Source: an uncultured Gammaproteobacteria bacterium
Lineage (GTDB): Bacteria > Pseudomonadota > Gammaproteobacteria > SZUA-229
Direction of reading: 5' to 3'
DNA length: 64,000 nucleotides
Assembly (NCBI GenBank): GCA_963759005.1
Contig: CAVWXQ010000014.1
Coordinates: forward strand, 23,655-87,654
Shown: one piece after another, positions 1 through 64,000 of the stretch
Numbering within the stretch: position 1 is the stretch's first letter
Layout: every line of letters begins with the position of its first letter
The notes under the pieces: model-generated
Told to the model about the DNA's origin: nothing
Databases searched by the model: none
Seen by the model: only the letters and a program-made list of their open reading frames with translations
Made by a program: the position numbers and the translations under genes

Positions 1-373
1 TCCTCAGCACACGTGCCAGGCTGATCTCGTCGAAGGCAGGGTGTTTGCGCCCGTTCTCGTGAACATGACCGTAGACCTTGGTCAGTTCGCTCCAGCGGAT
101 ATCCGGCGGCTGCACGCCACCCTCGGGGCGGCCCAGGCCATCGGGGCCGTGGCAACTCGCACAGGGCACAGCGCTGGCCGGCAACGATACCCCTTCCGTG
201 CCTACGATGGCGGTGATTTGCCCATCAGTAGAACTGGTACCCTGCAGGTAGATTTGTTTGCCCCGGCTCTGTGCCGCGTCCGGAGCTGCCGAAACCAGGT
301 CCGGACCAAGAACCATCGTTAGTCCGACCACGGCAAGTGCGAGTCGTTGGCGGATGCCGTATGCTGAGCTCAT
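1..373 (-). CDS. c-type cytochrome, partial (3' end runs off window start)
   Basis: Minus-strand ORF with ATG at 371-373. Translation MSSAYGIRQRLALAVVGLTMV... looks like a signal peptide and carries the heme motif CASCH. Not in the ORF track because it is open at the window edge. Confidence 0.6.
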   Translation of the reverse strand, partial: MSSAYGIRQRLALAVVGLTMVLGPDLVSAAPDAAQSRGKQIYLQGTSSTDGQITAIVGTEGVSLPASAVPCASCHGPDGLGRPEGGVQPPDIRWSELTKVYGHVHENGRKHPAFDEISLARVLR

Positions 374-1006
374 TCTGGACTTTCTTCCGCCAGGTCGCGC
401 ATCTTGTTCGCGATATCCGGCGGCGTAAGCATCGGCATCACACGGGTCCAGTGTTTGGTGATCGTGTTGCCAGCCAGCATCAGCGTGGTGTGCGATTCGA
501 TATCGGGCGTGTACTGGCCCAGCCGCTTGATCAGGAACTCGATGTTGTCTTTCTCACCCGTCAGGAAAATCCAGCGGCTCTCGTCCACGCTCTGCTTTTT
601 GGCGAACGCTTTCATCGCTTCCGGGGTGTCGCGCTCCGGGTCGACGCTGAGCGTCACGTACCAGACTTCATCCTTGATCGACGGCACCATCGCTGCGCGC
701 GCCTGCTTGAGCTTCTGTGCCTGCATCGGGCAGGCGAATTCGCAGTTGGTGAAGATGAAACTGATCAACACCACGCGGCCCTTCAACACGTCGCTGTAGA
801 AACGCTGTTTTTTGCCGTTCTGGTCGATCACCTCGGTGTCGGTGAAATAGTTGCGTGCCTTTTCCTCTGCTGCCGCGTCACTGGACGGTATTTGACACAG
901 CTGCAGCACTGGACAGGGGAACACTATCCTTAGACAGGACAGCTTGCGGAAGCAGTGCCAGGCCAAGACACAGCACTACTATTAGATTACTCAACTTTTT
1001 CATCAT
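370..1006 (-). CDS. SCO1/SenC family copper chaperone, probable frameshift near N-terminus
   Basis: Thioredoxin-like Sco motif FTNCEFACP in the 370..966 ORF. An ATG-ATG at 1006/1003 sits right after the upstream gene stop and encodes the signal/anchor MMKKLSNLIVVLCLGLALLP, but in another frame that ends in a stop. Confidence 0.65.
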
Positions 1007-1699
1007 TTAACCTCCTGCTGCAACGTTGCGTGCAGCCTGTAATGCATTGACCTGCTCCACCAGCCGGTCCGGACTCGGAAAACCGAAGAAACGTGACCAT
1101 TCGCCGGTCTGACCATCGCCGACCAGCACCATGGCCGGGTGGTTCTCGAAATTTGGTGTATAGGCGCCGAGGCCGTCGAGCACCTTGTCCATCGTCCGCT
1201 TGCCGCCGGTCAGCCAGATCCAGCCCGGTTCGGCCTTGTGGATAGCCGCGTAGGCCTTGAGCCGCTGCGGTGTGTCGCGCACGGGGTCGACGCTGACCGA
1301 AACCAGCACGACCTCGTCACCGAGCTGGTCGCCGAGCTTGTTCTGCACCTGGCCGAACACGGCCGAGATCACCGGACACACCGTGGTGCAACTCGTGTAA
1401 ATGAAATCCATGACCACGATGCGGTCGCCGATCACGTCGCTGACGAATTTCATTTCGTCGCCGTGCTGGTCCATCAGCACCAGGTCCAGCAGTTCCACCT
1501 CGGTAGTCTTGGCCGGTTCGGCCGGCTTGTTCATCATCGCCTTGTGGTGGGCGTGGGGATCGTCGTCGCCGCTCGCTGCGTGATCATGATGCTCGTGATG
1601 TTCGTGCCCGCTGTCTTCTGCTTGGACGTTCAGCGCAAGCGTACCCGCGGCAATAAACAACACCGCTAATATCATATAATTCTTACATTTATAAAACAT
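1007..1699 (-). CDS. SCO1/SenC family protein with His-rich N-terminal region
   Basis: Motif YTSCTTVCP (CxxxC). His-rich stretch HEHHEHHDHA...HAHH. Signal peptide present. Confidence 0.8.
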   Translation of the reverse strand: MFYKCKNYMILAVLFIAAGTLALNVQAEDSGHEHHEHHDHAASGDDDPHAHHKAMMNKPAEPAKTTEVELLDLVLMDQHGDEMKFVSDVIGDRIVVMDFIYTSCTTVCPVISAVFGQVQNKLGDQLGDEVVLVSVSVDPVRDTPQRLKAYAAIHKAEPGWIWLTGGKRTMDKVLDGLGAYTPNFENHPAMVLVGDGQTGEWSRFFGFPSPDRLVEQVNALQAARNVAAGG

Positions 1700-1725
1700 T
1701 TTTAATCTCCACTCTCAATTCTCAA

Positions 1726-1812
1726 GCCCCCTCTCCGCCTGGGCGAGGGTCAGGGTGAGGAAAAAATATTACCCCCTCATCCTGTCCTTCTCCCCAGGGG
1801 AGAAGGGACCTT
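1726..1812. repeat. REP-like multi-hairpin intergenic element, copy 1
   Basis: Stems ccctc/gaggg, gagggtcagggtgagg/cctcatcctgtccttc and ccttctcc/ggagaagg. ORF-track translations such as PSPLPKGEG come from the repeat, not from a gene. Confidence 0.5.
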
Positions 1813-1888
1813 CTTTCTGGCTGTCTCGCGTGCTCGCGGGTGCTTCGCAAACGCTCCAACCCAACGCACGCTCCTGCTTCCAGCGCGC

Positions 1889-1975
1889 CCCCTCTCCTTT
1901 GGGGAGAGGGCTGGGGTGAGGGGAAAAATTCCCTACCCTCGTCCGGCTCTTCTCCCAACGGAGAAGAGATCTTCT
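1889..1975. repeat. REP-like multi-hairpin intergenic element, copy 2
   Basis: ccctctcc-N5-ggagaggg and ctcttctcc-N5-gagaagag hairpins. About 65% similar to copy 1. Confidence 0.5.
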
Positions 1976-2011
1976 GCCGAACAGCACGCAGACGCACACC
2001 GCAGCGTAATT

Positions 2012-2974
2012 CTATTTGTCCTCCGGCCGCTCCAGCGCGATCAGGATCTCGACCTCGCCCTGCTCGCGCAGACGCACGATTTCCTGTTCAACCGCAGCTT
2101 CCATTCGTTCCTCGCGCATATGGTCTCGCAGCTTTTCTCGAATCTCGTCCAGCGGCAGCAGGTAGGCCTCCTTGTGCTCCTCCAGCTTCAGGATGTGCAC
2201 GCCGAAAGGGGTCTCCACCGGGTCCGATATTTCGCCGGGCTTCAGCACGAATGCGGCTGCTTCGAACGCCGGCGCCATTTCGCCGCGCTTGAACAGGCCG
2301 GTATCGCCGCCGTTCTGTCTGGTCGCATAATCATCCGAGAACTCGCGCGCGAGCTCCGCGAAATCTTCGCCCGCACGGGCCCGTTCCAGGATCGGCTTCA
2401 TCTGTTCGCGGATCGCGGCCTTGTCGTCGGTCGTGCCCATCGGCTTCCAGGTCAGCAGGATGTGGCGCACGCGCACCTGCTCCGGGAACGTTAGCCGGAC
2501 CTCATTGTCGCGATAGTATTGCTCGAGGTCTTCGTCGCTGACCTCGGCCACGCTCAGGCGGATGTCATCGAGGTATTTCTTGGCAGCGATCATGCGCCCC
2601 ACGTGCTCGCGGTAGCTCTCCGGCGTGAAACCCTCGCTCTGGATGCGCCGGTTGAATTCATCCGGCGTCTTGAACGGCTGGCTGATCTCGTCAATGGCCC
2701 TGTCGACCTCTGCATCGATGACCTCGATACCTTTGGTCTCCGCCGCCTGGCACACGAGCTCCTGCTTAATCATTTCGTCCATGGCTTCCTTGCGCAGCTT
2801 GGTTAGCCTGTTCAGGTGGTCGCCCCGCCCGGCCACGCTGATACCGTACGGGCGGCGGTATTCCTGGTAGAACGCGTTGAATCGCTCGTAGCTGACCTCG
2901 ACCCCGTTCACGCGCGCCGCGGTGCCGGGATAAATGCCCGTCGCCCAGACCGAGGCAACGGGCGTGACAAGCAA
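2012..2974 (-). CDS. PpiC/parvulin-type peptidyl-prolyl cis-trans isomerase (SurA/PrsA-like)
   Basis: Parvulin domain recognised in translation (for example ...GDTGLFKRGEMAPAFEAAAF...PFGVHIL). The signal peptide RILLLLLVTPVASVWA lies upstream in frame, but only a TTG start is available. Confidence 0.75.
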   Translation of the reverse strand: MLVTPVASVWATGIYPGTAARVNGVEVSYERFNAFYQEYRRPYGISVAGRGDHLNRLTKLRKEAMDEMIKQELVCQAAETKGIEVIDAEVDRAIDEISQPFKTPDEFNRRIQSEGFTPESYREHVGRMIAAKKYLDDIRLSVAEVSDEDLEQYYRDNEVRLTFPEQVRVRHILLTWKPMGTTDDKAAIREQMKPILERARAGEDFAELAREFSDDYATRQNGGDTGLFKRGEMAPAFEAAAFVLKPGEISDPVETPFGVHILKLEEHKEAYLLPLDEIREKLRDHMREERMEAAVEQEIVRLREQGEVEILIALERPEDK

Positions 2975-3013
2975 CAGCAGCAGAATTCGTAGCGCCGCAA
3001 AACCGCATGGCTG

Positions 3014-5068
3014 TCAGGAACCACCCTCTGCCGCAGCCTGTGGCGCGGTTTTGCCGCCCTGGGACGGCGTGCCCATCAGGCTGAAGAACGGTATGTCGTT
3101 ATACATCATCTTCTCCGACTGCGAGCCCACGAACACGTAATACGTTACCATGCGTTCGATTTTCACATCGGCCTCGTAGACGCCACCACCGAGCGATTTC
3201 GCCGGCACGACCGTGCGTCCGCGACCGTCTGAGCCGTAGTACAGCACCGTGACATCGGGAATATCATGCCGCGGCAGCGTGGTGCGTGGATCGGTCAGCT
3301 TGAACTTGACCTTGGTGCTCTCGCCCACCGGTATACGCCGATCGGTGTTCAGGTATTCGATGTCCATCGGCGCCGTGGTGACCTCGATGTCGGGATTGGG
3401 TTCCACCTTCGCGCTGAAGCAGTGCAGGAAGCGCGGTGTGTCCATCATGAAGGCGACGTCGTAGGTGCCCTCGATCGGGATCTTGACCCGCCCGACATAG
3501 ACGCCGGGCTCCTGTTCGCCGAGGCTGCGGTCGACGATCTCGATCGCGCGGGCCTCGTGGCCGTAGTTGCGGAACGCGCCCATGGGCGCGGCCATGCCCT
3601 CCATGTAATAATGAACCGTGCCCTCGGCCTGGTTCACGATGTAGGCCGCGGCCTGCTTGACCGAAGGCACGATGCTGTCGGCGATGCTGATGTCCGCGGC
3701 CGTGCCGGGCGGGCGCTGGCCGGCCGGGACGTAGGTGATCGGCGGGACGCTGTCCTCGTCGAGCTCGGACACCGGTATCAGGCCGACGTCCTGCGTGCCC
3801 AGCGAGCGCACATAGCCGTAGCCGCGCGTGAAGTTGACCTGGTACGGCTGCTTGCCGACGGTGATCGAGTGGGCGAGCTGGTCCTTGGAGGCGTCGATCG
3901 CGAACACCAGGTTCTCGATCGGGTTGACCACGAGCCCCCAGCGACCGTCCTGCGAGAAGCGCATCGGGCCCAGGCCCGGCTTCGCCTCGATGCGGGCGCG
4001 AATCTCGTGCTTGTCGGCATCGATCACGCTGATGATGCCGGTCTTGCCGTCGGCCACGTAGACCGCGTCGCCCAGCGGCGAGTACGCAATCGAGATCGGT
4101 ATCGGCCCGGTTTCGAGGTCCTTGACCTTCTTCAGGGACTGCACGTCGATCACCGAAACCGTTCCCGTGTCGCGGTTGGTCACGAACGCGTAACTGTCAT
4201 CTTCGTTGAACGTGATCTCGTGGTGCCCCGTGCCGGTCGCAATGAACGCGACCTTTTTGAGGCTCTCGGTATCGATCACGGTCACCCCGCTGTCGGCGGC
4301 TTCGTTCGAATTGTTGCCGACCCAGAGGTAGCGCTCGTCCCCCTGCAGCACGGCCCGCGTCGGGTTGTAGCCGGCCTCGATATTGTTCACGACCTTGAAC
4401 GTCTCGGTATCGACCAGCGCGACCATGTCGGCGGTCGGCATGGACACGAACAGGCGCTTCTGGTCTTCGGTCTTGGCCCAGTCCGCGCCGGGCCGGTCGA
4501 GGCTGATCTGGGCGAACAGGTTGGTGATGCCGGTAATGCCGACGGCAGGGTCGATCACCGAGATCGAATCATCGCGGTTCAAGACCAGCAGGAAGTGGCT
4601 GTTCAGGTCGATCATCGGGCGCACGCCGACGATGCCCTGCAGATAGGTCGAAACCCGGTCCTCGCAGCTCATCGGTCTTTCACCCTTGGCTTCCCAGGCC
4701 AGGGCCAGGTCCATCCAGGCGGCCGGGTAGCGTCCCTTGATCGGTTCGCCGGTGTTGGCATCGGTGATGCGGAAGCTCACGTCGGCCCAGTCGGCCGCAA
4801 TCACCTTGTCGGCCGTTGCATCCGTCGGACGCGTTGAGAACTCGACCACAACACCCTCGCGGCTGATGCGGTTAAGCTCGTCTTGTACAGCGGCGGCTTC
4901 GGAGCCAGCGTCTGCGCTTTGCGGCACGCTGGCGGTAGCAGCAGCGTTATCAGCGGCCGCGATGGTTTCGGCGCCGGCAGGGGTGCTCGGCGAGCAGCCC
5001 TGCAATGCGGTGGACATCAGCAGGGCAAGTGTTGCCCCCTTTAGTAAGGTATTCAGTGAAAATTGCAC
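3014..5068 (-). CDS. YVTN-family beta-propeller repeat lipoprotein
   Basis: Lipobox LQGC. Repeated roughly 40-aa units ending ...VTNRDTGTVSVID / ...YVADGKTGIISVID. Confidence 0.7.
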   Translation of the reverse strand: MQFSLNTLLKGATLALLMSTALQGCSPSTPAGAETIAAADNAAATASVPQSADAGSEAAAVQDELNRISREGVVVEFSTRPTDATADKVIAADWADVSFRITDANTGEPIKGRYPAAWMDLALAWEAKGERPMSCEDRVSTYLQGIVGVRPMIDLNSHFLLVLNRDDSISVIDPAVGITGITNLFAQISLDRPGADWAKTEDQKRLFVSMPTADMVALVDTETFKVVNNIEAGYNPTRAVLQGDERYLWVGNNSNEAADSGVTVIDTESLKKVAFIATGTGHHEITFNEDDSYAFVTNRDTGTVSVIDVQSLKKVKDLETGPIPISIAYSPLGDAVYVADGKTGIISVIDADKHEIRARIEAKPGLGPMRFSQDGRWGLVVNPIENLVFAIDASKDQLAHSITVGKQPYQVNFTRGYGYVRSLGTQDVGLIPVSELDEDSVPPITYVPAGQRPPGTAADISIADSIVPSVKQAAAYIVNQAEGTVHYYMEGMAAPMGAFRNYGHEARAIEIVDRSLGEQEPGVYVGRVKIPIEGTYDVAFMMDTPRFLHCFSAKVEPNPDIEVTTAPMDIEYLNTDRRIPVGESTKVKFKLTDPRTTLPRHDIPDVTVLYYGSDGRGRTVVPAKSLGGGVYEADVKIERMVTYYVFVGSQSEKMMYNDIPFFSLMGTPSQGGKTAPQAAAEGGS

Positions 5069-5530
5069 AGATCAACTCCTCGGTCGTTTTATCTATTTGT
5101 TCAGCGTGGAAAGTATTCCATGTCGGGTGGCGAGGTGTCGAAGAAGGATGTGAACCCTTTTTCACCATGCACGGCAGGTTGAAACATGGACTCTCCTTAT
5201 CGTTACGCTGTTACAGTCATATGATTATAAACTATCCGGTCATCACCAGGGCAGACTTGTGAACACGCTTTGATTCCCATCGCAGCAGTCAACATCGATC
5301 AGTTCTGATTGCCATCCTGGCCCGACAGTATTGCCGTGTTTCCTCAACACTGTGTTTGCCATATTACTGATGCCCATTAGAGGCGAGAGTTCAACCGCTT
5401 ATAGCTTGCTGAAGCTAAGCCTAAGTTGGGACATATTACAGCTGCGGTGCGCACGGCGCACCCTACGTTTCCTGTCACTTCTATCCAGCCCTCAGCCGGA
5501 TGTAATCGGTACGCATAGCGCAGCCTGCTT

Positions 5531-5559
5531 CAAAAAAATGGGTGCAGCCTCCTGGCTGC
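5531..5559 (-). terminator. rho-independent terminator after the multicopper oxidase gene
   Basis: On the minus strand: stop (5571-5573), 11 nt, hairpin gcagcc-agga-ggctgc, then acccattttttt. Confidence 0.5.
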
Positions 5560-5570
5560 ATCCACATGTT

Positions 5571-8500
5571 TTATTGTGCGGCCCGTCCGTTGGGCCGCAG
5601 ATGGAATGCTACTACGGCGTCGCTGGACTCCACCCTCAGGATACCGAACTGGCCGTTGCGGTTACCGTTGGGCTGTAGTCGCGGAACAGGTAGTCACCCT
5701 CAACCGCACCGCTACCACCGGCATTGAACAGGATCGGCCAGTGACCGTAGGCGTGGCCCATGCCTTCCTCGCCGCCCATGTACTTGGCCGATCGGGTTCA
5801 GACCGAGCGCGATGGAATCGACCGTGCCATGAGTCCAGACACAGGCCTGTCAGACCGAGGTCGTTCTCGACCCGGGCAGACGAACGGATCGCGCTGCCAC
5901 ACGTGGCCGTGCAGGATGAAGGTACCGTCACGGTCAGCCGAGGCGCCGTTGAGCACGTGGATGCGGCTGGCCTGCTCCGGCAGTCGCCCGGAACACCGGT
6001 GTTGCCGGATCACCCGCTGCGCTCACGCCCGGGATCGCCGGGACTGCGTTGGGCTCGCCGATGGTCAGCAGGTTGGCGTACATCGCCTGCGCGTTCGGGA
6101 TGCGCCGAAGCTGTTGGGCGTACCGGCGTTGCCGAAGGGCACATCCGGCGGCAGTTTGAAGCGGAACCAGCTCGGCTCCATGCCGTAGTTGAAGCCGGCG
6201 AAGCCGCTGTCCTCGGCGCCTTCACGGCCCAGCTCACCCTGGTGGATGTTGGCGATCGCGGTGCCGTCCTTCCAGCGGATATTGGCGATCTTGTGACCGA
6301 TCGCAGGTTCTCGCGGAAGTCACCGCCGGAACCGGCTCCACCGACAGGCGCGGTCACCGTGACCTGGGCGCGGGTCAGGCGTGTCCAGCCGGATTCAGCG
6401 TGCCGTCTGCATTGACCGCCATCTGGCCATCAGGCACCTGGGTGTCCTCTGCCACGGTTGAACCGGGCGGCAGGATCGACAGCGCACCGAACAGACCCTT
6501 CTGCGGCTGCTTGACGCGGTCCGCCGACAGCAGGTTGCTGGCGCCGAACTCGATCGGGGTAGCCACCAGCTCGAGCAGCTCGGTGTTGCCCTGCTGACCG
6601 ACCGTGTTGTAGGTCAGGTCGCCCGCGTACCAGCGGTAGGTCCTGGAACTCGCCGGGCGCGACGATCTGCTGGCCCGGCGCGTTCTGGCCGACCAGGACA
6701 CCGTCGTCACGGCTGGCGTCGTACTCGACCAGCTGGGCGTGCAGACCGACGTGGCTCGACGGCCGGATCAGGTTGTTGTTGAAGAAGTGCATCTCCGGCA
6801 ATGCCGGTGACCGGATCAACCTGGATCCTGCGCTTGACGATCCACATCATGTCCTGCCAGCCGGCCAGGTCGGGCGCGACCGCCGGGATGCGGTTGCGCA
6901 GCGTGGTCTCGATGCAGTCGCCCGCGTTGGCGCGCAGCGCGATCGGCTCGACCGGAGCAGTATCGCTCAGACGAACCGGACAGGTTGGTGCAGCCAATGG
7001 GTCAGCTAACGGCAGGCCCGTTACCGGATCCAGACAACCGGGGTCGGCCGGATCTATAACGACCAGATCACTGGTGCGGACGTACATCATCGCGGTCGGA
7101 TCGTTCAGCGGACCGTCGCCGCCCTGCAGCGTGACCGGCGGCTCGCCGCCTTCACCCGGCAGGGTCAGCGTCGGTACCGTGGTACCACGACGGTTGTAGA
7201 CCAGCGTGCCGCCGGCGGTATTCAGCGGACCACCGTTGTTGTCGCGATACCGTCACCGTTGGAGTCGCCACCCACGTTGGCCGGGATGGTCACACCGAGG
7301 TTGTTCGGCAGCACGTCGTTGGCCAGTACCGCGGTCACGTCATAAGCCGACCACGTTCGGCGGTCATCCGGGCAGACGCCGTTGAACTCGTTGGCGTTGA
7401 CCACGCGGCGGTTGCCGGCCGGGTTGCTCGGCAGCTCGACGAGGTCCTGTTGACGGTTGCCGTAGGCGCGCAGGATACCCCAGGGGCCGGTCCAGAAACC
7501 GTCGCGGGTGGCGTCGGTCGCGTACAGGTAGTCGACCGGTTGCCGACCTGATTCCGGATCCGGGTTGATCGGGATCTGCAGGCTGAACTGCTCGGAGATA
7601 CCGTGCGACTGGAAGTTACGCCAGCCGGAGTTCGGCGAGCGGCCGAAGCCGGAGCCGTTGGACAGCCACTTCATGCCGTGCACGGTCGCCTGGTGCTGCT
7701 CCTCGGTGGCGCCGACCTGGATCTTGATCTTGACGTCGTCACCCTCGTAGGCACGCATGATCGGCGTGATCGGGTCACCGCGCCGGCGGTCGCAGTTGAT
7801 GCCGTCGCCGGTGTTGCCCTGGCAGTACGTCGCCGGGGTCCGGTAGCCGGGCGGCATGTCGCCGAAGCTGGTGTTCAGCTGCGGGATCGCGCGGTCGCTG
7901 CGGCTCTGCAGCGCGAACGCGAGGTCGCCGGCTTCACCGGCCGCCTGGGTACCGTTCTGGCCGTCAGGACCGGCCGCGTTCGGATCGAACACGCGCAGGC
8001 CCACCGGCTCGTTGCGGTAGTTGACCACGAACATCGAGCTGTGGCTGATGTTGATGGCCTCGGCGCAGGGACGCGGCACGTTCGGATCGGCATTGCCGGC
8101 CGGTCCCGGGCAGACGCCCTCGGCCGTGACCATGTCCGGGAACGGCACCGACTTCAGCTTCAGCGGCGGATTGATCGCCTGCTGCCAGGTGTCCTGCATC
8201 GTCGGGCGCGAAGGCCGTGGTGACGTCGAACGCGAACGGGCTGATCGATGTGCGTCTGGACCGGACGACCATCCGCGATCGGCACCGACGTAGACACCGG
8301 CCTCGTAGGCGTGCTGGAAGTCGCTCATCTCGAAGTAGAACTCGCGATGATCCGGGATGTTCTCCGAGCCCGTGGTGCTACCCAGTGGCGCCTGGCAGGC
8401 GTCATGATGATCGCCTGCCAGGTGGTCGGGCCACCGTCGTGCACGCGGAGCCGGTCTGCCGTCGACCAGCGCGCCGATCTGCGCGCCGCTCTCGTTGTGC

Positions 8501-11500
8501 ACCCAGGTCGAACCGGCCGGCTCGGCCAGGATGGTCGAGTACAGGCCGATCTGCTGGAAGGTCGACGGACCGTAGTGGTCGTGCGAGAAGGTCAGGCCGA
8601 GGCCGCGGTCCACACCGGCCACGTTGACCAGCGGGTCCATCAGGATGCGCTGGATGTGGTGCGCGCGCCGCAGTATTCACCATAGGGCTCGACGTCACAG
8701 TGCCGCCGACACCGGTCACCGAAGAACGGATGCGGCTTGCGGCGTGCAGCTCGGTCACGCCAGCGCACGACGCTGCTGCCCGGGTCACCGGTGTCGATGG
8801 TCGGCACCGGGGCCAGATCGGTCAGGTCAACCGTGGTGGTTGGCCACCGCAGCGACCAGGTCGGGCGGCAGGTCGTCGGCCTTGCCGAGCGCGACCAGCA
8901 GGTCAACCAGGTTGGGCGCTTGACCGGCCAACGCGTTGAAGTGGTTGATCGCGTTGATGCGCTCCTCCACCATGCCCGGCGCCAGCGTGCCGTCCTCGTA
9001 GTTCCAGCCGTTGGCCGCACCGTCGTTGGTGGTCAGGTCCCACTTCGGCAGGTGGATGTGCTGACCGATGATGTCGGTCGGCGTGCGCACCTGGAAGTCG
9101 TCCAGCTCGAACTCCTTCGGCACCAGGTTGGTGTGCAGGATCTTGCCGCAGTCGAAGGTGTTGAAGCGCATCACCAGCGGCTCCGGCGGACGCTGCTTGG
9201 CGATGGTCGGCGCCACGTCGTCCCACAGCGCGATGATGCGCTCCTGCGGGTAGTGCTAGCCGACCTTGTTGAACACCGCGTCGATCTGCACGTTGGCGAC
9301 CTTGTAGGTGCGCGGGTTCTCGCAGGTCCAAGTCCGAGCGCGCCCATGTTGCCGCAGCGTACCCTGGTCGTTGTCACCATCGAACCAGTGGCCGATGACA
9401 CCAGCGATCAGCGGGGTGCCCGCGTCGTCGATGCAGGGATCCTGGAAGGGACCGCCCGGTACCGGCAGGGCACCGTTGAGCACGAAGCCGCCGCTGCCGT
9501 CGGGGTTGGCCACGCCGGTTGTCGCGTCACACAGAGCCTCCGAAACGGTGCCGTCACGGTTCTGCTTGTAGGTGTCGCGGCAGCGCACGGCGTGGTAGGC
9601 CATGCGACCTGCTCCAGTCGTCGGTGCCGATCTCGGGGAAGTACACCGGCTGGGCGACCTCGACTTCCTTGGCGAAGTCGAGGCGGCTGTTGGTGTCCAG
9701 CGAGAGGCCGCCGGAGGAGTAGCCGAGCAGGTTGTGGCGCGGCAGGCCGCCGTCCCAGCCGCCGGCCTGCGCCGGTGCGATATCCGTTCGCTGTCGCGCC
9801 GGCCTCGGTCAGCATGTCCAGCGGCGGGGTCGGCATGCGCTGGCCAACCGTGCCCTTCGGGCAGCGGAGTCGTCTGCATGTCGCGTCATCACGCCGCACT
9901 CGTTGCCGGCCAGCCAGAACGGGAAGCCGGGGCTGACGTCGTCGGCGGTACCGAGGTCAGCGTCGGGACCGGCCACGGCGTGCGATAGTCGATCACGGCC
10001 TGGCTCGGACGTTCGGGGATGCCATCCGGGCCTGTCCTGCCGCCCAGCACGCCGAAGTTACCGCGGTCGACCGCGACGACCTTGACCGGGGCAGGCATAC
10101 GGCATGGCCTTGCCGGGCAGCGGCACGATGGCCGGAATCGGCCAGCCGTCGGGCAGCTCGGCGTCGGGCAGCGCGCGGGCGCCGGCCGCCGGCTTACCGC
10201 TGCGCAGCGCCCAACGCGTGTCATGGAAGCCGTCACCGTCGGGTCGGCGTTGCCCGCCATCTGCATCACGGCGCTGTCGAGACGGCCAGCAGGCTGCCGG
10301 TTTCGAACGTGTCCTGGATGCGGATGTGGTACCACATGCCCTGCGCAAAGTGCGGGTAGAAGTGGCAGTGGAAGATCGCGTCGCCCGCGGTCTTGTTGCG
10401 GTTGCCGACGCCGCCGTTGTTTATCTCGTAGGTGTGGCCCGAGCCCGGCATGATTTCCTGGGCGTCCAGGTAGTTGGCGTTGTCGTCGTTCGGGTTGAAC
10501 AGCCACTGGTGGTTGTGCAGGTGGAAGATGTGCTGCTCGAACGCACCGACGTGGATGTTGCGGATCTTGACGAAGTCACCGGTGTAGGAGTGGTGCACGT
10601 TGGACGGGTCTTCCTGGTACAGCGCGTAGTTGCCCGGGATCGGCGGGTTGGCACCGATCGGCGATCACCGCCATTGGACCGGGACGTCGATCGTCGAACT
10701 GACGCCAGCAGGCCGGACGTCAGGATGTCGGTCGGGTCGCACTGCTCGATGCCGGTGTTGGCCGGGAAGTTGACCAGCATGGCCGGGTCGCCGACGGTCT
10801 GCGAGGCGAGGAAGAACTCCTCGTAGGCGCAGTCGGTGCAGTCGTGCATCGGGCCGGTGTGCAGGCGGTTGGCGATGATTTCGGAACCGATGCCGCCGGA
10901 GCCGTAGTTGATCATGAACTGGTCCTTGACGCCGGCCAGGGTGTAGTTCAGCACCGGGTTGCCGTACCAGCGCGGGAACACCTGCGAGTTGGTCTGCTCG
11001 TCGTGGAAGATCGAGGTGAACTCGCGGAACGGCTCGAGCCGGTTCGGCAGGCTCGGCACGTTGTTGCCGACGCTCTCCAGCGGGTAGGTGCTGGCCGGGA
11101 ACGTGTACCGTCGGCATTCGGGCCGGCGATGATCGCGTTGATGTCGCTGTGCACCAGCTCGTTGCCGGCTGTCAGCATGTTCAGGATCGGCAGGCCGGCC
11201 TTGCCCTCGGAGATCCAGGGCTCGACGTTCGGGTAGGTCGCCTCGTAGTCGATGATCGGCTGGCCGAGGCCGGAGTCGTGTCGGTGGTGGCCAGGCGCAT
11301 TTCTTCCTCGGTCACCATGCTGCGGTACATGCGCGCACCGACGGGCTGGACGTTCAGCTCGCCGAACATGCCGATGCCGAGGTTGCCGCTGTTCTGCTCG
11401 CTGCCGAGGGTGGCGCCGTAGCTGTTGATCACGAAGGCGCCTTCGTGCGGGGTGTACAGGTTGTAGGTCCTGGCTCTCGTTCGGTGCTGCCATGCCGAGG

Positions 11501-12069
11501 CCGCAGTTGCGCTGTCCGGCGTCAGTCGGGCCAATGTTCGCGCCGGGGTTGTTACCGACCATGCTGCCGTCGTCGGCGATGTCATCGACCAGCTTCGGTG
11601 CCCGAGGCGTGGAAGCCGGCGCAGCGGCCCGCGACCTGGTCGTTGTTGATCAGCTGGTCCTGCTGCGCATTGTTCGGATTGGCGACCGGCGCCAGCAGGT
11701 TGGTGAAGTTGACCGTCAGGCAGCTGCCCGCGACCGAACGCACCACCAGCGGACGGGGCCGCTTGTCGGGGCGCAGCTCGACGTTGCCTGCGGTACAGGC
11801 TGCCCTGCGAACAGGGCACGCCGCGTCGGTCCCGTCGATGACATCGCGCTCGAGCGCGTAGGTGATCCAGTTCGGGTTCTGCGCACCGAGGCGGTTGAAC
11901 ACCGTCGGGTTGTCCAGCACCACCACGTTGGCGGTTATGGTATTGCTGTACAGCTAACCGCTGCCTGCGCACCCGGCACAAACAGCATGGACAGCATTAC
12001 CATGCATAATATAACAACAGCGAGCAAAATATTATTGTTCGCCATTGGACTGGTGGCTTGAGTTTTCAT
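5571..12069 (-). pseudogene. giant multicopper oxidase (MnxG/MofA-like), about 2160 codons, at least 12 frameshifts
   Basis: ATG at 12067-12069 with RBS ggagag and signal peptide MKTQATSPMANNNILLAVVILCMVMLSMLFVPGAQA. Cupredoxin-like pieces are spread over three frames, including FHCHFYPHFAQGMWYH (T1 Cu site), IFHLHNHQW, IGQHIHLPKWD and HGMKW. Confidence 0.7.
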
Positions 12070-12117
12070 TATAGCTCTCCTATTTCTTTTTGGAGCAACG
12101 GATTCTGTCTAAACCTG

Positions 12118-12154
12118 TTGACCCACATTTGTGTTGACCATTTGACAATGACCG
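12118..12154. promoter_or_regulatory. TTGACC/TTGACA direct repeats in AT-rich region upstream of the oxidase gene
   Basis: ttgaccN10ttgaccN2ttgacaN2tgacc within a 290-bp 35%-GC island between GC-rich genes. Confidence 0.25.
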
Positions 12155-12401
12155 GTGAACTTGTTTCAGCTGAATTTGCCGTTTTCGAGTACTAAAAAAC
12201 AACGGAAATGTCGCAAGTCCAACATTTAGACCAAGTATAAACATATCGAATGTGAGCAAATTTGGTAACCGACTATAGGTACTGTTTGTACCTGATAAAA
12301 AGTCCAGTTTTAAGCAGTACTTTAGTACAGTAAGCTAGCCACAATGGGGGATGCGGGCATGGCAGGGTTTTATTTTACAGGCAAAAAAACCCGACTATAA
12401 T

Positions 12402-13121
12402 CTACTCACTTACCGAGGTGGTGCTGAACAAATAGCCAAGCCAGGGTATATCCATCAACAGCGGGATACCCGCCCTGCCCTCGTTGCGAGTTTCGAGGAT
12501 CAGGCCACCGAGCACCACAGTCGCACCGCTCTGCACCACGACACTGCTGCTGATGCTGCGCTGTGAAATCGCCACATTGCCGCCGCCGCCGACAGCCGGC
12601 TCTGAACCGGGAAGGCTGACTTCCTGGCTGATTTCCATGGTGACCTGGCCGCCGGCGTTGATGCGCGGAGTGACGGACAACAAGGTGCCGGTGTCACGAA
12701 ACTGCACCTCAGAGACCACCGGGGCATCCGGGTTTGTGGTACTCTGGGAACTGCGCACGGTGACCGGTATCTGGTCACCCACGCGGATATTCGCGGTATG
12801 GTTGTCCAGCACCATGATCTGCGGCGCCGAGAGGAATTTGACATCGGTCTTACTGGCCAGCAGGTCAATAAACATCCTGGCATCATTGCTGCTCGAAAAC
12901 GTGGCCAGTGTCAGGCCATCACCACCAGCAGCGGTGGGCACCGGTGCGTTGAAGCCCAGACTGGTGTTGCCGCCGGAGAGGAACCAGCGCACGCCGTAAT
13001 CCAGCGCATTGGAAAGGGTCACCTCGGCGATGGTGGCCTCGATCAGCACCTGGCGAGGCTGCTCATCGAGCTGTTTAATGACGGCTTCGATGCCACGGTA
13101 ATCCCTGGGACTGGCCAGCAA
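12402..13121 (-). pseudogene. secretin (GspD/PilQ family) C-terminal domain fragment
   Basis: VLIEATIAEV, SAPQIMVLDNHTANIRVGDQIPV and IPLLMDIPWLGYLF match secretin C-domain motifs. Frame closed by tag/tga immediately upstream, so the N-terminal two-thirds are absent. Confidence 0.75.
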
Positions 13122-13127
13122 TCGTCA

Positions 13128-13476
13128 CTACCTGAAAACGACCAGCGAAGCGCTGGCCGCCGCCAGCCTGCAAGGTATCGTCAAGAAAATCGCGGCATCG
13201 ACAGGCATGGAAGTGCTAAGCACCCAGATCCTGCCTGCAGGCGAGCAAGAGGGTTTCAAGCGTGTCACCCTGAAGGTTCGTATGCGCGGCGTGCTGGAAA
13301 ACACAGTAAAGGCATTCCACGCCATGGAGACCGGCCAGCCGTATCTGTTTCTGGACAATGTCTCAATCCGCGGCCTTGCCCGGCGTACAGGCAACTATGG
13401 CAAAGGCAAAGTCAACTATGATCAAATGCTGAATGTGGATTTTGATCTCATCGGCTACATGCAGCAGCAATCATGA
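13128..13476 (+). pseudogene. PilO/GspM-like C-terminal fragment
   Basis: Open frame ...LQGIVKKIAASTGMEVLSTQILPAGEQEGFKRVTLKVRMRG...YLFLDNVSIRG with no N-terminal TM part. Abuts the inverted secretin fragment. Confidence 0.35.
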
Positions 13477-13530
13477 AAATGTTCTCTGATAGGAAATTAC
13501 CTCACTCCCTACCTGCTAACCACCTGCGCG

Positions 13531-13947
13531 TTGTCGGCTGGTGTACTGGCAATCGAGAGCGGTAACCTGATCGAGACACAAGGCCATGCCTCGCCCGAAA
13601 CACAGCCTGCTGTCGATCCGATTGAGCAGGCAAAATTCACTGCATCAGGGATTGCCGCATTCAGCGAAATCACCGAACGACCGTTGTTCAGGGAAGGTCG
13701 TGAGCCACCGAGCGAACCCACAGCCACACCCGTGGCAGCCAGGCCGTCACCACTACGCCTGAAGCTGGAAGGCGTGGCCATTACACCTGGATCAAAAATT
13801 GCCATACTGCGCGATCTCAGCAACAACAAGATGCTGCATCTCGAAACTGGCATGAAACACCAGGGCTGGGAACTCACCTCTGTTACCGACACCGTCGCCA
13901 CATTCAAGCTTGGCGAACAGAGCCAGGAACTGACGCTAAAAAAATAG
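13531..13947 (+). CDS. PilP / GspC-HR-like pilus/secretion assembly protein
   Basis: ITERPLF motif followed by a beta-rich C-terminus ...LEGVAITPGSKIAILRD...LTSVTDTVATFKL. Confidence 0.4.
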   Translation: MSAGVLAIESGNLIETQGHASPETQPAVDPIEQAKFTASGIAAFSEITERPLFREGREPPSEPTATPVAARPSPLRLKLEGVAITPGSKIAILRDLSNNKMLHLETGMKHQGWELTSVTDTVATFKLGEQSQELTLKK

Positions 13948-14013
13948 GCAAGAATACCCGTAGCAAATAACAGGTGACAACATCAGTTATCTATGCACAA
14001 TTGATAGATACAG

Positions 14014-14263
14014 CACATCAAGCCCGGATATTTCATAGGAACGCTGCTAATCTTGCTTAACATTATGATTATTATAAGAAATAGCAGTATATTAGAGAAG
14101 TACACTATGTACCTGACAACGCTATGCAGTTTTTGGAAAAATATCAGCGGCCATTTTGTACGATACCCCTGTAACCATAGCTACGGCTATGCTTTTCGGC
14201 GAATAGTACAAACTGACTCACTGATATTTCCCCAAAATTCTGCATTCCTATGAAATATCCGGG
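14014..14263 (+). mobile_element. MITE copy 1 (about 250 bp, 19-bp TIR CCCGGATATTTCATAGGAA)
   Basis: Perfect terminal inverted repeats. Near-identical copies at 21903, 33239 and 40022. Confidence 0.7.
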
Positions 14264-14289
14264 CTAGCACAATCGAAGCAATGCGCCAG

Positions 14290-14660
14290 GCATGATAACG
14301 AAGTGTCAATTTTTTGACACACGTAATGTCATACTTATTACTCAAAAATATAAAGCTATCCGACTATCAACAATGTATATTTCCTGTCTTTATGACGAAT
14401 TGTTTTACACATTACGTATAAACGATATACTTATATTGCTTTTCCTATTGATAATTATAATATATTTATATCTAGCACATATATTGCCTATTTTTCATAT
14501 GCATCAGGCATGACAAAGAGCGCCAGCTTTGACATACAAAGTGCCAGATATGGCATACGAATGTCATGTTTAGTATACAAAAATATACTTAATATTGTTT
14601 ATACTATTGATAATTATAATATATTTATATCTGGCACATATATTGCTTTTATTTAGAAGC
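14290..14660. repeat. degenerate tandem duplication (about 160-230 bp units) in AT-rich region
   Basis: tattgataattataatatatttatatctRgcacatatattgc at 14447 and 14607, and gcatgaYaa...gtcat... at 14292 and 14512. Confidence 0.4.
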
Positions 14661-14745
14661 AAATACCCTTAATAAGCTTACAAATAAAGTTTTTTTTGTT
14701 AACTTTTTTCCAGTATGCATACTGGAACCAATCGATGAAAGTTGA

Positions 14746-15408
14746 ATGGCGCCCAAAAAAAAGGAGTTATCGATGTCTAAAACTATCCACGTTGCGATTT
14801 GTGATTATTGCTCTACAATTCGATACGGAATTCAGCATATTTTAAACAGGGATGCCAATATCAGCCTGGTTGCTGAAGCAAGCTCACCCAAAGAAATACT
14901 CACCAAATTTACCAGCCTTGATCTGGATGTCATCCTGATTGATCCTGGTGAAAACAGACAGACAGGGTTCGATTGTTTACGTAAATTTCGTGAATTAAAG
15001 CCCAATACCAAAACCATCCTCTTTACCAGTAGTTATAGCGATAAAAATCTGATAGTAGAAGCCATTCAAACAGGCGTTCAAGGTTACCTGCTCAAACAAG
15101 CTGAAAGTGAGGAAATCATAAATGCCATTTATGCTGTCGATCAGGGTGACACGATCCTGGCACCCAGTGTAACAACAATATTATTAGAATATATGCAACA
15201 TAAACAACACCAACTGCAAGCAAACCTAAGTAATCGTGAGCAAGAAGTTCTGGACCAGATAGCCCAGGGCAAAACCAATGGCGACATAGCGAATGCACTA
15301 TTCATCAGTATACGTACTGTTAAATTTCATGTCAGCTCTATTTTGGCAAAATTGAATCTAAAAAATCGAACCGAAGCTGCTTTATGGGGCAATAAGTCCC
15401 CCTGTTAA
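14746..15408 (+). CDS. NarL/FixJ (LuxR-type) response regulator, atypical receiver acid pocket
   Basis: REC domain plus C-terminal HTH LSNREQEVL...IRTVKFHVSSIL. The receiver N-terminus reads DYCS where DD is expected. Confidence 0.75.
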   Translation: MAPKKKELSMSKTIHVAICDYCSTIRYGIQHILNRDANISLVAEASSPKEILTKFTSLDLDVILIDPGENRQTGFDCLRKFRELKPNTKTILFTSSYSDKNLIVEAIQTGVQGYLLKQAESEEIINAIYAVDQGDTILAPSVTTILLEYMQHKQHQLQANLSNREQEVLDQIAQGKTNGDIANALFISIRTVKFHVSSILAKLNLKNRTEAALWGNKSPC

Positions 15409-15608
15409 GTAAATAGTTTACAGGCTGGTACAACAACGGTTAAGCGCAAACTCAAGCGTATAACTTAAATTCCATTACCCGCATAAAAAAGCAGCCAATG
15501 ACTCAGATGCACTTCAGGAAGCCAGTGACGACTATCACATTCATCAACAGAAGCCACTATAAAAGTCTGGATTGTTTTTATGGGTGTCTTTGTTTGTCTT
15601 GTTTATTA

Positions 15609-18600
15609 TTACACGGAAGCTGGGATGATAATCCCGCGTTGGGCCTCAACATCGCTTCCCGGCTCTCGGGCATTCGCCTCACTACGCCATAGCCGTTCCT
15701 GATCGAAGTCCTTCAAGATCCAAAGCAACCAGGCATGATTTCGTTGCCGGGTGGACATGGGTTTGGCGCCCAGCCAAACGGTAACCGGAAATACCAGCCA
15801 TGTGGCAAGCAGAGCGATGAGTAAAATGCTGATTGATGCTTCAAGCGACCATAGTGCCAGGCTAAAAGCCAGGGCTATGGCGGTATAGCCCCAGGTTTTT
15901 TTGAGCGCAGCCATGAATGAAACATGCTGCGTTTCCCTTTCGACCTCCGCCTGGACCTTCCATGTAGCTTGACCAATGAGTAAGCTTTTCACTGCGAGCC
16001 ATAGGCGAAGCGGGCTGTAGAGAACATCAGGCATATAAACAAAAGGCGTTGTAAGTATCTCGAGCCAGGCAGCGATGAATCCCCGCAAGGCCGAATTGAT
16101 ATTTCCAAGCGCCTCGGTACGTTGGCGCAAGAATGAGAGCCTGACCCCCGCTATAAAATTGAGTGATGGCTTATACATTTTAGGAAGCAGCACCAGACCC
16201 AGGATAATAAAATAGAAGTGAACTTTCATGAGCACCGGGTTTGTGTGAATCAAAATCGACTGGCCAAATGTTTCAATGAAAATCCATAGAAAGAAGAGCG
16301 GTGCTCGAAACAGCGCACGTGATGAAAAATGGGCGATATAGTGTGCAGTGTACGGAACAGCCGGCACTTTAATACTGTAGGATAAATTGTCGCTGTGGCT
16401 GTTACCGAAAAGCTTTTTAGCAAGTACGAAAGCGCGACCAATCCATTTTGGCGATAACAATACAGCATTCATCAGGTCACCCTGGGTCCAGCGAGTGAGC
16501 TGCGCCTGACGATTGAACGCGTTAGATGGCACACCTTCGTAGAAAAATACCTGCGGCACATAGGCCGGATTTAGATACAGTGCTTCAATCGTGTCATGGC
16601 TGAGAATATCAAGAGGCAAGGTTTCCCTGGGCGCTTGAGGTGTGCCAATAAACTGTTCAATGAATACGTCATTGTCTGCAAGTCCTTTGCCATAGTGACC
16701 GAATCGACCAAAAGCACGGAACTGTGCTTCCGGCATCTTAGACACGGTATGATGAGACAAAATTTCACGAAAAGCATGCCAGGTATCCATATTGGAAACA
16801 AGCACACCCGACTGGAAGAATCCCCGTTCGGGATTGGCGGCGGCGATCTCAATCAGTGTTCGTATGGCATCGGCGGGAACGCGATTGTCTGCGTCAAGCA
16901 GCACAGTGTAGCGGTAGCTGATATCCTCGTCTGTTCCGTAGGTCTGCCCTGCTTGCTTCAGATCGATTATATCCTGCAACCCACGCGCCTCCAACGCATG
17001 TGTCATTTTCTCGAACTCGTGTTTTAACAACGCTTGATCATTTTCAAGGTTCGAACAAAAACCGAATACTGGCAACTCAGCTGAGCGACCGCGATTGCCA
17101 TATTTTTCTTCGAGATAGGTAAATGGTCGGTCAATTCCTCGTGAACCGAGAAGCATTAAATCCTGGTACTGCCCGGCTTTTTTCAGCGTTGTGGACGTGC
17201 GATGAATATATTTAAAGCCCCGCACAACGCGCTCCACCGAGATCTCGATCGCCTTTTCCAGTTTTTCTCCCGAATAACCCTGTTGTTGCCAACGACTAAA
17301 AAGTCCGCACCAGAAATCCGCACGCAGACAATCGTTGTTTAATTTCATTGCTTCCATATGGCTAATCTTGTGAATTTCCGCCTCTGCAAGCAAGGTGCTG
17401 CGGATCCGCTCACGGTAGTTATCACGCAGGTCCATTTCGTGCTGAACGACAGACAAGGAAGTGGATGCGCTAACTAGTACTGCCGTCAGGTTCCCGTTAA
17501 TGTCCAGATTATCCAGGTAAGAGCGGTACATATTGTCAAAGGCTTCATCACACTCCCGAGCATGATTAGAGCGCAACATGTATGCAACAGTCGTTCTGTG
17601 ACTTGTTGGAATACCATCGGGCATGTCCACACGTCGACACTGAAGAGGCCCTTTTAACAACCGGAACCCGATTAAAAACAATAGCTGGGTAATCACATCC
17701 GCCACCCCCCATATAAGGTAGCCGATAGCGAAAGTTACAAAACCAGCAATGAACACATTTGAAAACGTCCAGTCGATCGTCAATGCATAAAGAACTGTCA
17801 AGCTGATAGTGATGAGTCCTACACACAAAAAATACAGATAGGCTGATATCGGCATTTTTGTTTGAGCTTTACCCGGCTGCTGGGTTGACGATGGCTGGGT
17901 TGACGATGGCTTGCTTTGGAATGCCGCGCCCCGCCCGACCCCTGTTCGACGGCGTAGACCGTCATAAAGGCCAGCCCAGATAGCCCTGAAACCCTGCCAA
18001 TTCATAGAACTAAGCGTCCACAGAGAATACAGGCAGATGTGTCGTCCCAATTTGACGAATTGAACGGGTCGGAGACGCGCAGGACAGGAATACAATGTCA
18101 TCATCAGCACCATATTGCGCAACAGATAGTAGATTCGCAAAGGCGACAATATACCCTGCTCCGAACCACCGAGGCTCTGGTGGCAGTCATGTAACACTTT
18201 ACCTTCAACAGGTACCAATTTAACTTCATAGCCCTTACGTCGAACACGCTGAAACCACTCAACATCCTCGTAGCCGAAGAACAGCCGCTCATCAAAATAG
18301 CCAAGCTCAATGAAGGCCTCTGTCTTGATGAGTGCAGTGGCCGTGGCCACACCGTCCACTGATTTGTGATTGTTGTACATATCACGTAATCCCCAATCGG
18401 CTTCCATCTGTGCCGGGAACCTCCATCCGTCAGTCCACCAGCTTGTCCAAAGACGCTCCGGCTCCTGTGCGAAATGCAATAGAGGCGCAAACACCAACTC
18501 TTCGGGGCGTGATGTCTCGGCCCGCTGAACCAGATCCTCAATTACCTGTGGATCGACGGTGACATCATTATCCAGTGTCAGGATATATTTAGGTGGAGTT

Positions 18601-18956
18601 GCCTTACCTGATTCCAGTACATATTTCAGCGCCTGATTCCTGCCCTGGGCAGCACCTAGATTTTCCTGATTGAGGATCAGGTGAGACCGACTGAAATTCT
18701 TCAGCTCTTGCTGAATAATGGCCACAGAACCGTCTTTTGAGCCGTTATCAACAACGATGATTTCAACATCGAAACAACTGCAATGCACACGGCTTAAGGA
18801 CTGTAGGAGTCGTTGGATCTGGGATTTGGCATCAATGTTCAGAATTACAATGGCAATCCGTGGAGCACAGTCCGCATCATGTTGGGATGCCGCTGTTTGT
18901 GTAACTGCTGCTGGTTGATGGCTATTGGTCGATGAATCGAGCCTAAATGTTGTCAT
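15609..18956 (-). CDS. large fusion glycosyltransferase: N-terminal GT2 plus OpgH/cellulose-synthase-like processive GT2 with TM domains
   Basis: IVVDNGSKDGS and TLDNDV (GT2 N-terminus). VLLDADN and QAQLTRW (QxxRW). Multiple TM helices in the middle and at the C-terminus. Confidence 0.7.
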   Translation of the reverse strand: MTTFRLDSSTNSHQPAAVTQTAASQHDADCAPRIAIVILNIDAKSQIQRLLQSLSRVHCSCFDVEIIVVDNGSKDGSVAIIQQELKNFSRSHLILNQENLGAAQGRNQALKYVLESGKATPPKYILTLDNDVTVDPQVIEDLVQRAETSRPEELVFAPLLHFAQEPERLWTSWWTDGWRFPAQMEADWGLRDMYNNHKSVDGVATATALIKTEAFIELGYFDERLFFGYEDVEWFQRVRRKGYEVKLVPVEGKVLHDCHQSLGGSEQGILSPLRIYYLLRNMVLMMTLYSCPARLRPVQFVKLGRHICLYSLWTLSSMNWQGFRAIWAGLYDGLRRRTGVGRGAAFQSKPSSTQPSSTQQPGKAQTKMPISAYLYFLCVGLITISLTVLYALTIDWTFSNVFIAGFVTFAIGYLIWGVADVITQLLFLIGFRLLKGPLQCRRVDMPDGIPTSHRTTVAYMLRSNHARECDEAFDNMYRSYLDNLDINGNLTAVLVSASTSLSVVQHEMDLRDNYRERIRSTLLAEAEIHKISHMEAMKLNNDCLRADFWCGLFSRWQQQGYSGEKLEKAIEISVERVVRGFKYIHRTSTTLKKAGQYQDLMLLGSRGIDRPFTYLEEKYGNRGRSAELPVFGFCSNLENDQALLKHEFEKMTHALEARGLQDIIDLKQAGQTYGTDEDISYRYTVLLDADNRVPADAIRTLIEIAAANPERGFFQSGVLVSNMDTWHAFREILSHHTVSKMPEAQFRAFGRFGHYGKGLADNDVFIEQFIGTPQAPRETLPLDILSHDTIEALYLNPAYVPQVFFYEGVPSNAFNRQAQLTRWTQGDLMNAVLLSPKWIGRAFVLAKKLFGNSHSDNLSYSIKVPAVPYTAHYIAHFSSRALFRAPLFFLWIFIETFGQSILIHTNPVLMKVHFYFIILGLVLLPKMYKPSLNFIAGVRLSFLRQRTEALGNINSALRGFIAAWLEILTTPFVYMPDVLYSPLRLWLAVKSLLIGQATWKVQAEVERETQHVSFMAALKKTWGYTAIALAFSLALWSLEASISILLIALLATWLVFPVTVWLGAKPMSTRQRNHAWLLWILKDFDQERLWRSEANAREPGSDVEAQRGIIIPASV

Positions 18957-18968
18957 AGCCAGGAGCCC

Positions 18969-18998
18969 CTACGAAATTCGTAGTTTGAAGTACTTCAA
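18969..18998. promoter_or_regulatory. two adjacent perfect palindromes in 5' leader of the GT gene
   Basis: CTACGAAATTCGTAG (18969-18983) and TTGAAGTACTTCAA (18985-18998), 13-42 nt upstream of the start at 18956. Confidence 0.3.
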
Positions 18999-19340
18999 GT
19001 ATAAACCACTGCGTCAGGCGCTGGCAATTGTCTATCGTAGCATTGCTCTCAATACACCCTGTAATAACAATGACTTTTTCAGCCTGCTCCTTCCATCGAT
19101 ACAGCATATTATTGGCTATAGCCAGTGATTTTGCAGCCTAGCACTGAATAACCCTGTTCGCGCACCAGAGCTACCGCTTCTTCTTTTAATTTTCTAGAAT
19201 ATTGTTTGTATGTTCGTTTCTGTCCCATAATGACTAAAATCCGCACTTTGATTTAAAAATCAGCAGCATAGTTATATTTATCGATATTTTTTTGGTTAAA
19301 GTCTAAAATCATCCATATAAGTTAATAAATTGGTGACACA

Positions 19341-20729
19341 ATGACAATAAAACAGGCGCTTATTGTAGATGATTCCAAATCTGCACGTGTCGTGCTAGAA
19401 CGTATGCTTATAGAGCTTGCGCTTGATGTAGATTGTGTTGAGACTGCGGTTGATGCACTCGATTATTTGAAAGATCATCAACCTGATGTGATATTTATGG
19501 ATCACATGATGCCAGGCATGGACGGTTTTGAAGCGGTTAAGCATATAAAAACTAATCCGCATACAACTGCTATTCCTATCATGATGTACACCTCTAGAAG
19601 CGGTGAGGTATACCTTAGTCAGGCGCGTGCACTTGGCGCTGTTGGTATTATTCCCAAAACTATTTCTCCTGTTGGTCTAAAAGAATCTTTATTTAAATTA
19701 GGGTTAATTGATGACCGTCGAATCGAATCCGCACTGGTAGTTGATGAACCAATAGCAGGCAAAGCAGACGAACAGGTAATTAAAAAGCGTCCCTTAACAC
19801 AGCACAGTGACCAAGACACTTTTTTGGAAGAGCTTGAAAGATTGATGGATGACCAGACAGTCGAGTTACACAAAAGTATGTGGCTAGGTGTTGAGTCTGT
19901 TAGTCATGAAATATTCAACCGGCTAAATGGTGAACTTGAAAAACAACTTGAAAAGATGCAACCAGCGTCACCAGTACAAAACAAGATATTCTCGCCATTT
20001 TATTTTGTAGGCGCCTTACTTGTGCTATCGATTTTTTTTAATGTCAGATTACTTTCTGATAACTATCAACTTGAAAAAAACCTGGTAGCCACAAATATAA
20101 ATCACACCATTGCGCCTGATGAGAGCAGCGTAGAAGAAAACCTGGCTGACAAGCAAGATGTATTAAAGGAGTTTGTTTCCTGGGCGCATAATATGGTGCT
20201 CGAATATCCATTTGACGAACTGGCACTGAATGATAAGCGTTTACCCTTCATTGAGGAATTAGTTAAAAAAGCATTGGAAGCCGAATATAGCGGAAACATT
20301 ATTTTACAAACGCATGTTGGCAGATTCTGCATGAACAGAGATCCAATGGGCAACTTTATACTTGCAGACAATACATTATCAATTACACAGTGTGAATATA
20401 TAGGAAATGACCTGCAACCAAATGACGCACCTTCTGCTCATCAATCTTTGAGTTTTGCAAACTATCTTTCGGAAATAAATTCTCTGAACAAAAAAAGTGT
20501 AGAGGTTGACGTTGATAATGTCGCACGGTCATTCGAATTATCAAAATATCCTAAAGCTGTCCCGCAGACTACAGTAGAAGAGTGGAACCTGGCAGCACAA
20601 CTTAATAATCGCATTACCGTTAAGCTGGAGCCAGCACCGACTGAATCGGAGCTAAAGGCCGAATACCTATTGTGGACAAAAAAATTATCTTCGGACAAGC
20701 TTAAAAATGATGCTTCCGCCCCCCAATAA
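19341..20729 (+). CDS. CheY-like receiver domain protein with TM segment and uncharacterised C-terminal domain
   Basis: Canonical REC (IVDDS...IFMDHMMPGMDG...YTSRS...K). Hydrophobic segment FYFVGALLVLSIFF. About 230-aa C-terminus with no motif I recognise. Confidence 0.7.
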   Translation: MTIKQALIVDDSKSARVVLERMLIELALDVDCVETAVDALDYLKDHQPDVIFMDHMMPGMDGFEAVKHIKTNPHTTAIPIMMYTSRSGEVYLSQARALGAVGIIPKTISPVGLKESLFKLGLIDDRRIESALVVDEPIAGKADEQVIKKRPLTQHSDQDTFLEELERLMDDQTVELHKSMWLGVESVSHEIFNRLNGELEKQLEKMQPASPVQNKIFSPFYFVGALLVLSIFFNVRLLSDNYQLEKNLVATNINHTIAPDESSVEENLADKQDVLKEFVSWAHNMVLEYPFDELALNDKRLPFIEELVKKALEAEYSGNIILQTHVGRFCMNRDPMGNFILADNTLSITQCEYIGNDLQPNDAPSAHQSLSFANYLSEINSLNKKSVEVDVDNVARSFELSKYPKAVPQTTVEEWNLAAQLNNRITVKLEPAPTESELKAEYLLWTKKLSSDKLKNDASAPQ

Positions 20730-20801
20730 AATCACTTTTATTGCAGCAGAAGCTTAGATCTGTCACCTGGTCAGTCTGCTTTAAGGTAGCCGTCCCCCAT
20801 C

Positions 20802-21830
20802 ATGTCCAAATGTCTGAAGTTTTTAGTCGCCATGCCAGTACAGCTTGTTTTGCTTCTGTCAATGTGCGCATGTAGTAATCCTAAATTTCAGACGCGACCA
20901 GATACCACTCTTCATAACACCCGACTAACGCCCGGGTCAGTGATAATGTCTGACGGTTATGTGTTACCCATGAAGACATGGCCATCTACAGATGACCCCG
21001 CCTTCGTGGTGCTCGCCATGCACGGTTTCAATGATTACAGCAACGCCTTCGATGCGACTGCACATAAATTTGCAGATAATTTGATCACTACCTACGCCAT
21101 TGACCAGCGCGGCTTCGGTGCGACCAGGCAGCACGGCATCTGGGCTGGAGACAGCACCCTGCAATCCGACCTCATAGCAACGGTCAATCTGCTGTGCGAG
21201 AAACACTCTGGTCTGCCATTATTCCTGCTGGGCGAGAGCATGGGCGGTGCTGTTATACTCAGTGCAGCACAGCAGTTGAAACGGACCTGCATACAGGGTG
21301 TAATCCTGTCATCCCCTGCCGTATGGGGCTGGCAAACCATGCCATGGTGGCAAACAGTGCCGCTAAGACTTCTCGCCCATACACTTCCCGAACTCACAGT
21401 GACCGGTGAAGGCCTGGAAATTCATCCGTCGGACAACGTCGAAATGCTACGTGCATTAGGTAGTGACTCCCTGATCATTAAAGAGACACGCATCGACGCG
21501 CTCTACGGGCTCACTGACCTAATGGAAACCGCCCTGGTAAACAGCGGGTCACTGAAAATGCCAGCATTAATCCTGTATGGCGAACACGATGAAATCATTC
21601 CACCAAAACCATTCTGCCAGATGCTCAATAAGCTGCCTGATAGAGCCACATCTCATTGGCGCCTGATGCTCTACCCCAACGGGTATCACATGCTATCACG
21701 TGATTTGCAGGGTGAGACTGTAATCCAGGATATGGTAACGTGGATACACAACCAAAAATCCTGGTTACCTTCTGGTCAGGAAATTACTCAGAACACCTCT
21801 CGCTTATCGGCGCTGAGTGAATGCGATTAA
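20802..21830 (+). CDS. secreted alpha/beta-hydrolase (lysophospholipase/monoglyceride lipase-like)
   Basis: HGFNDY plus GESMGG (GxSxG nucleophile elbow). Signal peptide. Confidence 0.7.
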   Translation: MSKCLKFLVAMPVQLVLLLSMCACSNPKFQTRPDTTLHNTRLTPGSVIMSDGYVLPMKTWPSTDDPAFVVLAMHGFNDYSNAFDATAHKFADNLITTYAIDQRGFGATRQHGIWAGDSTLQSDLIATVNLLCEKHSGLPLFLLGESMGGAVILSAAQQLKRTCIQGVILSSPAVWGWQTMPWWQTVPLRLLAHTLPELTVTGEGLEIHPSDNVEMLRALGSDSLIIKETRIDALYGLTDLMETALVNSGSLKMPALILYGEHDEIIPPKPFCQMLNKLPDRATSHWRLMLYPNGYHMLSRDLQGETVIQDMVTWIHNQKSWLPSGQEITQNTSRLSALSECD

Positions 21831-21902
21831 CTACACACTAACCATTACCAACACCTTGTTATTCTGTGGATTGAATAACTACATTGAGGAATCTCTAATT
21901 AA

Positions 21903-22318
21903 CCCGGATATTTCATAGTAATGCAGAATTTTGGGGAAATATCAGTGAGTCAGTTTGTACGATTCACCGATAAAATCGTAGGAACGATTTTACATGAGCG
22001 AAGCGAGCCCGTAGGGTTAATGGGCAGGAGGCCCGTAATTAAAGCATAGCCGTTCGGCACACCGCTTCGCTGCTCCATGCATTGCCCTACTACCGTACTT
22101 CCTATACATAAGCTATGGTTACAGGGGAATCGTACAAAATGGCCGCTGATATTTTTCCAAAAACTGCATATACTGCCATGGATGGCAGGTAGTAGGGCAA
22201 TGCAGGAGCTATTGCCGAGCATTGTCAGGTACATAGTGTACTTCTCTAATATACTGCTATTTCTTATAATAATCATAGCGTTAAGCAAGATTAGCAGCGT
22301 TCCTATGAAATATCCGGG
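21903..22318 (-). mobile_element. MITE copy 2 with about 170 bp of nested insertions
   Basis: Same TIRs in inverse orientation. Contains extra internal segments that are inverted repeats of each other (gcattgccctactacc / ggtagtagggcaatgc). The terminal ...GGGTT overlaps the TAA stop of the ada-like gene. Confidence 0.7.
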
Positions 22319-23173
22319 TTAAGTTGACAATCCAGTTCTCGCCGCCTCCCATAGATGAATTGCGTGCTTTCGAGTCTCGCCCCAATGATAGCCACCAAGA
22401 TTTCCGCTTTGTTGAATAACACGATGACAGGGTATAAGAAACCCAATCGGGTTTGAACCGATAGCCCTGCCAACAGCACGGGCTGAATTTGGACGTCCAA
22501 TTGAAGCAGCCACCTGAGAATAACTCACTACTTTGCCCATTGGAATATCAAGCAAAGCCCGCCAGACACTTACCTGAAAATTTGTACCAGAGACCAGTAA
22601 AGATAATGGGCGGTCTTTATCATTTTCTATAGCGAACATTGAATCGATAATTTCAGCTGTATGTTTGCTGTTGTTTATTAACTGCGCATAAGGCCAGCGC
22701 TTCACAAGATCTTTAATTTCCTGTTCAGCATTGCTCTCTTCAGGAAATGAAAATTTACAGATCCCTCGTGGCGTAATAGCAATAAACGCGCTGCCAAATA
22801 CCGTTTCATGAACCGCATACTCAATAGTCAGGCCACTGCCCTGCGTTTTAAATTCACCTGGCGTAACTGCCTCGAGACTAACAAAGTGGTCGTAAAGTCT
22901 CGAGCCGCTACTCAACCCGACTTCATGCGTTACCTCTAATATGGGTTTAGCCTCTTGCAGCAATTTTTTTGCGCGTTCTACGGTAAGAACCTGTAAGAAT
23001 CTTTTTGGGGTAACGCCTGCCCAACGCGTGAACATCCGCTGAAAATGATAAGAACTTAAATGAACATGCGCTGCTATTTCATCCAGGGTTGGCTGTTGCC
23101 CAACCTGATTAGTTACATAATGGATAGCTTTCGCGATTCGTTCATAATCCGACATATTTCTTATGTCCCGCAA
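22319..23173 (-). CDS. Ada-like bifunctional AraC-type regulator / methylated-DNA-protein-cysteine methyltransferase
   Basis: AraC HTH in the N-terminus. MGMT active site IPCHRVI in the C-terminus. Confidence 0.8.
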   Translation of the reverse strand: MRDIRNMSDYERIAKAIHYVTNQVGQQPTLDEIAAHVHLSSYHFQRMFTRWAGVTPKRFLQVLTVERAKKLLQEAKPILEVTHEVGLSSGSRLYDHFVSLEAVTPGEFKTQGSGLTIEYAVHETVFGSAFIAITPRGICKFSFPEESNAEQEIKDLVKRWPYAQLINNSKHTAEIIDSMFAIENDKDRPLSLLVSGTNFQVSVWRALLDIPMGKVVSYSQVAASIGRPNSARAVGRAIGSNPIGFLIPCHRVIQQSGNLGGYHWGETRKHAIHLWEAARTGLST

Positions 23174-23237
23174 TTCCTGAAATAATTTTTAACAGGTTTC
23201 ATAATTTCTCACTACTGTCTCGTTAACTGCCAGAGAC

Positions 23238-23342
23238 ATGAACCGGACACATTCACCATCGACACGCCGTAAAGCCATCCATGGCGGCTCAACACCCGCG
23301 TCCATGCAGGTGATGGTCGTTGATAAATGTGTCCGGTTCATG
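23238..23342. repeat. 17-bp perfect inverted repeat pair, 71-nt spacer, in ada-like promoter region
   Basis: catgaaccggacacatt ... aatgtgtccggttcatg. Confidence 0.3.
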
Positions 23343-23716
23343 CCTCGGATTAATGCAACCCTTATCCTGGCCTGCTACATCAGCTAGTCCAGGTAATTGC
23401 TTTTAGTTAACAGGACAACGAAGCAATATAATCAATTCCTGAACTTGTGCCCGCGACAATAGCAGCGCTCTTATATAGTGCATCCATTTCATTATTCCTC
23501 TCATCATTTTATTTTTAACTGAGAAAGCATTATGAATGATCCGATTTTATCTAACGACCCGAATCTTGCTACATAGACGAATAGTATCTTTGATATTATT
23601 CGATTTCGTCAAACAGATGTTCGACCGAGACTTCCAGGCACAACGCATAAATAAACCGAAAAGAGGTGTTGAGTCGGTGGCAAATGCTAAACACTCACCC
23701 ACCACTCCCTTCTTCC

Positions 23717-24022
23717 TTATAACTCACCCGACTCGTCCACTTCAGTAATCCAGTACATCCCCTTACCTGTAAACGATATACCCGAACCACGAAGCTCATC
23801 CAGTAAAGTTTTCGCGCGGGCATCTTCCAGAATCACATCAACACGCACCTGAGGCACATAACCCACCACTTTATCCCGAGCCGATAAAAAAGCATCCTGC
23901 TTTAATTGCGAGCTATGCTCTTCGATATGACTGAACATAAAACTGTCCAGCTGCAGGCTACGCAAACAGTCAGCCAGTTCCTGTTGCAGTGATGTATGCA
24001 CCACGATGGATAATTTTTTCAT
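23717..24022 (-). CDS. DUF3240-like P-II-fold protein, typical 3' partner of HME-RND pumps
   Basis: About 100 aa. Position overlaps the RND stop by 4 nt. I recall this family as a small P-II-like protein downstream of czc/cus pumps. Confidence 0.5.
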   Translation of the reverse strand: MKKLSIVVHTSLQQELADCLRSLQLDSFMFSHIEEHSSQLKQDAFLSARDKVVGYVPQVRVDVILEDARAKTLLDELRGSGISFTGKGMYWITEVDESGEL

Positions 24023-27000
24023 GCTGAGACCTCCACTTTTTTCACCCGCATCTTTTTCTCTAATGCTTCTTCTACCCAGGCATAGAGTGCCGGCAGTAAA
24101 ATCAATGTCAGGATGGTTGAGGTAAACAGGCCGCCAATCACCACGACGGCGAGTGGCTGCTGCAGTTCAGAGCCGGGGCCGGTCGCTGTCAGCAGGGGCA
24201 ATAAACCAAAGCTGGCTATCATGGCTGTCATCAGTACCGGTCTTAATCGTCGTTCAGCGCCCCGTCTTACCGCTTGCTGAATACTTAAACCCCTTTGCCT
24301 TAGTTGATTGAAGTAACTCACCATCACCACACCATTGAGTACCGCAACACCAAACAGGGTAATAAAACCTACCGATGCCGGTACCGACAGATAAAGTCCG
24401 GAATAATACAAACTGACGACACCGCCAATCATAGCGAAAGGGATGTTCAGAATAATCACGCCTGCCTGTAACAGCGAACGGAAAGTGGTAAACAACATGA
24501 AGAAAATAAGCACTATGGCAACAGGTACCACCAGAGCCAGTCTGGTTGATGCACGCTGCTGGTTTTCGAACTGACCACCAAAGGTAACATAATAACCCGT
24601 AGGCAAGTCCACTTTTTCTTCTATCTTACGACGTACTTCCTCGACAAAACTGACCACATCGCGGGCCTCTACATTTGACTGGATAACCACCAGACGTTTG
24701 GCCGATTCACGTATAATCTGAACCGGTCCATCCACCACTGTCACTTCGGCCAGGTGTCCCAGAGACACTTTAGTACCATTGGGTAAACTCACCAGCATTT
24801 TTTTAATGGCTGCCGCTGAGCTGCGATCTTTTTCCTGATAGCGCACCAGGATGCCGACACGACGATTATTTTCCAGTAATTCGGTCACCACCTGGCCACC
24901 GACTGCGGTTTCTACTAACCTGTTAATGTCTTCAACATGGATGCCATAACCGGAAATCACGTCCTGATTGATGTCGATCTGTAAATATTTCTGCCCTGAA
25001 ATATCAGCACGAAACACGTCTACTGCACCCGTTATATTATTCACCAGTTGTTCAATTTCGATGGCTTTCTGCTCCAGTACAAACAGATCATCACCATAAA
25101 GTTTGATTGCCATGGCAGAACGCACACCGGTTAGCATTTCTGATACGCGCATATCGATTGGCTGACTGAAGGCGTAATCAACATTATCAAAAGGGGCTAA
25201 TTTTTCACGCAAATTTTCCTGGAACTGTTGCAATGAAATATTCCATTCTTCCTGTGGTTTTGTCACCAGAAAATTATCGGTCTGATTTAAGCCCATTGGA
25301 TCCATGCGTAATTCATCAGCGCCTGTTCGCGAGGTGACGCCAATCACTTCAGGCAGCTCCATCATGGCTTTTTGAATCGGTGCGTCCATTTCCAGCGATT
25401 TTTCCAGGGTGATACTGGGATCTTTTTCTAACAGGATAACGGTACTGCCCTCATCCATGATCGGCATAAATTCTTTACCGATATGAGGGAACAGGGTTGC
25501 TGTTGCAAACAGCGCCACCAGCGCTAACCCTACCGCCGTTTTTCTATAACGTAGCGCCCAGTTCATCGCCGGTAAATAAATGATTTTCAGCACTCGCATA
25601 AGACGACCATCTGTGTCTGCATTTTGGGCCTCGGCCAGCGCATTTTCGGCCTGCTTTTCATCGTCCTGTTTTTTCGCCTGTTCATTCGGTTGATTTTGGA
25701 CATGAAGTTTCATAAAGAAACTGGCCAGCACTGGAATCACGGTTAATGACATTATTAACGAACCAATCAGGGCAAAAGTAATGGTAATGGCCAGCGGCGA
25801 AAACATTTTCCCTTCCAGTCCGGTCAGGCTAAACAATGGCAGAAACACAGCCACAATAATCAGTATGCCGGAAATAACCGGCGACGATACTTCCAGCACC
25901 GCGCGATAAACAAGGTGCAATTTATTAACACCTGCAGGCGCTTTACTGAAATGGCTATGAATGTTCTCCACCACCACGACGGCGGCATCAACCAGAATGC
26001 CAATAGCGATTGCCAGCCCGCCTAGTGACATCAGGTTGGCAGATACATTGAACAGCTTCATCATAATGAAGGTAAACAACACGGTTAACGGCAAAATTAA
26101 TGCCACCGTTAACGCACTGCGGATATCACCCAGCATAATAATTAACACCAGCAATACCAGCACAACGGCTTCACCCAGTGCTTTTTCCACCGTCCATACT
26201 GCCTTGGTAATCAGCTCGGTTCGATCATAAAACGATTCGATGCTAACGCCTTCAGGCAAAATAGCTTTTAATGTTTCCAGTGCTTTTTTAGTTTCTGCTA
26301 CCGTCTGTAAACTGTTGGCGCCTTTACGCAACAGAACCAGTCCGGTGACGACTTCACCCTCGCCATCAGCAGTTACCGCGCCATAACGTGTCATACTGCC
26401 AACGCGCACCTCGGCTACATCACTAATATGTATCGGTTCACCATAAAGTGTGCGTACGGTTATGTTCTTAATGTCGTCCACGTTGTTTAATTTTCCGACC
26501 GTACGCACCAGTAATACTTCATCGTTCTGGTTGATGCGATCACCGCCAGCATTGCGGTTACTCTCCATCAGAGCATGCTCTATTTCGTCGATACTGATGC
26601 CGTGTTTAACCAGCGTTTTCGGTTTGATAACTACTTCATAGGTACGAACTTCACCGCCCAGTGAATTAACATCTGCCACCCCTTCTACTTTGCGCAGATG
26701 CGGACGGATGACCCAGTCCTGCAAACTGCGCAATTCCTGGTTGCTATAACTCTTGCCGCTATCATCGCCGCTGTTGGTGTCGTAGTTATGGCCGATAATG
26801 CGATACATAAATATCTCACCCAGTGGGGTGGTAATGGGAGCCAGACCACCTTCAATATCGGCCGGTAATGAATCCCAAACCTGGTTGAGTCGCTCTGTCA
26901 CCAGATTACGCGCCAGATAAATATCCATGTCATCTTCAAAGTCGACAACAATCACACTTAATGCATATTTTGTTGTTGATCTAAGTACGGTCTGTCCGGG

Positions 27001-27228
27001 AATGCCCTGCATTTCCATTTCAATCGGAAAGGTAATGCGCTGCTCAACTTCACTGGGTGACATACCGGGGGCCTTGATAATAATCTGCACCTGGGGCGCT
27101 GAAATATCCGGAAAAGCATCAATCGGTAAGGTTTTAAACGACCATAAACCGGCAGCAGAAATGCCCAGTGTGACTAACACAACCATCAGTCTCTGGATAA
27201 GAGAAAAACGTAAAATTGCAGCAATCAT
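24019..27228 (-). CDS. heavy-metal efflux RND permease (CzcA/CusA family)
   Basis: About 1070 aa with 12-TM RND architecture. N-terminus MIAAILRFSLIQRLMVV...DAFPDISAPQV is typical of HME-RND. Likely start is the ATG at 27226-27228, 1 nt after the OMF stop, with RBS ggagg. Confidence 0.9.
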   Translation of the reverse strand: MIAAILRFSLIQRLMVVLVTLGISAAGLWSFKTLPIDAFPDISAPQVQIIIKAPGMSPSEVEQRITFPIEMEMQGIPGQTVLRSTTKYALSVIVVDFEDDMDIYLARNLVTERLNQVWDSLPADIEGGLAPITTPLGEIFMYRIIGHNYDTNSGDDSGKSYSNQELRSLQDWVIRPHLRKVEGVADVNSLGGEVRTYEVVIKPKTLVKHGISIDEIEHALMESNRNAGGDRINQNDEVLLVRTVGKLNNVDDIKNITVRTLYGEPIHISDVAEVRVGSMTRYGAVTADGEGEVVTGLVLLRKGANSLQTVAETKKALETLKAILPEGVSIESFYDRTELITKAVWTVEKALGEAVVLVLLVLIIMLGDIRSALTVALILPLTVLFTFIMMKLFNVSANLMSLGGLAIAIGILVDAAVVVVENIHSHFSKAPAGVNKLHLVYRAVLEVSSPVISGILIIVAVFLPLFSLTGLEGKMFSPLAITITFALIGSLIMSLTVIPVLASFFMKLHVQNQPNEQAKKQDDEKQAENALAEAQNADTDGRLMRVLKIIYLPAMNWALRYRKTAVGLALVALFATATLFPHIGKEFMPIMDEGSTVILLEKDPSITLEKSLEMDAPIQKAMMELPEVIGVTSRTGADELRMDPMGLNQTDNFLVTKPQEEWNISLQQFQENLREKLAPFDNVDYAFSQPIDMRVSEMLTGVRSAMAIKLYGDDLFVLEQKAIEIEQLVNNITGAVDVFRADISGQKYLQIDINQDVISGYGIHVEDINRLVETAVGGQVVTELLENNRRVGILVRYQEKDRSSAAAIKKMLVSLPNGTKVSLGHLAEVTVVDGPVQIIRESAKRLVVIQSNVEARDVVSFVEEVRRKIEEKVDLPTGYYVTFGGQFENQQRASTRLALVVPVAIVLIFFMLFTTFRSLLQAGVIILNIPFAMIGGVVSLYYSGLYLSVPASVGFITLFGVAVLNGVVMVSYFNQLRQRGLSIQQAVRRGAERRLRPVLMTAMIASFGLLPLLTATGPGSELQQPLAVVVIGGLFTSTILTLILLPALYAWVEEALEKKMRVKKVEVSA

Positions 27229-27229
27229 T

Positions 27230-28573
27230 TTACACTCCTCCTTCGAGCAGGCTGACATTCAGTGTATCGGCATCCGATATCATTTGCCCGGCAAACAGCT
27301 TGACCTCCGCTAACTCCACCCATGCCTGATAGAGTAATTCCATATAAGTTAAGCGTGCTTCAAAATAGGTATTATTTGCATCTACCAGAGACAATATATT
27401 TAATTCGCCACTGCTAAATCCCTTGTTGGTTAAGTCGAGCATCTTCTTCGCTGGCTTAAGCACTTTTTGTTTATAGTCCCTGGCCTGTTCAACTACATGG
27501 TTCAAATGCGTAAAGCTTTTATTCAGATTAATTTTCAACTCACGTCGCAATAACTGTAACTCGATACGTTGCTGACTGGCTTTATAGGTGGCTTTGCTTG
27601 CTGCGGTGTTTTTACGGTCATTGATTGGAATTTGAACATTGAACATGATGGCGTAAACATCACCGCGTCCACTGAGAAAGGTATCTTTTGACCAGCTCAA
27701 AGCGATAGTCGGGTCGACCATCTGGCTACTGCGAGCAACATCTATTTCATGCTTCGCCGCCAGAACCTGCTGCTGCTGGCTGGAGAGCTGTGCATGATTA
27801 TCCTGTAATGAAATCAGATTATTAATATCGGGAATTTCTTCGATAGGCTGCAGCTCAGAAACTGTTGCCACACTGCCAATCTCCAGACCTAATAATTTGA
27901 CAAACTCATTCACCACTTCATTGTATTTACCTTCAGCGCTGCTTGCTGCCTGACGCGCTTCTTCCTGAATAATGGTCAGTCGCATTTTTTCCAGTGGTGT
28001 TAAATAACGCACAACAATGCCCGCTGAATTTTTCTTTGATTGACCACCCCACTCATTAGCCAGCTGAAGCTGTTTTTCAGCCAGCTTTAATTCTGACGAA
28101 ACAAGCTGTAACTGGTGATATATTTTCGTCACACGATTTTGCACCTGCAGCGTCTGATACTGGCGGGAAAACCGGGCCGCTTTCAGACTGGCCTCAGCAG
28201 CTGATGTCTGGTATTTGATACGTGAGATTGGGATGGGCTGGCTAATCGTAATATCAGTCAGATCATACCCGCCGGTTTCATCATCCTGCCCCAATTTATT
28301 ATCGATGCGAGCGCCTATGCTAGGTTCTGGCCATAAACTGGACAGGTTTATGTCCTCCTTGCGCGCACCAATTTCAGCCATCGCCTGTTTTAATTCTGGT
28401 GAGACAGACATTGCCTGCTCAACGCTAGATTGCAAGGTCCATTGCTGTGCAATGGACGGTGTACTCAGCAGCAGCATTATTATCAGTGCCAATAGCACTA
28501 TTAGTACAGCGGTGATTTTTGAAAATACGGCTTTTGTCGACTTAATGGTGGTAAGAACGGGGGTAATAAACAT
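27230..28573 (-). CDS. outer-membrane efflux factor (TolC/CzcC/CusC family)
   Basis: 447 aa with a signal/TM N-terminus. Coiled-coil-rich two-repeat OMF pattern. C-terminal ...LNILSLVDANNTYFEARLTYMELLYQAWVELAEVKL. Confidence 0.8.
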   Translation of the reverse strand: MFITPVLTTIKSTKAVFSKITAVLIVLLALIIMLLLSTPSIAQQWTLQSSVEQAMSVSPELKQAMAEIGARKEDINLSSLWPEPSIGARIDNKLGQDDETGGYDLTDITISQPIPISRIKYQTSAAEASLKAARFSRQYQTLQVQNRVTKIYHQLQLVSSELKLAEKQLQLANEWGGQSKKNSAGIVVRYLTPLEKMRLTIIQEEARQAASSAEGKYNEVVNEFVKLLGLEIGSVATVSELQPIEEIPDINNLISLQDNHAQLSSQQQQVLAAKHEIDVARSSQMVDPTIALSWSKDTFLSGRGDVYAIMFNVQIPINDRKNTAASKATYKASQQRIELQLLRRELKINLNKSFTHLNHVVEQARDYKQKVLKPAKKMLDLTNKGFSSGELNILSLVDANNTYFEARLTYMELLYQAWVELAEVKLFAGQMISDADTLNVSLLEGGV

Positions 28574-28707
28574 ATTAAAAACTCCAGACCAGGGACTGCA
28601 AATCTGCTTTTTTAACCAGCTTTTTAGCTAGCTTCACAGTTAGTCCCACAACAACACATCAGCAGAAAACTTCTGCTGACAAAAAAATTAACGGGTTGGT
28701 TTTGAGT

Positions 28708-29055
28708 TTATTGAGGTGGCGCGCGCAGGGGCGGCGTGCCACGAAAAGGAATAATCGGTAAACGTGTCTGGCTTTCTCGCAAACGACCGATGAAGGTTCG
28801 ACACTGCACGGCTGCCAGAACAGCAATCAGCAGGAATACAGCCAGCATGCTTACACTGTTTTGTTTTACTTTCAGCACACTGTCCGGACTGACGATGATT
28901 TCATGACTACTATCATCGGGCATGAGGTGACTAGCAAAAGAACTTATGTCCACAGCAAAGCCATGCTCTACAGTTGCTGCAGTTTCCTGGGTATGAATAT
29001 GTAATTCGACGGAAGTCAGAAACAGCAACGCAGTGATCACATACATGATCAGCAT
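28708..29055 (-). CDS. small two-TM membrane protein with His cluster
   Basis: TM helices at both ends. HIHTQE...H...H in the loop. First gene of the pump operon by position. Confidence 0.3.
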   Translation of the reverse strand: MLIMYVITALLFLTSVELHIHTQETAATVEHGFAVDISSFASHLMPDDSSHEIIVSPDSVLKVKQNSVSMLAVFLLIAVLAAVQCRTFIGRLRESQTRLPIIPFRGTPPLRAPPQ

Positions 29056-29228
29056 TTTGATGGTGAGCTGTTTTTTATTTTGACGACATAATCGAATATT
29101 CTAATATATTTATACTTGTATGACCATCCCGTATACTTCACAGGAATGCCGCTGATGGGCACATACGACCCACATGGACATGGAAAGTTCGGGAAACGTA
29201 ATAAGCCTGATAATTATTTTCAATGTGT

Positions 29229-29268
29229 AAACTAATCACGGCGGCTCTAATAGCCGCCGTATTAGTTT
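29229..29268. promoter_or_regulatory. long near-perfect palindrome in divergent promoter region
   Basis: aaactaatcacggcggct-ctaat-agccgccgtattagttt (17-bp arms, 1 bulge). Confidence 0.3.
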
Positions 29269-29382
29269 GTGCCTCGAAAAGAATTTACCTGCAAGTTCCA
29301 CGAAAAAAATAAGCGTTCGCCACTATACTTAGGTAAAGTAGACTGCTGGCAACATCGACCAACTGCTGATTTTATTTTATAG

Positions 29383-30130
29383 GTGTGTAGTTATATGACT
29401 AATGTAAGTTTTCAACAATACAAAGTATGGGATGTAGCAACCAGATTATTTCACTGGATTAATTTCATAACCATTATTTGCCTTATTTTTATGGGTTTAA
29501 TTATGTTGTTCAAGAAAGAACTCGGCATAACCAGCATTGAAGCTAAAGTGGGTTTAAAAGAAGTTCATGTCATTATAGGTTATGTCTTTGTATTAAATTT
29601 TGCCTGGCGAATCATCTGGGGTTTCATCGGAAACAAATATGCACGCTGGACTAACATTGTTCCGGGCAAAGGTTTTATTAGTCTTGTTCGTAATTACATT
29701 CGATTCTGTAAAAAGCGGCGACCCCGAACAATACATCGGCCACAACCCGCTGGGACGTCTGGCAATATTATTCATTCTTTTACTTATGTTTACCTCAGCC
29801 GTAACCGGTCTGGTGCGCGCCGGCACTGATATTTATTACCCGCCTTTCGGTTCGTTTGTTGCTGACTATATTGCGGAGCCCGGTATAGACCCGGACAGCA
29901 TAAAACCTTATATTGCGGAAGGCACGAATAAAGATAAGGCTGCCAGCTTAAAAGCGTTTAAAGATCCTTTTGGTCAAATCCACATCTATTGTGCATACGT
30001 ACTTATGTTTATGATCGTCCTGCACATTTTCGTTGTGGTGCGCACCGAGGTACGAGAAGGTGGCAGTTTGATCACCGCCATGTTTACTGGCAACAAAATA
30101 TTGGCAAAGAAACCGATTGATATAGATTGA
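29383..30130 (+). CDS. cytochrome b561 / Ni-Fe hydrogenase b-type cytochrome family, frameshifted near 29670
   Basis: RLFHWINFITIICLIFMGL (frame A). GHNPLGRLAILF and HIFVVVRTEV (frame B). The two ORFs 29383..29829 and 29600..30130 overlap. Confidence 0.6.
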
Positions 30131-30172
30131 GCAGCTCACTGCACCCTGAAACAGATTATATCGAGTAACTAT

Positions 30173-30202
30173 TATCCAAAAAAAAGCCCGCCAGTTGGCG
30201 GG
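30173..30202 (-). terminator. bidirectional rho-independent terminator between convergent cytochrome genes
   Basis: aaaaaaaa-gcccgcc-agtt-ggcgggc-ttaaacaaaaa. Strong T-run when read on the minus strand. Confidence 0.6.
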
Positions 30203-30224
30203 CTTAAACAAAAATGCAACTTTA

Positions 30225-32375
30225 TTATTGTAGATTTAACTGTCTGCGACCACGCGCCTGATAACTTACCGAGCCACTGGCTGATCCACCATCACCACTA
30301 CAGGTTAAGGTAAATGTTACCGGACCATTAATCACTATAGACTCAGAACCATTGGTCACTTTTAATCCAGACCAGTCACCGGAGGCAGAGCAGCTGGTGG
30401 CATCTGTTGATGACCAGCTTAATGTTATCGTATCACCACGAAATACTGACGCTGGACTTGCCGTCAGATTAACCGTCGGTACAATAACGGCTGTTGGTGC
30501 ATTTACTGTTACTGTCACGCTGGCACTGGCAATTCCGCCGTCACCGGTACAGCTAATGGTATAGCTGGTGGTTGCCGTCGGAGTAACCACTTCAGAACCA
30601 CTGGTAGCACGACTGCCGCTCCAGCCACCCGAAGCCGTACAGCTTATGGCATCACTTGAACTCCAGCTCAAGGTCGCTGACTGGCCCTGGTCAATAGTTA
30701 ATGGCGAGGCTAAAAGGGACACAACAGGTACAGGGAGCGTGCCACTAATAACATCATTAAGCACTGTTATTTGCGCACTGGCGATCTGCTCATGTTTCAA
30801 ACTTTGTGCATCATAAAGTGTTTTGAAAGTCTGCACCTGTTCCAGGTGGTTATCACGATATAGATCCTGTAAATAACCATATGCGATAGTCTGATAATTT
30901 ATAGACACGCTAACATTCAGATCACCGGCAACAGTAACAGGAATACGGTAAGTTATTTCATCACTTCCCTGATTAAAGTTGGCATCATCAAACGCCAGAC
31001 CGCGAACTGCAACATCCGATGGCACGGCAAGCTTGTCAAAACCTTCTGGCGTCAGCCTGTTATCTTTCAAATACTGTGCGCCACGCAACAGGGTAAAAGT
31101 CACATTACTATCGGAATCACCCATAATCGGCTCATAAATCTGCACCTGGTCAGCTGAAGTAACCAGATCGTAATGCGGTTCAAACACAGTATTGTCTGCG
31201 TCATTGTCTGCACCTACAATAGAACCATCTGCGTTTATCCGGCCTGATTCAAAAACAATATTATTGTTACTGTCAGTAACCTTAAAGTTGAGCCACATGC
31301 GCCGTGATGGATAACCTGTTGGCGTTTTATGGCCTGAGTTATTTTGCACTTTAACCTGGGCTTCCAGCACACCATTGTTCACCGAAGCCGATACAAAGGC
31401 TATGTTTACTGCGCTCTGCAACATGGCGCGGGCACGGTCAATACTTAAATCCATATTGGCACTGGTCACGTCCAGCTGCGCGGCATTATTGTTAAGCAAG
31501 GTCAGCATTGTGGTATTGGCCCCCACCAGCTGATGTTTGGCAAAGCCATCTTTAACACCGAGCCATCGTGGACGATTGGCTATTTTGGATGTTGTTTTCG
31601 GCATATGGCAATCCTGGCAGCTTTGCGGGTTGCTGCCAGCGTCATCAAAAATCGAATTCTGCCATTCTGTATAGGGCATCTGTTCGGGAAACTCTGTATC
31701 TGGTGTGGTGCTCACTACCAGGCCGTTTGCATCAACAAAAGGTGTTTTTAAATCATGGCAGGTCGCACAGACGGCTGAATCTGAAATATGTGCACTGTAT
31801 TCCGGGGTGTATCCGGTGTTATTAATCATTGGCTGGGCGGTGATGTTGCTATATTGCCCGTAGATTGTTTTCGTATCATTAATTGTGTAGTGACCTGATG
31901 CGCCAGCCGGTGTACCCAGGGTAGCATCATCTTTGATTTGATGACACACAGTACAGCTGACACCATTCATACCGGCATCATGCAGTTCATGATTAGTATC
32001 AAGGATGCCGTTGGGTCCAAACAGTGTGACATCGCCACCCTGTACTTTCGTGATTTCGTAGTTAGCCATTGGTGCATGACACTTGCTGCACTTATCATTT
32101 ATCAATGAAGATAGATGCGGATTACGTTCTAACTCAGTCGCTACCTTTGCACGCCAGAAAGGGTCCTTGGTCGCATTCGCCATCATCGATGTTCCCCAGT
32201 CCTCGACGATGGACACATTATCACCTGAAGTATCGGTCAAGCCATCATGGCACATGGTGCAGTTTCCTGAACCTGAAAAATGTGAGGTGGTGAAATTGTC
32301 ATTCTCTGCCTGCGCAGTGAAAGAAAAAAGAAAAAATAGGATAGTTACTGATAGTCGAAATACGTTTTTGCTCAT
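30225..32375 (-). CDS. secreted pentaheme c-type cytochrome with two C-terminal Ig-like repeats
   Basis: Signal peptide. Five CxxCH motifs (CTMCH, CSKCH, CTVCH, CATCH, CQDCH). About 55-aa repeat (LxASP...SATLSWSS...SCTASG.WSG...TYTISCTGDGG) present twice. Confidence 0.8.
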   Translation of the reverse strand: MSKNVFRLSVTILFFLFSFTAQAENDNFTTSHFSGSGNCTMCHDGLTDTSGDNVSIVEDWGTSMMANATKDPFWRAKVATELERNPHLSSLINDKCSKCHAPMANYEITKVQGGDVTLFGPNGILDTNHELHDAGMNGVSCTVCHQIKDDATLGTPAGASGHYTINDTKTIYGQYSNITAQPMINNTGYTPEYSAHISDSAVCATCHDLKTPFVDANGLVVSTTPDTEFPEQMPYTEWQNSIFDDAGSNPQSCQDCHMPKTTSKIANRPRWLGVKDGFAKHQLVGANTTMLTLLNNNAAQLDVTSANMDLSIDRARAMLQSAVNIAFVSASVNNGVLEAQVKVQNNSGHKTPTGYPSRRMWLNFKVTDSNNNIVFESGRINADGSIVGADNDADNTVFEPHYDLVTSADQVQIYEPIMGDSDSNVTFTLLRGAQYLKDNRLTPEGFDKLAVPSDVAVRGLAFDDANFNQGSDEITYRIPVTVAGDLNVSVSINYQTIAYGYLQDLYRDNHLEQVQTFKTLYDAQSLKHEQIASAQITVLNDVISGTLPVPVVSLLASPLTIDQGQSATLSWSSSDAISCTASGGWSGSRATSGSEVVTPTATTSYTISCTGDGGIASASVTVTVNAPTAVIVPTVNLTASPASVFRGDTITLSWSSTDATSCSASGDWSGLKVTNGSESIVINGPVTFTLTCSGDGGSASGSVSYQARGRRQLNLQ

Positions 32376-32697
32376 TTAAAGGCCTCCGGGCGTTCTTTAT
32401 TGTGCTTAATGTTTTGTTAGTACGGTGGCATTTATACTCCCATTGAAAATAAAACCACAGTAACTTGTTCGTTCATTTTCGTTCATTTTTTACAAGCGTA
32501 TTTTTATTATTTAAATCATTAATTTACAAATCTTTACAAACGGTTTTTAACGATGACCGGTGACACAAAACCGAGCTTTCCATTTTTAATATTAATTGTT
32601 ATTGCTGAGCCAAATATTTCATATTGATTTATGTCATTATATATAGCCGACAAACGGTGTATAAAACCACTTCTGTATTTTTACCGATTGAGCAAAA

Positions 32698-33124
32698 TAT
32701 GAGCGATTTAACTTTCCAGATGCTACTGCATTGTAATTACATAGACGACCAGAATACTATCGATCAGTTACATGTCGAACATTTAGTTAAAGACAACTGG
32801 CAGGAATTTGATATCAATACCTCCAGCCCTGGCTTCGATATTTTTATGTATGCTATTCTCACCTGTCAGCATATGTACTTTAGAAATAATGCTGCAGAAT
32901 ATGGTCTGGTTCTGGACTCAAGTGAAGGGCTATTAACAGTCATTGCTAACGAACACAGAAGCATTGAAACATTGAATGTCGAATTTAAAGGCAAACTGAA
33001 AAAAGGCGAGGCGACTGAAGACATCGTGAATTCTATTACTGCACGCATGGGCTTATGCCCGGTTTCCATCAACCTGAAGGATATATTAAACAATCATATA
33101 ACAGCGAGTTTTGAACCTGCCTGA
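32698..33124 (+). CDS. OsmC/Ohr-family protein (putative hydroperoxidase)
   Basis: ATG at 32698 (MSDLTFQ...). Paired Cys motifs AILTCQHMY and MGLCPVSINL resemble OsmC AACFSMA / AGCPVSQ. Confidence 0.5.
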
Positions 33125-33238
33125 CAGGAAATAAAAAGTCGGTTACAAAACCACTAAGTTAAGCGCAGGAAAACCAGGTCAGCAATAGTCACTGTATCTA
33201 TTTAGTGCTGCAGTCTCATGAGGGAATGCTTATACGAG

Positions 33239-33395
33239 CCCAGATATTTCATAGGAACGCTACAGCTTTAACTTAACATTATGATTGTATTGAGAAATAT
33301 TGGCATATTAGCAAAGCACACTATGTACCCGATAACGCTCGGCAATTGCTCCTGCATTGCCCTACTACCTGCCATCCATGGCAGTATATGCAGTT
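33239..33395 (+). mobile_element. MITE copy 3 (5' portion only, variant with internal insert)
   Basis: Left TIR cccagatatttcataggaacgc plus an internal segment identical to the insert in copy 2. The right end is missing. Confidence 0.5.
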
Positions 33396-33472
33396 GCTCG
33401 GGAATTATGGCTAGAACACATTACGCCCATAAATGGGCACAATGTTCACAACATATCTAGTGTAAGCCCCTA

Positions 33473-33958
33473 CTAAGATAAACTGAGTTTGATTGCATCA
33501 ACCAGATCATCACAGGCTTTGGCGCATGCATCGCACTCGATATGCTTCTCATGTTTTTTGCATTCTTTTGCACAATCCTGGCACACTTTGTCACATATTT
33601 GTGAGTACTCTTTAGTGTAACTGGAGTTCGATGCCACAAGATAGGCAAAACCACCACAAACTGACATCATTTCCTGCACCTTGCTCGCACAGTCAGCCAG
33701 TTCGGTATCACCCTCGGTAAAACTAACCATACAGTGTGCAACACAACGTCGCCCTTTGTCGAGGCAAGCATTAACTGCATCCATCACATCGGTTAACTGC
33801 GTTGCATGTTTGCTGTGATCGTGCTCTTTTGCGGCCGCCGATGCAGAACCTGCATAAGCCATGGTCGCAGCAGCACCCATCCCCAGCAATACATCTCTAC
33901 GACTGATGCCATTTTTTACCTGTTGCTGTTTTTCAGATACGGTTTCTTTTTCTGACAT
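33473..33958 (-). CDS. TAT-exported Cys-rich four-helix-bundle protein (Csp/DUF326-like copper storage)
   Basis: Twin-arginine signal SRRDVLLGMGAAATMAYAG. Many Cys in CxxxC-type spacing (CLDKGRRCVAHC, CDKVCQDCAKEC, CDACAKAC). Confidence 0.65.
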   Translation of the reverse strand: MSEKETVSEKQQQVKNGISRRDVLLGMGAAATMAYAGSASAAAKEHDHSKHATQLTDVMDAVNACLDKGRRCVAHCMVSFTEGDTELADCASKVQEMMSVCGGFAYLVASNSSYTKEYSQICDKVCQDCAKECKKHEKHIECDACAKACDDLVDAIKLSLS

Positions 33959-33993
33959 AGTTTGGGACTCCCCTGTTAAATTGTGAAGTATAT

Positions 33994-34380
33994 TTGTACT
34001 ACAGATGTGAACAACAAATCAAGATATATTATGAATATAGCAGTACCTTAATGATACATCGTGATGTTTTGGAGTTAACGAGTCAGCAGATCAGTTCCTT
34101 TCGCAATTGGCGTAAGCAAAACTATGGAAACATGGTGGACGTTATGAATACTCTTATCGAAAAGCGTGTCGAATTTAAAAAAGCTTCGCTAAATCCCGAT
34201 ACATCGGAAGAAGAATTGATTAAGACGCAAGATGATATTCTGAATTTGCACAAAAAACTTCTTGAGATAAAGTTAACCTGCCGTAAGATGTTAGTTGACA
34301 GTTTCACAGAGGCACAGTGGGATAATTTTGCATTTGCGGTTGCTGATCATCCCAAGCTTGGGAGTTTAATTCAGCGATAG
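33994..34380 (+). CDS. Spy/CpxP-family LTXXQ periplasmic protein, N-terminally truncated paralog (possible pseudogene)
   Basis: About 85% nucleotide identity to 39178-39501 from HRDVLELTSQQ onward. Lacks the signal-peptide portion present in the 38992 copy. Confidence 0.5.
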   Translation: MYYRCEQQIKIYYEYSSTLMIHRDVLELTSQQISSFRNWRKQNYGNMVDVMNTLIEKRVEFKKASLNPDTSEEELIKTQDDILNLHKKLLEIKLTCRKMLVDSFTEAQWDNFAFAVADHPKLGSLIQR

Positions 34381-34522
34381 GAAATTGCGATGGGTTTATA
34401 ATCACTTTCATACATGTGTGCCGTGCAGCATATAACCTGGTAGTTACGTAATCTCACCGGTTTGGTTGAGTCTATGTGTCAAAAATACAAACAGCACTAC
34501 CGGAATGATAATTGTTGAATGG

Positions 34523-34578
34523 CCGTTGTGGGTCGACTTTGCCCTGTCAGCTCATTACCCCGAAGGAGAATATGCGGC
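34523..34578 (+). repeat. 56-bp dispersed repeat, copy A
   Basis: ccgttgtgggtcgRctttgccctgtcagctcattaccccgaaggagaatatgcggc. Identical to 37971-38026 except for 1 nt. Confidence 0.6.
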
Positions 34579-34831
34579 CAAAAACAGTCCCTCACCAGTT
34601 ATCTGAAGCAAATAATGCAGCATGATGGGAGAACTGTTGAACATACATGATAATGGCACGTAATATAGGCCATATCACCCAGCAAATTCGACCACATAGT
34701 CATTAGGAATCCAATACCTCCAATTGATACAACCAGAAGTATCGACGCATACATACACTTTATTTAACAGGGAACCAATAAAAAGTCAGATCATTGGTAT
34801 TTCACAATCCGACCGTTGCATTTCCTCCAAT

Positions 34832-35065
34832 TCACAGCCCGATAAGTTGGGCATGCGCTCCCTGGTCCGTTATGCGTTTCAGAATTTTCTGAGAATCCAT
34901 TTCCTCAGGATTGTATTGTACAACGGTCAGATGTGGTGTTTTGCTCGAACCATGTACGCTGACAACCCCGTCCAGGGCACGAAGACTGTCCTCTACCGTT
35001 ATTCTCTGTTCAGGGCTCAGGTTTTCATCGATATGCACAGTAAGATCAACAAGATTGATATCCAT
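34832..35065 (-). CDS. small hypothetical protein (HMA-like fold guess, no CxxC)
   Basis: 77-aa ORF. No motif I can place. Confidence 0.25.
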   Translation of the reverse strand: MDINLVDLTVHIDENLSPEQRITVEDSLRALDGVVSVHGSSKTPHLTVVQYNPEEMDSQKILKRITDQGAHAQLIGL

Positions 35066-35471
35066 AGCCTACCTCCTATATATCTGGTGCACTAATCACT
35101 CAAAGCGTGATAGTTTAACCTCAAATTAGTGTAAACGACCGCCTCCCTGATGTTCTTGTTCTATGTCAAACTTTCGCTTCGTTTTCTGGCGAAGCATACG
35201 TAAGCCTCGGCTAATACTGTAACTACCAGCGTGCTCGCTTTGGTTCGGTTAAGGCATATTCACAGACGCTAACGATAATGGGTCAACTACTGTCTGTTAG
35301 CTATAGCTAGTATTAAGAGCAGCTAACAGTCTCTCTTGGGTCGATAGCTGCCTGTTCGATGCAAGTAATATTAGAATTATCTAACTGTCGCCTTTGGTTC
35401 CACAACGCTCTATCAGCTCAGTATCATGACCGCGGATAAGCGGCCAATAACGCCCATTCAAGATCAAAGGC

Positions 35472-35631
35472 ATTAGTCCGCGAAGTACGCGAAAGACGCG
35501 AAGTAAAACCTTTTTTATTTTTTATTAAGACGCAGCAGTAAAGGGAATAAATAAACAACTTATATTTTTTTCTTTGCTTTCTTTGCTTTCTTTGCTTTTT
35601 TTGCTTTTTTTGCGTTCTTCGCGGACTAATG
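35472..35631. repeat. 15-bp TIR-bounded element enclosing (tttctttgc)n tandem repeats
   Basis: cattagtccgcgaag ... cttcgcggactaatg with 3x tttctttgc plus 2x tttttttgc inside. Confidence 0.45.
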
Positions 35632-35986
35632 TTTTAAGTTTTTTGAATGAGTAATAAGGGTCGGCAACAGACATAAAAAAGCACCCGTAGAGGGAGTCCG
35701 TTCTCTAGTGTGCTCGCAGCCTGACTTCCGAATCTTGATGCTGACCGTGTATCGGCTGATTTGTATATTACTGGTAGACCTGTTCTATTGCTGTCGGTCC
35801 GAGCTTGTTGAAATCAGGATTTTCCTACAGGTTGATATTAAAGTAACTTGATATACATTCTTCCAGTGAACCCAGTAACAGGCACACCTGTGACAGAAGG
35901 GTCGTTTAAATATACAGGTAATACATTAACCGTTCCCGAAGTAGAATTACAGCCTAAGGCTACGTTTGCATACGAGTAAATGGATG

Positions 35987-36030
35987 CCGATATTGGGCAA
36001 TAATTTCATCAAGTGGATATCACTATATTG
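35987..36030 (+). repeat. about 45-bp repeat, copy 1 (inverted copy at 38731-38781)
   Basis: ccgatattgggcaataatttcatcaagtggatatcactatattg versus the reverse complement of caatatagtgatagtgaaatccacttgaaggaaattattgcccaatatcgg. Confidence 0.45.
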
Positions 36031-36152
36031 CCCATACTAACTTTCACATTTTAGGGCTGGCTCACCATCGGCCCAAATTTTTTCGACTTTTCACACAACC
36101 TGGTCCAACAAGAGACATTCAGCACAAATAAAAACGGCTCCTGAAGGAGCCG

Positions 36153-36467
36153 CTATTGATTAACTTTTAATTGTTGTGCCTTCTTTCCTCTGGCAACACC
36201 GATTAAACCGATTAACCCTGAACCAAAAAGCCATACGGCTGCAGGAACGGGAACAGCTGAAACCGATATATTGTCTAATTGTAAATAACTTCCGCTTGTC
36301 TCAGTCCATGATGCACTTAATACATTAGACCAATTTAAATTAAAGGTTTCCAAGCCTATAATACTATCAGTGCTTACAACAGTAGATAATAATGATCCTG
36401 AATTTGTTACAGCATTAATACTTATGTTTTGGCTAACACCTGAATTAAATACGTCGCCAATCTATAG
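36153..36467 (-). pseudogene. PEP-CTERM sorting-signal protein remnant
   Basis: C-terminus VPVPAAVWLFGSGLIGLIGVARGKKA (PEP-like motif, TM, basic tail). Only about 100 codons open and no proper start. Confidence 0.5.
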
Positions 36468-36597
36468 AAAATAAATTAAATGCGCCGCCATTAAGTTGAG
36501 TTAGAGTCGTTGTGTAATTGCTGTGCGTGCACCAGCACGGTGGGGGTTAATACGTTGGCTCCCCGGGTCTTTCTGGGCGCATAAAACCCTTTGGTCA

Positions 36598-36690
36598 GCA
36601 ACCCCGATAGCGTTTAACGGCACGTTTGATGCTGATCTTTGACACGCCAAAAGCACGCGCAATCTCTGCCGTTTGCCTGTACTGGAATAG
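36598..36690 (-). mobile_element. IS630-family transposase N-terminal HTH remnant
   Basis: RQTAEIARAFGVSKISIKRAVKRYRGC* matches the IS630 N-terminal pattern R.EAA.RFGVS.S...RW..RYRE.G. Stop codons on both sides. Confidence 0.4.
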
Positions 36691-37356
36691 TTATGAGAGA
36701 AAGTCACGCCACTCGGATCAGCATTGTATGGAGAAGAGCTTTCCCAATGAAGAATGGAGCCAATGCCAGCAGAAGAGTAATAAACAGGTTGAAAATCCTT
36801 GGAAGCATCAAGAGATGGCCAGTCGTAATGGAGCCAATGCCAGCAGATTTAAACTTTGCTTGTGTTGTCAAAAAGATTTCTTCAAAATCAAATAATTGAC
36901 GAATGTCTGCAATGGGTCGTAATGGTACTTTAGCGGCAGCTAATATTGAGAGTTGTTAACGGTTGTCTTTGGGTCGATAACTGGCATTCCATTATTCCAG
37001 ATGACATCATCATCTTGGTCTGAAACTATAACCATAAAGCACTCACCCAACAATCGAGAGGCATGGATGATTGCACCCTTCTTATTGTCGTAACTCCCCA
37101 CGGTTGACAATGATTGAGAATGTTTATCGGGTTTGCACTGTACTATCCACATATTACTATCCTGTTTGTAATTATCTGGTCGTCATTACGTCGAGTTTGT
37201 TTATTCAAATATCAAAGCAATATTTATACCAAAATAATAATATATAAGATTATCAGGGCATTAATTATATAAGAGCATTTAATGGATTACTTAGTTGTAA
37301 AGCAGGGTTACAGTTGTTGAATGGCCGCTTAGGCAACAGACATAAAAATGCGCCCA

Positions 37357-37540
37357 CTATCCATAAGGGGGTGCGGCATAGTCAGGTAACCTTTCGTATA
37401 TTTCTTCACTATAAACCGTCACTTCTTCAGGTGCGTCTATACCTATCCTGGCATGGTTGCCTTGAATGTCCAGTTAGAGTAATTTCAATATCACCGTCTA
37501 AAATAATTGTTTCGCCAATTTTTTTAGTCAGCAACAACAT
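37357..37540 (-). pseudogene. csrA: csrA (carbon storage regulator) with +1 frameshift at about 37476
   Basis: RBS aggagg, then MLLLTKKIGETIILDGDIEITL. The rest (LDIQGNHARIGIDAPEEVTVYSEEIYERL) is in the +1 frame. One extra base in ctaACTgg. Confidence 0.7.
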
Positions 37541-37970
37541 TATTACCTCCTAGCTTTATTGGTACCTTTAAAACTGGAAGTTGTTATGGCAAGTATGAAA
37601 ATAATGCTTATGACTGATGACCACGCTACCATCTCTATAACTATTGCTTCTCGCTTGTTATCTTTTTTATCTTTCATTTTTAATTTACTTGTCGTTGCGA
37701 CGAAAACTTGTTTTAATAATGATGCACAGCAAAAACCATACCAAAATAAGAAATTATCTAACTATCAATTAGATAGCTAAATATTAGCATTTCATTGATT
37801 TTTAACGTGTTAAGAACACCGGACAGAATACGAAATATAAGGCTGGAAATAACAGGATTTCTCTACACTTGCTGAACATCTCTCATGGGTCGGAAGCTAC
37901 CATACAAGCATATAACGCATTATTTAAAGCAAATCTTAGGATGTAAATAATTTCGACAGGGGCTGACAGT

Positions 37971-38026
37971 CCGTTGTGGGTCGGCTTTGCCCTGTCAGCT
38001 CATTACCCCGAAGGAGAATATGCGGC
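37971..38026 (+). repeat. 56-bp dispersed repeat, copy B
   Basis: See 34523-34578. Preceded by gctgacag, which pairs with the internal ctgtcagc. Confidence 0.6.
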
Positions 38027-38122
38027 TATTGGAAGTTCACGATACAATAAAAATGACCTTGGAGTAGCTATTTTTCTGGTGATATAAATTAGAAACCTGT
38101 GGTCAAATAACCGTTGCTATTA

Positions 38123-38560
38123 TTATTTATGTGGCGACAATGAGGACAGGTACTCAGAAGAACACCAACCTTTTCCGTGAAATTGTGTATTCACATAATA
38201 CCAACCATCAGCCTCTCTAATATATTCAACCTCTGATCCAACTTTCAGTACGGCGATTGGAGTGGTGTCCAATGATGCAGAAGGTCTGAGGTTTAACTTT
38301 GCTCTAACTGTATGTGTTGGAACAAATGCCTTTACTGCTTCAGATGTCATATGGGCTGATCTTGGAGCATCAGGTTCAGTTGCAGCTTGCGACTCATCTG
38401 GCTCCGCGATTTGTGGGCCGGGCGCATGGGCTGACGCATCTTCCTCTGGGGCCGTGGCTTCCTTTTCCGAGCAACCGGCACCCAGCAGCATCACTAGTGC
38501 CAGTGTGGGGGTTATCGCCTTTACGCAAAATCTCCGGCGCTGGGTAGTATCAATAGACAT
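38123..38560 (-). CDS. SH3b-domain lipoprotein
   Basis: RBS ggaggtg, then ATG at 38560. Lipobox LGAGC. C-terminus VRAKLNLRPSAS...VLKVGSEVEYI...GWYYV..GKGWCSSEYL matches the SH3_3 pattern. Confidence 0.6.
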   Translation of the reverse strand: MSIDTTQRRRFCVKAITPTLALVMLLGAGCSEKEATAPEEDASAHAPGPQIAEPDESQAATEPDAPRSAHMTSEAVKAFVPTHTVRAKLNLRPSASLDTTPIAVLKVGSEVEYIREADGWYYVNTQFHGKGWCSSEYLSSLSPHK

Positions 38561-38730
38561 GGGTTCACCTCCGTAATGACGTGATTGGGTAATCTGTTGT
38601 TGTGAAGTGTACGTGAAAATCACTTGGGTGTAAAAAAAAGTCGGGTCCTGTCCTTCCCTCGAATCACAGCGGGTTGCAGGCTAAACACGTACTTTCGGCT
38701 GCCAGTTCAACCGTATGAAAGGTTTAGTAT

Positions 38731-38781
38731 CAATATAGTGATAGTGAAATCCACTTGAAGGAAATTATTGCCCAATATCGG
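38731..38781 (-). repeat. about 45-bp repeat, copy 2 (inverted relative to 35987)
   Basis: See 35987-36030. The flanking ttttcacacaRcctggKcc motif is also shared. Confidence 0.45.
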
Positions 38782-38991
38782 CTTCCATTTACCACTTTCA
38801 AATATCACTAATACTTTTCACACAGCCTGGGCCATGAACGGTCATTCAGATGCACATCTAAATAATATATACACTGAGCTTACAATGTAGGACTTTTCCT
38901 ACAAGTCATTCAGGTGTAAGTCATATTATTCGATATATTTTTGAGTATTATAATCATGCGGGGGAATTAATACTTCAGAGGAAGGGAAAAT

Positions 38992-39501
38992 ATGAATATA
39001 AATGCTATAAAACTCGCCACTATTCTCATAACAACCTTTTTGTTTGTCGAGCCACTCTCGGCAATGCATAAAAGTGACCATGATCTATCCAATGATGAAT
39101 GGGCGATACTAATGCGCAAACTTGAGCTACTGGATGGTGTTAACTACATGCCAACATTATTACCTACAATAATGAGACATCGTGACGTATTGCAGTTAAC
39201 GAGCCAGCAGATCAACTCCTTTCGCAATTGGCGTAAGCAAAACTATGAAAACATGGTAAAAGTAATGAATACAATTATCGAAAAGCGTATCGATTTCAAA
39301 AAAGCTTCGTTAAACCCCAAGACTTCAGAGGAAAAATTACGTGAGATGCAAAGCGATATTCTGACCTTGCATAAACAGCTTCTTGAGATAAAGTTATCCT
39401 GTCGTAAAATGCTCGTTGATAGTTTTACAGAGGAGCAGTGGGATAACTTTGCCTTTGCGGTTGCTGATCACCCCACGCTAGCGAGTTTAGTTCAACAATA
39501 G
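38992..39501 (+). CDS. Spy/CpxP-family LTXXQ periplasmic protein (full length, signal peptide)
   Basis: Signal peptide MNINAIKLATILITTFLFVEPLSA. LTSQQ motif. Paralog of 33994-34380. Confidence 0.6.
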   Translation: MNINAIKLATILITTFLFVEPLSAMHKSDHDLSNDEWAILMRKLELLDGVNYMPTLLPTIMRHRDVLQLTSQQINSFRNWRKQNYENMVKVMNTIIEKRIDFKKASLNPKTSEEKLREMQSDILTLHKQLLEIKLSCRKMLVDSFTEEQWDNFAFAVADHPTLASLVQQ

Positions 39502-40021
39502 GAATTTGTTGCGGGTTTTAACCTACCTATGTGTCCGGTCTATACACCTATTTCATGCATGCACCGGACGTCATGCAAATAATATGGTAGATACGTATTT
39601 CAACGGTTTGGTTGCACCATGTATCAAAATGCAACCAACACTCCCGTAATGGTAATTACTGAATGACCGTATTGGGTCGGTTAACGACCTTCAAGCAATT
39701 AATCATCGCCATTATAAATCAGCGGTCGCTTACCGGTACACACTGCGTGAAAACTCAATTTGTAAATTGCAATAAATAGTGGCTTCATCGAATGATTGTG
39801 AAGCCACTATCGAGTATTCTTTGAGTTTTCACATACTCCGGGCCATGAGCAGATCGTCATAAGTTTTTACTATGTCCCAAACTTACCATGCAAGACCCCT
39901 TTACTTTTAATGTTAAGTTAAATTTTTAGCGTTCCTAAGAATTATTCGGATTAACTCCAGAAACAAAAACGGCAGCCTCAATGGCTGCCGCTATCATGCT
40001 ATGAATTAGTTTTTACTGTAA

Positions 40022-40276
40022 CCCGGTTATTTCATAGTAACGCTGCTAATCTTGCTTAACACTATGATTATTATAACAAATAGCAATATATTAGAAAAAC
40101 ACACTATGTACCTGACAACGCTATGCAGTTTTTGGAAAAATATCAGCGGCCATTTTCTACGATTCCCCTGCAACCATAGCTACGGCTATGCTTTTCGGCG
40201 AATCGTACAAACTGACTCACTGACCGATTTTAATAAAACATGACCCCATCGTCTGCATTCCTATGAAATATCCGGG
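40022..40276 (+). mobile_element. MITE copy 4
   Basis: Both TIRs intact. Terminal ...GGGTT overlaps the TAA stop of ORF 40277-40564. Confidence 0.7.
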
Positions 40277-40564
40277 TTAAGGTAATGTTAATGCTTTTAT
40301 TAACTCATGTAGTGAGTTCCATGTAATTTCAACATCATCCTTGAACTCTTCCCATGTTTCATCACCAGCCTGTTTTAGTCGCTGAAGTTTTTTATGAGCG
40401 GCTTCTAGCTCCAGTTTCACTTCTTCGATTAACGTGTAGTACTCAAGCTGCAAATTGGTTTCTTCCTGTTCGGCTTTTTCCTTAAACGCCGCAAGCCTGG
40501 TTTTCCACTCATCAAGCTGTGCCTGCATATTCTTTTCATATACGTCTCTAATGCTCATATTCAT
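40277..40564 (-). CDS. small coiled-coil protein, hypothetical
   Basis: 95 aa, E/K/Q-rich heptad-like sequence. Confidence 0.3.
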   Translation of the reverse strand: MNMSIRDVYEKNMQAQLDEWKTRLAAFKEKAEQEETNLQLEYYTLIEEVKLELEAAHKKLQRLKQAGDETWEEFKDDVEITWNSLHELIKALTLP

Positions 40565-40587
40565 TCCTACGGACTATTCGGGTTAAT

Positions 40588-40613
40588 GCAGCATTGTTAT
40601 ATAACAATGCTGC
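40588..40613. promoter_or_regulatory. perfect 26-nt palindrome between degP stop and next gene start
   Basis: gcagcattgttatataacaatgctgc. Confidence 0.3.
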
Positions 40614-40633
40614 CCGTATATCATATGACCAGA

Positions 40634-42097
40634 TTACCAACTCAATGCCACGAATTGCTGCATATTGTTTTTTCTGATGAGTAACAGTATACGTTTGCTG
40701 GCGCTGCTTTTTTTCACTTCACGTTTAAAGTCCTCAGCACTTGTTATCGGTATACGGTTTACCTGTACGATAATGGAACCGGATTGTATGCCTGCACTGG
40801 CAGCAATGGAATCAGGTCTGACTTGCGTAACCACCACCCCTTCACCGGCTTTTGCGTTAAATTGTTCAGCCAGTTGTGGCGTAATGGTCTGCACGGTCAG
40901 GCCTAGCTCATCGGTGCTTTGAGTTGATGCCTCTGCAACCATTTTGTCCTTGCTTAGTGTACCGATAGTGACAGAAATATTGCGGCGCTTACTATCGCGG
41001 ATAATCGTCAATTGTTCGCGGCTTCCCGGTGATGTAAGCGAGACCCGGTTACGGAATTCACCTACTTTGGTCACTGGTTTACCCTGGTAGGCAACAATGA
41101 CATCACCCTGTTTCAAACCCGCCTCTGCGGCCGGTGAATCTTCGGTTACCTGGGCGATCAAAATCCCCTGGTTTTGATCAAGATCGAACGACCTGGCCAG
41201 TTCAGGTGTTAACTCCTGAATGACGATACCAAGATAACCTCGTGTCACCTCGCCACTATCCATCAACTGATCAGCAATGCCTTTGGCCAGGTCAATGGGG
41301 ATGGCGAAACCGACACCCATATAACCGCCGCTGCGAGAAAGGATCGCGGTATTGATGCCGACAACTTCACCATCAAGATTAACCAGAGGCCCACCGGAGT
41401 TACCAGGATTGATGGCCGCATCTGTCTGGATGAAATCCTCATAATCACTAATCCCTAAACTGGTGCGTCCTTTAGCGCTGACCACGCCTACAGTAAGGCT
41501 ATGGCTTAATCCAAAAGGGCTACCAATGGCAATGACCCATTCCCCGACCTCCAATGAAGAAGAATTGCCCAGCGCCAGTGCCGGCAGCCCTCCTGTCTTG
41601 ATCACTAGTACGGCAACGTCGGATTGCGGGTCTGTACCGACGATCTCGGCATCAAATTCACGGCCATCCTTGAGTTGCACATGGATCTTGTCTGCTCCAG
41701 CCACAACATGGTTATTTGTCAGGATATAGCTTTTATCGGAGAACAGACCATCCTTTGACTTGAAGATAAACCCCGAACCCTGACCGACAGCACGGCGCTT
41801 GCTCTCTGGCGTCTCAGATCGAGGCATTTGCGGGAGCTGAAATTGATCGCCAAAAAAGCGTTTAAACAGGTCATCATTGAATGGTCCACCTTCACCGAAA
41901 GGGAACTGAAAATCGGGCATTTCTTGCCCGCTCACTATGCCCTCACTGCGAATATAAACGACAGAAGGCGATACAGTGCGAGCCACTGAGGTGAAAGCCT
42001 TGCCAGTCTCACGCAAACTTTCAATGCCACTTTCCTGTGCATGGACTGGTGTTATGAATAGAAACACACTCAGGATTAAAATTATTTTATTATTCAT
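40634..42097 (-). CDS. degP: DegP/DegQ (HtrA) periplasmic serine endoprotease with two PDZ domains
   Basis: Catalytic triad contexts TNNHVV, D, GNSGGPL. Signal peptide. Confidence 0.9.
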   Translation of the reverse strand: MNNKIILILSVFLFITPVHAQESGIESLRETGKAFTSVARTVSPSVVYIRSEGIVSGQEMPDFQFPFGEGGPFNDDLFKRFFGDQFQLPQMPRSETPESKRRAVGQGSGFIFKSKDGLFSDKSYILTNNHVVAGADKIHVQLKDGREFDAEIVGTDPQSDVAVLVIKTGGLPALALGNSSSLEVGEWVIAIGSPFGLSHSLTVGVVSAKGRTSLGISDYEDFIQTDAAINPGNSGGPLVNLDGEVVGINTAILSRSGGYMGVGFAIPIDLAKGIADQLMDSGEVTRGYLGIVIQELTPELARSFDLDQNQGILIAQVTEDSPAAEAGLKQGDVIVAYQGKPVTKVGEFRNRVSLTSPGSREQLTIIRDSKRRNISVTIGTLSKDKMVAEASTQSTDELGLTVQTITPQLAEQFNAKAGEGVVVTQVRPDSIAASAGIQSGSIIVQVNRIPITSAEDFKREVKKSSASKRILLLIRKNNMQQFVALSW

Positions 42098-42274
42098 TAT
42101 TTAAACCTATCTTATGTCGTTAACTAATATCGAAGATAATCGATCCAACGTTCTCAATCATATTTAACACATTAAGAAAATGATCTTATATTAACAATTG
42201 CTTCTGTACTAGACATCCATGTCTACGTGAGCACCTGGCGTACAAAACACACACCCTGCAAGCCAAACATTATT

Positions 42275-42310
42275 GGAAACGGAGTGATAAAAGAATAATC
42301 ACTCCGTTCC
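42275..42310 (-). terminator. hairpin downstream of Hsp20 gene
   Basis: ggaacggagtgat-N9-atcactccgtttcc on the minus strand, 25 nt after the stop. The following U-run is weak. Confidence 0.4.
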
Positions 42311-42334
42311 CTTTATGCTTAACCCTGTAAAGGC

Positions 42335-42832
42335 TTACTCAACTTTTATTTGTTTACGTTGAGATTTTTCCTGTTTTGGTATGGTCATTTCCAGCACACC
42401 ATTCTTGTAGGATGTTTTGATTTTTTCATCATCAACCTCGTCAGGTAAGAAAACAGAACGATAGATCTCGCTCTGTCTGATTTCCTGTTTCAGGTAGTCA
42501 CCTTTTTCCTCTTTTTCTTCCTTGCAGGTTTTTGCTTTGATAACGAGTCGGTTATTAGCTATCGAAATATCGAGATCATCTTTATCAAAACCGGGTAATT
42601 CAGCTTTAACAAAAATTTCTTTATCTCTATCGACAACATCTATCTTTGGCATTTTGCTTAGAGAACTAAAAGAAAACGTGTCAGGTAATTTCTCATGATG
42701 GAAAGGATTGCGCCACATGTTATGAAACATGTTTTCAACTCTGTCCTCAAGGTCCCTGAACGCTGTTAAATAGCTATTCTCAGCCTCATTTGTGGTTTTT
42801 GAAAGATTTTTTTTGTCAGACATTTTAATCAC
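42335..42832 (-). CDS. Hsp20/alpha-crystallin family small heat-shock protein
   Basis: ...IFVKAELPGFDKDDLDISIANNRLVIKAK...YKNGVLEMTIPK. Confidence 0.85.
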   Translation of the reverse strand: MIKMSDKKNLSKTTNEAENSYLTAFRDLEDRVENMFHNMWRNPFHHEKLPDTFSFSSLSKMPKIDVVDRDKEIFVKAELPGFDKDDLDISIANNRLVIKAKTCKEEKEEKGDYLKQEIRQSEIYRSVFLPDEVDDEKIKTSYKNGVLEMTIPKQEKSQRKQIKVE

Positions 42833-43140
42833 CTCTTGTTAATTATTTATCACACTTCACAGTAAATTTATTACTATACATGTAACATGTAACATGATTT
42901 TCGTGGCTTAACATTGATACACATCAATATTTGAATGTGAAGTTTATAGCGTTTTCGAAACAGCCCGGCCGCATGTGAGTAACTAATTATCAGGACAGTA
43001 AATATCCTGTTCGCCACTTCTAGAGATGCATCATTATATAATATCTATTATTTGGACAAAGCCGAATGGTACGAAGACGTCTGTAATTTGCTCAAGTACG
43101 ACGAGCTACCTGTTAAGTAATACTGATAGTATGACTTCGT

Positions 43141-43752
43141 TTAACTAGAACAACTCAGTGATAGTTGCGATAAACGAAGCGTCTCCGGCTTACCAACATA
43201 ACTTGCCTGTGCCAAAAACAGCTCTGCTGTGGCTTGCGCATCTGCCAGTGCATTGTGTTGAACGCCATGAGGTAAACCATAACGTTGGCGGCACTGCGCC
43301 AATCGAAGTCCATTCATCTTGCCTTGTAAATGCAAGCGCCTTTTTTCTATCACCATGGTATCAACGTAACTAAACAACAGCGGACAGCGAAAAGTTTCTA
43401 TGGTGGCTTTTTGTAAAAATCGCACATCAAGCGGCGCATGATGAAACACCAGTACTGATCCAGGCATCTGCTTCATCAGTAACATCAGAACAATCGCCAC
43501 ACTTTTAGCGCCGGCGATGTTGCTATCGAGTAAACCATGTATCTTACTGCTATCTCCCGTGCCTCTATCGGCATGAATGAGAAGATGTTTTGCGCTCGAG
43601 TTTATGATGCGCCCTCGCTCTATAAGCACCCAACCGATACTGAGTAACTGGCATTTCTTCGGATCAAGACCACTCATCTCGCAATCAATCACTAAAAAAC
43701 GCGTATCAAGAAAAAATTGAGACGAGGAAATAATCGGTGCCTGATAAAGCAT
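43141..43752 (-). CDS. DnaQ-like (DEDDh) 3'-5' exonuclease
   Basis: FLVIDCEMSGLD (Exo I). HHAPLDVRFL. HNALADAQATAELF (Exo III). Start chosen at MLYQ, which avoids overlap with the upstream gene. Confidence 0.75.
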   Translation of the reverse strand: MLYQAPIISSSQFFLDTRFLVIDCEMSGLDPKKCQLLSIGWVLIERGRIINSSAKHLLIHADRGTGDSSKIHGLLDSNIAGAKSVAIVLMLLMKQMPGSVLVFHHAPLDVRFLQKATIETFRCPLLFSYVDTMVIEKRRLHLQGKMNGLRLAQCRQRYGLPHGVQHNALADAQATAELFLAQASYVGKPETLRLSQLSLSCSS

Positions 43753-43813
43753 TTGCAGAGGCGTGTTATCTGCCTCCTGCCTGTAGCGATATTGCCGGTA
43801 ACGATAAGATAAA

Positions 43814-45685
43814 TTATATAACACCGCCACCAAACCTTGTTCGCATTGCAGCCTGCGCATCACGAACAACATTAAAAGCATCTTTCAGTTGATGACGTAC
43901 CAATGGCGATAATTCTTTTGGATCTAAATAATTATTAACAGTCATGCCTTCGCGATACTGCCTGCCCTGTGCGCTAAGACGTATACCTGCGATAAACTCA
44001 TGTGCGTCGATTAAACTGAGCGCCATTTCTTCAGACATCACTCCAGCTTTTTCCATCGCCTGTAAACGCTCGATTGAATTTAACGGTTTTAGGCTGGCAG
44101 AAAGCGCATAGTTACGTGCAACATCAACGATAGGGATAGTGCCGCGTTTCTTTAAGTTAAGCGTATGGTTATGATCACCATCACTTTCCAGCACAAATGT
44201 TTTAAAAAAACCAAGCGGCGGTGAATTCAGTAATGCATTGTCACACATCATGGCAAGAAAAATGGTATTACTCTTTGCCCTTTCGATTACATATGCCCGC
44301 AAAGCTTTAGTAAGGTTCGCGTCACCAGAGATATGACGCATATCAAAAAATATACTGGAGTGCATTACTGCCTTGGGTGATGGCTCTTCAATCCATTTTG
44401 CAAAATAACTAATCCACACTTTTAACGGTTGTCGCCACTTTTCATTCCTGGCCATGATATCACCAGGGCAATATGGCATACCGCAATCGGCCAGCCCGTT
44501 ATTAACAAATTCGGCTAGCCGTTTAAAATAAGCATCGTCAATAGCTACATCATCTGGCAGTAACAGACCGTTATCCTGATCAGAACCCAATACCTGCTCT
44601 TGCCTGGCCTGTGAACCAAAGGCCAACCATGCATATTTACAGGGCGGTGCACCAAACTTACGCCTTGCCAGTTTAAGCAGGCGTTTGGTTATACCGTCAG
44701 AAAATGAAGTAATGATTTTTCCAATTTCTACTGCACGAGCATCACGCTCTATTAACTTAACCACAAGACCAGGTAAGTTTTCGGCAGCGTCACTTAAATC
44801 ATCAACGGTATCGGCACGATTAATTGCGCGGATTAACGATAATGGCTCCGCATTATTTTCTCTTAACATATCACTTAAGGTAAGTATGCCAACAGGAACA
44901 TTAATCTTAACAACCGGTAGATGATGTACACCTTCAGACATCATTTTCAGGTGAGCATCATATAAGTGGTTACTTTCTTCAACACATTTCGGTGATTTAG
45001 TCATCACCTTCGCTACTTTTTTTGTATCCGGCACACCTTTCGCCAACACGCGCGAACGAAGATCACGATCGGTTAAAATACCAACGAGCCTTTCATCCTG
45101 TAGTATTAATAAAGAAGAGATATGATGTTGCTTCATCAGGCACGCCGCCTCTCGAATACTTGTCTCAGGACCTGTACTGATGATCTTGCCAGACATTGCA
45201 TCGCTAACTTTCTGACTTAAATAATTATCATTAATAAATTGTGCAACGGGTAATTCATCCGTCTGTGAATGTCCGATTTTTTTTGAATCGCTCTCCAGTA
45301 CCGATGCAATCTCACTACTGCTTGTACCTAGAGACCAGAGTGCATAATCTGTTATTTCGTAATACAGACAATCTTCGAGCACGATCACACGCGATGGATG
45401 TTCAGTTTGATTATCAATCACATCAGTTAGCAGATAATCACCACTGCTGAGACGATCTACCAGCTCGCCCTGCCCCGTTCTTATTTCCAGACTACCTGAA
45501 CGTACCACTATCATTCCAACCTTATGTGCATTATCAGCTGAGTTATCAATACTAATTTCACTTCCTGATTTACTGAAAGCGACAAAGATATTGGTACTCA
45601 CATACTCGAGTTGAGTTTGTGATAGTTGATCGAATGGCGGGTGCTGGACCAGGAACGCCTGCACATCATTTGTTTCACTAACCAT
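43814..45685 (-). CDS. cNMP-binding / tandem CBS / DUF294 nucleotidyltransferase signal-transduction protein
   Basis: CBS motifs (...LVGILTDRDL...). GS..LAFGSQARQEQVLGSDQDNGLL is a GlnD/GlnE-like nucleotidyltransferase motif. I recall this family pairing with a DnaQ-like exonuclease. Confidence 0.75.
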   Translation of the reverse strand: MVSETNDVQAFLVQHPPFDQLSQTQLEYVSTNIFVAFSKSGSEISIDNSADNAHKVGMIVVRSGSLEIRTGQGELVDRLSSGDYLLTDVIDNQTEHPSRVIVLEDCLYYEITDYALWSLGTSSSEIASVLESDSKKIGHSQTDELPVAQFINDNYLSQKVSDAMSGKIISTGPETSIREAACLMKQHHISSLLILQDERLVGILTDRDLRSRVLAKGVPDTKKVAKVMTKSPKCVEESNHLYDAHLKMMSEGVHHLPVVKINVPVGILTLSDMLRENNAEPLSLIRAINRADTVDDLSDAAENLPGLVVKLIERDARAVEIGKIITSFSDGITKRLLKLARRKFGAPPCKYAWLAFGSQARQEQVLGSDQDNGLLLPDDVAIDDAYFKRLAEFVNNGLADCGMPYCPGDIMARNEKWRQPLKVWISYFAKWIEEPSPKAVMHSSIFFDMRHISGDANLTKALRAYVIERAKSNTIFLAMMCDNALLNSPPLGFFKTFVLESDGDHNHTLNLKKRGTIPIVDVARNYALSASLKPLNSIERLQAMEKAGVMSEEMALSLIDAHEFIAGIRLSAQGRQYREGMTVNNYLDPKELSPLVRHQLKDAFNVVRDAQAAMRTRFGGGVI

Positions 45686-45865
45686 AACGACTATTTTTCT
45701 GGCAATTGTTTTTCATCTGATTCATAAATTATAAAAATCTAAACCTTATCTACACATAGCTTTAAATAGCATATCTGAATTTTTTTTATTTTATCGCATA
45801 GTCAATAAAAATATTAATGATATGTATCAGTAAACCTGTAATAGAAAAATTCCAGATACCGGAGC

Positions 45866-46381
45866 CTATTCGTTAGAAAAGTTTTCTCGCGAGAAAGACG
45901 TTTCATATTCTATAAAAATTGCTGTGGTTTCTGCATAATAAAGCGTATCAGAAATGCTAAATGCTAAACGGAGAATGCTGTTATCAGAAGGAACCTTGTC
46001 GAAGCTTGCGGACCAGACACCCGGTTGCTCCAGGCTCGCCAGCATCGGCGTCGGTTCAGCGTTTACAGTTTCATCGCCAGAATCATCCACAAATGATAGC
46101 AATGCATTCTGTAACGGTATAACTGAACTCAGAAATACTGTAGCTCGGCTGTTATCAATAATTTCGACACGAAGTTTAACTTCAACATCACCATTCTCGA
46201 GAGTACATGACCCGCTCTTATAGCGACAATTTGATTTAGCAGCAAGTTTGTAACTACTACCAGCAACTGCTGCATGTGGTTTCTCTGATACCACCTGATC
46301 TACTGAAAAATAAGCAATAACCGCCAGTACAGGCGCAATGAACATCGCCAATATCAGGTGTTTATTCTTTAGAAAATCCAT
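45866..46381 (-). CDS. hypothetical exported protein
   Basis: N-terminal hydrophobic segment. No motif I recognise. Confidence 0.3.
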   Translation of the reverse strand: MDFLKNKHLILAMFIAPVLAVIAYFSVDQVVSEKPHAAVAGSSYKLAAKSNCRYKSGSCTLENGDVEVKLRVEIIDNSRATVFLSSVIPLQNALLSFVDDSGDETVNAEPTPMLASLEQPGVWSASFDKVPSDNSILRLAFSISDTLYYAETTAIFIEYETSFSRENFSNE

Positions 46382-46461
46382 ATGAGATTACCTATGAGCT
46401 ACCGATGAGCTGTGTGAATAAAAGAATAGTTCGCATACGTCAAACTATAATACATTACAGA

Positions 46462-46507
46462 ACATTAAAATGCGAAAAGCACGCGGACAGAACGCCCGTG
46501 TGCTTTT
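46462..46507 (-). terminator. putative terminator after actP
   Basis: Minus strand: aaaagcacacgggcg-ttctgt-ccgcgtgctttt, then cgcatttt. One mismatch in the stem. Confidence 0.35.
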
Positions 46508-46527
46508 CATCAACATAGTAAACTTTT

Positions 46528-48260
46528 TTAGTGACTATGTGCGCTAGCTGCCCCTGCTGGTACACGTATATCTTCAACCATATGTTGAATGTGATCAGGT
46601 GGTGCTGGTGTCATCTTCGAAACAACATAGGCCACACTGAAGTTTACAACCGCGCCCACTGCACCAAACGCATTTGGCTCAATGCCCATAAACCAGTTTG
46701 GTTTCATGTCACCTAAGAAGGCGGTACCGGGAACAAACATAATACCTTTGTGTTGGAACACATAAAGTAGCGTGACAGAAATACCAGCAATCATACCTGC
46801 AATGGCGCCTTCCTTGTTCATATTCTTACTGAAAATACCCATCATCAGTACAGGGAAGATGGAAGATGCAGCAAGTCCGAATGCCAGTGCCACCGTTCCC
46901 GCAGCAAAGTCAGGCGGATTAAATCCCAGGTAACCAGCTAAGCCGATAGCACCTGCCATCGCTAACCGACTGGCGAACAACTCCTGCTTCTCGTTAATAT
47001 CCGGTCTAAACACCCCTTTCAATAAATCATGTGAAATGGATGAGGCTATCGCCAGCAACAAACCTGCGGCGGTAGATAGCGCAGCAGCAAGACCACCTGC
47101 AGCAACCAGGGCAATTACCCAGTTAGGTAAACCAGCTATCTCAGGATTTGCCAGCACCATGATATCTCTATCAACTTTCACCATTTCGTTAGTGACTGGG
47201 TCTGCAGAATAATTCAACCAGACCATCGCCATTTTTGTCTTCAAATTTCAACAGACCTGTTTTCTCCCAGTTTTTAAACCAGCTTGGACGGTCGTCATAA
47301 ACAAGATTTACACCAGGCTCGTGGCTGAATGGTTTCGTGTAAGTTTAAACGAGCCATCGCAGCTACAGCAGGTGCTGTTGTATAAAGAATAGTGATAAAG
47401 ATTAGTGCCCAACCAGCAGACACACGCGCATCACTCACTTTTGTCACTGTGAAGAAACGGATGATTACGTGGGGCAGACCCGCAGTACCAATCATTAGAG
47501 ACAAAGTATAAACAAAGGTGTTTAAGGTACCCAGTCTCGTAAGCGTCGTGTACTCAGCAAAACCGAGTTCCGTCACCACCTGATCCAGTCGATCCAGCAG
47601 ATAGGTTTCTGTACCCGCCATCATACTACCCAAACCTAACTGTGGAATTGGATTACCGGTCAGGTTCAGCGAGATAAAAATTGCAGGAATGGTATAAGCA
47701 AAAATAAGAACACAGTATTGTGCAATCTGGGTATAGGTAATACCTTTCATGCCGCCTACAACCGCGTAGATAAATACGATGCCCATACCAATTGACAATC
47801 CTAATTCATAACTCACTTCCAGGAATCGGGAGAATGCCACGCCGATACCTTTCATCTGACCGATTACATAGGTCACCGATGCAACAATCAAACAGATTAC
47901 TGCAACAATACGTGCAGTTTTTGAGTAATAACGATCGCCAATAAACTCTGGCACGGTGAACTTTCCGTACTTGCGCAGGTAAGGGGCAAGCAACATCGCC
48001 AACAACACGTAGCCACCCGTCCAACCCATAAGAAAGACAGAACCGCCGTAACCAAAGAACGCAATCAAACCCGCCATCGAAATAAACGATGCTGCTGACA
48101 TCCAGTCGGCGGCGGTCGCCATGCCGTTAGCAATCGGATGAATACCACCGCCAGCGATATAGAATTCACTGGTTGTTCCAGCACGCGCCCAGAAAGCGAT
48201 GCCGATATAGATCGAAAATGTTATACCTACGACAATAAATGTTAATGTTTGTAGTTCCAT
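46528..48260 (-). pseudogene. actP: actP-type cation/acetate symporter (SSF family), at least 2 frameshifts near 47240-47340
   Basis: The N-terminal 321 aa and C-terminal 238 aa are each SSF-like (...GLPHVIIRFFTV...). The linker HEPGVNLVYDDRPSWFKNWEKTGLLKFEDKNGDGL is readable only in a third frame. Confidence 0.8.
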
Positions 48261-48269
48261 GACGCCCCC

Positions 48270-48536
48270 TTATTTCTCGTGTACATCGTATTTACGATCA
48301 AGTTTGGCCATCAGCCGCGCATAGATAAATATGATCGCAACGAAACCGTACATGGAACCTTGTTGAGCAAACCAGAAACCCAGTTTGTAGCCACCTAGTC
48401 GAATTGTGTTTAGTTGTTCGACGAAAACTATGCCGCAGAGATACGATATTACAAACCACACACTTAGTAATATCACCATCAACCTGACATTTTCCCGCCA
48501 ATATGCTGTTCTTTTTTCTTGGTTAAATTCAGCCAT
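48270..48536 (-). CDS. DUF4212/YjcH-like small membrane protein upstream of actP
   Basis: 88 aa with two TM helices. Conserved position immediately 5' of actP. Confidence 0.6.
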   Translation of the reverse strand: MAEFNQEKRTAYWRENVRLMVILLSVWFVISYLCGIVFVEQLNTIRLGGYKLGFWFAQQGSMYGFVAIIFIYARLMAKLDRKYDVHEK

Positions 48537-48714
48537 TTCAGCCTCCGAAATTTAGCAGTAACTAAATGTAACAGGAGTCACGATTTTATGAGCCTCGACT
48601 TTAGTCTATAGGTAGACTAATGTCTTAATCGTTATACTGGCATTCAGCGTTAAATACGAGAATTTAGCGCAACACGCTATTAAGCAATAACTTACATAAA
48701 ACTGGAGCGGACTC

Positions 48715-51700
48715 TTGTCAGCAGTTACACTTCTTATATCATTGGCCATGTACCTGGCATTGCTGTTCTGGATAGCGCGACTTGGCGATCGCCGCCGTTT
48801 TAATACTACCGGCTGGGTGCGCCACCCGCTAGTTTATACACTCGCCCTGGGTGTTTATTGCACTTCCTGGACGTTTTACGGCTTAGTTGGCACAGCCGCT
48901 TCTCGTGGCTGGTACTACCTGCCAATTCTTCTCGGACCGATACTTCTTTTTACTTTCGGTTATCCTCTATTACAGCGCATCGCCAGTGTTAGTCGCCAGG
49001 AAAACATTCATTCCATCGCTGATTTTATAACCTCGCGTTACGGAAAACGTCAGTCCGTGGCTGTAATCGTTACAGTTATCATGCTTGCTACTACCGTGCC
49101 GTATATTGCCCTGCAATTAAAAGCCGTCACCGATACACTGCTCTACAGCGTAGATAATATTGCCTTTGCCAGTCAGGACATGACCATGCTGGTTGCTGTC
49201 GCAATGATATTATTTACCCTGATTTTTGGTGCAAACCGACTTGATGTCTCCAGTTATCACTCTGGCATTATGGCGGCGATTGCTTTTGAATCACTGATCA
49301 AACTTTTTGCCTTAATTACAATAGCCGTATTTGCACTAACTCTTTCCGCCGGTTTCGATCCCAGTCAAATAAGTAATAATGCTAATGCTGTATTTCAACA
49401 ATCAACCCTCACGCCTTCTTTCTGGATTCTAACCTTCGTTTCAGCAGCGACAATTTTTTGCTTGCCGCGCATGTTCCAGATTACTTTTGTTGAATGTTTA
49501 AGTGAACAGCATCTCAAATTTGCGCGCCGTGGTTTCAGTCTTTATTTAATTGCGATAGCTACAGCTGTTTTCGTGATTTCCTGGGTAGGCAACCAGGTAC
49601 TCGCCAACACCGATGTTGCCAGCGACACTTACGTACTCGCTTTACCATTGAGTACAGATAATCAACTGCTAACGCTACTCGCATTTATCGGTGGTTTTTC
49701 TGCCGCAACAGCAATGATCATTGTGGCTTCACTTACTTTAAGCCAGATGCTGAGTAATGATGTGATCCTGCCATTATTAATCAGGCAACAGAAAAACCGC
49801 AGCCCTATTCCCGATTATTCACGTGCGCTTATCCTGACACGACGACTTACCGTTATTGCTGTCATTCTCATGGCATGGCTGTATCAACATAGCCTGGCTG
49901 AAAATGTTGCACTGACAGAGATCGGTCTTATCGCATTTGCTTTAGCCGTGCAGTTGGCACCAGCGATCATCTTCGGGCTTTACTGGCACCGCGGTAATGC
50001 CATGGGCGCCTTTGCCGGACTGGGCTCCGGCGTACTTATCTGGTTTATAACACTCATGCTTCCTCTGCTGAGTAATGCTGGATTTATTAGTCCAACATTA
50101 ATAACCCATGGTCTTTTTGGCCTGGATTTTTTACGACCCGACCATCTTTTTGGTCTCACCTTTAGTGATGCTTATACGCGTGGCGTGGTGTTAAGTATCA
50201 GCGTGAATGTAATTGCTTTTTACCTCGTGTCATCAATGGATATAACACGCCTCTCCGATAGAATTCAGGCGCTGGCTTTCGTCCACCGAAAACGTTCAGA
50301 ACAACTTCCAACCATCGATAACTTAAAGATTAACAAAACGGATTTAACTACGATGTTGACACAGTTCCTGGGCGCGTCCGCCACTGAACGATTACTAAAA
50401 AACGAACCAGGCCCAGAATTATTACTCGTTAGCTCCAAACTGCTCGACCATGCTGAACAGGCACTATCCGGCGTCGTCGGTGTTGCTTCGGCACGTGCAT
50501 TACTATCAAGTTTGAGCAGCGGTGAAAGTCTTGGGGTGGAAGATGTAGTCAATATATTTGAAGAGACTACGCGCACACTGCAATTTAACCAGGATATGCT
50601 TTTTGCTACCTTCGAAAGTATTTCATCAGCAATTAGCGTGGTTAATGCCGACTTAAAAATTGTAGCCTGGAACAAACGTTACGAACAAATGTTCAATTAC
50701 CCGGAAGGTATGTTACGTGTTGGTAGAGCGATAGAAGATTTAGTTAGATTCAATGCAGAGCGTGGCATGCTCGGAGCCGGCGCAATTGAAGCACAGGTGA
50801 ACACTCGTCTCGGGCATTTAACTGCAGGCAAACCCTATCGTGTGGTGAGAAATCATAATCAGGGCGTTATAGAAATCAAAGGCAGACCGCTACCTAATGG
50901 CGGTTATGTAACGACCTATGATGATATAAGCGAATTTGTAAACGCGCAGAGTGAACTGGAAAAAGTTAATCTCAGTCTCGAACGCCGTGTACGCGAAAGA
51001 ACAGAAGAAATTGAAAAGATCAATAAATCACTGCGCAAAGAAGTAGAAAAACACAATGTCACAGAAATTGAATTGATTAAAGCGAAATCGATTGCCGAAA
51101 AATCAAACGCCAGTAAAACTCAGTTTCTTGCCATCGCCAGTCATGATATTTTACAACCTCTAAATGCCGCCAACCTTTATGCCAGCGCACTACTGGAAAG
51201 GCCCGATTCCAATGACCCGAAACAAACCGCAAGTCTCCAGCATCTGCATGCTGCCATCTGTTCTGCCGAGCTAATCATTTCCAACTTACTGGAAATATCA
51301 CGGCTTGATACTGGCTCACTCAAACCGAAATTAAGCCGCTTTGCACTTAATGATGTTTTAGAACCACTGGTTCATGATTTTCGCGTGCAAACCAATGCCG
51401 ATGTTATTTTTCGCTACCAGCGCACTTCTTTGTGGACAGAATCCGACGCAAAATACCTGCGCCGCATCTTGCAAAATTTCTTTTCTAACGCGGTGAAATA
51501 TACCAGCAAAGGAAAAATTCTTATCGGTTGCTTGCGCCATGGTGAGCAAATAAAAATATGTGTTTACGATACCGGTCCCGGTATTTCCGAAACACATCAA
51601 CAACGCATTTTCGACGATTTTTACCGTGTGACAACAAATGTTGACGGCGCCGGACTAGGCCTGGGCATCGCATTACGCTTCTCTCATCTGCTTGGCCATC

Positions 51701-52194
51701 AGATAAATGTGCAATCCAGTGATAGCAAAGGCAGTTTGTTTTCACTATTAGTACCTTTGTGTGAAAAGCAAATCACACAAAAAAGTACATTACAAACAAG
51801 CAAAATAACTTCTGGATTAGAAAATCTCAACATCTTCTATGTTGATGACGAAGAAAATAATATCCACGCACTCGGCACCCTGATGAACAATTGGGGCTGC
51901 ACATTTTCTAGTGCAAATGATGTTGCAACCGCTGAATTATACGCAACAAAAAATCAAGCACCCGATGTACTTTTAATGGATTTTCAGCTGGACACTGATG
52001 TTAACGGCATACAGCTGGCAGATGCCTTGCGCAAACACTGGAAAAACATTCCTGTCTGTATAGTCTCCGCTGCACCGGATGAAGATTTATCAACACGCGT
52101 GACCAATCATGGATATGATTTTCTACGCAAACCAATAAAACCCGGTAAGTTACGCGCCTTATTAGAAAAGTATTTACAACGTAAAAAAGCCTGA
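48715..52194 (+). CDS. CrbS/CbrA-like hybrid sensor kinase: N-terminal solute-symporter (SLC5) domain, PAS, HisKA-HATPase, C-terminal REC
   Basis: 13-TM SSF-like N-terminus. H-box LAIASHDILQPL. G-boxes DTGPGI, GAGLGLGIA. REC VLLMDFQLD. Confidence 0.85.
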   Translation: MSAVTLLISLAMYLALLFWIARLGDRRRFNTTGWVRHPLVYTLALGVYCTSWTFYGLVGTAASRGWYYLPILLGPILLFTFGYPLLQRIASVSRQENIHSIADFITSRYGKRQSVAVIVTVIMLATTVPYIALQLKAVTDTLLYSVDNIAFASQDMTMLVAVAMILFTLIFGANRLDVSSYHSGIMAAIAFESLIKLFALITIAVFALTLSAGFDPSQISNNANAVFQQSTLTPSFWILTFVSAATIFCLPRMFQITFVECLSEQHLKFARRGFSLYLIAIATAVFVISWVGNQVLANTDVASDTYVLALPLSTDNQLLTLLAFIGGFSAATAMIIVASLTLSQMLSNDVILPLLIRQQKNRSPIPDYSRALILTRRLTVIAVILMAWLYQHSLAENVALTEIGLIAFALAVQLAPAIIFGLYWHRGNAMGAFAGLGSGVLIWFITLMLPLLSNAGFISPTLITHGLFGLDFLRPDHLFGLTFSDAYTRGVVLSISVNVIAFYLVSSMDITRLSDRIQALAFVHRKRSEQLPTIDNLKINKTDLTTMLTQFLGASATERLLKNEPGPELLLVSSKLLDHAEQALSGVVGVASARALLSSLSSGESLGVEDVVNIFEETTRTLQFNQDMLFATFESISSAISVVNADLKIVAWNKRYEQMFNYPEGMLRVGRAIEDLVRFNAERGMLGAGAIEAQVNTRLGHLTAGKPYRVVRNHNQGVIEIKGRPLPNGGYVTTYDDISEFVNAQSELEKVNLSLERRVRERTEEIEKINKSLRKEVEKHNVTEIELIKAKSIAEKSNASKTQFLAIASHDILQPLNAANLYASALLERPDSNDPKQTASLQHLHAAICSAELIISNLLEISRLDTGSLKPKLSRFALNDVLEPLVHDFRVQTNADVIFRYQRTSLWTESDAKYLRRILQNFFSNAVKYTSKGKILIGCLRHGEQIKICVYDTGPGISETHQQRIFDDFYRVTTNVDGAGLGLGIALRFSHLLGHQINVQSSDSKGSLFSLLVPLCEKQITQKSTLQTSKITSGLENLNIFYVDDEENNIHALGTLMNNWGCTFSSANDVATAELYATKNQAPDVLLMDFQLDTDVNGIQLADALRKHWKNIPVCIVSAAPDEDLSTRVTNHGYDFLRKPIKPGKLRALLEKYLQRKKA

Positions 52195-52343
52195 CTGTTG
52201 GGAATTGCACGAACAGGTGGAGGCTCATAAATTTAGCGCAACATCGAATAAGCAGCCAATTTTTCTCATCCACACATATTTCCCTGAAGTCTGCTTTGCT
52301 ATGTAAACGAGATGACGCATTACGTGTGATGGTAGCGTTTAAT

Positions 52344-53009
52344 TCAGGAGCCAGCCGAATTCGCATTAAGCGACATTTTGCTAAGCATGATGACTGCCTG
52401 GGTACGATTGCTTATACCAAGCTTACGAAAGATTGCTGTAATGTGCGCTTTGATTGTTGCTTCGGTAATACCCATTTCATAGCCAATCTGTTTGTTTAGC
52501 CAGCCCTCTCGCAGATAACAAAGCACGCGGTATTGTTGCGGTGTCAATGTTGCTATCTTCGCGGCGAGATCTTTCTCTTCGTCATTAACTGGCGTCAAAC
52601 TGTGTCTAAAATCTTCAGGCACCCAACGTCCGCCGTCAAGCATGGCGCTTATCGCTTGAAGAATGAGCTGTGGTGAACACGATTTAGGTATGTAGCCACT
52701 CGCCCCGTGTCCCATCGCGCGATTAATGGTATTACTGTCTTCGTCCGCAGAAATAATCGTAACCGGGATACTCGGGAATTTTTCACGCACCAAAATCAAA
52801 CCGAACAGATCTTGACTGCCCGGCATATGTAAATCCAGCAGCAACAAATCGGTTTCACTATTTTGTTCGAGCGCTTTTATCGTACTATCCAGATCCATTG
52901 ATTCCCCGACGATAGAATCCGGATAATGCCGCTTGATAACTTCAAGGATGGCATTACGGAACAAGGGGTGATCGTCTGCTACATGAAAATGATACATCGA
53001 GACACTCAT
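52344..53009 (-). CDS. NarL/FixJ-family response regulator (CrbR-like partner)
   Basis: VADDHPLFR, LLLLDLHMPG and K. LuxR HTH LTPQQYRVL...ITEATIKAHITAIFRKL. Confidence 0.8.
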   Translation of the reverse strand: MSVSMYHFHVADDHPLFRNAILEVIKRHYPDSIVGESMDLDSTIKALEQNSETDLLLLDLHMPGSQDLFGLILVREKFPSIPVTIISADEDSNTINRAMGHGASGYIPKSCSPQLILQAISAMLDGGRWVPEDFRHSLTPVNDEEKDLAAKIATLTPQQYRVLCYLREGWLNKQIGYEMGITEATIKAHITAIFRKLGISNRTQAVIMLSKMSLNANSAGS

Positions 53010-53266
53010 AATAAATAATCAAGGTCATCTTAACTTAAGCAATAAATACTATCGACACCCATATTGTTATTCACTGATTATTCTATAAACAGGATTAACG
53101 CTATCGATTCAGCAGCACTGTTATTCAACAATATGCATAGTAAGTATTAGACCATTATATGCGTCATTATCAATTACGACTTTAGTAGAACATAGACTAA
53201 CATCTAATAGCGTTACGACTCACTTGGGGTGAACCTTTACCTACGAAACATAAGGGGAGTCTTTAA

Positions 53267-54442
53267 ATGAAATCTATCAATAAAAATATATTAAACGGGG
53301 GACTAGCAGGTGCGACCTTACTAGCAGCCGCATCAGTACACTCCGTCACAATTGGAACATTTGATAACACCACGGTAAAGATCGGCGGTTATGTCAAGCT
53401 GGATGCGATGTTGAGTGACTTCAGCGAAGGTCCAGTAGGTACTGGCATTGGCCGTGATTTTTATGTGCCGAGCATAACACCTGTTAACAGTAACAACACA
53501 GGCAGTGAAAACACCTACTTCGATATGCACGCCCGCCAGTCACGTTTTCATCTTGCAACTGACAGTATGGTCGGTGAGCATAAACTGAAAACTTATTTTG
53601 AAATGGACTTTATGGTCACACCAAATGGCGATGAGCGCATCAGCAACTCCTACTCACCGCGTATGCGTCATGCTTTTCTGACATATGATAAATGGCTATT
53701 CGGCCAGACCTGGTCGACTTTCCAGAACACGGACTCATTACCCGATTCAGTCGATTTTATCGGCAACACTGATGCCGGCATCTTCATCCGCCAGCCACAG
53801 GTTCGCTATACCAGGGGCCCATGGCAGTTCTCCATCGAAAACCCGGAAACGACTGTTACTGATGGCGGCCGGGTAGTTGCCGATGACAATGAGTGGCCTG
53901 ACTTCGTCGGACGTTACAACCTGAAGTCCGACAAGCTGTCACTGGCTGCTGCCGTGCTGTTACGCCAGTTAACTTATAACACTACTGGAACCGGTGGCAA
54001 CATTGACGATTCGGAGTCCGCGTACGGAATCAGTATCACTGGTAAGTTGATGCTGGGTAAAGACGATATCCGCTTTGGCATCAATACCGGCAGCGGCATG
54101 GGTCGCTACATCGGCCTTAACGTAGCCAACGGGGCTATAGTTGATGCCAACGGCAAGTTGGAAGCTATTGATTCCACCGGTTTGTTTGCTTCATACCGTC
54201 ATCTGTGGAACGCAAAATGGCGCAGCAATTTCATGTATTCAAGGATAGATATCGACAACAATACAACCCTTAGTGGTAACAACGCAACAAAAGCCACATA
54301 CAGTGCTCGCATAAACCTGTTCTACAGTGCAACGGATAAACTAACTTTTGGTGGTGAGTACGCCCATGCTAACCGGGAAATTGAATCCGGTAACGACGGC
54401 AATATGGATAGACTGCAGTTTATGGCTAAGCTGGCGTTCTAA
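53267..54442 (+). CDS. outer-membrane beta-barrel porin (unassigned family)
   Basis: Signal peptide. Alternating beta-strand pattern. C-terminal ...MAKLAF with terminal Phe. Confidence 0.5.
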   Translation: MKSINKNILNGGLAGATLLAAASVHSVTIGTFDNTTVKIGGYVKLDAMLSDFSEGPVGTGIGRDFYVPSITPVNSNNTGSENTYFDMHARQSRFHLATDSMVGEHKLKTYFEMDFMVTPNGDERISNSYSPRMRHAFLTYDKWLFGQTWSTFQNTDSLPDSVDFIGNTDAGIFIRQPQVRYTRGPWQFSIENPETTVTDGGRVVADDNEWPDFVGRYNLKSDKLSLAAAVLLRQLTYNTTGTGGNIDDSESAYGISITGKLMLGKDDIRFGINTGSGMGRYIGLNVANGAIVDANGKLEAIDSTGLFASYRHLWNAKWRSNFMYSRIDIDNNTTLSGNNATKATYSARINLFYSATDKLTFGGEYAHANREIESGNDGNMDRLQFMAKLAF

Positions 54443-54693
54443 ACAAACGTAAAAAAACTATACATACCGTTAAGCAAGGAGTCACTATATAAACAACCTG
54501 TTTACAACTGTTAAGCGAGTTTTTTAATACAGCATCATGTACCTGGTCGATGAACGCGTAACAGAAAACAGTGATAACGGTAAACATAGTCGCATACAGG
54601 CTAGCGAGAAGTATTCTTTCTAACTAGCCCTTTAGAAGATGTAATAATTTGCGGGAACCAGGCCTTTAGTAAACCTGGCTCCCGCACTTGGTG

Positions 54694-54775
54694 ATGAGAT
54701 CGCCCACGCTAACCGGAACTGGAATTCGGTGCCGACGGCAAATGGATAGCTTACAGCTCATGAAATATTGTGTTT
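54694..54775 (+). pseudogene. degenerate duplicate of the porin gene 3' end
   Basis: gatcgcccacgctaaccggaactggaattcggtgccgacggcaaatggatagcttacagctcatg parallels 54361-54430 (tacgcccatgctaaccgggaaattgaatccggtaacgacggcaatatggatagactgcagtttatg). Confidence 0.4.
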
Positions 54776-55130
54776 TATAGCTATAACAGGACAGAGACAA
54801 ATATTATCATTCTCTTTTTCAGGGGCGTAACCTAAAGGCTGCCCCTGTTTTTTTTCCTGTAAAAAATATAAAGCAAAGCAATCGACTCACGTACAGATAA
54901 ATCGAGAAAGCATCTTCTAATGAATATTTCTTAAGCTTTACAACTAACAAAGTCAGTATGAGCATTTCTTGACAAGCAGGTAGAAGAAGACAAGATCAAC
55001 AGCTTTCTTAGCACCACGCTGCCCATCCAATGCCGAAATAAACACTACCCACGTCATTGAGAACAAATCTGTGTTTCCATCTCAAACATTTGACTTTCTG
55101 CCAAGGCGTCCAGTGTACACATTGCATAGA

Positions 55131-55313
55131 CTGTATGACACTGCTGTCCCGTTAACAAAAAAGAAATTATCTAAACAGGCTGATGTAGCAGGCATTGACA
55201 AGGGTAGCTAATCCGATATGAATTGGGTCGTAGGAAGTCCAGAACTCGATGCGCGTCCATGCGGCAGTTGCAACGGATCGCCGACAGTTAACGGGACAGC
55301 AGTGACTGTATGA
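55131..55313. repeat. 18-bp inverted repeat pair (cactgctgtcccgttaac) with swapped ctgtatga modules, 130-bp spacer
   Basis: Left arm ctgtatga+cactgctgtcccgttaac. Right arm gttaacgggacagcagtg+actgtatga. Confidence 0.35.
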
Positions 55314-55467
55314 TTATTATTTTGAGCAGAAATATCATGACACAAAAGCCTTCCACTCAAAGTGAATAGTTTTAAACTAGCGTTCTATGACAATAAAAAA
55401 GCGGCAAGCAGATTTCTCCAGTTGCCGCATTCTATTCAGCTTATTTATTTAGGATTAATGTTTTTAA

Positions 55468-56904
55468 TTAAAGGAAAGCACCTGTATTATCGATAGCGTT
55501 TAGTTGCAAACCATCTGGACCAGTTTCACCTGTATCAGGTATCCATGGTGCAAGACATTGACGGTCTTTAACACAAGGATCGGTTAACGATTTTAAGAAC
55601 TCAACCAGATCGATCACATCATCATCGGTATAGGTAACATTTTGATGAACCCCTGCAACATTGTTAGCACGATTAGCTTCAAGCTGGTCCAGCGCAAACT
55701 GAGTATTTGTTTGCATATTTGAAAACTGTATATTTGCATTTGAATCTAATTGTGAATAATCGTAATTAGCAATAGCCTGTGCCGGATTCAACATGTGACG
55801 AACCATGTTCTCCAATGTGGTGTAAGCACCGGCATGTCCCCATGGGCCGGTAACTTCCACATTAAGTAATGTCGGTGTTCTGAAACGGTACATATCAGCC
55901 GCAACTTTACTTTCTCTGAAACGACCAAAATCATCATTGATCAATGTGCCATTATCATCACCTTTACCACGACCAATCTGGGGCGATGCCAGTACATGAT
56001 ATTGTTCATCGGTAAAGAAATCACCAGCGTGGCATGAGCTACAGTTCGCACCACCATCTTCAACTTTGCCAAAAAACATCATCGCACCACGTTTCGCAGA
56101 TTCACTAATCGCTGTAGCATTACCTTCTACATATGCTTTCCACGGAGAGTTTACAAAAACCTGTGAACGCTCATATTCGCCGATTGCTTCTGCAATGAGT
56201 GTATAAGTGATGGTAGTGGGTACACCAAAGGCAGTCTCGAATTCGGCAAGCCAATCAATATCTCCGGCCAATTTCAAAGCCAGTGCATCACGAATTTTAT
56301 CGTTAGTATTTTGAGCTGGCAGACTAAAACCATGCATTTCTTCAGGTGAGGTTACCGGAAATCGGGATTGCGCTGCCGCAAGCGTATCAGTTGCCGCATT
56401 CGGATCGGCAACATCAAAGGCTGAATCCGGTGTACGAATACCTATCCCATCATCACCATTTGCGCCCTCTGTTTTACCCAGGCTTTCCACCCTGCCATCA
56501 TGAAACAGCGCCTGATCCCACATTGCAATGTTAAACGTAGTCGGTGCATTTCTTGGCACGGTTGGACCACCATCAAATTCACCACCCACCGCATTAATAT
56601 CATGGAAACGTCCTGGACCTAGCAGGTCAGGATTTTCCGCACCAACACCAATCGATAATGATAATCCATCACCACCGCCTAATGATGGATGATGACAGGT
56701 CACGCATGCAGAGTCATCATCGCCACCCAGACCTTTAGTGAAAAACAGTTTCTTACCCAGCTGTGCTTTTGCGTCTGTAATAGCAGGAAGAACTCTGCCT
56801 GTGGCTGGATCGCCGGTTAATCCATATTCCGTTACCATCTGTAACAACTCAGCATTACTAACAGTAGCCTCAGGATTACTATTATCACATGCCGCCAGTA
56901 ACAA
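55468..56904 (-). CDS. MbnH/MauG-like di-heme cytochrome c peroxidase family enzyme (paralog 1), probable N-terminal frameshift
   Basis: CVTCHHP and CSSCHAG heme sites. FRTPTLLNVEVTGPWGHAG. Tail LKSLTDPCVKDRQC. The signal peptide MDRRHLLTLSIRIKL lies in another frame, followed by LLLAAC in this frame. Confidence 0.75.
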   Translation of the reverse strand: MLLAACDNSNPEATVSNAELLQMVTEYGLTGDPATGRVLPAITDAKAQLGKKLFFTKGLGGDDDSACVTCHHPSLGGGDGLSLSIGVGAENPDLLGPGRFHDINAVGGEFDGGPTVPRNAPTTFNIAMWDQALFHDGRVESLGKTEGANGDDGIGIRTPDSAFDVADPNAATDTLAAAQSRFPVTSPEEMHGFSLPAQNTNDKIRDALALKLAGDIDWLAEFETAFGVPTTITYTLIAEAIGEYERSQVFVNSPWKAYVEGNATAISESAKRGAMMFFGKVEDGGANCSSCHAGDFFTDEQYHVLASPQIGRGKGDDNGTLINDDFGRFRESKVAADMYRFRTPTLLNVEVTGPWGHAGAYTTLENMVRHMLNPAQAIANYDYSQLDSNANIQFSNMQTNTQFALDQLEANRANNVAGVHQNVTYTDDDVIDLVEFLKSLTDPCVKDRQCLAPWIPDTGETGPDGLQLNAIDNTGAFL

Positions 56905-57104
56905 ACAGCTTGATGCGGATGGACAACGTTAATAAATGACGCCTGTCCATTTTTCTCTTTTTACTTTTTTGCAACACACATATCTCCTTAACAACTATTA
57001 TTTTTAAAGTTCAACGAGGTAGCATGCAACAAGCGCGCCAGCCGTTCAAACTATAAAATTAAAATACTTACATGCATGCAAAGATTTATTTATGCGTGGT
57101 ATCA

Positions 57105-57135
57105 CACAGCTTGTGGAAATTCTTTACAGAATTGT
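57105..57135. promoter_or_regulatory. conserved upstream motif, copy 1 (also at 61459-61489)
   Basis: acacagcttgtggaaattctttacagaattg versus acacagcttgtagaattcttttacagaattt. Contains aattct-N4/5-agaatt inverted repeat. Confidence 0.4.
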
Positions 57136-57557
57136 TTGAATAAAAGACTTACATAACCGCACTAGTCTGTGTAATGCATATAATGGTTAACGCTTTTATA
57201 CTTGAACAACAACGGAAAGATAATTTGTTTGTTCATTGCTCCTTCTCCCCCGTTTTCTTCGTTGCCAGGTTCAGCATCATCAGCACTGGAAGCAGGATTA
57301 TTTTTGCGGCAAGCAGCAAGCTGCTAACCTCAAGCAATAAAAAAAGTCGGAACAACTTTTATAACTGGTGAATTGAACCGGTAATATTCTGTAATACTTT
57401 AGAAACTCCAGGTCATTGGGGTCAGTAATAAGTCTGTGTTTCAGTTTCCAGTTGCGATAAGTCTACAGCATCAAACCAGGTGTCATAATTTATTGCCAAA
57501 CTTACCGAACCCGTCGGGGTACTCGCCGATATCATCATTAACGCAGATAATAATAAA

Positions 57558-58181
57558 TTACGATTGTATTAATGTTGCACCCGTATCAATCAGAATCCTA
57601 CCGCCGCCACCGGCGCCTGCACCCAGTGTATAGCTACCTTCGATATAAACCGTTTTACCAATCATATCTGGCTCACCTGAACCTACAACAGGCAAATTAA
57701 TAGCATCGGCATCGGCAGCAAACAAATCAATATCAACCCCGCAGTAATCTGCTGCTGCAGGTGACATGCTGCCAATTGAAACAGGAACATTATCCGTTGC
57801 CAGCAAGTTGATAACGTAAGGCACACCGGTTGAGGTAGGTGTTGTTGTGGTGTGCGCATGCGCCTGTGGAAGAATAACATCCAGTAGCCCATCCAGTGCT
57901 GCAGAAAATGAAGCACCACATGTGGTTTCAATAGTTGTACTTGAAATAACCAGATAGGCTTTGGTCAGGGTAATAGAATGCCCCTCTGCAGTGACAAACA
58001 TTTTAGACCCAGCAGCCATAACTGCTGAATTTGCTGGCGAAGGCGCAGCACTCATGCTGACAGCTGTGGCGGTTGTAGCGCCATCAGAACTACTGCTTGA
58101 ACTGCAGGCTGATAAAACAACAGCAAGCAGGCTTATTGCCAGAATGTTAATGGCCGAAATATTAGTGGACCTGAAAATCAT
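57558..58181 (-). CDS. hypothetical lipoprotein
   Basis: Lipobox LSAC. Ser/Thr/Ala-rich. Last gene of the four-gene minus-strand operon. Confidence 0.3.
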   Translation of the reverse strand: MIFRSTNISAINILAISLLAVVLSACSSSSSSDGATTATAVSMSAAPSPANSAVMAAGSKMFVTAEGHSITLTKAYLVISSTTIETTCGASFSAALDGLLDVILPQAHAHTTTTPTSTGVPYVINLLATDNVPVSIGSMSPAAADYCGVDIDLFAADADAINLPVVGSGEPDMIGKTVYIEGSYTLGAGAGGGGRILIDTGATLIQS

Positions 58182-59070
58182 AAGTTATTCCTATGCTAAA
58201 AATGGTACCTTCTGTATGCTCACCATACAGTGCATCGATAGCAGGAAATTTAACTGTGGCATTCAGTAATAAATCCTGCACCATGGTGTAAATGAATCCT
58301 GGCGCAATAAAAATAATGGTGCCACCTGAATCCGGGTCATCCAGGCCGGAAAATGTGTCCCGCTTACTGCTTCTGCCTTCCAGACCTAAATAATATGCCA
58401 CACTGTGTTGCGAAGCATATTGCGCAGTTGCATTATATACCAGAGCATCTCCTGCCTGAAACTCCTGGTAACCTTCTGTTGCGACATGATAGGTCGCGCT
58501 GGTATAAAACAGATACGGATAATTATAATTGGCATACCAGGCACCTGCATTTAAAACTGTTGCGCCCTGGCCGGCCTGCACATCAAAATCCAGCGGAACA
58601 CCATTACTGTCAGTTTCTTCAGATGCAGTAGGTAATTTTAAACCGCCCAGAAAACCATACATATGTGTTTGCAAAAACTCTTTTTCCTGCATAAAGTTTT
58701 TAACTGTAATGGTGACATCACCCAGTGCCGTGACTTCTTCCTGAGTTAAATTAAATGATTCCAGCTGACGGTTAACATACGGAACATTCACCCCCAACAT
58801 TAATCGCGTGCTCGGTGCATAGGCCAGGTTTAATGAGACCCTGTTTTCATCAATGACTTTTTTATTAAAACCTTCACGCCCCAGTTCTTCACTGCGTGAC
58901 AAATAGTTTAATGACAGTCGCAGACGATTTTCATACGGTTTTTCTGCACCCATCAATGTCTGCGTGGGGTCACCAACCATACAGGTAGAGCAGGCCATTG
59001 CCACAGGTGCAGCTAAAAAACAGCATAAAAACAGAAGCGAATTTCTTACCATATTACAACCTAGGGACAC
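58162..59070 (-). CDS. outer-membrane beta-barrel protein (possibly transporter / MetA-pathway-like family)
   Basis: Signal peptide ...AAPVAMA. Beta-strand-rich. Overlaps neighbours by 10-20 nt, which suggests coupling. Confidence 0.35.
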   Translation of the reverse strand: MSLGCNMVRNSLLFLCCFLAAPVAMACSTCMVGDPTQTLMGAEKPYENRLRLSLNYLSRSEELGREGFNKKVIDENRVSLNLAYAPSTRLMLGVNVPYVNRQLESFNLTQEEVTALGDVTITVKNFMQEKEFLQTHMYGFLGGLKLPTASEETDSNGVPLDFDVQAGQGATVLNAGAWYANYNYPYLFYTSATYHVATEGYQEFQAGDALVYNATAQYASQHSVAYYLGLEGRSSKRDTFSGLDDPDSGGTIIFIAPGFIYTMVQDLLLNATVKFPAIDALYGEHTEGTIFSIGITYDFQVH

Positions 59071-60371
59071 ATTGCATGTTTCTGGATATTGCCGAAGGGA
59101 TCAGAGAGTTCATCCCGACAAACGAAGTCCCAGTCCGTCAAACTCTTGAAGAACTCGATGAGGTCAAGACGTTCATCAGCCGTGATGACGAAACCATTAA
59201 TAAAACCGCTCGTATTATTTGGACTCAGAGCACCATCACCCGCATTAGGATCAGGCGGTAAAATCAATCGTCCTCCCCGCGCATAGTGATCAATAACTTC
59301 ATCTAATGTTGCGATACTGCCATCGTGCATATAGGGCGCTGTCAGCTCGATATTTCTTAACGTCGGCGCACGGAACTTTCCTTCATCTTCAGGCAACAGG
59401 GTAAATTCCCTCAGGCCATGATTATTTTCTGGGTATAACCCATCTCCGATATCATCACCATTGCCATCAATATTATATAAAGCATTATTATGGAAATTGT
59501 TATGAGTGAATGTAGAACCCTCATGATCTACCGAATCACTGAAGTTGAATCCACCATGACAGTGAAAACATTCCAGTCTTTCACTAAAGAATAATTCCTT
59601 GCCTCGCTTCGCAGCATCAGACATGGTATTTGCTTCACCACGATTATCCTTATCGAATTCTGAGTCTCCGGAAATCATAATACTGCCAAACGCTGCAAAT
59701 GCCTTGACCACCGTCGACAGGGTTATCGGTTCGATTTCATCCGGGAAAGCATCAGCAAACATCTGCGGGTAGTCTGGTGCATTACCCACAAACATTGTGC
59801 CGGCGTAGTCAGCGTTTGAGGGAGACTTCAACCTGCCGAGGATCTCATCAACATGCCCTGCCCAGCCAAGTTCTATCGGATCTTCATTCAATACCACTGC
59901 CAGCGCCTGGTCATGCAGGTTCGCGATCTGGGGATTCGCCCAGTTCATCGTGCTGTTGTAAACCACATTGGTCATACTCATCGCGTTGCGCGCATGCACA
60001 TCAGCCTGCGAACCTACCGATACCGTCAGACCATCGGTGAATGCCTTTTCCTGTAGATGGCAGTCAGCACAAGATTGCGTCTGGTTGAATGACATATTGC
60101 GATCATAAAACAGCAGGTGACCCAGCTCGACCTTCTCCATGCTTAACGGGTTTTCTTCCGATTCTCTCGGTAGCGGAAAACCGCAGGGTAGCTCCACTGG
60201 CGCTCCGGAGCCACATTCACCATACAGCGCACTGGAAACAACTGGTGATTCCAGACCAGGTACCGGTGTTTCTGTATCAGACCCAGAGCAACTCGCCAGC
60301 AAGAAGCTGGCGATGATGCTTACAGGTAATATGGTTAAAGCTTTAGACGTTACAACTTGCATAATAATCAC
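59061..60371 (-). CDS. MbnH-like di-heme cytochrome c peroxidase family enzyme (paralog 2)
   Basis: CADCHLQ and CFHCHGG. FRAPTLRNIELTAPYMHDGS. Tail FKSLTDWDFVCRDE. Lipobox LASC. Confidence 0.8.
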   Translation of the reverse strand: MIIMQVVTSKALTILPVSIIASFLLASCSGSDTETPVPGLESPVVSSALYGECGSGAPVELPCGFPLPRESEENPLSMEKVELGHLLFYDRNMSFNQTQSCADCHLQEKAFTDGLTVSVGSQADVHARNAMSMTNVVYNSTMNWANPQIANLHDQALAVVLNEDPIELGWAGHVDEILGRLKSPSNADYAGTMFVGNAPDYPQMFADAFPDEIEPITLSTVVKAFAAFGSIMISGDSEFDKDNRGEANTMSDAAKRGKELFFSERLECFHCHGGFNFSDSVDHEGSTFTHNNFHNNALYNIDGNGDDIGDGLYPENNHGLREFTLLPEDEGKFRAPTLRNIELTAPYMHDGSIATLDEVIDHYARGGRLILPPDPNAGDGALSPNNTSGFINGFVITADERLDLIEFFKSLTDWDFVCRDELSDPFGNIQKHAMCP

Positions 60372-60412
60372 CGTATTTTAACCAATAATTCCGAGATTGC
60401 TAACATTGGCTA

Positions 60413-61336
60413 TCACTGTTTGCTGAACAATCTCTGGCCAGCGGTATATGTTGAAGCTACACCTGTCGCACTGCGGCCGTATGTGTAATCCAGACCGAGG
60501 CGCGGCATGATCTCCTCACAGTCATCATCATCAATAAATGACATGCAACCAGGTTTAGCACCATGATTAGTAGTCACATCATTACCCTCAAAGACACGTG
60601 CCGGATCAACTGCAATCACATCATTCTCAACATCAAAGTTAGCGATACATACTTCGAATGTGTTTGGCACGGTACAGGCTGAATCTGGTGGTGCTGTATT
60701 AGATGCACCCGGGCAGCCCTGCGCACCAAGATGTAAGACGAATGGGTTTGCAACACCGGTCGGATCACCTACACCATCTATGCGGATATACTTGTAACCG
60801 ATCTTCCAGGCCCAAAACATGCTTGAATCATTCAATGGAGACTCTACGGCATTTACATCGAGGTGGTTTTTATCTTCAGGCACACCCACGGTAAAACAGA
60901 CTTCAGCATCAGCTAAATCGACAGTATCAGGTACAGTGACCTTACCAGCCATCACTTTATTTGTTTCAGCAGTACCTGTGGCACAACCATCTTCAAAATC
61001 CAGTAAGGTAACATTATCTCTCTGCCAGACACCATCCTGAGTCAGCTCAATAGCATGATCATCACCGGTTAATGCATCATGTATATGCGCATTATGCACA
61101 TACATTCTGAAATCATTCACTTTATAATCATTACCGCCAGTGCCTACACCGGTATGTGTTTGTCCACAGGTAAAGTCCTGTCCATTTACCTGGGCAGCAA
61201 AACTAATTGCTACATCTTCAGCAAGGTCTGGTGCTGGTGCTGGTGCTAGTGCCACATCATCATTTGAACATGCAGTTAGCGCTATCGAAGAAGCGATTAC
61301 TAACGTTAAAGGTAACTGGTTATTACAAAATTTCAT
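60413..61336 (-). CDS. MbnP-like Cys-rich periplasmic lipoprotein (partner of MbnH-like enzyme)
   Basis: Lipobox LTAC. Eight further Cys and conserved Trp. Sits immediately 5' of the di-heme enzyme, which is the mbnP-mbnH order as I remember it. Confidence 0.5.
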   Translation of the reverse strand: MKFCNNQLPLTLVIASSIALTACSNDDVALAPAPAPDLAEDVAISFAAQVNGQDFTCGQTHTGVGTGGNDYKVNDFRMYVHNAHIHDALTGDDHAIELTQDGVWQRDNVTLLDFEDGCATGTAETNKVMAGKVTVPDTVDLADAEVCFTVGVPEDKNHLDVNAVESPLNDSSMFWAWKIGYKYIRIDGVGDPTGVANPFVLHLGAQGCPGASNTAPPDSACTVPNTFEVCIANFDVENDVIAVDPARVFEGNDVTTNHGAKPGCMSFIDDDDCEEIMPRLGLDYTYGRSATGVASTYTAGQRLFSKQ

Positions 61337-61458
61337 ATTTTCTCCTAGTTTTATTATTTAATTCAGTTAAGAGAGTCTTAAGCAACTAACGTGCCAATTA
61401 TCATCAATAGAATATCAATGACTTACGGAATCTTTTGATTTAAAAAGTGAGTCAAATA

Positions 61459-61489
61459 ACACAGCTTGTAGAATTCTTTTACAGAATTT
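61459..61489. promoter_or_regulatory. conserved upstream motif, copy 2
   Basis: See 57105-57135. Lies 123 nt upstream of the MbnP-like start. Confidence 0.4.
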
Positions 61490-61686
61490 AATAAGTTTGG
61501 TGATGTGATCGGGCAATGCTTGCTGATTCTTAGTACGATGATAAATTAAAGAGACAGGTCGACATGTGACTGAGGCAGGAGATAGGTCAGATATTCGTGA
61601 ACTGATTTTTTAGGTCACAAATTGAATACCATTAACCTTTATGTATAATAAATATAAATGGTAACGGGACAAAGGAGACTAAGGAT

Positions 61687-62719
61687 ATGAAACTACTATC
61701 CAGGCTATTTGACTTCACAGACGTGAAGAGCAGCAATACTGAATCACCTGCTAAAACAGACATTCCAGCCAATGTACTCAACGAGGCCATAGAGCGTGTA
61801 GTAGACGGCACTGATCCCAACATACGGTATTTTCCCGGTTATAAAAAAATTCTTAACAATAGCGTTGCCACTTCTTTGGCTTATATCAGCAATCTGGTCG
61901 ACACCATTCCCGGTCCGATTTTTATCAGCAGCAAAACCTTTAATACCGACCCACAGCTTAAAGCCTATTTTGCTAGCCATGGCAGATATTCAGAATATTT
62001 TTAGTGGCAGCACGGAACTGAGAGACTTCTTTGAAGTACCAGAAAACTGCAATCTGCGCGAAGCCTGTGCACTACTATGTATGAACGAGACAGAAAAACC
62101 CGTGCAGGGAATGGAGCTGCATGGAAATATTATTCAGCGTGATGTCTTGCAAACTACACTGCATTTTTCTGGACATAAGATTTTGTCACCGGCCTCAAGT
62201 GAGACCGAAGTACGCAAAGGCATTAAACAATGTATTTTTGATGCCTTGATCACCCACGTACTGCAACAAATTGTTGAACTTAAACAACAGAAACAGGGAT
62301 TGGAAGTTCAGCGCAGTATACTGAATTCAAGACTGAAAACAAGACAGTCACAGCCTGGTGGTCTAAGCAGCCTGCTGGCCAGTGCAACTGAAGCAAAACG
62401 ATCAGTAAATATTGAACAGCAAATTGCAGAAAATGAAAAAAAGCTCGAAAAACTACCAGCCAGCTGGAATGCTCCACGGTTTTATCTGGAAATTATCAAA
62501 CACACCTTTACCCACCCTGAGAACTTTATACATATCAAAGCGAAGTCTTTCAATATAACTAAAACGGGAATAGTGACCAGTGATGACTCCTCACAGTCAG
62601 TGAACAACATCCATTTTCATGAAGTTTTAATTGCTAATGTGCTAGAACGGGTCATCGCCATTGTGCGTTATCCCCGTAGCGAAATGCTGCCCAGGAAGGC
62701 GTTTAACCTGAAACAGTAA
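61687..62719 (+). CDS. hypothetical protein, frameshifted at about 61985
   Basis: ORFs 61687..62004 and 61865..62719 overlap in different frames (...ASHGRYSEYF* versus MADIQNIFSG...). RBS aggagac before the ATG at 61687. Confidence 0.3.
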
Positions 62720-62895
62720 AAACATAATTACATCATAAAACGAGAACCACTTACCCTGGTCATTAAATATAGGCGTCTATTATTGACCTTTTTTACCTGT
62801 CAGCCACAATCGTGAACGTCTGTTTGAGGGGTTCTAAGTTGAGTTTTACCTGTAGCGCCATATCAGGCATGAACTCAATAACCCATGCCAGCCCT

Positions 62896-63933
62896 TTAGA
62901 AGGTATATTGCGCGCCCAAAGTAAATACAAGATCGGTTTCCAGTTGCGGGCCGTCTAGCTTCTGATAAGCAGGCACGCCTGCTTCGGCAGCAAGCCGCAG
63001 GCTGGTAAATCCGGGTGGAACAAAGTTGATACCTATAAGCGCATCAACACGTGTACCTCCACGGAGGTTCGGGTCGGCAGTCGGTACCATAGCTGGCGCC
63101 AACATCAGCTTGTTATCGCTGCCGTCAATGTTATCCCAATCCAGTGCTTTCAATCGAAAAGAAAAGCTGGTTGATTTTGCCACCTGTTTTGCTGCCCACA
63201 CTGTCGCATTTAACCTGTTGCCTAATGTGTAACCATTATCATTTGTACCTGTTCTAAAGGTATACAGTCCTTGTGCACCCCATGACCAGTTTTCATAGGT
63301 CTGCACGTACGTCAGACCGGGTGTGACGTCCCAGGTACCTGAGCCCAGTTGCATTGGGTAAGGCAAGTGCACATCATCTGGACCCGTAGTGTTATCTCTT
63401 TCGTCAATCGATCCGGTCGGTACATTAACCGCAAAGTTAAACAGGAAATCAGATCCTGGTTTAGCGAACAGTCCATAGGTCGCAGCCAGTTTTACATCAC
63501 CGATACCATCGGACTCAGTGGTAAAATTTGAACCATTCATATTCACAAGATGATCCATCGAAATGGAAGTATATGGAACCATCGCCATCAACGTAAGTTT
63601 ATCTGATGGCGCAAACATGACGCCAATCATGTGCATATCCATGTCCATCGATAACGGGCTAACCATATAACCAGGTAGAGGCACACTAACACTGTCGGTG
63701 TCCGTTCGGTTACCATCCATCTCCATAGACATGAAGCGGTAACTCAGCATGAGTTCACCTTTTCGCATCAGGTGATCGCCCATGACGCCGATCGGTGCAT
63801 GACTATCTGGCCTGGTATGGTCATGACCAGAGTGATCTGCATGGCTCTCATGCCCGGCAGCCTGAGCGGATTGTATCGATAATAGAGACAGCGCAGTCAG
63901 TAATATCGGCGTGTGTTTTTGAGATGAGCTCAT
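62896..63933 (-). CDS. outer-membrane beta-barrel (transporter / MetA-pathway-like family) with His-rich N-terminus
   Basis: Signal peptide. AGHESHADHSGHDHTRPDSHAP plus Met-rich MDMDMHM. C-terminal ...GAQYTF. Confidence 0.45.
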   Translation of the reverse strand: MSSSQKHTPILLTALSLLSIQSAQAAGHESHADHSGHDHTRPDSHAPIGVMGDHLMRKGELMLSYRFMSMEMDGNRTDTDSVSVPLPGYMVSPLSMDMDMHMIGVMFAPSDKLTLMAMVPYTSISMDHLVNMNGSNFTTESDGIGDVKLAATYGLFAKPGSDFLFNFAVNVPTGSIDERDNTTGPDDVHLPYPMQLGSGTWDVTPGLTYVQTYENWSWGAQGLYTFRTGTNDNGYTLGNRLNATVWAAKQVAKSTSFSFRLKALDWDNIDGSDNKLMLAPAMVPTADPNLRGGTRVDALIGINFVPPGFTSLRLAAEAGVPAYQKLDGPQLETDLVFTLGAQYTF

Positions 63934-64000
63934 AGTATTGTCTTTATATTGTTAATTTATGTGATGACTTTTAGTTTGAAAATCATTCCTGGTAAAAATT

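Follow-up and report, generated by a model that had tools for sequence, protein, structure and literature searches.

A double GT2 glycosyltransferase with a remotely OpgH-like membrane module, and its response-regulator neighbours, in an uncultured gammaproteobacterium

The window analysed here, a 64,000-nucleotide stretch of DNA from an uncultured Gammaproteobacteria bacterium, encodes a double glycosyltransferase (GT) that joins a cytoplasmic GT2 domain to an OpgH-like processive GT2 module in one polypeptide (Table 1). The best explanation of the locus, which we regard as probable, is that the GT gene is self-contained and encodes a two-centre glycan synthase of the inner membrane, and that the flanking regulators are unrelated to it. 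The initial annotation of this DNA had read GT as two GT2-type domains in one chain, the second of them OpgH/cellulose-synthase-like. Both parts are borne out, the N-terminal domain by PF00535 and the OpgH likeness of the second by MdoH models, hhalign and the invariant DAD and QAQLTRW motifs. The domain searches proposed for telling GT from a standard OpgH lengthened at its N-terminus show two GT2-type domains, the second of them an OpgH-like module embedded in the membrane, so GT is not simply such an extended OpgH.

Table 1. Features of the GT locus in window coordinates, with the basis of each assignment.
Feature	Position	Strand	Basis
Perfect 20-nt palindrome TTCCAGTATGCATACTGGAA, 45 nt before the regulator start codon	14708..14727	.	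palindrome scan
MITE copy, TIR CCCGGATATTTCATAGGAA, left edge of the LuxR-GT segment	14021..14266	.	repeat search
NarL/LiaR-type response regulator (REC + GerE HTH), convergent with GT	14773..15408 (ORF list start 14746)	+	Pfam, NCBIfam
Double glycosyltransferase (GT) gene, 1115 aa, intact ORF	15609..18956	-	ORF list, homologues, family alignment
C-terminal bundle of ~6 TM helices, residues ~870-1096, presumed translocation channel	15669..16349	-	hhalign, hydropathy
Divergent OpgH-like processive GT2 catalytic domain, residues ~450-835	16452..17609	-	MdoH models, hhalign, tblastn
TM hairpin between the two catalytic domains, residues ~368-434	17655..17855	-	Kyte-Doolittle, AF2 helices
N-terminal cytoplasmic GT-A type GT2 domain, residues ~32-340, then helical extension	17937..18863	-	PF00535, invariant motifs
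Palindrome 1, CTACGAAATTCGTAG, 7-bp arms around a 1-nt centre, 13-27 nt before the GT start codon	18969..18983	.	exact
Palindrome 2, TTGAAGTACTTCAA, abuts palindrome 1, overlaps the last base of the -10-like hexamer	18985..18998	.	exact
Predicted sigma-70-like GT promoter: TTGCCA, 18 nt, TATACT	18998..19027	-	consensus match only
IS3-family OrfA remnant, frameshifted and truncated, in the GT/REC-TM spacer	~19083..19228	-	translation; family assigned by eye only
REC-TM orphan response regulator, 462 aa, GT neighbour	19341..20729	+	Pfam, alignment, AF2
Larger MITE copy, inverted, flanked by the hydrolase and Ada-like genes	21900..22321	.	repeat search

A word-index search with GT returned 24 matches, 13 of which are true family members, near-full-length or partial homologues of 55-86% identity. 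PF00535 matches residues 37-191 well above the Pfam gathering threshold (E 1.9e-23, 83.6 bits vs a cut-off of 23.3), and the rhamnosyltransferase-like model TIGR01556 matches the same domain under its cut-off (E 5e-17). The GT2 motif set of this domain is complete, with DNGS.DGS, DND (the DxD motif) and ED all present and invariant. VVDNGSKDGS (68-77) and LDNDV (128-132) show no variation within the family, and residues D70, N71, G72, S73, D75, D129, N130, D131, E230 and D231 are invariant in the 12 sequences of the family alignment. In a PDB sequence search with family profiles the N-terminal domain matches GT2 enzymes only, and its best match is chondroitin polymerase (2z86/2z87, E 4e-5), which suggests a product with two linkages. 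The hairpin that follows has Kyte-Doolittle peaks at 376-392 and 401-430 and, in a low-confidence AlphaFold2 model, helices at 370-391 and 398-434; its even number of helices would keep both catalytic domains cytoplasmic. This model of the whole of GT, built from a 12-sequence alignment, has a mean pLDDT of 41 and served for rough helix positions only. Hydropathy and the low-confidence AF2 helices together give about eight TM helices (2 + ~6) rather than the roughly ten claimed earlier.

As judged from sequence comparison, the C-terminal half of GT is remotely but significantly OpgH-like. The NCBIfam MdoH models match residues 680-835 at E 1.5e-11 and fall short of their equivalog cut-offs (43.2 bits vs 419 for the best model, NF003958; 16-34 bits vs 328-1037 for the remaining models). 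Alignment of the family with E. coli OpgH (MdoH) by hhalign (probability 96.9%, E 1.7e-10, 309 columns) covers DAD, SHD and QxxRW and continues into the TM helices as far as OpgH residue 675, which makes the two proteins homologous in the second half of their catalytic domain and in the TM helices behind it. The C-terminal bundle, with hydropathy peaks at 887-903, 908-924, 959-975, 978-994 and 1042-1058 plus 1022-1040, aligns here with the post-catalytic helices of OpgH. A tblastn search with OpgH residues 339-506 matches every one of the 12 GT loci in the same position. The catalytic domain carries KKAGQ, DAD, SHD and QxxRW motifs, and LLDADNR (686-692), ILSHDTIEA (784-792) and RQAQLTRW (816-823), invariant in the family (12 members, 55-86% identity), have VLDADSV, ILSHDFVEA and RDRRW as their aligned counterparts in E. 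coli OpgH. The motifs shared with OpgH are therefore DAD, SHD(F/T)(V/I)EA and (R/Q)xxRW, along with HRT...N and YxxR...K(K/S)G(N/Q) by eye. E. coli OpgH reportedly has two plus about six TM helices with a large central cytoplasmic domain (Debarbieux et al. 1997), a layout that hydropathy and the low-confidence AF2 model suggest for GT as well.

GT is nevertheless unlike OpgH in several respects. Its 43 bits stand against MdoH equivalog cut-offs of 328-1037, its catalytic domain holds two family-specific insertions of ~50-75 aa, a complete further GT2 domain occupies its N-terminal cytoplasmic region, and it has no opgG neighbour. In the first half of the catalytic domain, hhalign against OpgH gives a probability of 5.6% and a register other than that of the by-eye alignment, in which the first UDP-binding Asp of OpgH (ILSDS) corresponds to VSAS, without Asp, in the GT family; under that alignment the domain may bind its donor differently or be impaired in function. 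On the C-terminal module (~750 residues) all Pfam models tested stay below their cut-offs, and the PDB sequence search with family profiles returned nothing for it; the PDB copy searched contains no OpgH structure, and E. coli OpgH is without a solved relative there.

The family of the C-terminal module has 181 representatives at E<=1e-3 among 1.84e9 proteins, and in this search of 1.84 billion proteins the family profile did not retrieve canonical OpgH, except possibly as faint matches. Some members (P0152-P0165) have no Pfam match at all. Across phyla, the motifs and TM residues of the module can be aligned down to 37-40% identity. An HMM of the N-terminal domain matches the giant proteins P0145 (E 4e-77) and P0146 (E 6e-75) directly before the module, an Omnitrophota MAG (L012) carries the full GT tandem at 40% identity, and in a Planctomycetia locus (L013) the module lies in one ORF and the GT2 domain in the adjoining one. 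The module is also found within giant Planctomycetes proteins of 2000-4400 aa, some of which also carry fused ABC transporter domains or an interrupting intein. On this sequence evidence, the two GT domains belong together, either fused (Gammaproteobacteria, Omnitrophota, P0145/P0146) or as adjacent genes (Planctomycetia).

The genes around GT vary from locus to locus among the independent GT loci compared, only about ten in number and many on short contigs, with nuoLMN, uvrB, MarR, MopE-like and FkbM/IS91 genes, among others, as neighbours. Homologues of REC-TM, the NarL-type regulator or the hydrolase were found by tblastn in none of the ~10 GT loci of other lineages, including the loci whose GTs are 86% and 81% identical; the arrangement in the window is common only to the same-species contigs L017 and L030. 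The LuxR-type gene, previously placed upstream of GT, actually lies beyond the GT 3' end and is convergent with it. LuxR-type HTH genes adjoin the GT 3' end in two lineages, that of the window and that of L001/L002, where the gene product has a GerE domain alone and is 32% identical within the HTH, and a loose association of GT with LuxR-type regulators may thus exist. A tblastn search with E. coli OpgG gave no match, either in the 64-kb window or among 13 GT loci, leaving opgGH linkage without support, and no export partner was found in any GT locus with flanking sequence. The absence of export partners and of OpgG is compatible with a self-contained synthase-exporter, in line with the earlier proposal of synthesis and export by a single protein.

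The convergent NarL-type regulator has 531 homologues and an identical database protein, P0294 (211 aa). Its true start is probably at 14773, because an AGGAG Shine-Dalgarno sequence precedes this position and P0294 starts there. PF00072 and PF00196 both score over their cut-offs, and the phospho-acceptor Asp (LID), Thr/Ser (TSS) and Lys (LLK) are kept. The protein shares REC and GerE HTH domains with the NarL/LiaR family and aligns with NarL over its full length (E 1.8e-41). It is unlike that family in that all its scores fall under equivalog cut-offs, the MPGMxG stretch after the phospho-acceptor is absent, no kinase gene is adjacent, and a Cys-Asp pair (VAICDY) replaces the Asp-Asp acidic pair of the beta1-alpha1 loop throughout its subfamily, which has the conserved motif VAICD[YCH]C.TIRYGL. 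The palindrome upstream of the gene, present as a single copy in the window with 0.01 expected by chance, is a candidate auto-operator of the regulator.

The divergent neighbour on the other side of GT is, as first described, a CheY-type receiver joined to a TM helix and a domain that could not be placed. Its REC domain (5-120) leads through a conserved juxtamembrane helix to a single TM helix (~214-240). On the periplasmic side lies a further conserved domain of ~175 aa (268-440), in which two Cys residues are invariant. REC is the only Pfam match (E 5.7e-23), with the canonical fold, DD, D54, T/S and K; the C-terminal domain has no Pfam match and is predicted by AF2 with pLDDT >90 for residues 270-430. 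At least 146 homologous clusters have the REC-TM architecture, and these homologues lie, in the contexts examined, in unrelated surroundings without GT. The motifs YPFD..L, THVG.FC, SLSFANYL and NNRITV, together with the beta-alpha-beta order, gave rise to the idea of an OmpA/MotB-like C-terminus. This idea was rejected on hhalign probabilities below 1% against E. coli Pal, MotB and OmpA, the absent Pfam match, and the lack of conservation of the GHTD Asp and LS..RA Arg in the REC-TM alignment. A literature search on membrane-anchored response regulators gave nothing specific. LapD-type inside-out receptors (PMC3032553) offer a functional analogy. There too a cytoplasmic receiving domain is coupled across the membrane to a periplasmic output domain. 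Unlike LapD, with which it has no homology, REC-TM has a phosphorylatable REC input, only one TM helix and a periplasmic domain of unplaced fold.

Mobile elements mark the junctions of the locus. The 384-bp spacer between GT and REC-TM is not a shared regulatory region; it holds the IS3 OrfA remnant, whose translation (MGQKRTYKQYSRKLKEEAVALVREQGYSV...) is interrupted by a 2-nt deletion. Homology to the relatives L005 and L006 begins exactly at 19083-19084, and at this same junction the contig L017 has ~185 bp extra. The two inverted MITEs around 14266-21900 suggested a composite transposon, which was rejected as the MITE family has more copies in the window (40022-40276, 29128, 33239). These extra copies, together with a related MITE that in L005 lies at another site, between REC-TM and the hydrolase gene, identify the elements as genome-wide repeats and not a dedicated vehicle. 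IS- or MITE-associated rearrangement probably put the NarL-type regulator and REC-TM beside GT in the source species.

The two perfect palindromes reported in the GT leader are both exact and abut. The promoter candidate is the best consensus match in the region (10/12), and TTATACT is kept in L018 and L020, with CTATACC in L004. Its predicted position places the palindromes just behind the conserved -10-like TATACT, at roughly +1 to +30, where they would be at most a lineage-specific operator for some DNA-binding protein. The leader RNA fold is no more stable than shuffles (z = -0.12), and an Rfam search over 13900-22400 found no family, its lone match being a chance miRNA match inside a MITE; on these grounds an RNA-based explanation of the leader was ruled out. 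Since L004 has a MarR gene directly upstream of its GT, the window was searched for a MarR homologue that might bind palindrome 1, and none was found.

The initial annotation had taken the LuxR-type regulator, GT and REC-TM together as a regulated module for an exopolysaccharide or periplasmic glucan; in the form weighed here, the twin palindromes would be its shared operator. The three genes are indeed adjacent in the source species, an arrangement kept in L017 and L030, the palindromes abut each other at the predicted GT promoter, and a GerE-type gene stands beside GT in the L001/L002 lineage as well. Such a module is nonetheless largely refuted by the neighbourhood data, and we consider it very improbable: the three genes do not co-occur in the ~10 GT loci from other species, which lack REC-TM, NarL-type and hydrolase homologues alike, the REC-TM family is ~10 times larger and GT-free in every other context examined, and an IS3 remnant separates GT from REC-TM, with MITEs at the junctions. 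The palindromes, moreover, were expected to recur upstream of the regulator genes and do so at neither, no further copies beyond chance being found in the window with up to 3 mismatches, and palindrome 2 is species-specific. The NarL-type regulator and REC-TM are thus, on balance, better seen as unrelated orphan response regulators that are neighbours of GT only. There is also a substantial, if less than even, chance that the twin palindromes are functionless, a chance or recent local feature of the 5' UTR in which only the -10 hexamer, the ACGAATTT core and the ribosome-binding region are conserved. The total of palindromes with 7-bp arms is at chance level (10 observed vs 8.6 +/- 3.1 expected), other copies in the window are missing, and the leader fold is unremarkable. 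Apart from the window, palindrome 2 keeps its symmetry only in L017, a contig of the same species, and is not conserved in L004, L018 or L020, and L018 and L020 carry CAACGAATTTTGCAG, which breaks the symmetry of palindrome 1 at three positions without compensation. Against this, two palindromes <=5 nt apart arose in only 1/100 second-order Markov simulations, the pair sits exactly at the predicted +1 to +30, and palindrome 1 is identical in L017 and, as the one relative besides this same-species contig, in L004, with the distance to the ATG unchanged; in L004 it is perfect despite diverged sequence further upstream, with the MarR gene directly upstream.

For GT itself, the preferred reading of a self-contained synthase would have both catalytic domains facing the cytoplasm. 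The OpgH-like centre would polymerise a sugar from a nucleotide-sugar donor, and the chain would be threaded through the protein's own TM channel as in membrane-embedded GT2 synthases, an export step suggested by homology. The N-terminal GT2 domain may add a second linkage, whether to form a primer, a branch or an alternating residue. A partner would not be needed, because the GT gene is an orphan in every context seen. Glucan as the product is only a default guess from the OpgH relationship. It is unlikely, in our estimate, that GT exports no free polymer and is instead a GT21-/Pgs-like processive glycolipid or lipid-carrier glycosyltransferase, or a regulatory or morphogenetic OpgH-like protein with the C-terminal module as an anchor. 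A weak PF13506 (GT21) match (residues 679-744, E 0.0075), the replaced first UDP-binding Asp (VSAS) under the by-eye alignment and the lack of OpgG or any other downstream partner would fit such a role, and OpgH proteins are reported to moonlight in cell-size and morphology control (PMC3723540, PMC11389396). The MdoH models, however, lie far above GT21 (1.5e-11 vs 7.5e-3), and DAD, SHD, QxxRW and many TM-helix residues are invariant at 55-86% identity and alignable at 37-40%, which argues for joint selection on catalysis and the membrane domain. A more far-reaching reading, which we think rather doubtful, is that the GT2-hairpin-OpgH-like cassette (~1100 aa) represents an undescribed class of autonomous two-site synthase-exporters that make two linkages or use two sugars without OpgG-, BcsB- or Wzx/Wzy-type partners and are modular enough for building into giant proteins, and that, separately, REC-TM represents widespread response regulators with periplasmic output and phosphorylation-driven inside-out signalling.

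Compared with other known systems, GT shares with BcsA, hyaluronan synthase, PgaC, NodC and chitin synthase the principle, putative in the case of GT, that one protein both polymerises from a nucleotide sugar and translocates the chain. It has in common with processive GT2 synthases the signature D, DxD, (T/S)(E/H)D and QxxRW, and a KAG(N/Q) motif, which the HAKAGN of BcsA resembles. Unlike these synthases, GT has no significant direct PDB sequence match to them, no PilZ/c-di-GMP module, no BcsB or PgaABD partners, and an extra N-terminal GT-A domain. Two GT domains per chain also occur in the chondroitin polymerase K4CP, the class II hyaluronan synthase PmHAS and bifunctional enzymes of the GlfT2 type. 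These, however, are soluble or peripheral proteins in which both domains are GT-A and there is no membrane channel, whereas the second domain of GT is of the integral-membrane OpgH type. A literature search for OpgH fusions found nothing specific.

The adjacency of regulators to GT, even with a palindrome pair between them, was made here by mobile-element junctions and reflects no regulon, which is a warning for annotation. The REC-TM family, with >140 clusters, two invariant Cys and a periplasmic domain whose fold is predicted with confidence, is a candidate for inside-out signalling by response regulators. The GT sequence family has been missed by current domain libraries, though it spans Gammaproteobacteria, Omnitrophota and Planctomycetes. 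If GT is an autonomous two-site synthase-exporter, it would add a new architecture beside the membrane-embedded GT2 synthases of cellulose, hyaluronan, chitin, PNAG and OPG, and would constitute a minimal one-gene system to make and export a possibly novel glycan.

ORF calling finds three intact genes in the region, which code for a NarL/LuxR-type response regulator, the double glycosyltransferase (GT) and a protein that joins a receiver to a TM helix (REC-TM). The regulator start is likelier at 14773, where there is an AGGAG ribosome-binding site and where an identical 211-aa database protein (P0294) also begins. REC-TM diverges from GT, as initially annotated, across a spacer of 384 bp; the LuxR-type regulator, placed upstream of GT in the same annotation, is convergent with it and lies beyond its 3' end.

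Positions of the three intact genes and of the MITE copies in the window
Feature	Position	Strand	Source or remark
NarL/LuxR-type response regulator	14746-15408	+	ORF
GT, 1115 aa	18956-15609	-	ORF
REC-TM, 462 aa	19341-20729	+	ORF
MITE copy, TIR CCCGGATATTTCATAGGAA	14021-14266		inverted relative to 21900-22321
MITE copy, TIR CCCGGATATTTCATAGGAA, extra internal segments	21900-22321		inverted relative to 14021-14266
Further MITE copy	40022-40276		
Further MITE copies, partial	29128, 33239		

The N-terminal third of GT is unambiguously recognized from its sequence as a GT2 domain, matching PF00535 with an E-value of 1.9e-23 (83.6 bits versus a cut-off of 23.3) along with further related GT2 models in Pfam. 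The nearest NCBIfam models for this part (rhamnosyltransferase-like, EpsD, MftF and GlfT1) each score below cut-off. In the C-terminal part, MdoH/OpgH models are the sole NCBIfam matches and are weak; the best (E-value 1.5e-11, 43 bits versus a cut-off of 419) covers residues 680-835, and one model spans residues 680-1095. Across a family alignment of 12 sequences, DNGS.DGS, DND and ED are invariant in the N-terminal domain, as are KKAGQYQD, LDADNR, LSHDTIEA and RQ.Q..RW in the C-terminal domain.

Compared by hhalign with E. coli OpgH (from NC_000913), a profile covering the 756 C-terminal residues of GT gives a probability of 96.9% and an E-value of 1.7e-10; the 309 aligned columns start at DAD, include SHD and QxxRW and reach into the TM helices. 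With OpgH as query, tblastn matches the same segment in every locus of the GT family. In the first half of the OpgH-like domain, HRTTVAYMLRSNH, LVSAS and YIHRTSTTLKKAGQYQD can be paired by eye with HRTALIMPICNED, ILSDS and YRRRRRRVKRKSGNIDD of OpgH, respectively. This pairing would put VSAS in place of the first nucleotide-binding Asp of OpgH, a candidate loss; hhalign is not significant in this half and favors a different register from the by-eye one. GT is a multi-TM membrane protein as initially annotated, with about eight helices in total rather than about ten. Going by hydropathy and by an AF2 model of low confidence, two of these helices fall between the GT domains (376-392, 401-430) and roughly six past residue 870, a topology that is semi-quantitative. 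With an even number of TM helices separating them, both domains are predicted to be cytoplasmic. Within the GT coding sequence, 15 nt are perfectly duplicated in tandem at 17879-17908 (GCTGGGTTGACGATG twice), which gives the inter-domain linker a second PSSTQ; other family members have a single copy.

A word-indexed search of 5.8 billion clusters returned only 13 true relatives of GT (55-86% identity), all of metagenomic or MAG origin, of which the small number with a source name are labelled Gammaproteobacteria; the remaining matches are confined to the N-terminal GT2 domain. When the C-terminal profile was run exhaustively with HMMER against 1.84 billion representatives, 181 proteins reached E<=1e-3 and 58 reached E<=1e-30, and canonical OpgH was essentially not retrieved. 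Since canonical OpgH is a very large family, this indicates that the C-terminal module defines a distinct, distant sister family of OpgH. Nine members tested (within P0152-P0165) have no Pfam match at all.

Many members of this module family are giant proteins. In P0145 (3289 aa) and P0146 (2117 aa), a GT2 domain lies directly ahead of the module, and the HMM of the window N-terminal domain matches there over its full length (E-values 4e-77 and 6e-75, respectively). P0149 (2764 aa) has the module fused to two ABC-transporter units, and a Planctomycetales locus (L014, 4019-17134) has it within a 4371-aa ORF that also holds an intein splicing domain. An Omnitrophota MAG (L012) encodes the whole tandem at 40% identity. 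On a Planctomycetia contig (L013, 172-7039), the module ends a 1413-aa ORF and a related GT2 domain starts the next, 885-aa protein. The fusion of GT2 and module in some lineages and their adjacency in another indicate that they are a functional pair. GT is therefore not merely an OpgH with a long extension, the alternative named in the initial annotation. The domain identities, the conservation of motifs and the co-occurrence of the domains are established by these comparisons.

We compared the GT loci of about ten lineages beyond the window species (L002, L003, L004, L011, L015, L018, L020, L021, L022 and others). The NarL-type regulator, REC-TM, the downstream hydrolase and the Ada-like protein were found by tblastn in none of them. 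GT neighbors differ at every locus, and include uvrB with an aminotransferase, DUF6502 with DUF5666, a MarR gene, a MopE-like protein, and nuoLMN-like genes, an FkbM methyltransferase and an IS91 transposase. OpgG is absent from every GT locus by tblastn, and there are no obvious polysaccharide-export genes among the annotated neighbors. GT scores below the equivalog model cut-offs and lacks opgG linkage, which places it outside the OpgH equivalog family. In the lineage of L001 and L002, a GerE-only HTH protein encoded downstream of GT shares 32% identity with the window regulator in the HTH only. The window arrangement is reproduced only by same-species contigs, namely L017 (98% nucleotide identity), which has GT, the IS remnant and REC-TM, and L030, which covers the regulator together with the 3' end of GT. 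The proposal that the three genes form a regulated module is therefore unsupported.

The spacer and flanks carry traces of mobile elements. Translated on the minus strand, 19083-19228 reads MGQKRTYKQYSRKLKEEAVALVREQGYSV... and by eye resembles the N-terminus of an IS3-type OrfA; this reading frame is truncated and is interrupted where 2 nt have been lost. In two relatives (L005 and L006, 93-95% identical) homology begins exactly at 19083-19084 and both contigs end within the IS, and L017 has ~185 bp extra at the same junction. Between GT loci, homology ends 31-55 nt ahead of the start codon on one side and close to the stop codon on the other. The MITE copies have TIRs of 19-24 nt (8 TIR matches versus 0.01 expected), the first two copies in the table bracket four genes, and a related MITE is found in L005 too. 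The present gene adjacency is best explained by mobile-element-associated rearrangement, and GT and REC-TM are a divergent pair without a shared dedicated control region.

A break in composition separates positions 1-11950 (~59-74% GC) from 12000-64000 (~39-48%), and the drop near 11,950, from a GC of 0.69 to one of 0.38, takes no more than 400 bp. The high-GC block may be a foreign island or else a chimera of the assembly. At 1-5 kb it codes for SCO1/SenC, a SurA-like PPIase and a beta-propeller protein, and 5.5-12 kb is full of ORFs that overlap in several frames and have no Pfam match. A 239-aa ORF at 12402-13121 (-) matches the C-terminal Secretin domain only (PF00263, E-value 2.9e-43) and looks like a truncated secretin gene between this block and the AT-rich MITE region. 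A 716-aa ORF at 30225-32375 (-) has weak multihaem cytochrome signatures (Cytochrome_C7, MtrC/MtrF domain II/IV-like).

The twin palindromes in the GT leader, CTACGAAATTCGTAG (18969-18983) and TTGAAGTACTTCAA (18985-18998), are free of mismatches and span 13-42 nt ahead of the ATG. In the low-GC part of the window, perfect palindromes whose arms are 7 bp long occur at chance frequency (10 versus 8.6 +/- 3.1), and a pair at most 5 nt apart arises in 1/100 second-order Markov simulations. The best sigma-70-like match in the spacer (TTGCCA, 18 nt, TATACT) has a -10 hexamer that ends where palindrome 2 starts, a predicted position that would put the palindromes at about +1 to +30. TTATACT is kept in L018 and L020, and L004 has CTATACC. 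L017 and L004 keep a perfect palindrome 1, which in L018 and L020 reads CAACGAATTTTGCAG (three changes, none compensatory), and palindrome 2 is palindromic in the window species only. Conservation of the palindromes themselves is weak. The check proposed with the initial annotation, whether they recur upstream of the regulator genes, came out negative, with no copies there or elsewhere in the window beyond chance. The leader RNA folds no better than shuffles (z = -0.12) and matches no Rfam family. In L004 the MarR gene is just upstream of GT, and the window holds no MarR homologue. The palindromes are possibly a lineage-specific operator; a conserved regulatory device of the GT family is not supported.

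The regulator is a full-length REC and GerE protein that matches the NarL model (E-value 1.8e-41) below every equivalog cut-off. Its subfamily is populous, consists of proteins of ~206 aa and shares the conserved motif VAICD[YCH]C.TIRYGL; these proteins have Cys-Asp for the usual Asp-Asp and retain the phospho-acceptor Asp, Thr/Ser and Lys. Its description as atypical thus holds only mildly, for the Cys-Asp pair. A unique 20-nt perfect palindrome (TTCCAGTATGCATACTGGAA, 14708-14727) just upstream of the regulator start is a candidate operator of the regulator itself, and a better one than the GT palindromes. The upstream stretch 14292-14727 is AT-rich (26-31% GC), contains the palindromes GTGTCAAAAAATTGACAC and TGCCAGATATGGCA besides the 20-nt one, and carries a duplicated module spaced ~160 bp, with a 63-nt repeat (14433-14495 and 14592-14654, 89% identical) and a 28-nt repeat (14325 and 14560). 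There is no kinase gene next to the regulator; the only kinase of the window, a CrbS-like hybrid, is 30 kb off with its own NarL-type partner. These two genes (48715-53009; PAS_7, HisKA, HATPase and REC in the kinase) adjoin two neighboring ORFs of 321 and 238 aa at 46528-48260 (-). One matches the N-terminal half of a sodium:solute symporter and the other its C-terminal half, so that this gene is probably frameshifted.

REC-TM has a single TM helix at 214-240 and a juxtamembrane helix that is strongly conserved (invariant D170, Q172, E175-H177 and S179-L182). It also has a linker of low confidence in the AF2 model and a ~175-aa C-terminal domain with pLDDT above 90, whose invariant C330 and C351 fit a periplasmic location. 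The architecture is common to at least 146 clusters, and the few with a source taxon are Gammaproteobacteria, including one Thiotrichaceae. In the other genomes examined the gene is a solitary orphan without GT nearby, and its neighbors include purA-hisZ-hflKC, Cus-like RND operons, TRAP transporter genes, relA and msrB. A heavy-metal-type RND efflux operon (OEP, CusB/CzcB-like MFP, ACR_tran, DUF3240) lies within 0.2-4 kb of REC-TM in the window (23717-28573, -) and L005. The same applies to the 48-49% identical homologues in L009, L010 and L027, and not to L007, L028 or L029. There may be a weak recurrent association of REC-TM with RND efflux.

We consider it most likely, with moderate confidence, that GT is an autonomous inner-membrane synthase, where the OpgH-like centre would elongate and translocate a glycan and the N-terminal GT2 domain would add another linkage in the form of a primer, a branch or an alternating residue. 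This chemistry and export are inferred. GT probably works like OpgH and BcsA. GT represents a rare, unannotated synthase architecture, and it adjoins an uncharacterised yet widespread membrane response regulator.

Follow-up and report, generated by a model that had tools for sequence, protein, structure and literature searches.

A heavy-metal RND efflux operon that lacks an adaptor gene and encodes an outer-membrane channel with a rebuilt periplasmic tip

The stretch of DNA analysed here, referred to as the window, is 64 kb long and carries on its minus strand a heavy-metal efflux operon that encodes an inner-membrane motor and an outer-membrane channel without a gene for the adaptor that connects them. 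The operon consists of four co-directional genes, which encode a small His-rich membrane protein, an outer-membrane factor (OMF), an RND permease and a DUF3240/P-II-like protein (Table 1). All four gene identities that had been proposed in an earlier reading based on the sequence alone (hereafter the sequence-only reading) were borne out. The OMF and RND genes meet at GAAGGAGGAGTG TAA A ATG, with a single nucleotide between stop and start, and this junction could be read directly, in agreement with the earlier description of a 1-nt coupling with a ribosome-binding site in the 3' end of the OMF gene. The RND gene starts at the ATG at 27228, in line with the N-termini of all relatives, and this start supersedes the one at 27258 in the list of open reading frames. 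The RND stop overlaps the start of the DUF3240 gene via ATGA, and a spacer of 134 nt separates the small gene from the OMF gene. The stem-loop located in this spacer has a weak T-tail (TGTTGTTGTG) and, judged from its sequence, may be an attenuator or a processing site. The candidate operon promoter agrees with the consensus at 9 of 12 positions, which is no more than expected by chance for the region, and Rfam gave no match in the 64-kb window. Purifying selection acts on each of the four genes, with dN/dS values of 0.04-0.23 overall (0.16-0.23 for the small gene, 0.07-0.10 for the OMF, 0.04-0.11 for the RND and 0.04-0.08 for the DUF3240 gene). Elsewhere in the window, a neighbouring cytochrome b561 gene is frameshifted, and the GC content shifts abruptly at about 12-13 kb.

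Table 1. Features of the operon, with their positions in the window, strand and supporting evidence.
Feature	Position	Strand	Evidence or remarks
Promoter candidate, sigma-70-like, TGGTCA-17-TAGAAT	29098-29126	-	Upstream of small gene; consensus match
Small membrane protein, 115 aa	28708-29055	-	Two hydrophobic segments, several His
Stem-loop, 11 pairs	28657-28681	-	In 134-nt spacer, small gene to OMF gene
OMF (TolC/CusC family), 447 aa	27230-28573	-	Pfam OEP, two stretches, 3e-30
Rebuilt first periplasmic tip (H3/H4 turn), OMF residues 176-195, GGQSKKNSAGIVVRYLTPLE	27989-28048	-	Alignment, AF2
Coupling junction	27228-27243	-	GGAGGAG ribosome-binding site within OMF 3' end, TAA, 1 nt, RND ATG
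HME-RND permease (CusA/CzcA family), 1069 aa	24019-27228	-	Pfam ACR_tran 2.7e-290; TIGR00914
DUF3240/P-II-like protein, 101 aa	23717-24022	-	Pfam 3.7e-11

The RND protein scores 1053 bits against TIGR00914 (cut-off 701), and its ACR_tran match spans positions 1-1020 of the 1021 in the profile. Its TM4 motif (AIGILVDAAVVVVEN) contains the charged pair D-x6-E within VDAAxVxxEN, of which D414 and E421 are invariant in 77/77 relatives, and Ala occupies the position aligned to CusA A399, the same residue as in CusA. The protein does not have the three methionines of the CusA triad: M573, M623 and M672 correspond to L599, Q649 and E697, and the Gln and Glu at the second and third positions are invariant in the group of operons lacking a gene for the membrane fusion protein (MFP), that is, the adaptor. 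As regards the substrate, presumably a metal cation, TM4 is CusA-like but the periplasmic Met triad is replaced. The insertions at about 147-164 and 508-543 are lineage-specific, and no indel is specific to the MFP-less group, which rules out a bridging insertion in the RND. The search for relaxed conservation in the RND revealed only a handful of sites that differ, and the fixed substitutions in the MFP-less group are limited to Tyr761 versus Phe. The residues aligned with CusA D155, R771 and R777, which we take to be those contacting CusB in the CusBA structure, are invariant.

The OMF has a Sec signal peptide (...STPSIA/QQ) in which no lipobox cysteine was seen, and it contains two OEP repeats and a TolC fold; TIGR01844 matches it weakly. 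Foldseek aligned its AF2 model to TolC, OprM, CusC and SilC with a probability of 1.0, and the 447-aa protein is hence an OMF, as had been proposed, and not an MFP. The small protein is composed of a hydrophobic segment ending in LHIH, a middle part rich in His and acidic residues, another hydrophobic segment and, at the C terminus, a PP-LRAPP motif, and it has no match in Pfam or NCBIfam. Homologues found with an iterated HMM lie directly 5' of the OMF gene in MFP-less and MFP-containing loci alike. Because its family also precedes the OMF in MFP-containing operons, the small protein was discarded as a substitute for the adaptor; to judge from these homologues, its gene is accessory to the subfamily as a whole and does not replace the MFP. 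Its gene recalls, we presume, czcI of Cupriavidus CzcCBA. The DUF3240 protein, which is presumably cytoplasmic, scores 43.4 bits against PF11582 (cut-off 21) and 24.2 bits, just under the cut-off, against the P-II model. Its gene is located 3' of the RND gene in 77 of the 81 loci compared and, since it occurs in loci with and without an MFP, it was likewise rejected as an adaptor substitute.

In RND pumps that cross both membranes, periplasmic adaptors link the transporter with the channel and bring about channel opening, and to our knowledge they are considered indispensable there. Of the three components of a tripartite RND system, the operon encodes the OMF and the RND, and no cognate MFP/PAP. 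An HMM made from the MFPs of relatives detected none at E<=1 among all ORFs of at least 50 aa in the 64-kb window, the best E value of a tblastn search of the window with 11 MFPs and E. coli CusB was only 0.1, and Pfam scans of the larger ORFs in the window revealed no MFP. The claim that the operon has no adaptor gene therefore stands, and neither an MFP gene nor a remnant of one is present anywhere in the 64 kb. An MFP gene located 3' of the RND gene, as in zneCAB (zneB presumably lies after zneA), or on the opposite strand was also considered and rejected: the HMM found none among the ORFs of both strands at all loci. The assembly index contains no entry for the exact protein of the window. 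In the literature searched we found no description of an adaptor-less channel-permease layout, and nothing relevant on DUF3240, on the absence of czcB/cusB or on pumps without a membrane fusion protein. The presence of CusA and CusC without CusB has been noted, on the basis of the presence or absence of best hits and not of operon structure (PMC3548706).

More than 40 species-level relatives, drawn from separate assemblies, share this channel-permease junction, and its spacing is between -4 and +2 nt (-4, -1, +1 or +2) in all 37 MFP-less loci measured. The carriers are MAGs assigned to Gamma-, Zeta- and Betaproteobacteria, Nitrospirota, Planctomycetota and Omnitrophota, and the CA state is kept down to about 60% RND identity. 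One complete genome with the module is that of Ca. Ferrigenium straubiae KS (NZ_CP194331). Thus, the adaptor-less layout is conserved across dozens of bacterial lineages. The few MFPs present within ±10 kb of MFP-less relatives belong to other efflux systems, and the MFP-less loci have no further conserved neighbour gene beyond the four. No plasmid-borne relatives of the OMF were found. The full CBA order, whose occurrence in relatives the sequence-only reading had considered, is absent from all relatives examined at 76-96% RND identity and occurs only at about 70% or less. Both the nearest clade with an MFP and every outgroup show the order small-C-B-A-DUF3240, and this comparison suggests that an ancestor cleanly lost its MFP gene and that the CA state was then retained. 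However, an 8-member C-B-A clade is nested within the MFP-less group in 97% of the bootstraps of the NJ tree. The earlier statement that nothing has been deleted between the two genes holds for the recent history of the operon, but not for its ancestry, given that sister and outgroup lineages have an MFP gene between C and A. No relocated orthologue of the ancestral MFP turned up among the 120 closest homologues of the MFP of the sister clade, none of which matched, in the length of its longest contig, the contigs with MFP-less modules, and the three homologues with sampled context all adjoin an RND gene.

The absence of the MFP gene is accompanied by changes in the first periplasmic tip of the OMF. 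Arg189 (codon 28007-28009) stands where the canonical OMF turn has Gly, and in the MFP-less OMFs the turn Gly is replaced by this Arg (by Gln in a few distant clusters), together with an insertion of 3-12 aa and the motif (V/I)R(Y/F)L(T/S)PLE. When tips were classified by alignment column, such that motif variants including IRYQSPLE and VQFLTPLD were covered, the rebuilt first tip was present in 42/42 MFP-less OMFs and in 0/28 MFP-containing relatives. Hence, among the OMFs compared, lack of an MFP gene and a rebuilt tip go together without exception, and this tie between channel tip and operon type is a new finding. The rebuilt tip occurs in about 40 clusters formed at 50% identity. Over the full length of the OMF, Arg189 versus Gly is the sole fixed difference that separates the MFP-less group from the nearest MFP-containing clade. 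Tip state also matched operon type in all four further loci picked by tip state alone, with L092, L093 and L095 lacking an MFP and L094 containing one; for L092, retrieval of the context preceded recognition of the Arg tip.

The OMF does not have a short Gly-containing turn at both tips. In the AF2 model, the first tip, with Arg189, forms a 15-residue loop (178-192) flanked by two long helices (117-177 and 193-228), and the second tip (GFSSGELNILSLVDAN) is canonical and forms a 5-residue turn. The whole second tip is kept, and so is a Glu aligned with the gate residue D153 of TolC, a position that we take from a count starting at the turn glycine. An extra domain or insertion in the OMF that might act as a bridge was rejected, the mature OMFs being of equal length, and no lipoprotein difference splits the MFP-less group from the nearest C-B-A clade. 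It has been reported that the RLS motif of MexA contacts the turns of OprM at V199/V201 and T406/V408, and that the turns of TolC cross-link to the hairpins of AcrB without AcrA (PMC4446572). By analogy, the rebuilt tip is the turn at which the adaptor docks in OprM.

The operon shares with E. coli CusCFBA a permease of the CusA/CzcA family (phmmer of the RND to CusA, 3e-183), matches in TM4 at CusA A399, D405 and E412, and a TolC-family OMF, its gene first in the operon. Unlike in that system (reference operon L086), neither CusB nor CusF is encoded in the window, the Met triad of CusA is replaced as described above, the OMF is a non-lipoprotein whose first tip is rebuilt, and genes for a DUF3240 protein and a small membrane protein are added. 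The best solved-structure match of the RND is Cupriavidus ZneA (5e-198), and the Glu in place of the third Met-triad residue (M672 to E697) is shared with CzcCBA and ZneCAB. Both of these systems have an MFP, whereas the window and its MFP-less relatives have none before or after the RND, and RNDs of the CzcA/ZneA type have an Asp in TM4 (AIDFG) where the RND of the window has Ala (AIAIG). The closest comparison is with the sister lineage of the order small-OMF-MFP-RND-DUF3240 (for example L013, L019, L023 from Marinobacter antarcticus, L089, L090 and L094), which has the same four genes at 65-70% RND identity but in addition a CusB/CzcB-type MFP (HlyD_D23, 1e-45 to 1e-47), and whose OMF retains the canonical RRxQAG(E/D)LSxLE tip. 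In Borrelia BesABC, the hairpin-less adaptor BesA is paired with the gate-defective OMF BesC (PMC4446572). The likeness is that the tip or gate of the OMF co-evolves with loss of the adaptor hairpin that engages it; the difference is that BesA is still present and the pump is a multidrug one, whereas the operon of the window is metal-related and has no adaptor gene.

The sequence-only reading had offered two alternatives, an adaptor encoded elsewhere or a different architecture, and both are still live; the rebuilt tip tilts the sequence evidence towards the latter. In other pumps, the channel is engaged via a ring of adaptor hairpins. The reading that we favour, with a probability of roughly 45%, is that the operon encodes an adaptor-independent two-part pump from a separate and widely distributed subfamily of RND exporters for heavy metals. 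More tentatively, this would be a two-component RND pump occurring in nature, whose channel docks directly, adaptor-free, on the RND via its rebuilt H3/H4 tip. The small protein, the OMF, the RND and the DUF3240 protein would then form a self-contained module that dispenses with a periplasmic adaptor: the RND trimer would move a metal cation using the proton gradient, the rebuilt OMF tip, with Arg for the turn Gly and the extra loop, would engage the docking domain of the RND and open on it directly, and the small His-rich and the P-II-like proteins would be accessory subunits common to adaptor-containing relatives. Both the physical docking of the OMF on the RND and the independence from any adaptor are what we infer. 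The gene content, the coupling, the ancient loss and long retention of the layout, the purifying selection and the association between MFP absence and tip state, all of them shown here, argue for such a pump. The same applies to locus L044, which has two tandem MFP-less modules, to L052, in which an MFP-less module with a rebuilt tip adjoins a complete C-B-A module whose OMF is canonical-tipped, and to the lack of a relocated MFP among the 120 closest homologues. Other observations count against the adaptor-independent pump. The RND is nearly unchanged, and its invariant equivalents of D155, R771 and R777, the presumed contacts of CusB, would fit continued adaptor binding; the nesting of the C-B-A clade in the NJ tree is also listed on this side. 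Moreover, the cryo-EM structures of tripartite RND pumps known to us display no direct contact between RND and OMF (discussed in PMC4446572).

Somewhat less probable is that the pump is a conventional tripartite one that receives its adaptor in trans, from a paralogous system or an orphan MFP gene, and that the OMF tip has been refitted to that adaptor. Such a pump would account for the essentially unchanged RND, and a second complete HME system is located at most 10 kb from the MFP-less module in L043, L045, L052 and L070. Yet no MFP is present in the 64-kb window, the ±10 kb around most MFP-less loci contain none either, and tip state goes with the individual operon rather than with the genome, as seen in L052. 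The spread of the module over several phyla (MAG assignments) would be easier for a self-sufficient unit, and an orthologue of the ancestral MFP relocated to another site did not appear among its closest homologues. A precedent that counts against the adaptor-independent pump is E. coli AcrD, whose gene likewise lacks a neighbouring MFP gene and which, together with TolC, uses AcrA, an adaptor encoded at another locus (PMC8277102). The adaptor of AcrD is known, however, and its OMF is also unlinked, whereas the OMF of the window is translationally coupled to the RND.

We consider it improbable that OMF and RND do not form a single conduit at all, the RND exporting to the periplasm or handling periplasmic metal and the OMF being a separate, perhaps leaky exit that is co-expressed and undocked. 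CzcA alone reportedly transports cations in proteoliposomes, which would suit such an arrangement. It would also be in keeping with the position of the glycine turn, in the region forming the periplasmic gate of OMFs (PMC8277102), and with BesC as a precedent for gate-defective OMFs (PMC4446572). Nevertheless, the tight translational coupling in 37/37 loci suggests stoichiometric co-assembly of OMF and RND, and the Glu at the equivalent of the TolC gate residue and the entire second tip are retained. In addition, a constitutively open OMF would be costly, and porins already pass small cations across the outer membrane. A decayed or mis-assembled operon, whether through recent deletion, pseudogene formation or faulty assembly, to which the frameshifted cytochrome b561 gene and the GC break in the window might point, is effectively refuted by the same junction in the relatives from separate assemblies, by the intact ORFs with their low dN/dS values and by the recurrence of the rebuilt tip in some 40 clusters.

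A large, conserved family that has no adaptor gene and whose channel is altered at the turn for adaptor docking provides a natural test of whether an RND and an OMF can couple directly, and of what opens the channel. A 'direct docking' architecture was proposed for AcrB-TolC and later abandoned; an adaptor-free two-component pump, if true, would be a living example of it. If, on the other hand, the pump obtains its adaptor in trans, the family would nonetheless be instructive as an example of co-evolution between channel and adaptor. In practical terms, Arg/Gln versus Gly at the first tip is a one-residue marker that predicts operon architecture, and the analysis flags a metal-efflux module that is common in iron-oxidising and sediment bacteria. 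The neighbours of related loci include genes for copper-storage (Csp), P1B-ATPase, CDF and HupE/UreJ proteins.

The operon consists of four co-directional genes on the minus strand, which encode a His-rich small protein, a TolC-family outer-membrane factor (OMF), a CusA/CzcA-type RND permease and a DUF3240/P-II-like protein (see table). As the start of the RND gene we took the ATG at 27228, which is common to all relatives, and not position 27258 of the mechanical ORF list. The OMF-RND junction reads ...GAAGGAGGAGTG TAA A ATG, the Shine-Dalgarno sequence for the RND gene sits within the OMF gene, and an ATGA overlap joins the RND and DUF3240 genes. The sequence-only reading, which had described an OMF and a permease gene lying 1 nt apart and translationally coupled, with the ribosome-binding site inside the OMF gene and no gene for the periplasmic adaptor (MFP), was right in every detail.

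An HMM built from 11 MFPs of related operons detects the MFPs of the fetched loci with E-values of 1e-177 to about 1e-5; run on every ORF of 50 aa or more across the 64 kb of the window, it gave no match at E<=1. When the window was searched by tblastn with these 11 MFPs and E. coli CusB as queries, the best E-value was only 0.1, and Pfam scans of its larger ORFs found no HlyD-type domain. The possibility that the 447-aa protein is a misread adaptor, raised by the same reading, is rejected: in addition to the Pfam OEP matches, its AlphaFold2 model (pLDDT 69.9) has the TolC fold, with two long helical hairpins plus strands, and Foldseek matches it to the OMFs TolC, OprM, CusC and SilC with a probability of 1.0 each.

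Positions of the features discussed, in the window and in related loci
Sequence	Feature	Position	Strand	Remark
Window	GC break	1-13000		GC 0.59-0.68 up to about 12 kb, 0.39-0.48 beyond
Window	Secretin ORF	12402-13121		C-terminal domain only
Window	Ada-like gene	22319-23173	-	AraC HTH and 6-O-methylguanine methyltransferase DNA-binding domain
Window	Operon	23717-29055	-	four genes
Window	DUF3240/P-II-like protein	23717-24022	-	101 aa
Window	RND permease	24019-27228	-	1069 aa; ACR_tran 2.7e-290; TIGR00914 1053 bits, cut-off 701
Window	OMF	27230-28573	-	447 aa; Pfam OEP, two stretches, 3e-30
Window	Rebuilt OMF tip	27989-28048	-	OMF residues 176-195, GGQSKKNSAGIVVRYLTPLE
Window	Stem-loop	28657-28681		11 pairs, in the 134-nt spacer between small and OMF genes
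Window	Small protein	28708-29055	-	115 aa; two hydrophobic segments, several histidines
Window	Cytochrome b561 (Ni_hydr_CYTB)	29383-30130	+	broken into two frames near 29700
Window	Multihaem cytochrome	30225-32375	-	716 aa; weak MtrC/MtrF-like and cytochrome c7/c3 matches
Window	Di-haem peroxidase/MauG-like protein	55468-56904	-
Window	Di-haem peroxidase/MauG-like protein	59061-60371	-
L004	Csp gene (PF03860)	5579-6064
L013	Small-protein homologue	6930-7424
L044	First adaptor-less module	2204-6893		OMF-RND-DUF3240
L044	Second adaptor-less module	8700-13404		OMF-RND-DUF3240
L052	Adaptor-less and adjoining module	4000-15096		second module small-OMF-MFP-RND
L056	Operon	6773-13386		MFP-OMF-RND-DUF3240
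L087/L088	Csp gene (PF03860)	7530-8015
L091	Operon	4196-9508		small-MFP-RND-DUF3240

The closest RND homologues in the database (76-96% identity) come from uncultured Gammaproteobacteria, and three contexts at 86-96% RND identity have the order small-OMF-RND-DUF3240, with the MFP absent. Scanning GTDB with one genome for each species yielded 80 loci (48-91% identity, up to 10 kb on each side). In more than 40 of them the OMF and RND genes are directly adjacent, and most of these lack an MFP within ±10 kb. The MFPs near the modules of L045, L052 and L070 are part of another efflux system, and in L043 the nearby MFP is a more divergent one about 8 kb downstream. For 37 loci, the OMF-RND spacing was measured with the conserved ATG as reference: it is -4 nt in 22, -1 nt in 3, +1 nt in 9 and +2 nt in 3. 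Judged by record title, carriers include uncultured Gammaproteobacteria, Mariprofundus, Ghiorsea, Gallionellales, Sideroxydans, Sideroxyarcus, Ferrigenium, Ca. Nitrotoga, Acidiferrobacterales, Nitrospiraceae, Planctomycetales and Omnitrophota, a breadth that MAG binning may inflate. Tandem adaptor-less modules occur in a Nitrospiraceae MAG (L044), and another MAG carries two (L034 and L036).

A CusB/CzcB-type MFP (HlyD_D23 1e-45 to 1e-47; TIGR01730 7e-48) lies between OMF and RND in an eight-member clade at 65-70% RND identity (L013, L014, L016, L019, L021, L023, L027 and L058) and in nearly all more distant relatives. The arrangement without an adaptor that the sequence-only reading proposed to look for in relatives holds in the contexts at 86-96% RND identity, and full C-B-A operons occur at 65-70%. 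Because this clade and nearly all distant relatives carry the MFP, the ancestral order would have been small-C-B-A-D, from which the MFP gene was lost. The clade is nested inside the adaptor-less group in the neighbour-joining RND tree (bootstrap 97%), and the adaptor-less group is monophyletic in 40% of replicates of the OMF tree; the common tip change described below argues for a single loss rather than several. Component loss and reshuffling seem frequent in this RND subfamily: one locus (L056) has the order B-C-A, and another (L091) lacks the OMF, with a 72-aa ORF in its place.

The two operon types differ in the first periplasmic hairpin turn (H3/H4) of the OMF. In an alignment of 42 OMFs from adaptor-less operons, 28 from adaptor-containing relatives and CusC, the adaptor-containing proteins and CusC have a short turn, RRxQAG(E/D)LSxLE, whereas all adaptor-less OMFs have an insertion of 3-12 residues followed by (V/I)R(Y/F)L(T/S)PLE. 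This motif matches 42/42 adaptor-less and 0/28 adaptor-containing OMFs and, of the 120 nearest homologues in the database, 117. Arg189 in place of the turn Gly is the only fixed OMF difference from the nearest C-B-A clade: the column holds Arg in all 42 adaptor-less OMFs, and Gly in 8/8 of that clade, 19/20 other adaptor-containing OMFs and CusC. At the second tip (GFSSGELNILSLVDAN) both groups have the canonical form, and mature OMF length is equal. In the AlphaFold2 model, the first tip is a 15-residue low-confidence loop (178-192) flanked by long helices (117-177 and 193-228), and the second is a 5-residue turn.

An internal control is provided by L052, in which an adaptor-less module with the rebuilt tip is directly followed by a complete C-B-A module of a more distant HME type with the glycine tip. 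HMMER was run exhaustively against 1.84 billion cluster representatives, and the 150 best matches included 102 full-length OMF clusters (50% identity). Classified by alignment column, 36 of these carry Arg, 56 carry Gly, and 4 carry Gln in a similar context. Operon type agreed with tip state in the four clusters looked up: the RND gene directly follows the OMF gene in two with Arg (P0365, scored motif-less by the first regex and recognised only once its context was known, and P0389), the Gln-Phe cluster P0406 lies in a small-OMF-RND-DUF3240 operon, and the Gly cluster P0381 in small-OMF-MFP-RND-DUF3240. Loci that had been fetched on other grounds agree: the rebuilt tip of L087 and L088 goes with the absence of an MFP, and L089 and L090 have an MFP and no rebuilt motif.

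We favour the view that the module is adaptor-independent, to which we assign a probability of roughly 45%, because tip state goes with the operon rather than with the genome, MAGs assigned to several phyla carry the module, tandem copies occur, and the 120 closest homologues of the lost MFP revealed no relocated orthologue, an RND gene adjoining in all three contexts sampled. The rebuilt tip may then dock directly on the RND docking domain. From alignment and model, the turn Gly position can tentatively be equated with the OprM and TolC turn. It has been proposed that the conserved RLS motif of the MexA hairpin contacts the OprM turns V199/V201 and T406/V408; AcrB docking hairpins cross-link to the TolC turns in vivo even without AcrA, OMF-RND binding independent of the adaptor is detected by SPR, and BesA, a hairpin-less adaptor, pairs with BesC, an OMF whose gates are disrupted (PMC4446572). 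TolC gate residues such as D153 are close to the first-tip turn (PMC8277102). Full-text literature searches turned up neither an adaptor-less HME-RND operon family nor the tip variant, nor any account of what DUF3240 does; what comes closest is the statement, based on presence/absence, that CusA together with CusC but without CusB is more frequent than expected (PMC3548706).

The main rival, an adaptor supplied in trans, is a distinct if lesser possibility. It is favoured by the RND being almost unchanged in the adaptor-less group, with invariant residues aligned to CusA D155, R771 and R777, which we take to form salt bridges to CusB. No RND indel specific to this group was found, the docking-domain segments are similar in both groups, and the only near-fixed specific difference from the nearest C-B-A clade is Tyr761 (44/44) versus Phe (8/8) in the DC docking subdomain. 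There is also precedent, as AcrD borrows AcrA (PMC8277102). An uncoupled two-step model seems improbable, less likely than either the adaptor-independent or the in-trans reading. That the operon is decaying or an assembly artefact can practically be dismissed, given dN/dS values against relatives of 0.04-0.23 across the four genes (OMF 0.07-0.10, RND 0.04-0.11, DUF3240 0.04-0.08, small protein 0.16-0.23).

Neither accessory protein qualifies as an MFP replacement: the small-protein family precedes the OMF in both operon types, and DUF3240 follows the RND in 77/81 loci of both types. No other gene conserved beside adaptor-less modules was found. In the small protein, for which no Pfam or NCBIfam model was found, the first of two hydrophobic segments ends in LHxH, a variable region rich in His separates it from the second, and the C-terminal motif is PP-LRAPP; RAPP is invariant at the C-terminus of the homologues (e.g., in L013). 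The window protein begins 11 residues later than that of the related locus L001, the upstream MRQNKK start being out of frame or absent. The window RND has insertions at about residues 147-164 (HNYDTNSGDDSGKSYSNQ) and 508-543 (a Lys/Glu/Gln-rich loop, placed between TM6 and TM7), both missing from most of 77 aligned relatives, including ZneA.

The predicted substrate is a metal cation, which is certain in kind only. The RND scores best against ZneA (5e-198) and CusA (3e-183); its TM4 motif, AIGILVDAAVVVVEN, resembles that of CusA in having Ala at a position occupied by Asp in CzcA and ZneA. The CusA methionine triad is replaced by L599, Q649 and E697. A gene of the copper storage protein family (Csp), absent from the window, immediately precedes the small gene in L004, L087 and L088 (86% RND identity to the window), a hint towards copper. 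Other neighbours in related loci are P1B-type ATPases, HupE/UreJ_2, DUF6488, a CDF transporter (L095) and ferritin (L094); all those noted are metal-homeostasis genes.

The Ada-like gene downstream of the operon keeps its synteny in L001-L002 and is probably unrelated to the pump. The high-GC part of the window encodes SCO1/SenC, a SurA-like rotamase and a beta-propeller protein, and between 5.5 and 12 kb long ORFs on both strands have no Pfam matches; the composition break may mark an island of foreign DNA or a place where the assembly was joined chimerically. The cytochrome b561 gene is divergent from the operon, and its split reflects either a frameshift mutation or an error in sequencing; the orthologue in L001 is intact (244 aa). 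The haem proteins of the window hint at a lifestyle based on extracellular electron transfer or iron cycling, which agrees with the many iron oxidisers among the relatives of the pump.

Follow-up and report, generated by a model that had tools for sequence, protein, structure and literature searches.

A convergent b561–pentahaem cytochrome gene pair in a gammaproteobacterial contig: two probable separate units and a pentahaem protein of the c552/ExtKL fold

The 64,000-nucleotide stretch of DNA analysed here, hereafter the window, comes from an uncultured gammaproteobacterium and carries a cytochrome b561 gene tail-to-tail with a gene for a secreted pentahaem c-type cytochrome. We consider it likely that the two genes are separate units, that the pentahaem gene encodes an exported redox protein with the fold of cytochrome c552 and ExtKL, that the b561 gene carries an insertion private to this genome, and that the hairpin between the genes ends the pentahaem transcript. 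An earlier note on this DNA had proposed that the two proteins form a quinol-to-extracytoplasmic electron conduit. The pairing of the genes is confined to a few close relatives, and therefore the two are probably not a dedicated conduit. The features on which the argument draws are collected in Table 1.

Table 1. Features of the b561–pentahaem region and its neighbourhood (window coordinates)
Feature	Position	Strand	Basis or remark
DUF3240 protein	23717..24022	-	DUF3240 match
CusA/CzcA heavy-metal RND pump	24019..27258	-	TIGR00914, 1053 bits vs 701 cutoff; ACR_tran match
Outer-membrane efflux protein	27230..28573	-	OEP match
Small 2-TM protein	28708..29055	-	divergent from b561
Cytochrome b561/HyaC-like di-haem cytochrome b gene (PF01292)	29395..30130	+	1-nt insertion; pseudogene as assembled
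Single extra base, b561 frame shifted +1	29703..29705	+	pairwise and 12-way DNA alignments
GC-rich hairpin, AAGCCCGCC-aguu-GGCGGGCUU	30184..30205		between both stop codons; intrinsic terminator, minus-strand pentahaem gene
716-aa secreted pentahaem c-type cytochrome, c552/ExtKL ("PHC") fold	30225..32375	-	intact gene
Ig-like module 2, residues ~630–708	30252..30488	-	repeat comparison, model
Ig-like (PKD-like) module 1, residues ~547–625, two cysteines	30501..30737	-	repeat comparison, model, profile match
Non-haem beta-sandwich domain, residues ~301–545	30741..31475	-	conserved polar residues; predicted strands
GHKTPTGYPSRR loop, residues 348–359	31299..31334	-	family's most conserved non-haem motif
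Five-haem domain, residues ~24–300	31476..32306	-	CxxCH motifs
Sec-type signal peptide, residues 1–23, cleavage after AQA (between MSKNVFRLSVTILFFLFSFTAQA and EN)	32307..32375	-	read from translation
Best sigma-70-like site, TTTATA-18-TATAAT, 10/12	32636..32665	-	consensus scan only; upstream of pentahaem gene
OsmC-like protein	32699..33124	+	weak OsmC match, E 0.0016
Tat-exported Csp1-family copper storage protein	33473..33958	-	TIGR04401, 110 bits vs 100 cutoff

The plus-strand gene encodes a membrane di-haem b-type cytochrome, as the earlier note had recognized. As assembled, it consists of two overlapping ORFs, 29383..29829 in frame 1, which stops there, and 29600..30130 in frame 2, each matching PF01292 (profile positions 1–109 and 80–179, respectively). 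Removal of one base yields a protein of 244 aa that matches the whole profile (1–179; 103.9 bits versus a cutoff of 30.1), has four predicted helices and is 95% identical to an intact homologue, P0269. All four conserved histidines, within FHW, EVHV, GHNPLG and VLHIF, are present across the two frames, and the best 120 homologues are all 241–254 aa long. Translation likely starts at the ATG at 29395, as in the relatives, in place of the GTG at 29383. We expect the product to be an ordinary PF01292 di-haem membrane cytochrome b. Assignment as the cytochrome b subunit of Ni/Fe-hydrogenase (TIGR02125, 68.8 bits versus an equivalog cutoff of 121.5) or of formate dehydrogenase (TIGR01583, 25.2 versus 115.85) was rejected, and none of the window ORFs scanned matched hydrogenase or formate dehydrogenase families. 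A palindrome upstream of the gene (29238–29260) is kept only in the related contig L085.

The earlier note correctly reported a single frame slip in this gene but located it at 29665–29675. The alignments place it ~30 nt further downstream, where each of the 11 relatives (81–95% nucleotide identity) is one base shorter: the window reads cgATTctg, and the relatives read cg-TTctg, cg-CTctg or cg-ATctg, with no homopolymer at the site. The reading frame is intact in all relatives, and a dN/dS of 0.12–0.20 between the repaired gene and relatives shows purifying selection. Given the 11 relatives without the extra base and this low dN/dS, the lesion is, on the aligned sequences, private to the window's genome, as either a recent mutation or an assembly error, and not a fixed frameshift of the kind that the earlier note associated with loss of the module. 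A second frameshifted gene in the window, a symporter at 46528–48260, makes a sequencing error plausible. If the extra base is real, the product would comprise the first two helices with two of the four haem-ligand histidines, and the protein would be dead. A run of five A residues lies 7 nt downstream of the insertion and could in principle permit a frame-restoring +1 slip.

The hairpin between the genes has a GC-rich stem of 9 bp (−23.6 kcal/mol, z −3.5), and none of 200 shuffled sequences folded as well. On the minus strand, that of the pentahaem gene, the T-tract TTTTTTGG comes after the stem, and the terminator scan lists this strand only. In the plus-strand direction the next letters are TTAAAC, which give b561 no U-tract. 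Since the T-tract is on the minus strand only, the hairpin is a canonical intrinsic terminator for the pentahaem gene alone, and for b561 it is weak at best. The hairpin that the earlier note placed at 30185–30202 and assigned to both genes is thus present, but its canonical role covers one of them. It is kept in L085, L086 and L091. We expect the pentahaem transcript to end here and the two genes to form separate transcription units meeting tail-to-tail. The putative sigma-70-like site upstream of the pentahaem gene lies in the intergenic region common to this gene and the divergent OsmC-like gene. No Rfam family was found in the window.

In the earlier note's model, b561 would oxidize quinol and pass electrons to the secreted pentahaem protein as a dedicated conduit, the frameshift being an assembly error or bypassed. 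The model draws on the adjacency, convergence and hairpin common to the window and seven related contigs (L001, L017, L085, L086, L091, L093 and L095), on the purifying selection and intact frames of b561 in the relatives, and on the second frameshifted gene and the A5 run, by which the lesion could be an error or be slipped over. Against it stands the convergent orientation itself, with a terminator between the genes and no co-transcription. Moreover, the pairing is restricted to near relatives. A search with an HMM of the b561 subfamily through 84 pentahaem loci, which total 981 kb, found b561 in only two, both near relatives, and left 82 without it; conversely, a pentahaem homologue occurs in five of about 80 b561 metagenome loci, all five with a b561 at least 84% identical to that of the window, and no pairing occurs in loci below ~84% identity. 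Among the 128 genes that immediately flank pentahaem homologues, no Pfam family turns up repeatedly, and tblastn of seven window proteins against the 84 loci revealed no recurrent partner. In b561 relatives at 72–86% identity, the co-directional downstream gene encodes a monohaem cytochrome c of ~155 aa, and the window lacks this gene; outside the near relatives, this cytochrome or other genes lie downstream of b561. The neighbourhood holds no gene for a porin or a periplasmic multihaem carrier; apart from the pentahaem gene, CxxCH motifs occur in just two ORFs of the window, both for MauG/MbnH-like dihaem proteins and 23–27 kb away. A four-helix cytochrome b has no obvious reach to a protein beyond the outer membrane, and in the window's genome it is broken as assembled. 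The loci show no co-conserved set of inner-membrane quinol oxidase, periplasmic carrier, outer-membrane porin and surface cytochrome such as a CymA/MtrCAB- or porin-cytochrome-like system would have. We regard a dedicated conduit as quite improbable: judged by gene content across these loci, the adjacency is a matter of recent descent and not a conserved module. Some functional tie between the two genes may nonetheless exist, since their pairing has persisted across a dS of ~0.45.

The pentahaem protein itself agrees with the earlier description of a secreted five-haem c-type cytochrome of about 700 aa with a non-haem domain of roughly 300 aa. Its signal peptide, which has no lipobox cysteine, follows a pattern conserved in the homologues. 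The first cysteines of the five CxxCH motifs are at residues 39, 96, 141, 203 and 253, and ~290 residues without any haem motif follow the last of them. The motifs are invariant in 49 close homologues and 98–100% conserved in 127 distant representatives (37–56% identity), across which ~79 positions are at least 85% conserved. Within the non-haem domain, where the AlphaFold model shows beta strands from 323 to 540, G348, H349, K350, P352, R358, R359, H401, K437, D438, N439, R440, D464 and D472 each reach 97% conservation or more in the same representatives. The candidate distal haem ligands H196, H281, H349, H401, M65 and M183 are also conserved, together with a basic cluster; they are candidates because the model was built without haems and parts of its haem domain have low confidence (pLDDT <50 for residues 224–285).

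The C terminus bears two Ig-like modules, as the earlier note had seen, of ~75 aa each (residues ~551–625 and ~634–708) and not 55 aa. The two repeats share 48% identity across 58 aa (E 3e-18), are modelled as beta-sandwiches with a pLDDT of ~90, and match a solved "Immunoglobulin-like domain protein", 9ncf (E 7e-5). Homologues have between 0 and 4 such modules. A conserved tail, ARGRRQLNLQ, follows module 2 (30225–30251 including the stop codon).

Our structural comparison revealed that the closest fold is that of the low-potential pentahaem c552 of Thermochromatium tepidum (T. tepidum; 5ZE8), the top Foldseek match of the model (E 1.9e-12), with the beta-sandwich following the five-haem domain and overall similarity to 5ZE8. 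The sequence similarity is marginal (phmmer E 0.023, profile E 0.11), and the aligned part is only the stretch around the common H..PTG.P.R motif, in which the GHKTPTGYPSRR loop aligns to QPHAMPTGAPFR of c552. The best curated sequence model is ExtKL (NF040886; 39.4 bits, E 2.8e-10, residues 37–380). The same architecture has been described for c552, ExtKL/MccSep, the cable-bacteria PHCs and PtdA (PMC11976967; bioRxiv 10.1101/2025.11.18.688581; 10.1101/2023.11.21.568154). The fold is little studied.

Other multihaem families were considered and rejected. The nitrite- and hydroxylamine-type enzymes named by the earlier note as a possible identity do not fit: the NrfA profile (PF02335) scores 19.7 bits, below its cutoff of 24.1, over a single haem motif (residues 236–263) and there is no CxxCK, while HAO-type proteins have eight haems versus five CxxCH here. 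The MtrC/OmcA/MtrF profile (PF22113) reaches 28.5 bits versus a cutoff of 30 (residues 24–148), for a family with ten haems in four domains and not five haems; the lipoprotein signal of that family is absent, the AQA signal-peptidase-I site being without a lipobox, and no MtrC/OmcA-type structure is among the fold matches listed.

The family is large, with 686 representative clusters at E<=1e-30, and five is the exact number of CxxCH motifs in 122 of the 127 representatives. Many members belong to aerobic Bacteroidota and are exported by T9SS, and a T9SS sorting domain is present in 17 of 63 long representatives; others end in GlyGly-CTERM-like or dockerin-like tails, and thrombospondin-type calcium repeats are present in an L001 paralogue. 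About half of the members have no sorting tag, and these could reside in the periplasm like MccSep. The window's own protein has no recognized sorting signal, only the Ig modules and the conserved RGRRxLxL tail. We found no literature on T9SS-linked multihaem cytochromes.

As no member of this branch has been studied, its function rests on analogy. In the core (residues ~24–545), as in c552 and ExtKL/MccSep, the N-terminal five-haem domain packs on the beta-sandwich, which may insert the conserved loop GHKxP...RR, together with H401 and KDNR, towards the haems. The protein would act on the far side of the cytoplasmic membrane, most likely displayed on the outer membrane or beyond it, relaying electrons between donors in the periplasm or outer membrane and a substrate outside the cytoplasm, and this substrate may sit at a haem pocket capped by the conserved basic loop. 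A metal, perhaps copper, would be the first candidate substrate in the window's lineage because the conserved neighbours include the Csp1 copper store and the CusA/CzcA pump.

A rival reading takes the protein for a periplasmic sulfur-compound reductase similar to MccSep (ExtKL), the polysulfide reductase of Geobacter. MccSep has five CxxCH motifs and a C-terminal Ig-like domain that lends a loop to the haem pocket, and its defining residues are a Cys that ligates haem (C239) and a Sec/Cys (U325) (bioRxiv 10.1101/2025.11.18.688581). The shared domain plan and the ExtKL match are consistent with such a role, relatives of the pentahaem protein are common in sulfur-oxidizing Gammaproteobacteria and Campylobacterota, and the conserved basic residues could bind an anion. 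However, the 39.4 bits lie far below the 250-bit cutoff, and the residues that define MccSep have no counterpart: residues 1–545 contain the ten haem-binding cysteines and no other, there is no in-frame UGA, and no non-haem Cys column is at least 85% conserved in the 127 representatives. Membership in MccSep was rejected on these grounds, and with many members exported by T9SS in aerobic Bacteroidota, a sulfur reductase seems very unlikely.

Copper handling in the window's lineage is another reading, for example as a cupric reductase on the cell surface that supplies copper for uptake and storage, by analogy with the copper-repressed surface multihaem-plus-PKD cytochromes of Methylococcus capsulatus (c553o family, MCA0421). 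The OsmC-like and Csp1 genes also adjoin the pentahaem gene in L001, L085 and L086, the block from the 2-TM protein to DUF3240 (23717..29055) has the same order in L001 and L091, and the cluster Csp1–OsmC-like–pentahaem(s)–b561–CusA/OEP is kept in L001, L085, L086 and L091. MbnH/MbnP and SCO1 are also in the window, SCO1 in a GC-rich and perhaps foreign part. Farther afield, a Csp gene lies 3.5 kb from a homologue in L022, an OEP-CusB-RND (HME-RND) operon converges on the homologue of Thiorhodococcus minor (L023), and Methylomonas, Methylicorpusculum and Methylocucumis have homologues. Yet beyond the shallow clade, L022 and L023 are two of about 75 loci, little above chance, and for most of the family the neighbouring genes are unrelated. 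The c553o proteins are multihaem with PKD/Ig-like domains, are surface-exposed, are induced when copper is limiting and take part in extracellular electron transfer, to which MCA0421 contributes (MCA0421, MCA0423 and others in M. capsulatus Bath; PMC4831470, PMC4257694, PMC6281684), and have been described as restricted to M. capsulatus (PMC517821). We found no literature linking Csp1, multihaem cytochromes and b561. The c553o proteins are said to carry eight haems, or nine, at about 120 kDa, versus the five CxxCH motifs of 122 of the 127 representatives here. Taken together, a role in copper handling appears rather unlikely.

A broader proposal would treat the branch as a widespread class of extracellular pentahaem oxidoreductases with a His-Lys/Arg-rich loop in place of the Cys/Sec pair of MccSep, recruited in the window's lineage to copper acquisition or detoxification with Csp1 and the CusA-type pump. 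Such a class may use T9SS, rhombosortase-type sorting or other routes of export and span Bacteroidota, Ignavibacteriota, Acidobacteriota, Chloroflexota and Gammaproteobacteria; restoration of the b561 frame by a slip on the A5 run may be added as a lesser variant. In this full form we hold the proposal to be improbable. We prefer the reading of two separate units with an exported pentahaem redox protein of the c552/ExtKL fold.

The b561–pentahaem locus is probably no system and by itself matters little. The more useful result is the pentahaem family, which is very large, strongly conserved and never studied, folds like T. tepidum c552 and the newly described MccSep without the catalytic residues of the latter, and often bears tags for sorting to the cell surface in phyla for which extracellular electron transfer is not known. 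Assigning its function would provide an annotation for thousands of multihaem proteins now listed as "hypothetical" in genomes from sediments and symbionts, and might tie haem-based extracellular redox chemistry to copper homeostasis.

Among known systems, the b561 gene resembles the HyaC/FdnI-type prokaryotic cytochromes b561 (PF01292) in its whole-profile match, four predicted helices and four conserved histidines, and differs in its broken frame. The pentahaem protein differs from T. tepidum c552, itself without an assigned function (PMC11976967), in having a core of about 520 aa versus 385 aa, a Met in place of the His in the WxxSM(M/H)A motif, and two added Ig modules. With ExtKL/MccSep it shares the five CxxCH motifs as well as an Ig-like domain at the C terminus, but the Geobacter sulfurreducens multihaem selenoprotein is periplasmic and tetrameric, whereas many members of the window's family have surface-sorting tags. 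The cable-bacteria PHCs (sPHC/lPHC, Gsu2801) and the marine alphaproteobacterial PtdA combine a pentahaem domain with a beta-sandwich, are related to c552/ExtKL by structure prediction, and are of unknown function (PMC11976967; bioRxiv 10.1101/2023.11.21.568154). Compared by description, PtdA is set in a porin/tetrahaem/decahaem operon and the lPHCs carry truncated haemoglobin domains, whereas the window's protein has neither. The likeness to the c553o family lies in the multihaem-plus-PKD architecture and the copper link only, and is a comparison of how the proteins may work, not of homology.

The earlier note read from this locus a frameshifted cytochrome b561 gene convergent with a gene for a secreted pentahaem cytochrome bearing Ig-like repeats, and the general kind of each protein was correctly recognized. 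The plus-strand b561 frames match PF01292, as expected of a di-haem cytochrome b, and the minus-strand product is an exported c-type cytochrome with five CxxCH motifs and a signal peptide. The frame break itself was mapped by DNA alignment with L001, a syntenic metagenome contig carrying an intact 244-aa b561, which revealed one surplus base in the window (cgATTctg, 29703-29705). The base lies outside any homopolymer, about 30 nt downstream of 29665-29675, where the slip had been placed, and is lacking from 11 of 11 relatives in a 12-way alignment (81-95% nucleotide identity). A one-base deletion restores an open frame for 244 aa that begins with ATG 29395, and AGGTG precedes this codon by 9 nt. 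The repaired b561 is 95% identical to an intact metagenome protein and spans the full PF01292 profile (103.9 bits; cutoff 30.1), and the 120 best homologues are 241-254 aa long, save one truncated 212-aa entry. Comparison with eight relatives gives dN/dS of 0.12-0.20, so purifying selection was acting on the gene until very recently.

A frameshift fixed in the lineage, which would have implied loss of the module, is thus not what we find: the extra base is private to the window (0 of 11 relatives), and the lesion arose either by recent mutation or in the assembly. Should the base be genuine, the product ends at 29829 and only two of the four haem-ligand histidines are left. Because a second gene in the window, encoding a VC_2705-family sodium/solute symporter (46528-48260, minus strand), is also split by a frameshift, sequencing error is a live possibility. 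In kind, the b561 is an unexceptional di-haem cytochrome b; its one-base lesion is private and possibly an assembly artefact. The divergent region that separates b561 from a small 2-TM gene holds a 9-bp inverted repeat without mismatches, ACGGCGGCT-ctaat-AGCCGCCGT (29238-29260). It may be an operator or an element resembling a terminator, and is kept in the relative L085 and not in L001 or L091.

Coordinates and profile matches of features in the window
Feature	Coordinates	Strand	Remarks
b561 ORF 1	29383..29829	+	PF01292 (prokaryotic cytochrome b561), profile positions 1-109
b561 ORF 2, overlapping ORF 1	29600..30130	+	PF01292, profile positions 80-179
Pentahaem gene	30225..32375	-	716 aa; N-terminal signal peptide MSKNVFRLSVTILFFLFSFTAQA followed by EN; five CxxCH; ~290 residues without haem motif; two related C-terminal segments
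DUF3240/P-II-like	23717..24022	-	First in conserved cluster, in window order
CusA/CzcA heavy-metal RND pump			Second in cluster; TIGR00914, 1053 bits (cutoff 701)
Outer-membrane efflux protein			Third in cluster; followed by small 2-TM protein, then divergently by b561
b561 within cluster			Convergent with pentahaem gene or genes
Pentahaem gene within cluster			Divergent from OsmC-like protein
Csp1 copper storage protein			Last in cluster; Tat-exported; TIGR04401, 110 bits (cutoff 100)
Symporter half	47295..48260	-	VC_2705-type, profile 2-305
Symporter half, different frame	46528..47244	-	VC_2705-type, profile 339-547
Second MauG-like dihaem protein	55468..56904
MbnH family di-haem enzyme	59061..60371	-	414 bits (cutoff 363)
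MbnP family copper-binding protein	60413..61336	-	Adjoins MbnH; 236 bits (cutoff 140)
MITE-like copy	14021-14266	+
MITE-like copy	21900-22321	-
MITE-like copy	33237-33408	+
MITE-like copy	40019-40223	+

The earlier note proposed that the two cytochromes together could form a quinol-to-extracytoplasmic electron conduit, a proposal that their genomic distribution does not bear out. Among 84 loci (981 kb in total) holding pentahaem homologues, b561 was found nearby by tblastn and a subfamily HMM only in two, L001 and L017, whose pentahaem genes are 84-87% identical to that of the window; no Pfam family recurs among the 128 genes directly flanking the homologues. Conversely, of 80 metagenome loci and six contigs holding b561 homologues, the only ones with a pentahaem homologue are those whose b561 shares at least 84% identity with that of the window (L085, L086, L091, L093, L095). 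The pairing is therefore restricted to a shallow clade, within which dS reaches about 0.45. In b561 relatives at 72-86% identity, the following co-directional gene encodes an exported monohaem cytochrome c of about 155 aa with one CHVCH motif (LYPTCHVCH). This protein, encoded in L087, L095, L097, L100, L102 and L105 and missing from the window, is a likely genuine redox partner for b561s of this subfamily; in more remote relatives, different genes come after b561. The only other genes with CxxCH motifs in the window encode two dihaem proteins of the MauG/MbnH type, at a distance of 23-27 kb.

The gene arrangement points the same way, as b561 and the pentahaem gene are convergent, with a terminator in between. 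The segment 30184-30205, between the stop codons, folds as a 9-bp GC-rich stem (-23.6 kcal/mol, z -3.5; no shuffled sequence folds as well) and is conserved in three relatives. The hairpin had been taken to terminate both genes. On the minus strand TTTTTT comes next, which gives the pentahaem gene a canonical terminator; on the plus strand TTAAAC comes next, and the hairpin is weak at best as a b561 terminator. Taken with the shallow pairing and the monohaem gene, this makes the conduit distinctly unlikely.

A copper-related role for the pentahaem protein was also considered. The order DUF3240 - CusA/CzcA - outer-membrane efflux protein - 2-TM - b561 - pentahaem - OsmC-like - Csp1 is conserved in the shallow clade. 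A Csp gene also lies 3.5 kb from the pentahaem gene in a more distant locus, L022, and in Thiorhodococcus minor (L023) an operon for an outer-membrane efflux protein, CusB and RND pump is convergent with the pentahaem homologue. However, such metal genes accompany distant homologues at 2 of about 75 loci, barely above chance, so copper is a rather doubtful lead for this lineage and no property of the whole family. Surface-exposed, copper-repressed multihaem-plus-PKD cytochromes are described in Methylococcus capsulatus (PMC4831470, PMC4257694, PMC6281684); their likeness to the present protein would be one of functional analogy. In the window pump operon (23717-28573, minus strand), the outer-membrane protein gene overlaps the pump gene, the DUF3240/P-II-like gene lies downstream, and the CusB-like membrane-fusion gene present in the T. 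minor counterpart is absent. Further off, the window encodes MbnH and MbnP, a copper-acquisition pair (59061-61336), CpxP-like paralogues, DegP and a small heat-shock protein.

Other features concern the contig itself. The first ~13 kb (region 1-14000), with genes for SCO1/SenC, a SurA-like PPIase and a beta-propeller protein, has a G+C content of 59-68%, versus 39-48% for the remaining window. Of a secretin gene at the boundary, just the C-terminal domain is left (12402..13121). This points to a foreign island or to a chimeric join in the contig. A MITE-like repeat with terminal inverted repeats of ~25 nt (CCCGGATATTTCATAGGAACGC ... GCATTCCTATGAAATATCCGGG) and no Rfam match occurs four times; the copies are 78-95% alike, and a single truncated one lies between the OsmC-like gene and csp. 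In L001 the terminal sequence of the repeat recurs at about 10400-10720, between a pentahaem paralogue and b561. The paralogous genes 33994-34380 and 38992-39501 (both plus strand) share a 300-nt direct repeat (83% identity); their products matched no Pfam or NCBIfam model, and by sequence may be small CpxP/Spy-like proteins of the periplasm. Between the two genes, a stretch of ~3 kb (35.1-38.1 kb) has no long ORF; a 66-aa ORF inside it (36153..36353) has a PEP-CTERM/VPLPA-CTERM sorting tail.

It is the pentahaem family, rather than the b561-pentahaem locus, that merits follow-up. A word-indexed search returned more than 3700 homologues, nearly all unnamed or "hypothetical", and an exhaustive search matched 3326 cluster representatives at E<=1e-3 and 686 at E<=1e-30. 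The conserved unit comprises residues ~25-540. The predicted non-haem region of about 300 aa is indeed present; two Ig-like modules follow (48% identical over 58 aa), each modelled by AlphaFold as a beta-sandwich of ~75 aa (pLDDT ~90) rather than the proposed 55, with a profile match to a solved Ig-like domain protein (E 7e-5). Close homologues carry zero to about four modules. A domain scan of 63 long representatives found a T9SS C-terminal sorting domain in 17, an additional class-I cytochrome c domain in 12 and a PQQ-type glucose/sorbosone dehydrogenase fusion in two. In one representative, P0122 (1142 aa), the pentahaem core is fused to such a dehydrogenase and to a discoidin domain, and the protein has a GlyGly-CTERM-like tail. 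In L001, a tandem paralogue (8474-10396) has thrombospondin-type/dockerin-like calcium repeats in place of the Ig modules. The Sec signal, which lacks a lipobox, together with the Ig-like modules, T9SS domains, calcium repeats and the GlyGly-CTERM-like or dockerin-like tails of some members, points to display of many family members at or beyond the outer membrane. The window protein bears no recognized sorting tag, only a conserved RGRRxLxL tail (30225-30251, minus strand). Module-bearing homologues (P0003-P0120) end likewise in a short (A/T)RGRRWLxL(Q/R) without a hydrophobic helix, and we know of no sorting signal that matches it.

Across 127 representatives (37-56% identity), 122 have exactly five CxxCH motifs, and conservation reaches 85% or more at ~79 positions. 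Beyond the haem motifs, four histidines (H196, H281, H349, H401) and two methionines (M65, M183) are conserved, giving six candidate distal ligands for five haems. The beta-sandwich holds a conserved polar cluster (G348-H349-K350-x-P352, R358-R359, K437-D438-N439-R440, D464, D472). Judged from the alignment, conservation of this degree would fit an enzyme or a specific binding site better than a simple conductor of electrons.

Curated sequence libraries gave sub-threshold matches only: MtrC/MtrF domain II-IV (Pfam) reached 28.5 bits (cutoff 30), NrfA (Pfam) 19.7 bits over one motif only (cutoff 24.1), so that the standard nitrite-type enzyme whose match would have counted against the earlier note is not indicated, and the best model, ExtKL (NCBIfam), 39.4 bits over residues 37-380 (cutoff 250; E 2.8e-10). 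An AlphaFold model built on 49 homologues (mean pLDDT 74) shows the beta-rich half and both C-terminal modules with high confidence, and parts of the haem domain with low confidence. The single meaningful Foldseek match in the PDB is the pentahaem cytochrome c552 of Thermochromatium tepidum (5ZE8, E 1.9e-12), to whose QPHAMPTGAPFR the GHKxPxxxPxR loop aligns; the other matches listed are non-cytochrome, mostly beta-sandwich or Ig-like domains. Five haems with an Ig-like domain characterize c552 and the cable-bacteria PHC family (PMC11976967), PtdA (bioRxiv 10.1101/2023.11.21.568154) and ExtKL/MccSep, identified by recent work as a polysulfide reductase whose active site combines a haem-ligating Cys with a selenocysteine supplied by the Ig-like domain (bioRxiv 10.1101/2025.11.18.688581). 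Unlike MccSep, the window protein has neither residue: the only cysteines in residues 1-545 are the ten that bind haem, no further Cys column is conserved among the 127 distant representatives, and the gene has no in-frame UGA. Since both catalytic residues are absent, membership in the MccSep family was rejected, and the two are relatives by fold only. With the pentahaem protein, the known c552/ExtKL pentahaem fold gains a new member, on a large, uncharacterized and often surface-sorted branch that dispenses with the catalytic residues of MccSep.

Follow-up and report, generated by a model that had tools for sequence, protein, structure and literature searches.

A predicted Tat-exported Csp1-family copper storage protein in a putatively rearranged neighbourhood of an uncultured sediment gammaproteobacterium

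Three small genes lying side by side in an uncultured gammaproteobacterium raise the question of whether they act together under copper stress or are independent of each other. The window, by which we mean the whole 64-kb stretch of DNA that was analysed, had been described in a first-pass annotation as carrying an OsmC-like gene, a Csp-like copper storage gene and an LTXXQ chaperone-like gene in one cluster. We computed family assignments, gene truncation, synteny and repeats, and found the three open reading frames at the positions given for them:

32699..33124, plus strand, convergent with csp: gene for a predicted divergent OsmC/Ohr-fold protein of 141 aa without a signal peptide, assigned by fold comparison
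33473..33958, minus strand: csp, Csp1-family copper storage protein gene, assigned by the TIGR04401 score, the MtCsp1 alignment and invariant residues
34051..34380 (open reading frame from 33994/34051), plus strand: copy A, a 5'-truncated gene for a predicted periplasmic LTXXQ-type helical protein, assigned by homology to copy B and full-length orthologues

The TIGR04401 model ('Csp1 family four helix bundle copper storage protein') matched the 161-aa csp product with 110.4 bits (cutoff 100), and residues 19-156 of the product covered positions 2-148 of the 151-position profile. In a phmmer search of the PDB the best solved relative was MtCsp1 (5fjd, E 6.8e-13), the other top relatives being named 'four-helix bundle copper-binding proteins'; 11 of the 12 Cys of the csp product fell on Cys of MtCsp1, and His75 fell on the His of CLRHC. 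The Cys had been counted as at least 13 in CxxxC spacing, a figure that we correct to 12, arranged as four CxxxC and two CxxC pairs. At the N-terminus, the Tat motif SRRDVLL leads into a mildly hydrophobic stretch with cleavage at ASA/AA (ISRRDVLLGMG...ASA/AAKE), and the Pfam TAT_signal model gave 14.8 bits, under its threshold of 22.7. SRR was invariant in 20/20 homologues, together with all 12 Cys, His75 and the sequence HDHSKH at the mature N-terminus. Because the TIGR04401 score lies above its cutoff, MtCsp1 aligns, and SRR and the Cys are invariant in the homologues, the proposal of a Tat-exported Csp1-type store is supported, and csp is predicted to encode a true Csp1-family four-helix-bundle copper store.

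This assignment was based on TIGR04401 and the PDB alignment, and not on the DUF326 Pfam model. PF03860.21, a 21-residue repeat model, gave 7.9 bits (E 4.3) for the csp product and weak matches in 14 of the 20 homologues, and precomputed PF03860.22 matches are on record for homologues up to 96% identical. A total of 344 homologues were matched, the best 120 of which were all at least 74% identical, and some are named Tat-targeted Cys-rich four-helix bundle proteins by their sources; an exact-sequence look-up found no sequence on record identical to the Csp of the window. The gene has a strong Shine-Dalgarno sequence, GGGGAG, 9-10 nt 5' of its ATG. The exported product would most likely form a four-helix bundle in the periplasm, where the 12 inward-facing Cys and His75, perhaps with HDHSKH, may bind about a dozen Cu(I). 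It would then serve as a periplasmic copper buffer, either supplying cuproenzymes or holding copper for efflux.

MtCsp1 and MtCsp2 from Methylosinus trichosporium OB3b (PDB 5FJD and 5FJE) and the gonococcal Csp NGO1701 all carry a Tat signal peptide, as the csp product does. The mature domain of the latter aligns end to end with MtCsp1 over ~120 aa, with 11 equivalent Cys and the His of C-x-x-H-C, whereas MtCsp1 has 13 Cys in comparison with 12 here; the csp product has an extra Cys122 and lacks an equivalent of the MtCsp1 Cys at position 113. Unlike the three known proteins, it has the invariant HDHSKH and two extra His in the loop between helices 3 and 4, and N-terminal His have also been noted in NGO1701 (PMC12510493). 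The cytosolic Csp3 proteins (e.g., PDB 5FIG) share with it the superfamily of Cys-lined four-helix bundles but have no signal peptide, and the match to them is far weaker (E 8e-4 compared to about 1e-13 for Csp1). According to the literature, exported Csp1 is rare in organisms other than methanotrophs (PMC12510493). In contrast to the hosts of the MtCsp proteins, the host here is a gammaproteobacterium from sediment that has not been cultured, and the window gives no sign of methane oxidation; unlike the genes for MtCsp1, MtCsp2 and NGO1701, csp in the relatives precedes a heavy-metal RND efflux unit.

Upstream of csp, we found one conserved element:

33994..34023, minus strand: promoter/operator-like block CTTGATT-N12-CTGTAGTACAA, recognised by conservation 5' of csp

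The block is kept in 16 of the 17 aligned csp upstream regions, the flanks of which diverge, and it has a single match in the 64-kb window, where 0.04 would be expected by chance. A consensus promoter and terminator scan of 32.3-34.7 kb stayed at chance level, and Rfam searches at permissive E-values gave no match in 28-42 kb. We infer that this block may be a promoter-like or operator-like element belonging to csp itself.

The first-pass annotation had also connected csp with an RND pump and MbnPH genes as a dispersed copper-handling theme, and these genes are indeed present in the window:

28708..29055, minus strand: small115, small membrane protein gene (115 aa), directly 3' of csp in relatives by tblastn/blastp synteny (L004, L006, L009, L010, L028)
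27230..28573, minus strand: outer-membrane efflux factor of the OEP/TolC family (Pfam OEP), syntenic with csp in L004, L006 and L009
24019..27258, minus strand: CusA/CzcA-family heavy-metal efflux RND permease (TIGR00914, 1053 bits, cutoff 701)
23717..24022, minus strand: gene for a small DUF3240/P-II-like protein that closes the RND unit (Pfam DUF3240, E 3.7e-11), syntenic in L006
29383..32375: cytochrome block separating csp from the RND unit, with a b561 gene, split here into two open reading frames, and a gene for a 716-aa c-type cytochrome with five haems (Pfam)
60413..61336: MbnP gene
59061..60371: MbnH-like gene

The small115 protein had no family match in Pfam. The 716-aa haem protein was considered as a candidate MbnH and rejected: it is a multihaem cytochrome with five CxxCH motifs, and the genes for MbnP and the MbnH-like protein lie at 59-61 kb. 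Synteny analysis showed that in the related loci L004, L006, L009 and L010 csp is located directly upstream of genes for a small115 homologue and the outer-membrane factor; L004 and L006 also show the CusA/CzcA gene, the L009 contig ends inside the outer-membrane factor, and in L010 no permease gene was identified. Adjacency of csp and the RND unit was found in only 4 of the 16 csp loci examined. The cytochrome block is absent from L004, L006 and L009 and present in L017, with an intact b561 and two multihaem genes. Both the window and L017 have an extra cytochrome/OsmC block between csp and the RND unit, which in the window comprises ~4.4 kb of cytochrome genes and the OsmC-like gene. Because csp heads the small115 and outer-membrane factor genes in the four loci, the theme is more aptly called an interrupted csp-RND unit than a dispersed one, and the gene order suggests that this RND unit is a more conserved and older genomic partner of csp than its OsmC-like and LTXXQ-type neighbours.

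A more far-reaching proposal can be made for the clade of uncultured sediment Gammaproteobacteria, namely that the gene for the exported Csp1 heads a conserved unit encoding the small membrane protein, the outer-membrane factor, the CusA/CzcA permease and the DUF3240 protein but no membrane-fusion protein, that Csp1 works as a periplasmic Cu(I) buffer feeding or relieving the pump, and that CTTGATT-N12-CTGTAGTACAA is its dedicated conserved operator. We put this forward as a tentative and rather doubtful proposal, in which a coupling of Csp to the pump is presumptive.

The OsmC-like assignment holds at the fold level; the Pfam OsmC model (PF02566) gave 19.8 bits (E 0.001), below its threshold of 27.5. 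Precomputed PF02566 matches exist in a few homologues only, NCBIfam gave no match for the OsmC-like or the LTXXQ-type proteins, and a profile of the OsmC-like family found no match among PDB sequences. The AlphaFold model had a pLDDT of 95.6 and a pTM of 0.89, and in a Foldseek search of the PDB with this model 11 of the top 12 entries were OsmC/Ohr-family or OsmC-like redox proteins, the remaining one, 1ml8, being without a family name; E values ranged from 1.7e-5 to 6e-4 and TM from 0.44 to 0.65. The predicted fold thus matches that of the OsmC/Ohr thiol peroxidases (PF02566; PDB 1NYE, 1LQL and 1N2F), and two Cys are invariant, the second of which belongs to a C-P motif; in contrast, identity to the solved members is 7-16%, the score stays below Pfam gathering, and the protein belongs to a 141-aa family of its own, most members of which are labelled 'hypothetical'. 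Cys56, located in the long helix 45-67, and Cys120, located in LCPVS, are invariant in 27 sequences, and their position, rather than a superposition, suggests that they may be the peroxidatic/resolving Cys pair of OsmC/Ohr. They lie close in position to Cys59 and Cys125 of E. coli OsmC. The structural model supports an OsmC-like fold, and the product would be a cytoplasmic two-cysteine protein, probably a thiol-dependent hydroperoxide reductase.

The third gene has an intact paralogue in the window, with protein quality control genes beside it:

38992..39501, plus strand: copy B, intact LTXXQ-type paralogue, 169 aa with a signal peptide and the conserved motifs LTxxQ and FTEEQ
40634..42097, minus strand: DegP/DegQ-type periplasmic protease with a trypsin domain and 2 PDZ domains (Pfam), adjoining copy B
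42335..42832: Hsp20 gene (Pfam), after the DegP/DegQ-type protease

The DNA of copy A is 83% identical to 39165-39464 of copy B. Its open frame starts at an internal ATG, which corresponds to residue 61, and runs for 109 codons to the native stop, so that ~59 codons are missing, and it has neither a signal peptide nor the invariant N-terminal residues of the family. No Shine-Dalgarno sequence precedes 34051, and copy B has GAGGAAGGG. The full-length A-type orthologues P0380 and P0373 have 168-169 aa with a signal peptide, and an N-terminal hydrophobic leader is found in copy B and the orthologues. Only 6-8 nt separate copy A from P0380 and P0373, with 5 non-synonymous differences, and dN/dS against these intact orthologues is uninformative, the differences being too few to show relaxed selection. 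Both copies contain LTSQQ and FTE(A/E)Q, 76 residues apart, in which L/T/Q and F/T/Q are (nearly) invariant across the family. Like CpxP, Spy and ZraP (PF07813; ZraP PDB 3LAY), they therefore have two LTXXQ motifs, but PF07813 matched neither copy. Weak PF07813 matches were found in 7 of the 27 family members (best E 2e-4), and the family profile returned only noise among PDB sequences, with no CpxP, Spy or ZraP. The motifs are thus suggestive only of the CpxP/Spy/ZraP family, and the chaperone-like gene of the first-pass annotation does have the two [LF]TxxQ motifs, on a 5'-truncated copy that has no signal peptide. Copy A is probably a pseudogene, the 3' two-thirds of a gene for a putative periplasmic helical-hairpin protein, and a functional exported product has most likely been lost; the working copy would be copy B beside DegP/Q and Hsp20. 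A 166-aa open reading frame divergent from copy B (38123..38623) was considered as a second Csp and rejected as an SH3-domain lipoprotein-like protein.

The surrounding DNA contains several traces of rearrangement:

34049..34050: junction between the csp upstream region and codon ~60 of the LTXXQ-type gene, placed by homology end-points
33191..33411: insertion of 221 bp compared to 44 bp in L017 (blastn of the window and L017)
33237-33408: MITE fragment with the left terminal inverted repeat only, inside the 221-bp insertion and 65 bp 3' of the csp stop
21900..22321, minus strand: longest complete MITE copy, with terminal inverted repeats AACCCGGATATTTCATAG
14021-14266 and 40020-40278: further complete MITE copies

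The csp side of the junction is homologous to L017, L002 and L023, and the homology to L017 and L002 stops at 34050; on the other side, homology to copy B and the full-length orthologues begins at 34049. The sister contig L023 has both sides, separated by ~580 bp that are missing in the window, and a full-length LTXXQ-type gene divergent from the csp upstream region. A deletion of ~580 bp relative to L023 would have fused copy A to the csp upstream region, with CTTGATT-N12-CTGTAGTACAA retained just inside the junction. The MITE copies were found by a repeat-family search and alignment of four copies. The three complete ones are short (245-420 bp), non-coding and multi-copy, with termini AACCCGGATATTTCATAG / CTATGAAATATCCGGGTT; part of the element is present in L017 as well, and inspection of the flanks revealed no clear target-site duplication. 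The MITE fragment 3' of csp had been noted correctly, and the location 'between MITE copies' is true only loosely, the nearest complete copies (21900-22321 and 40020-40278) being 11 kb and 6 kb away. Split genes were also found for cytochrome b561 (29383-30130), an SSF symporter (46528-48260) and a PEP-CTERM-like protein (36156-36869), and the GC content jumps from ~0.65 to ~0.43 at a MITE copy. Because of the MITE fragment, the deletion and the several other broken genes, we marked the neighbourhood as a rearrangement-prone stretch, in which csp appears to be an ordinary gene and an added member of the known Csp1 family.

Since other split genes and the GC jump are present, some lesions of the window could be assembly or sequencing errors. 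Taken further, the truncation of copy A and the other gene breaks would be assembly or long-read artefacts, and the real genome would carry a full-length LTXXQ-type gene divergent beside csp as in L023, a view to which L020 and L023, two alternative structures of the same region from one sample, lend some weight. However, a clean ~580 bp deletion that ends exactly at an in-frame ATG is untypical of indel errors, copies A and B at 83% identity are too divergent for a simple repeat collapse, and both flanks are otherwise collinear at 86-97% identity, which makes an artefact unlikely.

In another alternative, the three genes would form one copper, oxidative and envelope stress cluster that is mobilised or delimited by MITEs. 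All three families are plausibly related to copper stress (copper-driven peroxide stress, copper buffering and envelope protein damage), the OsmC-like gene adjoins csp in four related contigs (L002, L017 and L030 are named among the closest relatives), and the divergent full-length gene of L023 would fit as well. Nevertheless, the genes lie convergent and divergent and therefore form no operon, the LTXXQ copy here has neither signal peptide nor Shine-Dalgarno sequence, an LTXXQ-type gene adjoins csp in none of the 16 loci from other genomes, and the three genes are not enclosed as a unit by MITE copies. The OsmC-like gene is not beside csp in the more distant L018, L019 and L028, and its homologues at 70-77% identity have unrelated gene contexts, so it is seen as a lineage-specific neighbour in the closest relatives only; because L028 has it near the same RND unit without Csp, some regional association is possible. 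As one member gene is apparently a remnant and another a lineage-specific neighbour, the stress cluster is very unlikely and is not carried forward. That copy A is a functional short cytoplasmic form expressed from the intergenic region shared with csp is extremely unlikely: the frame is intact from ATG 34051 to the native stop and 109-aa products have been called in other metagenomes (P0430, P0431 and P0432), but these products are encoded at or close to the end of a contig, or 3' of a decayed in-frame N-terminal region (L021 and L022), and the missing Shine-Dalgarno sequence, signal peptide and invariant N-terminal residues as well as the non-synonymous differences speak against it.

We consider it probable that the interval holds three independent items, the Csp1 gene, the OsmC-like gene and the truncated LTXXQ copy, rather than one functional cluster. 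The well-conserved clade of exported Csp1 proteins in sediment gammaproteobacterial metagenomes would modestly widen the known distribution of the family, and the connection of csp with a heavy-metal RND efflux unit in several genomes suggests a link between periplasmic copper storage and efflux. If the tentative proposal of a conserved csp-RND unit were true, Tat-exported Csp1 would be primarily a partner of RND-efflux detoxification and not a store for methane monooxygenase, and its frequency outside methanotrophs would be much higher than stated in the literature.

The three genes at 32.7–34.4 kb of the window are arranged as follows.

32699..33124, + strand: OsmC-like ORF, 141 aa from its ATG
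33473..33958, − strand: copper-storage gene csp, 161 aa
33994..34380, + strand: LTXXQ-type ORF, 109 aa if read from the ATG at 34051

The OsmC-like gene and csp are convergent, with their 3′ ends facing, and csp and the LTXXQ-type ORF are divergent, with an ATG-to-ATG spacing of 92 bp. Judged from its sequence, the Cys-rich csp product is a genuine Csp1. It scored 110.4 bits against NCBIfam TIGR04401 (Csp1 family four helix bundle copper storage protein; cutoff 100), with a match spanning residues 19–156, Tat region included. Among PDB sequences it was closest to a group of four-helix bundle copper-binding proteins that includes MtCsp1 (5fjd, E 6.8e-13), whereas the match to the cytosolic Csp3 (5fig) was much weaker (E 8e-4). 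The protein contains 12 Cys residues (65, 72, 76, 90, 101, 122, 126, 129, 133, 142, 145, and 149; four CxxxC and two CxxC pairs), and not the at least 13 counted in the first-pass annotation. When it was aligned with MtCsp1, 11 of the 12 fell on Cys residues, and His75 matched the histidine of C-L-R-H-C. The leader sequence is ...NGISRRDVLLGMGAAATMAYAGSASA/AAKEHDHSKH, with the slash at the predicted cleavage point. Across 20 homologues (74–96% identity), SRR, all 12 Cys, His75, His136, His139, and the HDHSKH of the mature N-terminus were invariant. The TIGR04401 score, the MtCsp1 alignment, and the invariant SRR thus support the earlier prediction of a TAT-exported Csp-like protein. Residues 136 and 139, in the loop between helices 3 and 4, do not align with His in MtCsp1, and these two, together with HDHSKH (residues 46–51), may be extra copper-capture sites of this clade.

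The lack of a DUF326 hit had been proposed as evidence against this identity, and PF03860.21 indeed gave only 7.9 bits (E 4.3) on the window protein. Since that model covers a 21-residue repeat only, and precomputed PF03860.22 'Csp' matches are recorded for homologues up to 96% identical, we took the weak score as a matter of model version. The search for homologues gave 344 proteins, of which the best 120 were all at least 74% identical; they came from sediment-type metagenomes and Gammaproteobacteria-labelled MAGs, including a lucinid-clam symbiont.

A GGGGAG Shine-Dalgarno sequence lies 9–10 nt 5′ of the csp ATG. Further upstream, 35–65 nt from the ATG, we found a 30-nt block (CTTGATT-N12-CTGTAGTACAA) that was kept in 16 of 17 loci while its flanks diverged, as noted across the clade (the window and the related contigs L001–L017 and L030). 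It occurs once in the window (33994–34023, − strand) and looks like a candidate promoter/operator, that is, a promoter plus regulator site, of csp itself. The block also holds a short palindrome, TGTA-G-TACA.

The first-pass annotation placed the trio in a dispersed copper-handling theme with an RND pump and MbnPH genes, and the window has these and further genes at the following positions.

23717..24022: DUF3240 protein
24019..27258: CusA/CzcA permease
27230..28573: outer-membrane factor
28708..29055: 115-aa membrane protein
55468..56904: second CCP-type gene
59061..60371: MbnH-like dihaem peroxidase, confirmed
60413..61336: MbnP, confirmed

Four related contigs (L004, L006, L009, and L010) share a same-strand run of csp, a counterpart of the 115-aa membrane protein, and the outer-membrane factor, in that order. 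The run continues with the permease in L004 and L006 and with the DUF3240 protein in L006; the L009 contig ends within the outer-membrane factor, and in L010 the run was traced as far as that gene. In the window and L017, cytochrome b561, the OsmC-like gene, and one or two multihaem cytochromes stand between csp and the RND unit. The upstream neighbours of csp differ by locus (Na/Pi cotransporter, PALP enzyme, CCP/MauG-type haem protein, and histidine kinase). The synteny downstream of csp shows its linkage to the RND unit, and the two may also be functionally coupled. The outer-membrane factor and permease genes overlap, and the unit (23717–29055) has no membrane-fusion (CusB/CzcB) gene, with the same order in L004 and L006. 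Between the unit and the trio, 30225–32375 (−) encodes a 716-aa protein with five CxxCH motifs, C-terminal repeated beta-domains, and weak MtrC/ExtKL-like matches; L017 carries two tandem paralogues there (5281–9676). On the other side, a 77-aa ORF (34832–35065, −) has weak HMA/CopZ fold similarity (E about 1e-4 to 1e-2) and zero cysteines, and in L007 a homologue with 95% identity is found 3 kb away from csp.

The OsmC-like protein scored 19.8 bits with Pfam OsmC, under the 27.5 threshold, and matched nothing in NCBIfam or, by family profile, among PDB sequences. Its relatives form a tight family annotated as 'hypothetical' and share its length of 141 aa, so the ATG at 32699 is confirmed. The AlphaFold model (27 homologues) reached pLDDT 95.6 and pTM 0.89, and among its 12 best PDB matches by Foldseek, 11 were OsmC/Ohr-family or OsmC-like redox entries, the 12th being an entry without a family name (E 1.7e-5 to 6e-4, TM about 0.44–0.65 for all 12). 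Two cysteines are invariant in the family, Cys56 (long helix) and Cys120 (within L-C-P-V-S); by position they lie close to Cys59 and Cys125 of E. coli OsmC, its peroxidatic and resolving residues. The predicted structure, the fold matches, and the invariant Cys together argue that the label 'OsmC-like' holds at the superfamily and fold level; a peroxidase function of its product is putative. The gene adjoins csp in the closest contigs only (L002, L017, and L030). A homologue with 77% identity in L028 lies near the RND unit with other genes between and Csp absent, and homologues with 70% identity in L018 and L019 lie beside pyruvate kinase.

For the LTXXQ-type ORF (copy A), we found that 34044–34343 is 83% identical to 39165–39464, which falls within an intact 169-aa gene (copy B, 38992..39501, +). 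Copy B encodes a signal peptide and is preceded by the Shine-Dalgarno sequence GAGGAAGGG. The homology starts abruptly at about 34041–34049 and extends beyond the stop codon. Full-length A-type proteins from other samples (P0373, 169 aa; P0380, 168 aa) are nearly identical to the window ORF across the 109 common residues. L023, the contig encoding P0380, has at its start the same csp upstream sequence as L017 and L002 (ATTATGAATATAGCAGTAACTTATATAG...), and then about 400 bp and the full-length A-type gene; from position 605 the contig is 97% identical to the window from 34049 onward. On the csp side, homology of the window to L017 and L002 ends at 34050. Compared with L023, which carries both sides, the window lacks about 580 bp, comprising the intergenic region and the first ~59 codons of copy A, so that the remaining ORF starts at an internal Met without a Shine-Dalgarno sequence or signal peptide. 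The junction lies ~25 nt beyond the csp upstream block. The two paralogue lineages have been under purifying selection (dN/dS about 0.15), and copy A differs from its intact orthologues at only 6–8 nt (5 non-synonymous), so that the truncation is recent. Where other metagenomes yield 109-aa calls, these are found at contig ends or follow a decayed N-terminal region, and none of the 16 csp loci from other genomes has an LTXXQ-type gene beside csp.

The main caveat on this deletion is assembly quality, since further split genes and a step in GC (13.5–14 kb) occur in the window. GC is 0.59–0.68 until about 13.5 kb and 0.39–0.47 afterwards, switching at a MITE copy (14021–14266). Two readings fit 1–14,300: a foreign island of high GC, or a chimeric join made in assembly at this repeat. 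The cytochrome b561 gene (29383–30130) falls into two ORFs that overlap (Pfam profile positions 1–109 and 80–179) through a frameshift or sequencing error, its L017 orthologue being intact (244 aa). A sodium:solute symporter (SSF) gene at 46528–48260 is broken into two ORFs (profile positions 1–252 and 289–406), and a gene for a 207-aa secreted protein with a PEP-CTERM-like C-terminus (36156–36869, −), intact in L023, is broken by an insertion of about 164 bp and stop codons.

The LTXXQ-type family conserves L-T-x-x-Q and F-T-E-E-Q, 76 residues apart, and is predicted to form a long helical hairpin. PF07813 matched 7 of 27 members weakly (best E 2e-4) and neither window copy. The neighbours of copy B, a DegP/Q-type protease and Hsp20, fit a role in the envelope or in protein quality. 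Membership in the CpxP/Spy family is suggestive; of the chaperone-like gene originally described beside csp, the motifs are present in a front-truncated remnant.

The trio had also been described as clustered between MITE copies. The MITE family has terminal inverted repeats AACCCGGATATTTCATAG, and its copies are as follows.

14021–14266: complete copy
21900–22321: complete copy, inverted
33237–33408: fragment, left end only
40020–40278: complete copy

The fragment 3′ of csp is thus real and explains a 221-bp insertion (33191–33411) where L017 has 44 bp. The trio is not enclosed as a unit by complete copies. Other short dispersed repeats, unlike the MITE, flank both LTXXQ copies (34516–34578, 35382–35444, and 37964–38026; also 35976–36107 and 38714–38848), and long ORFs are almost absent at 35.1–38.1 kb. 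Two contigs from one sample (ENA ERZ25039508), L020 (contig_77626) and L023 (contig_77625), are alternative structures of 34–40 kb. In L023, the A-type gene, orf77, and the 36.9-kb region are joined directly to the 39.67 kb sequence, bypassing an SH3 gene and copy B. These contigs indicate population-level structural variation via duplicated segments.

In the model we propose, copy A would be a non-functional remnant, and the OsmC-like gene would encode an unrelated cytoplasmic two-Cys redox enzyme. From established knowledge of the Csp family (PMC6747150, PMC12510493), csp would be transcribed independently and encode a Tat-exported protein of the MtCsp1 type that buffers and stores periplasmic Cu(I), and its ancestral linkage in this clade would be to heavy-metal RND efflux. 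Csp1 outside methanotrophs is already known from the gonococcal Csp, and exported Csps outside methanotrophs have been described as rare (PMC12510493). The csp gene adds a member to a known family, and its putative link to RND efflux is modestly interesting.
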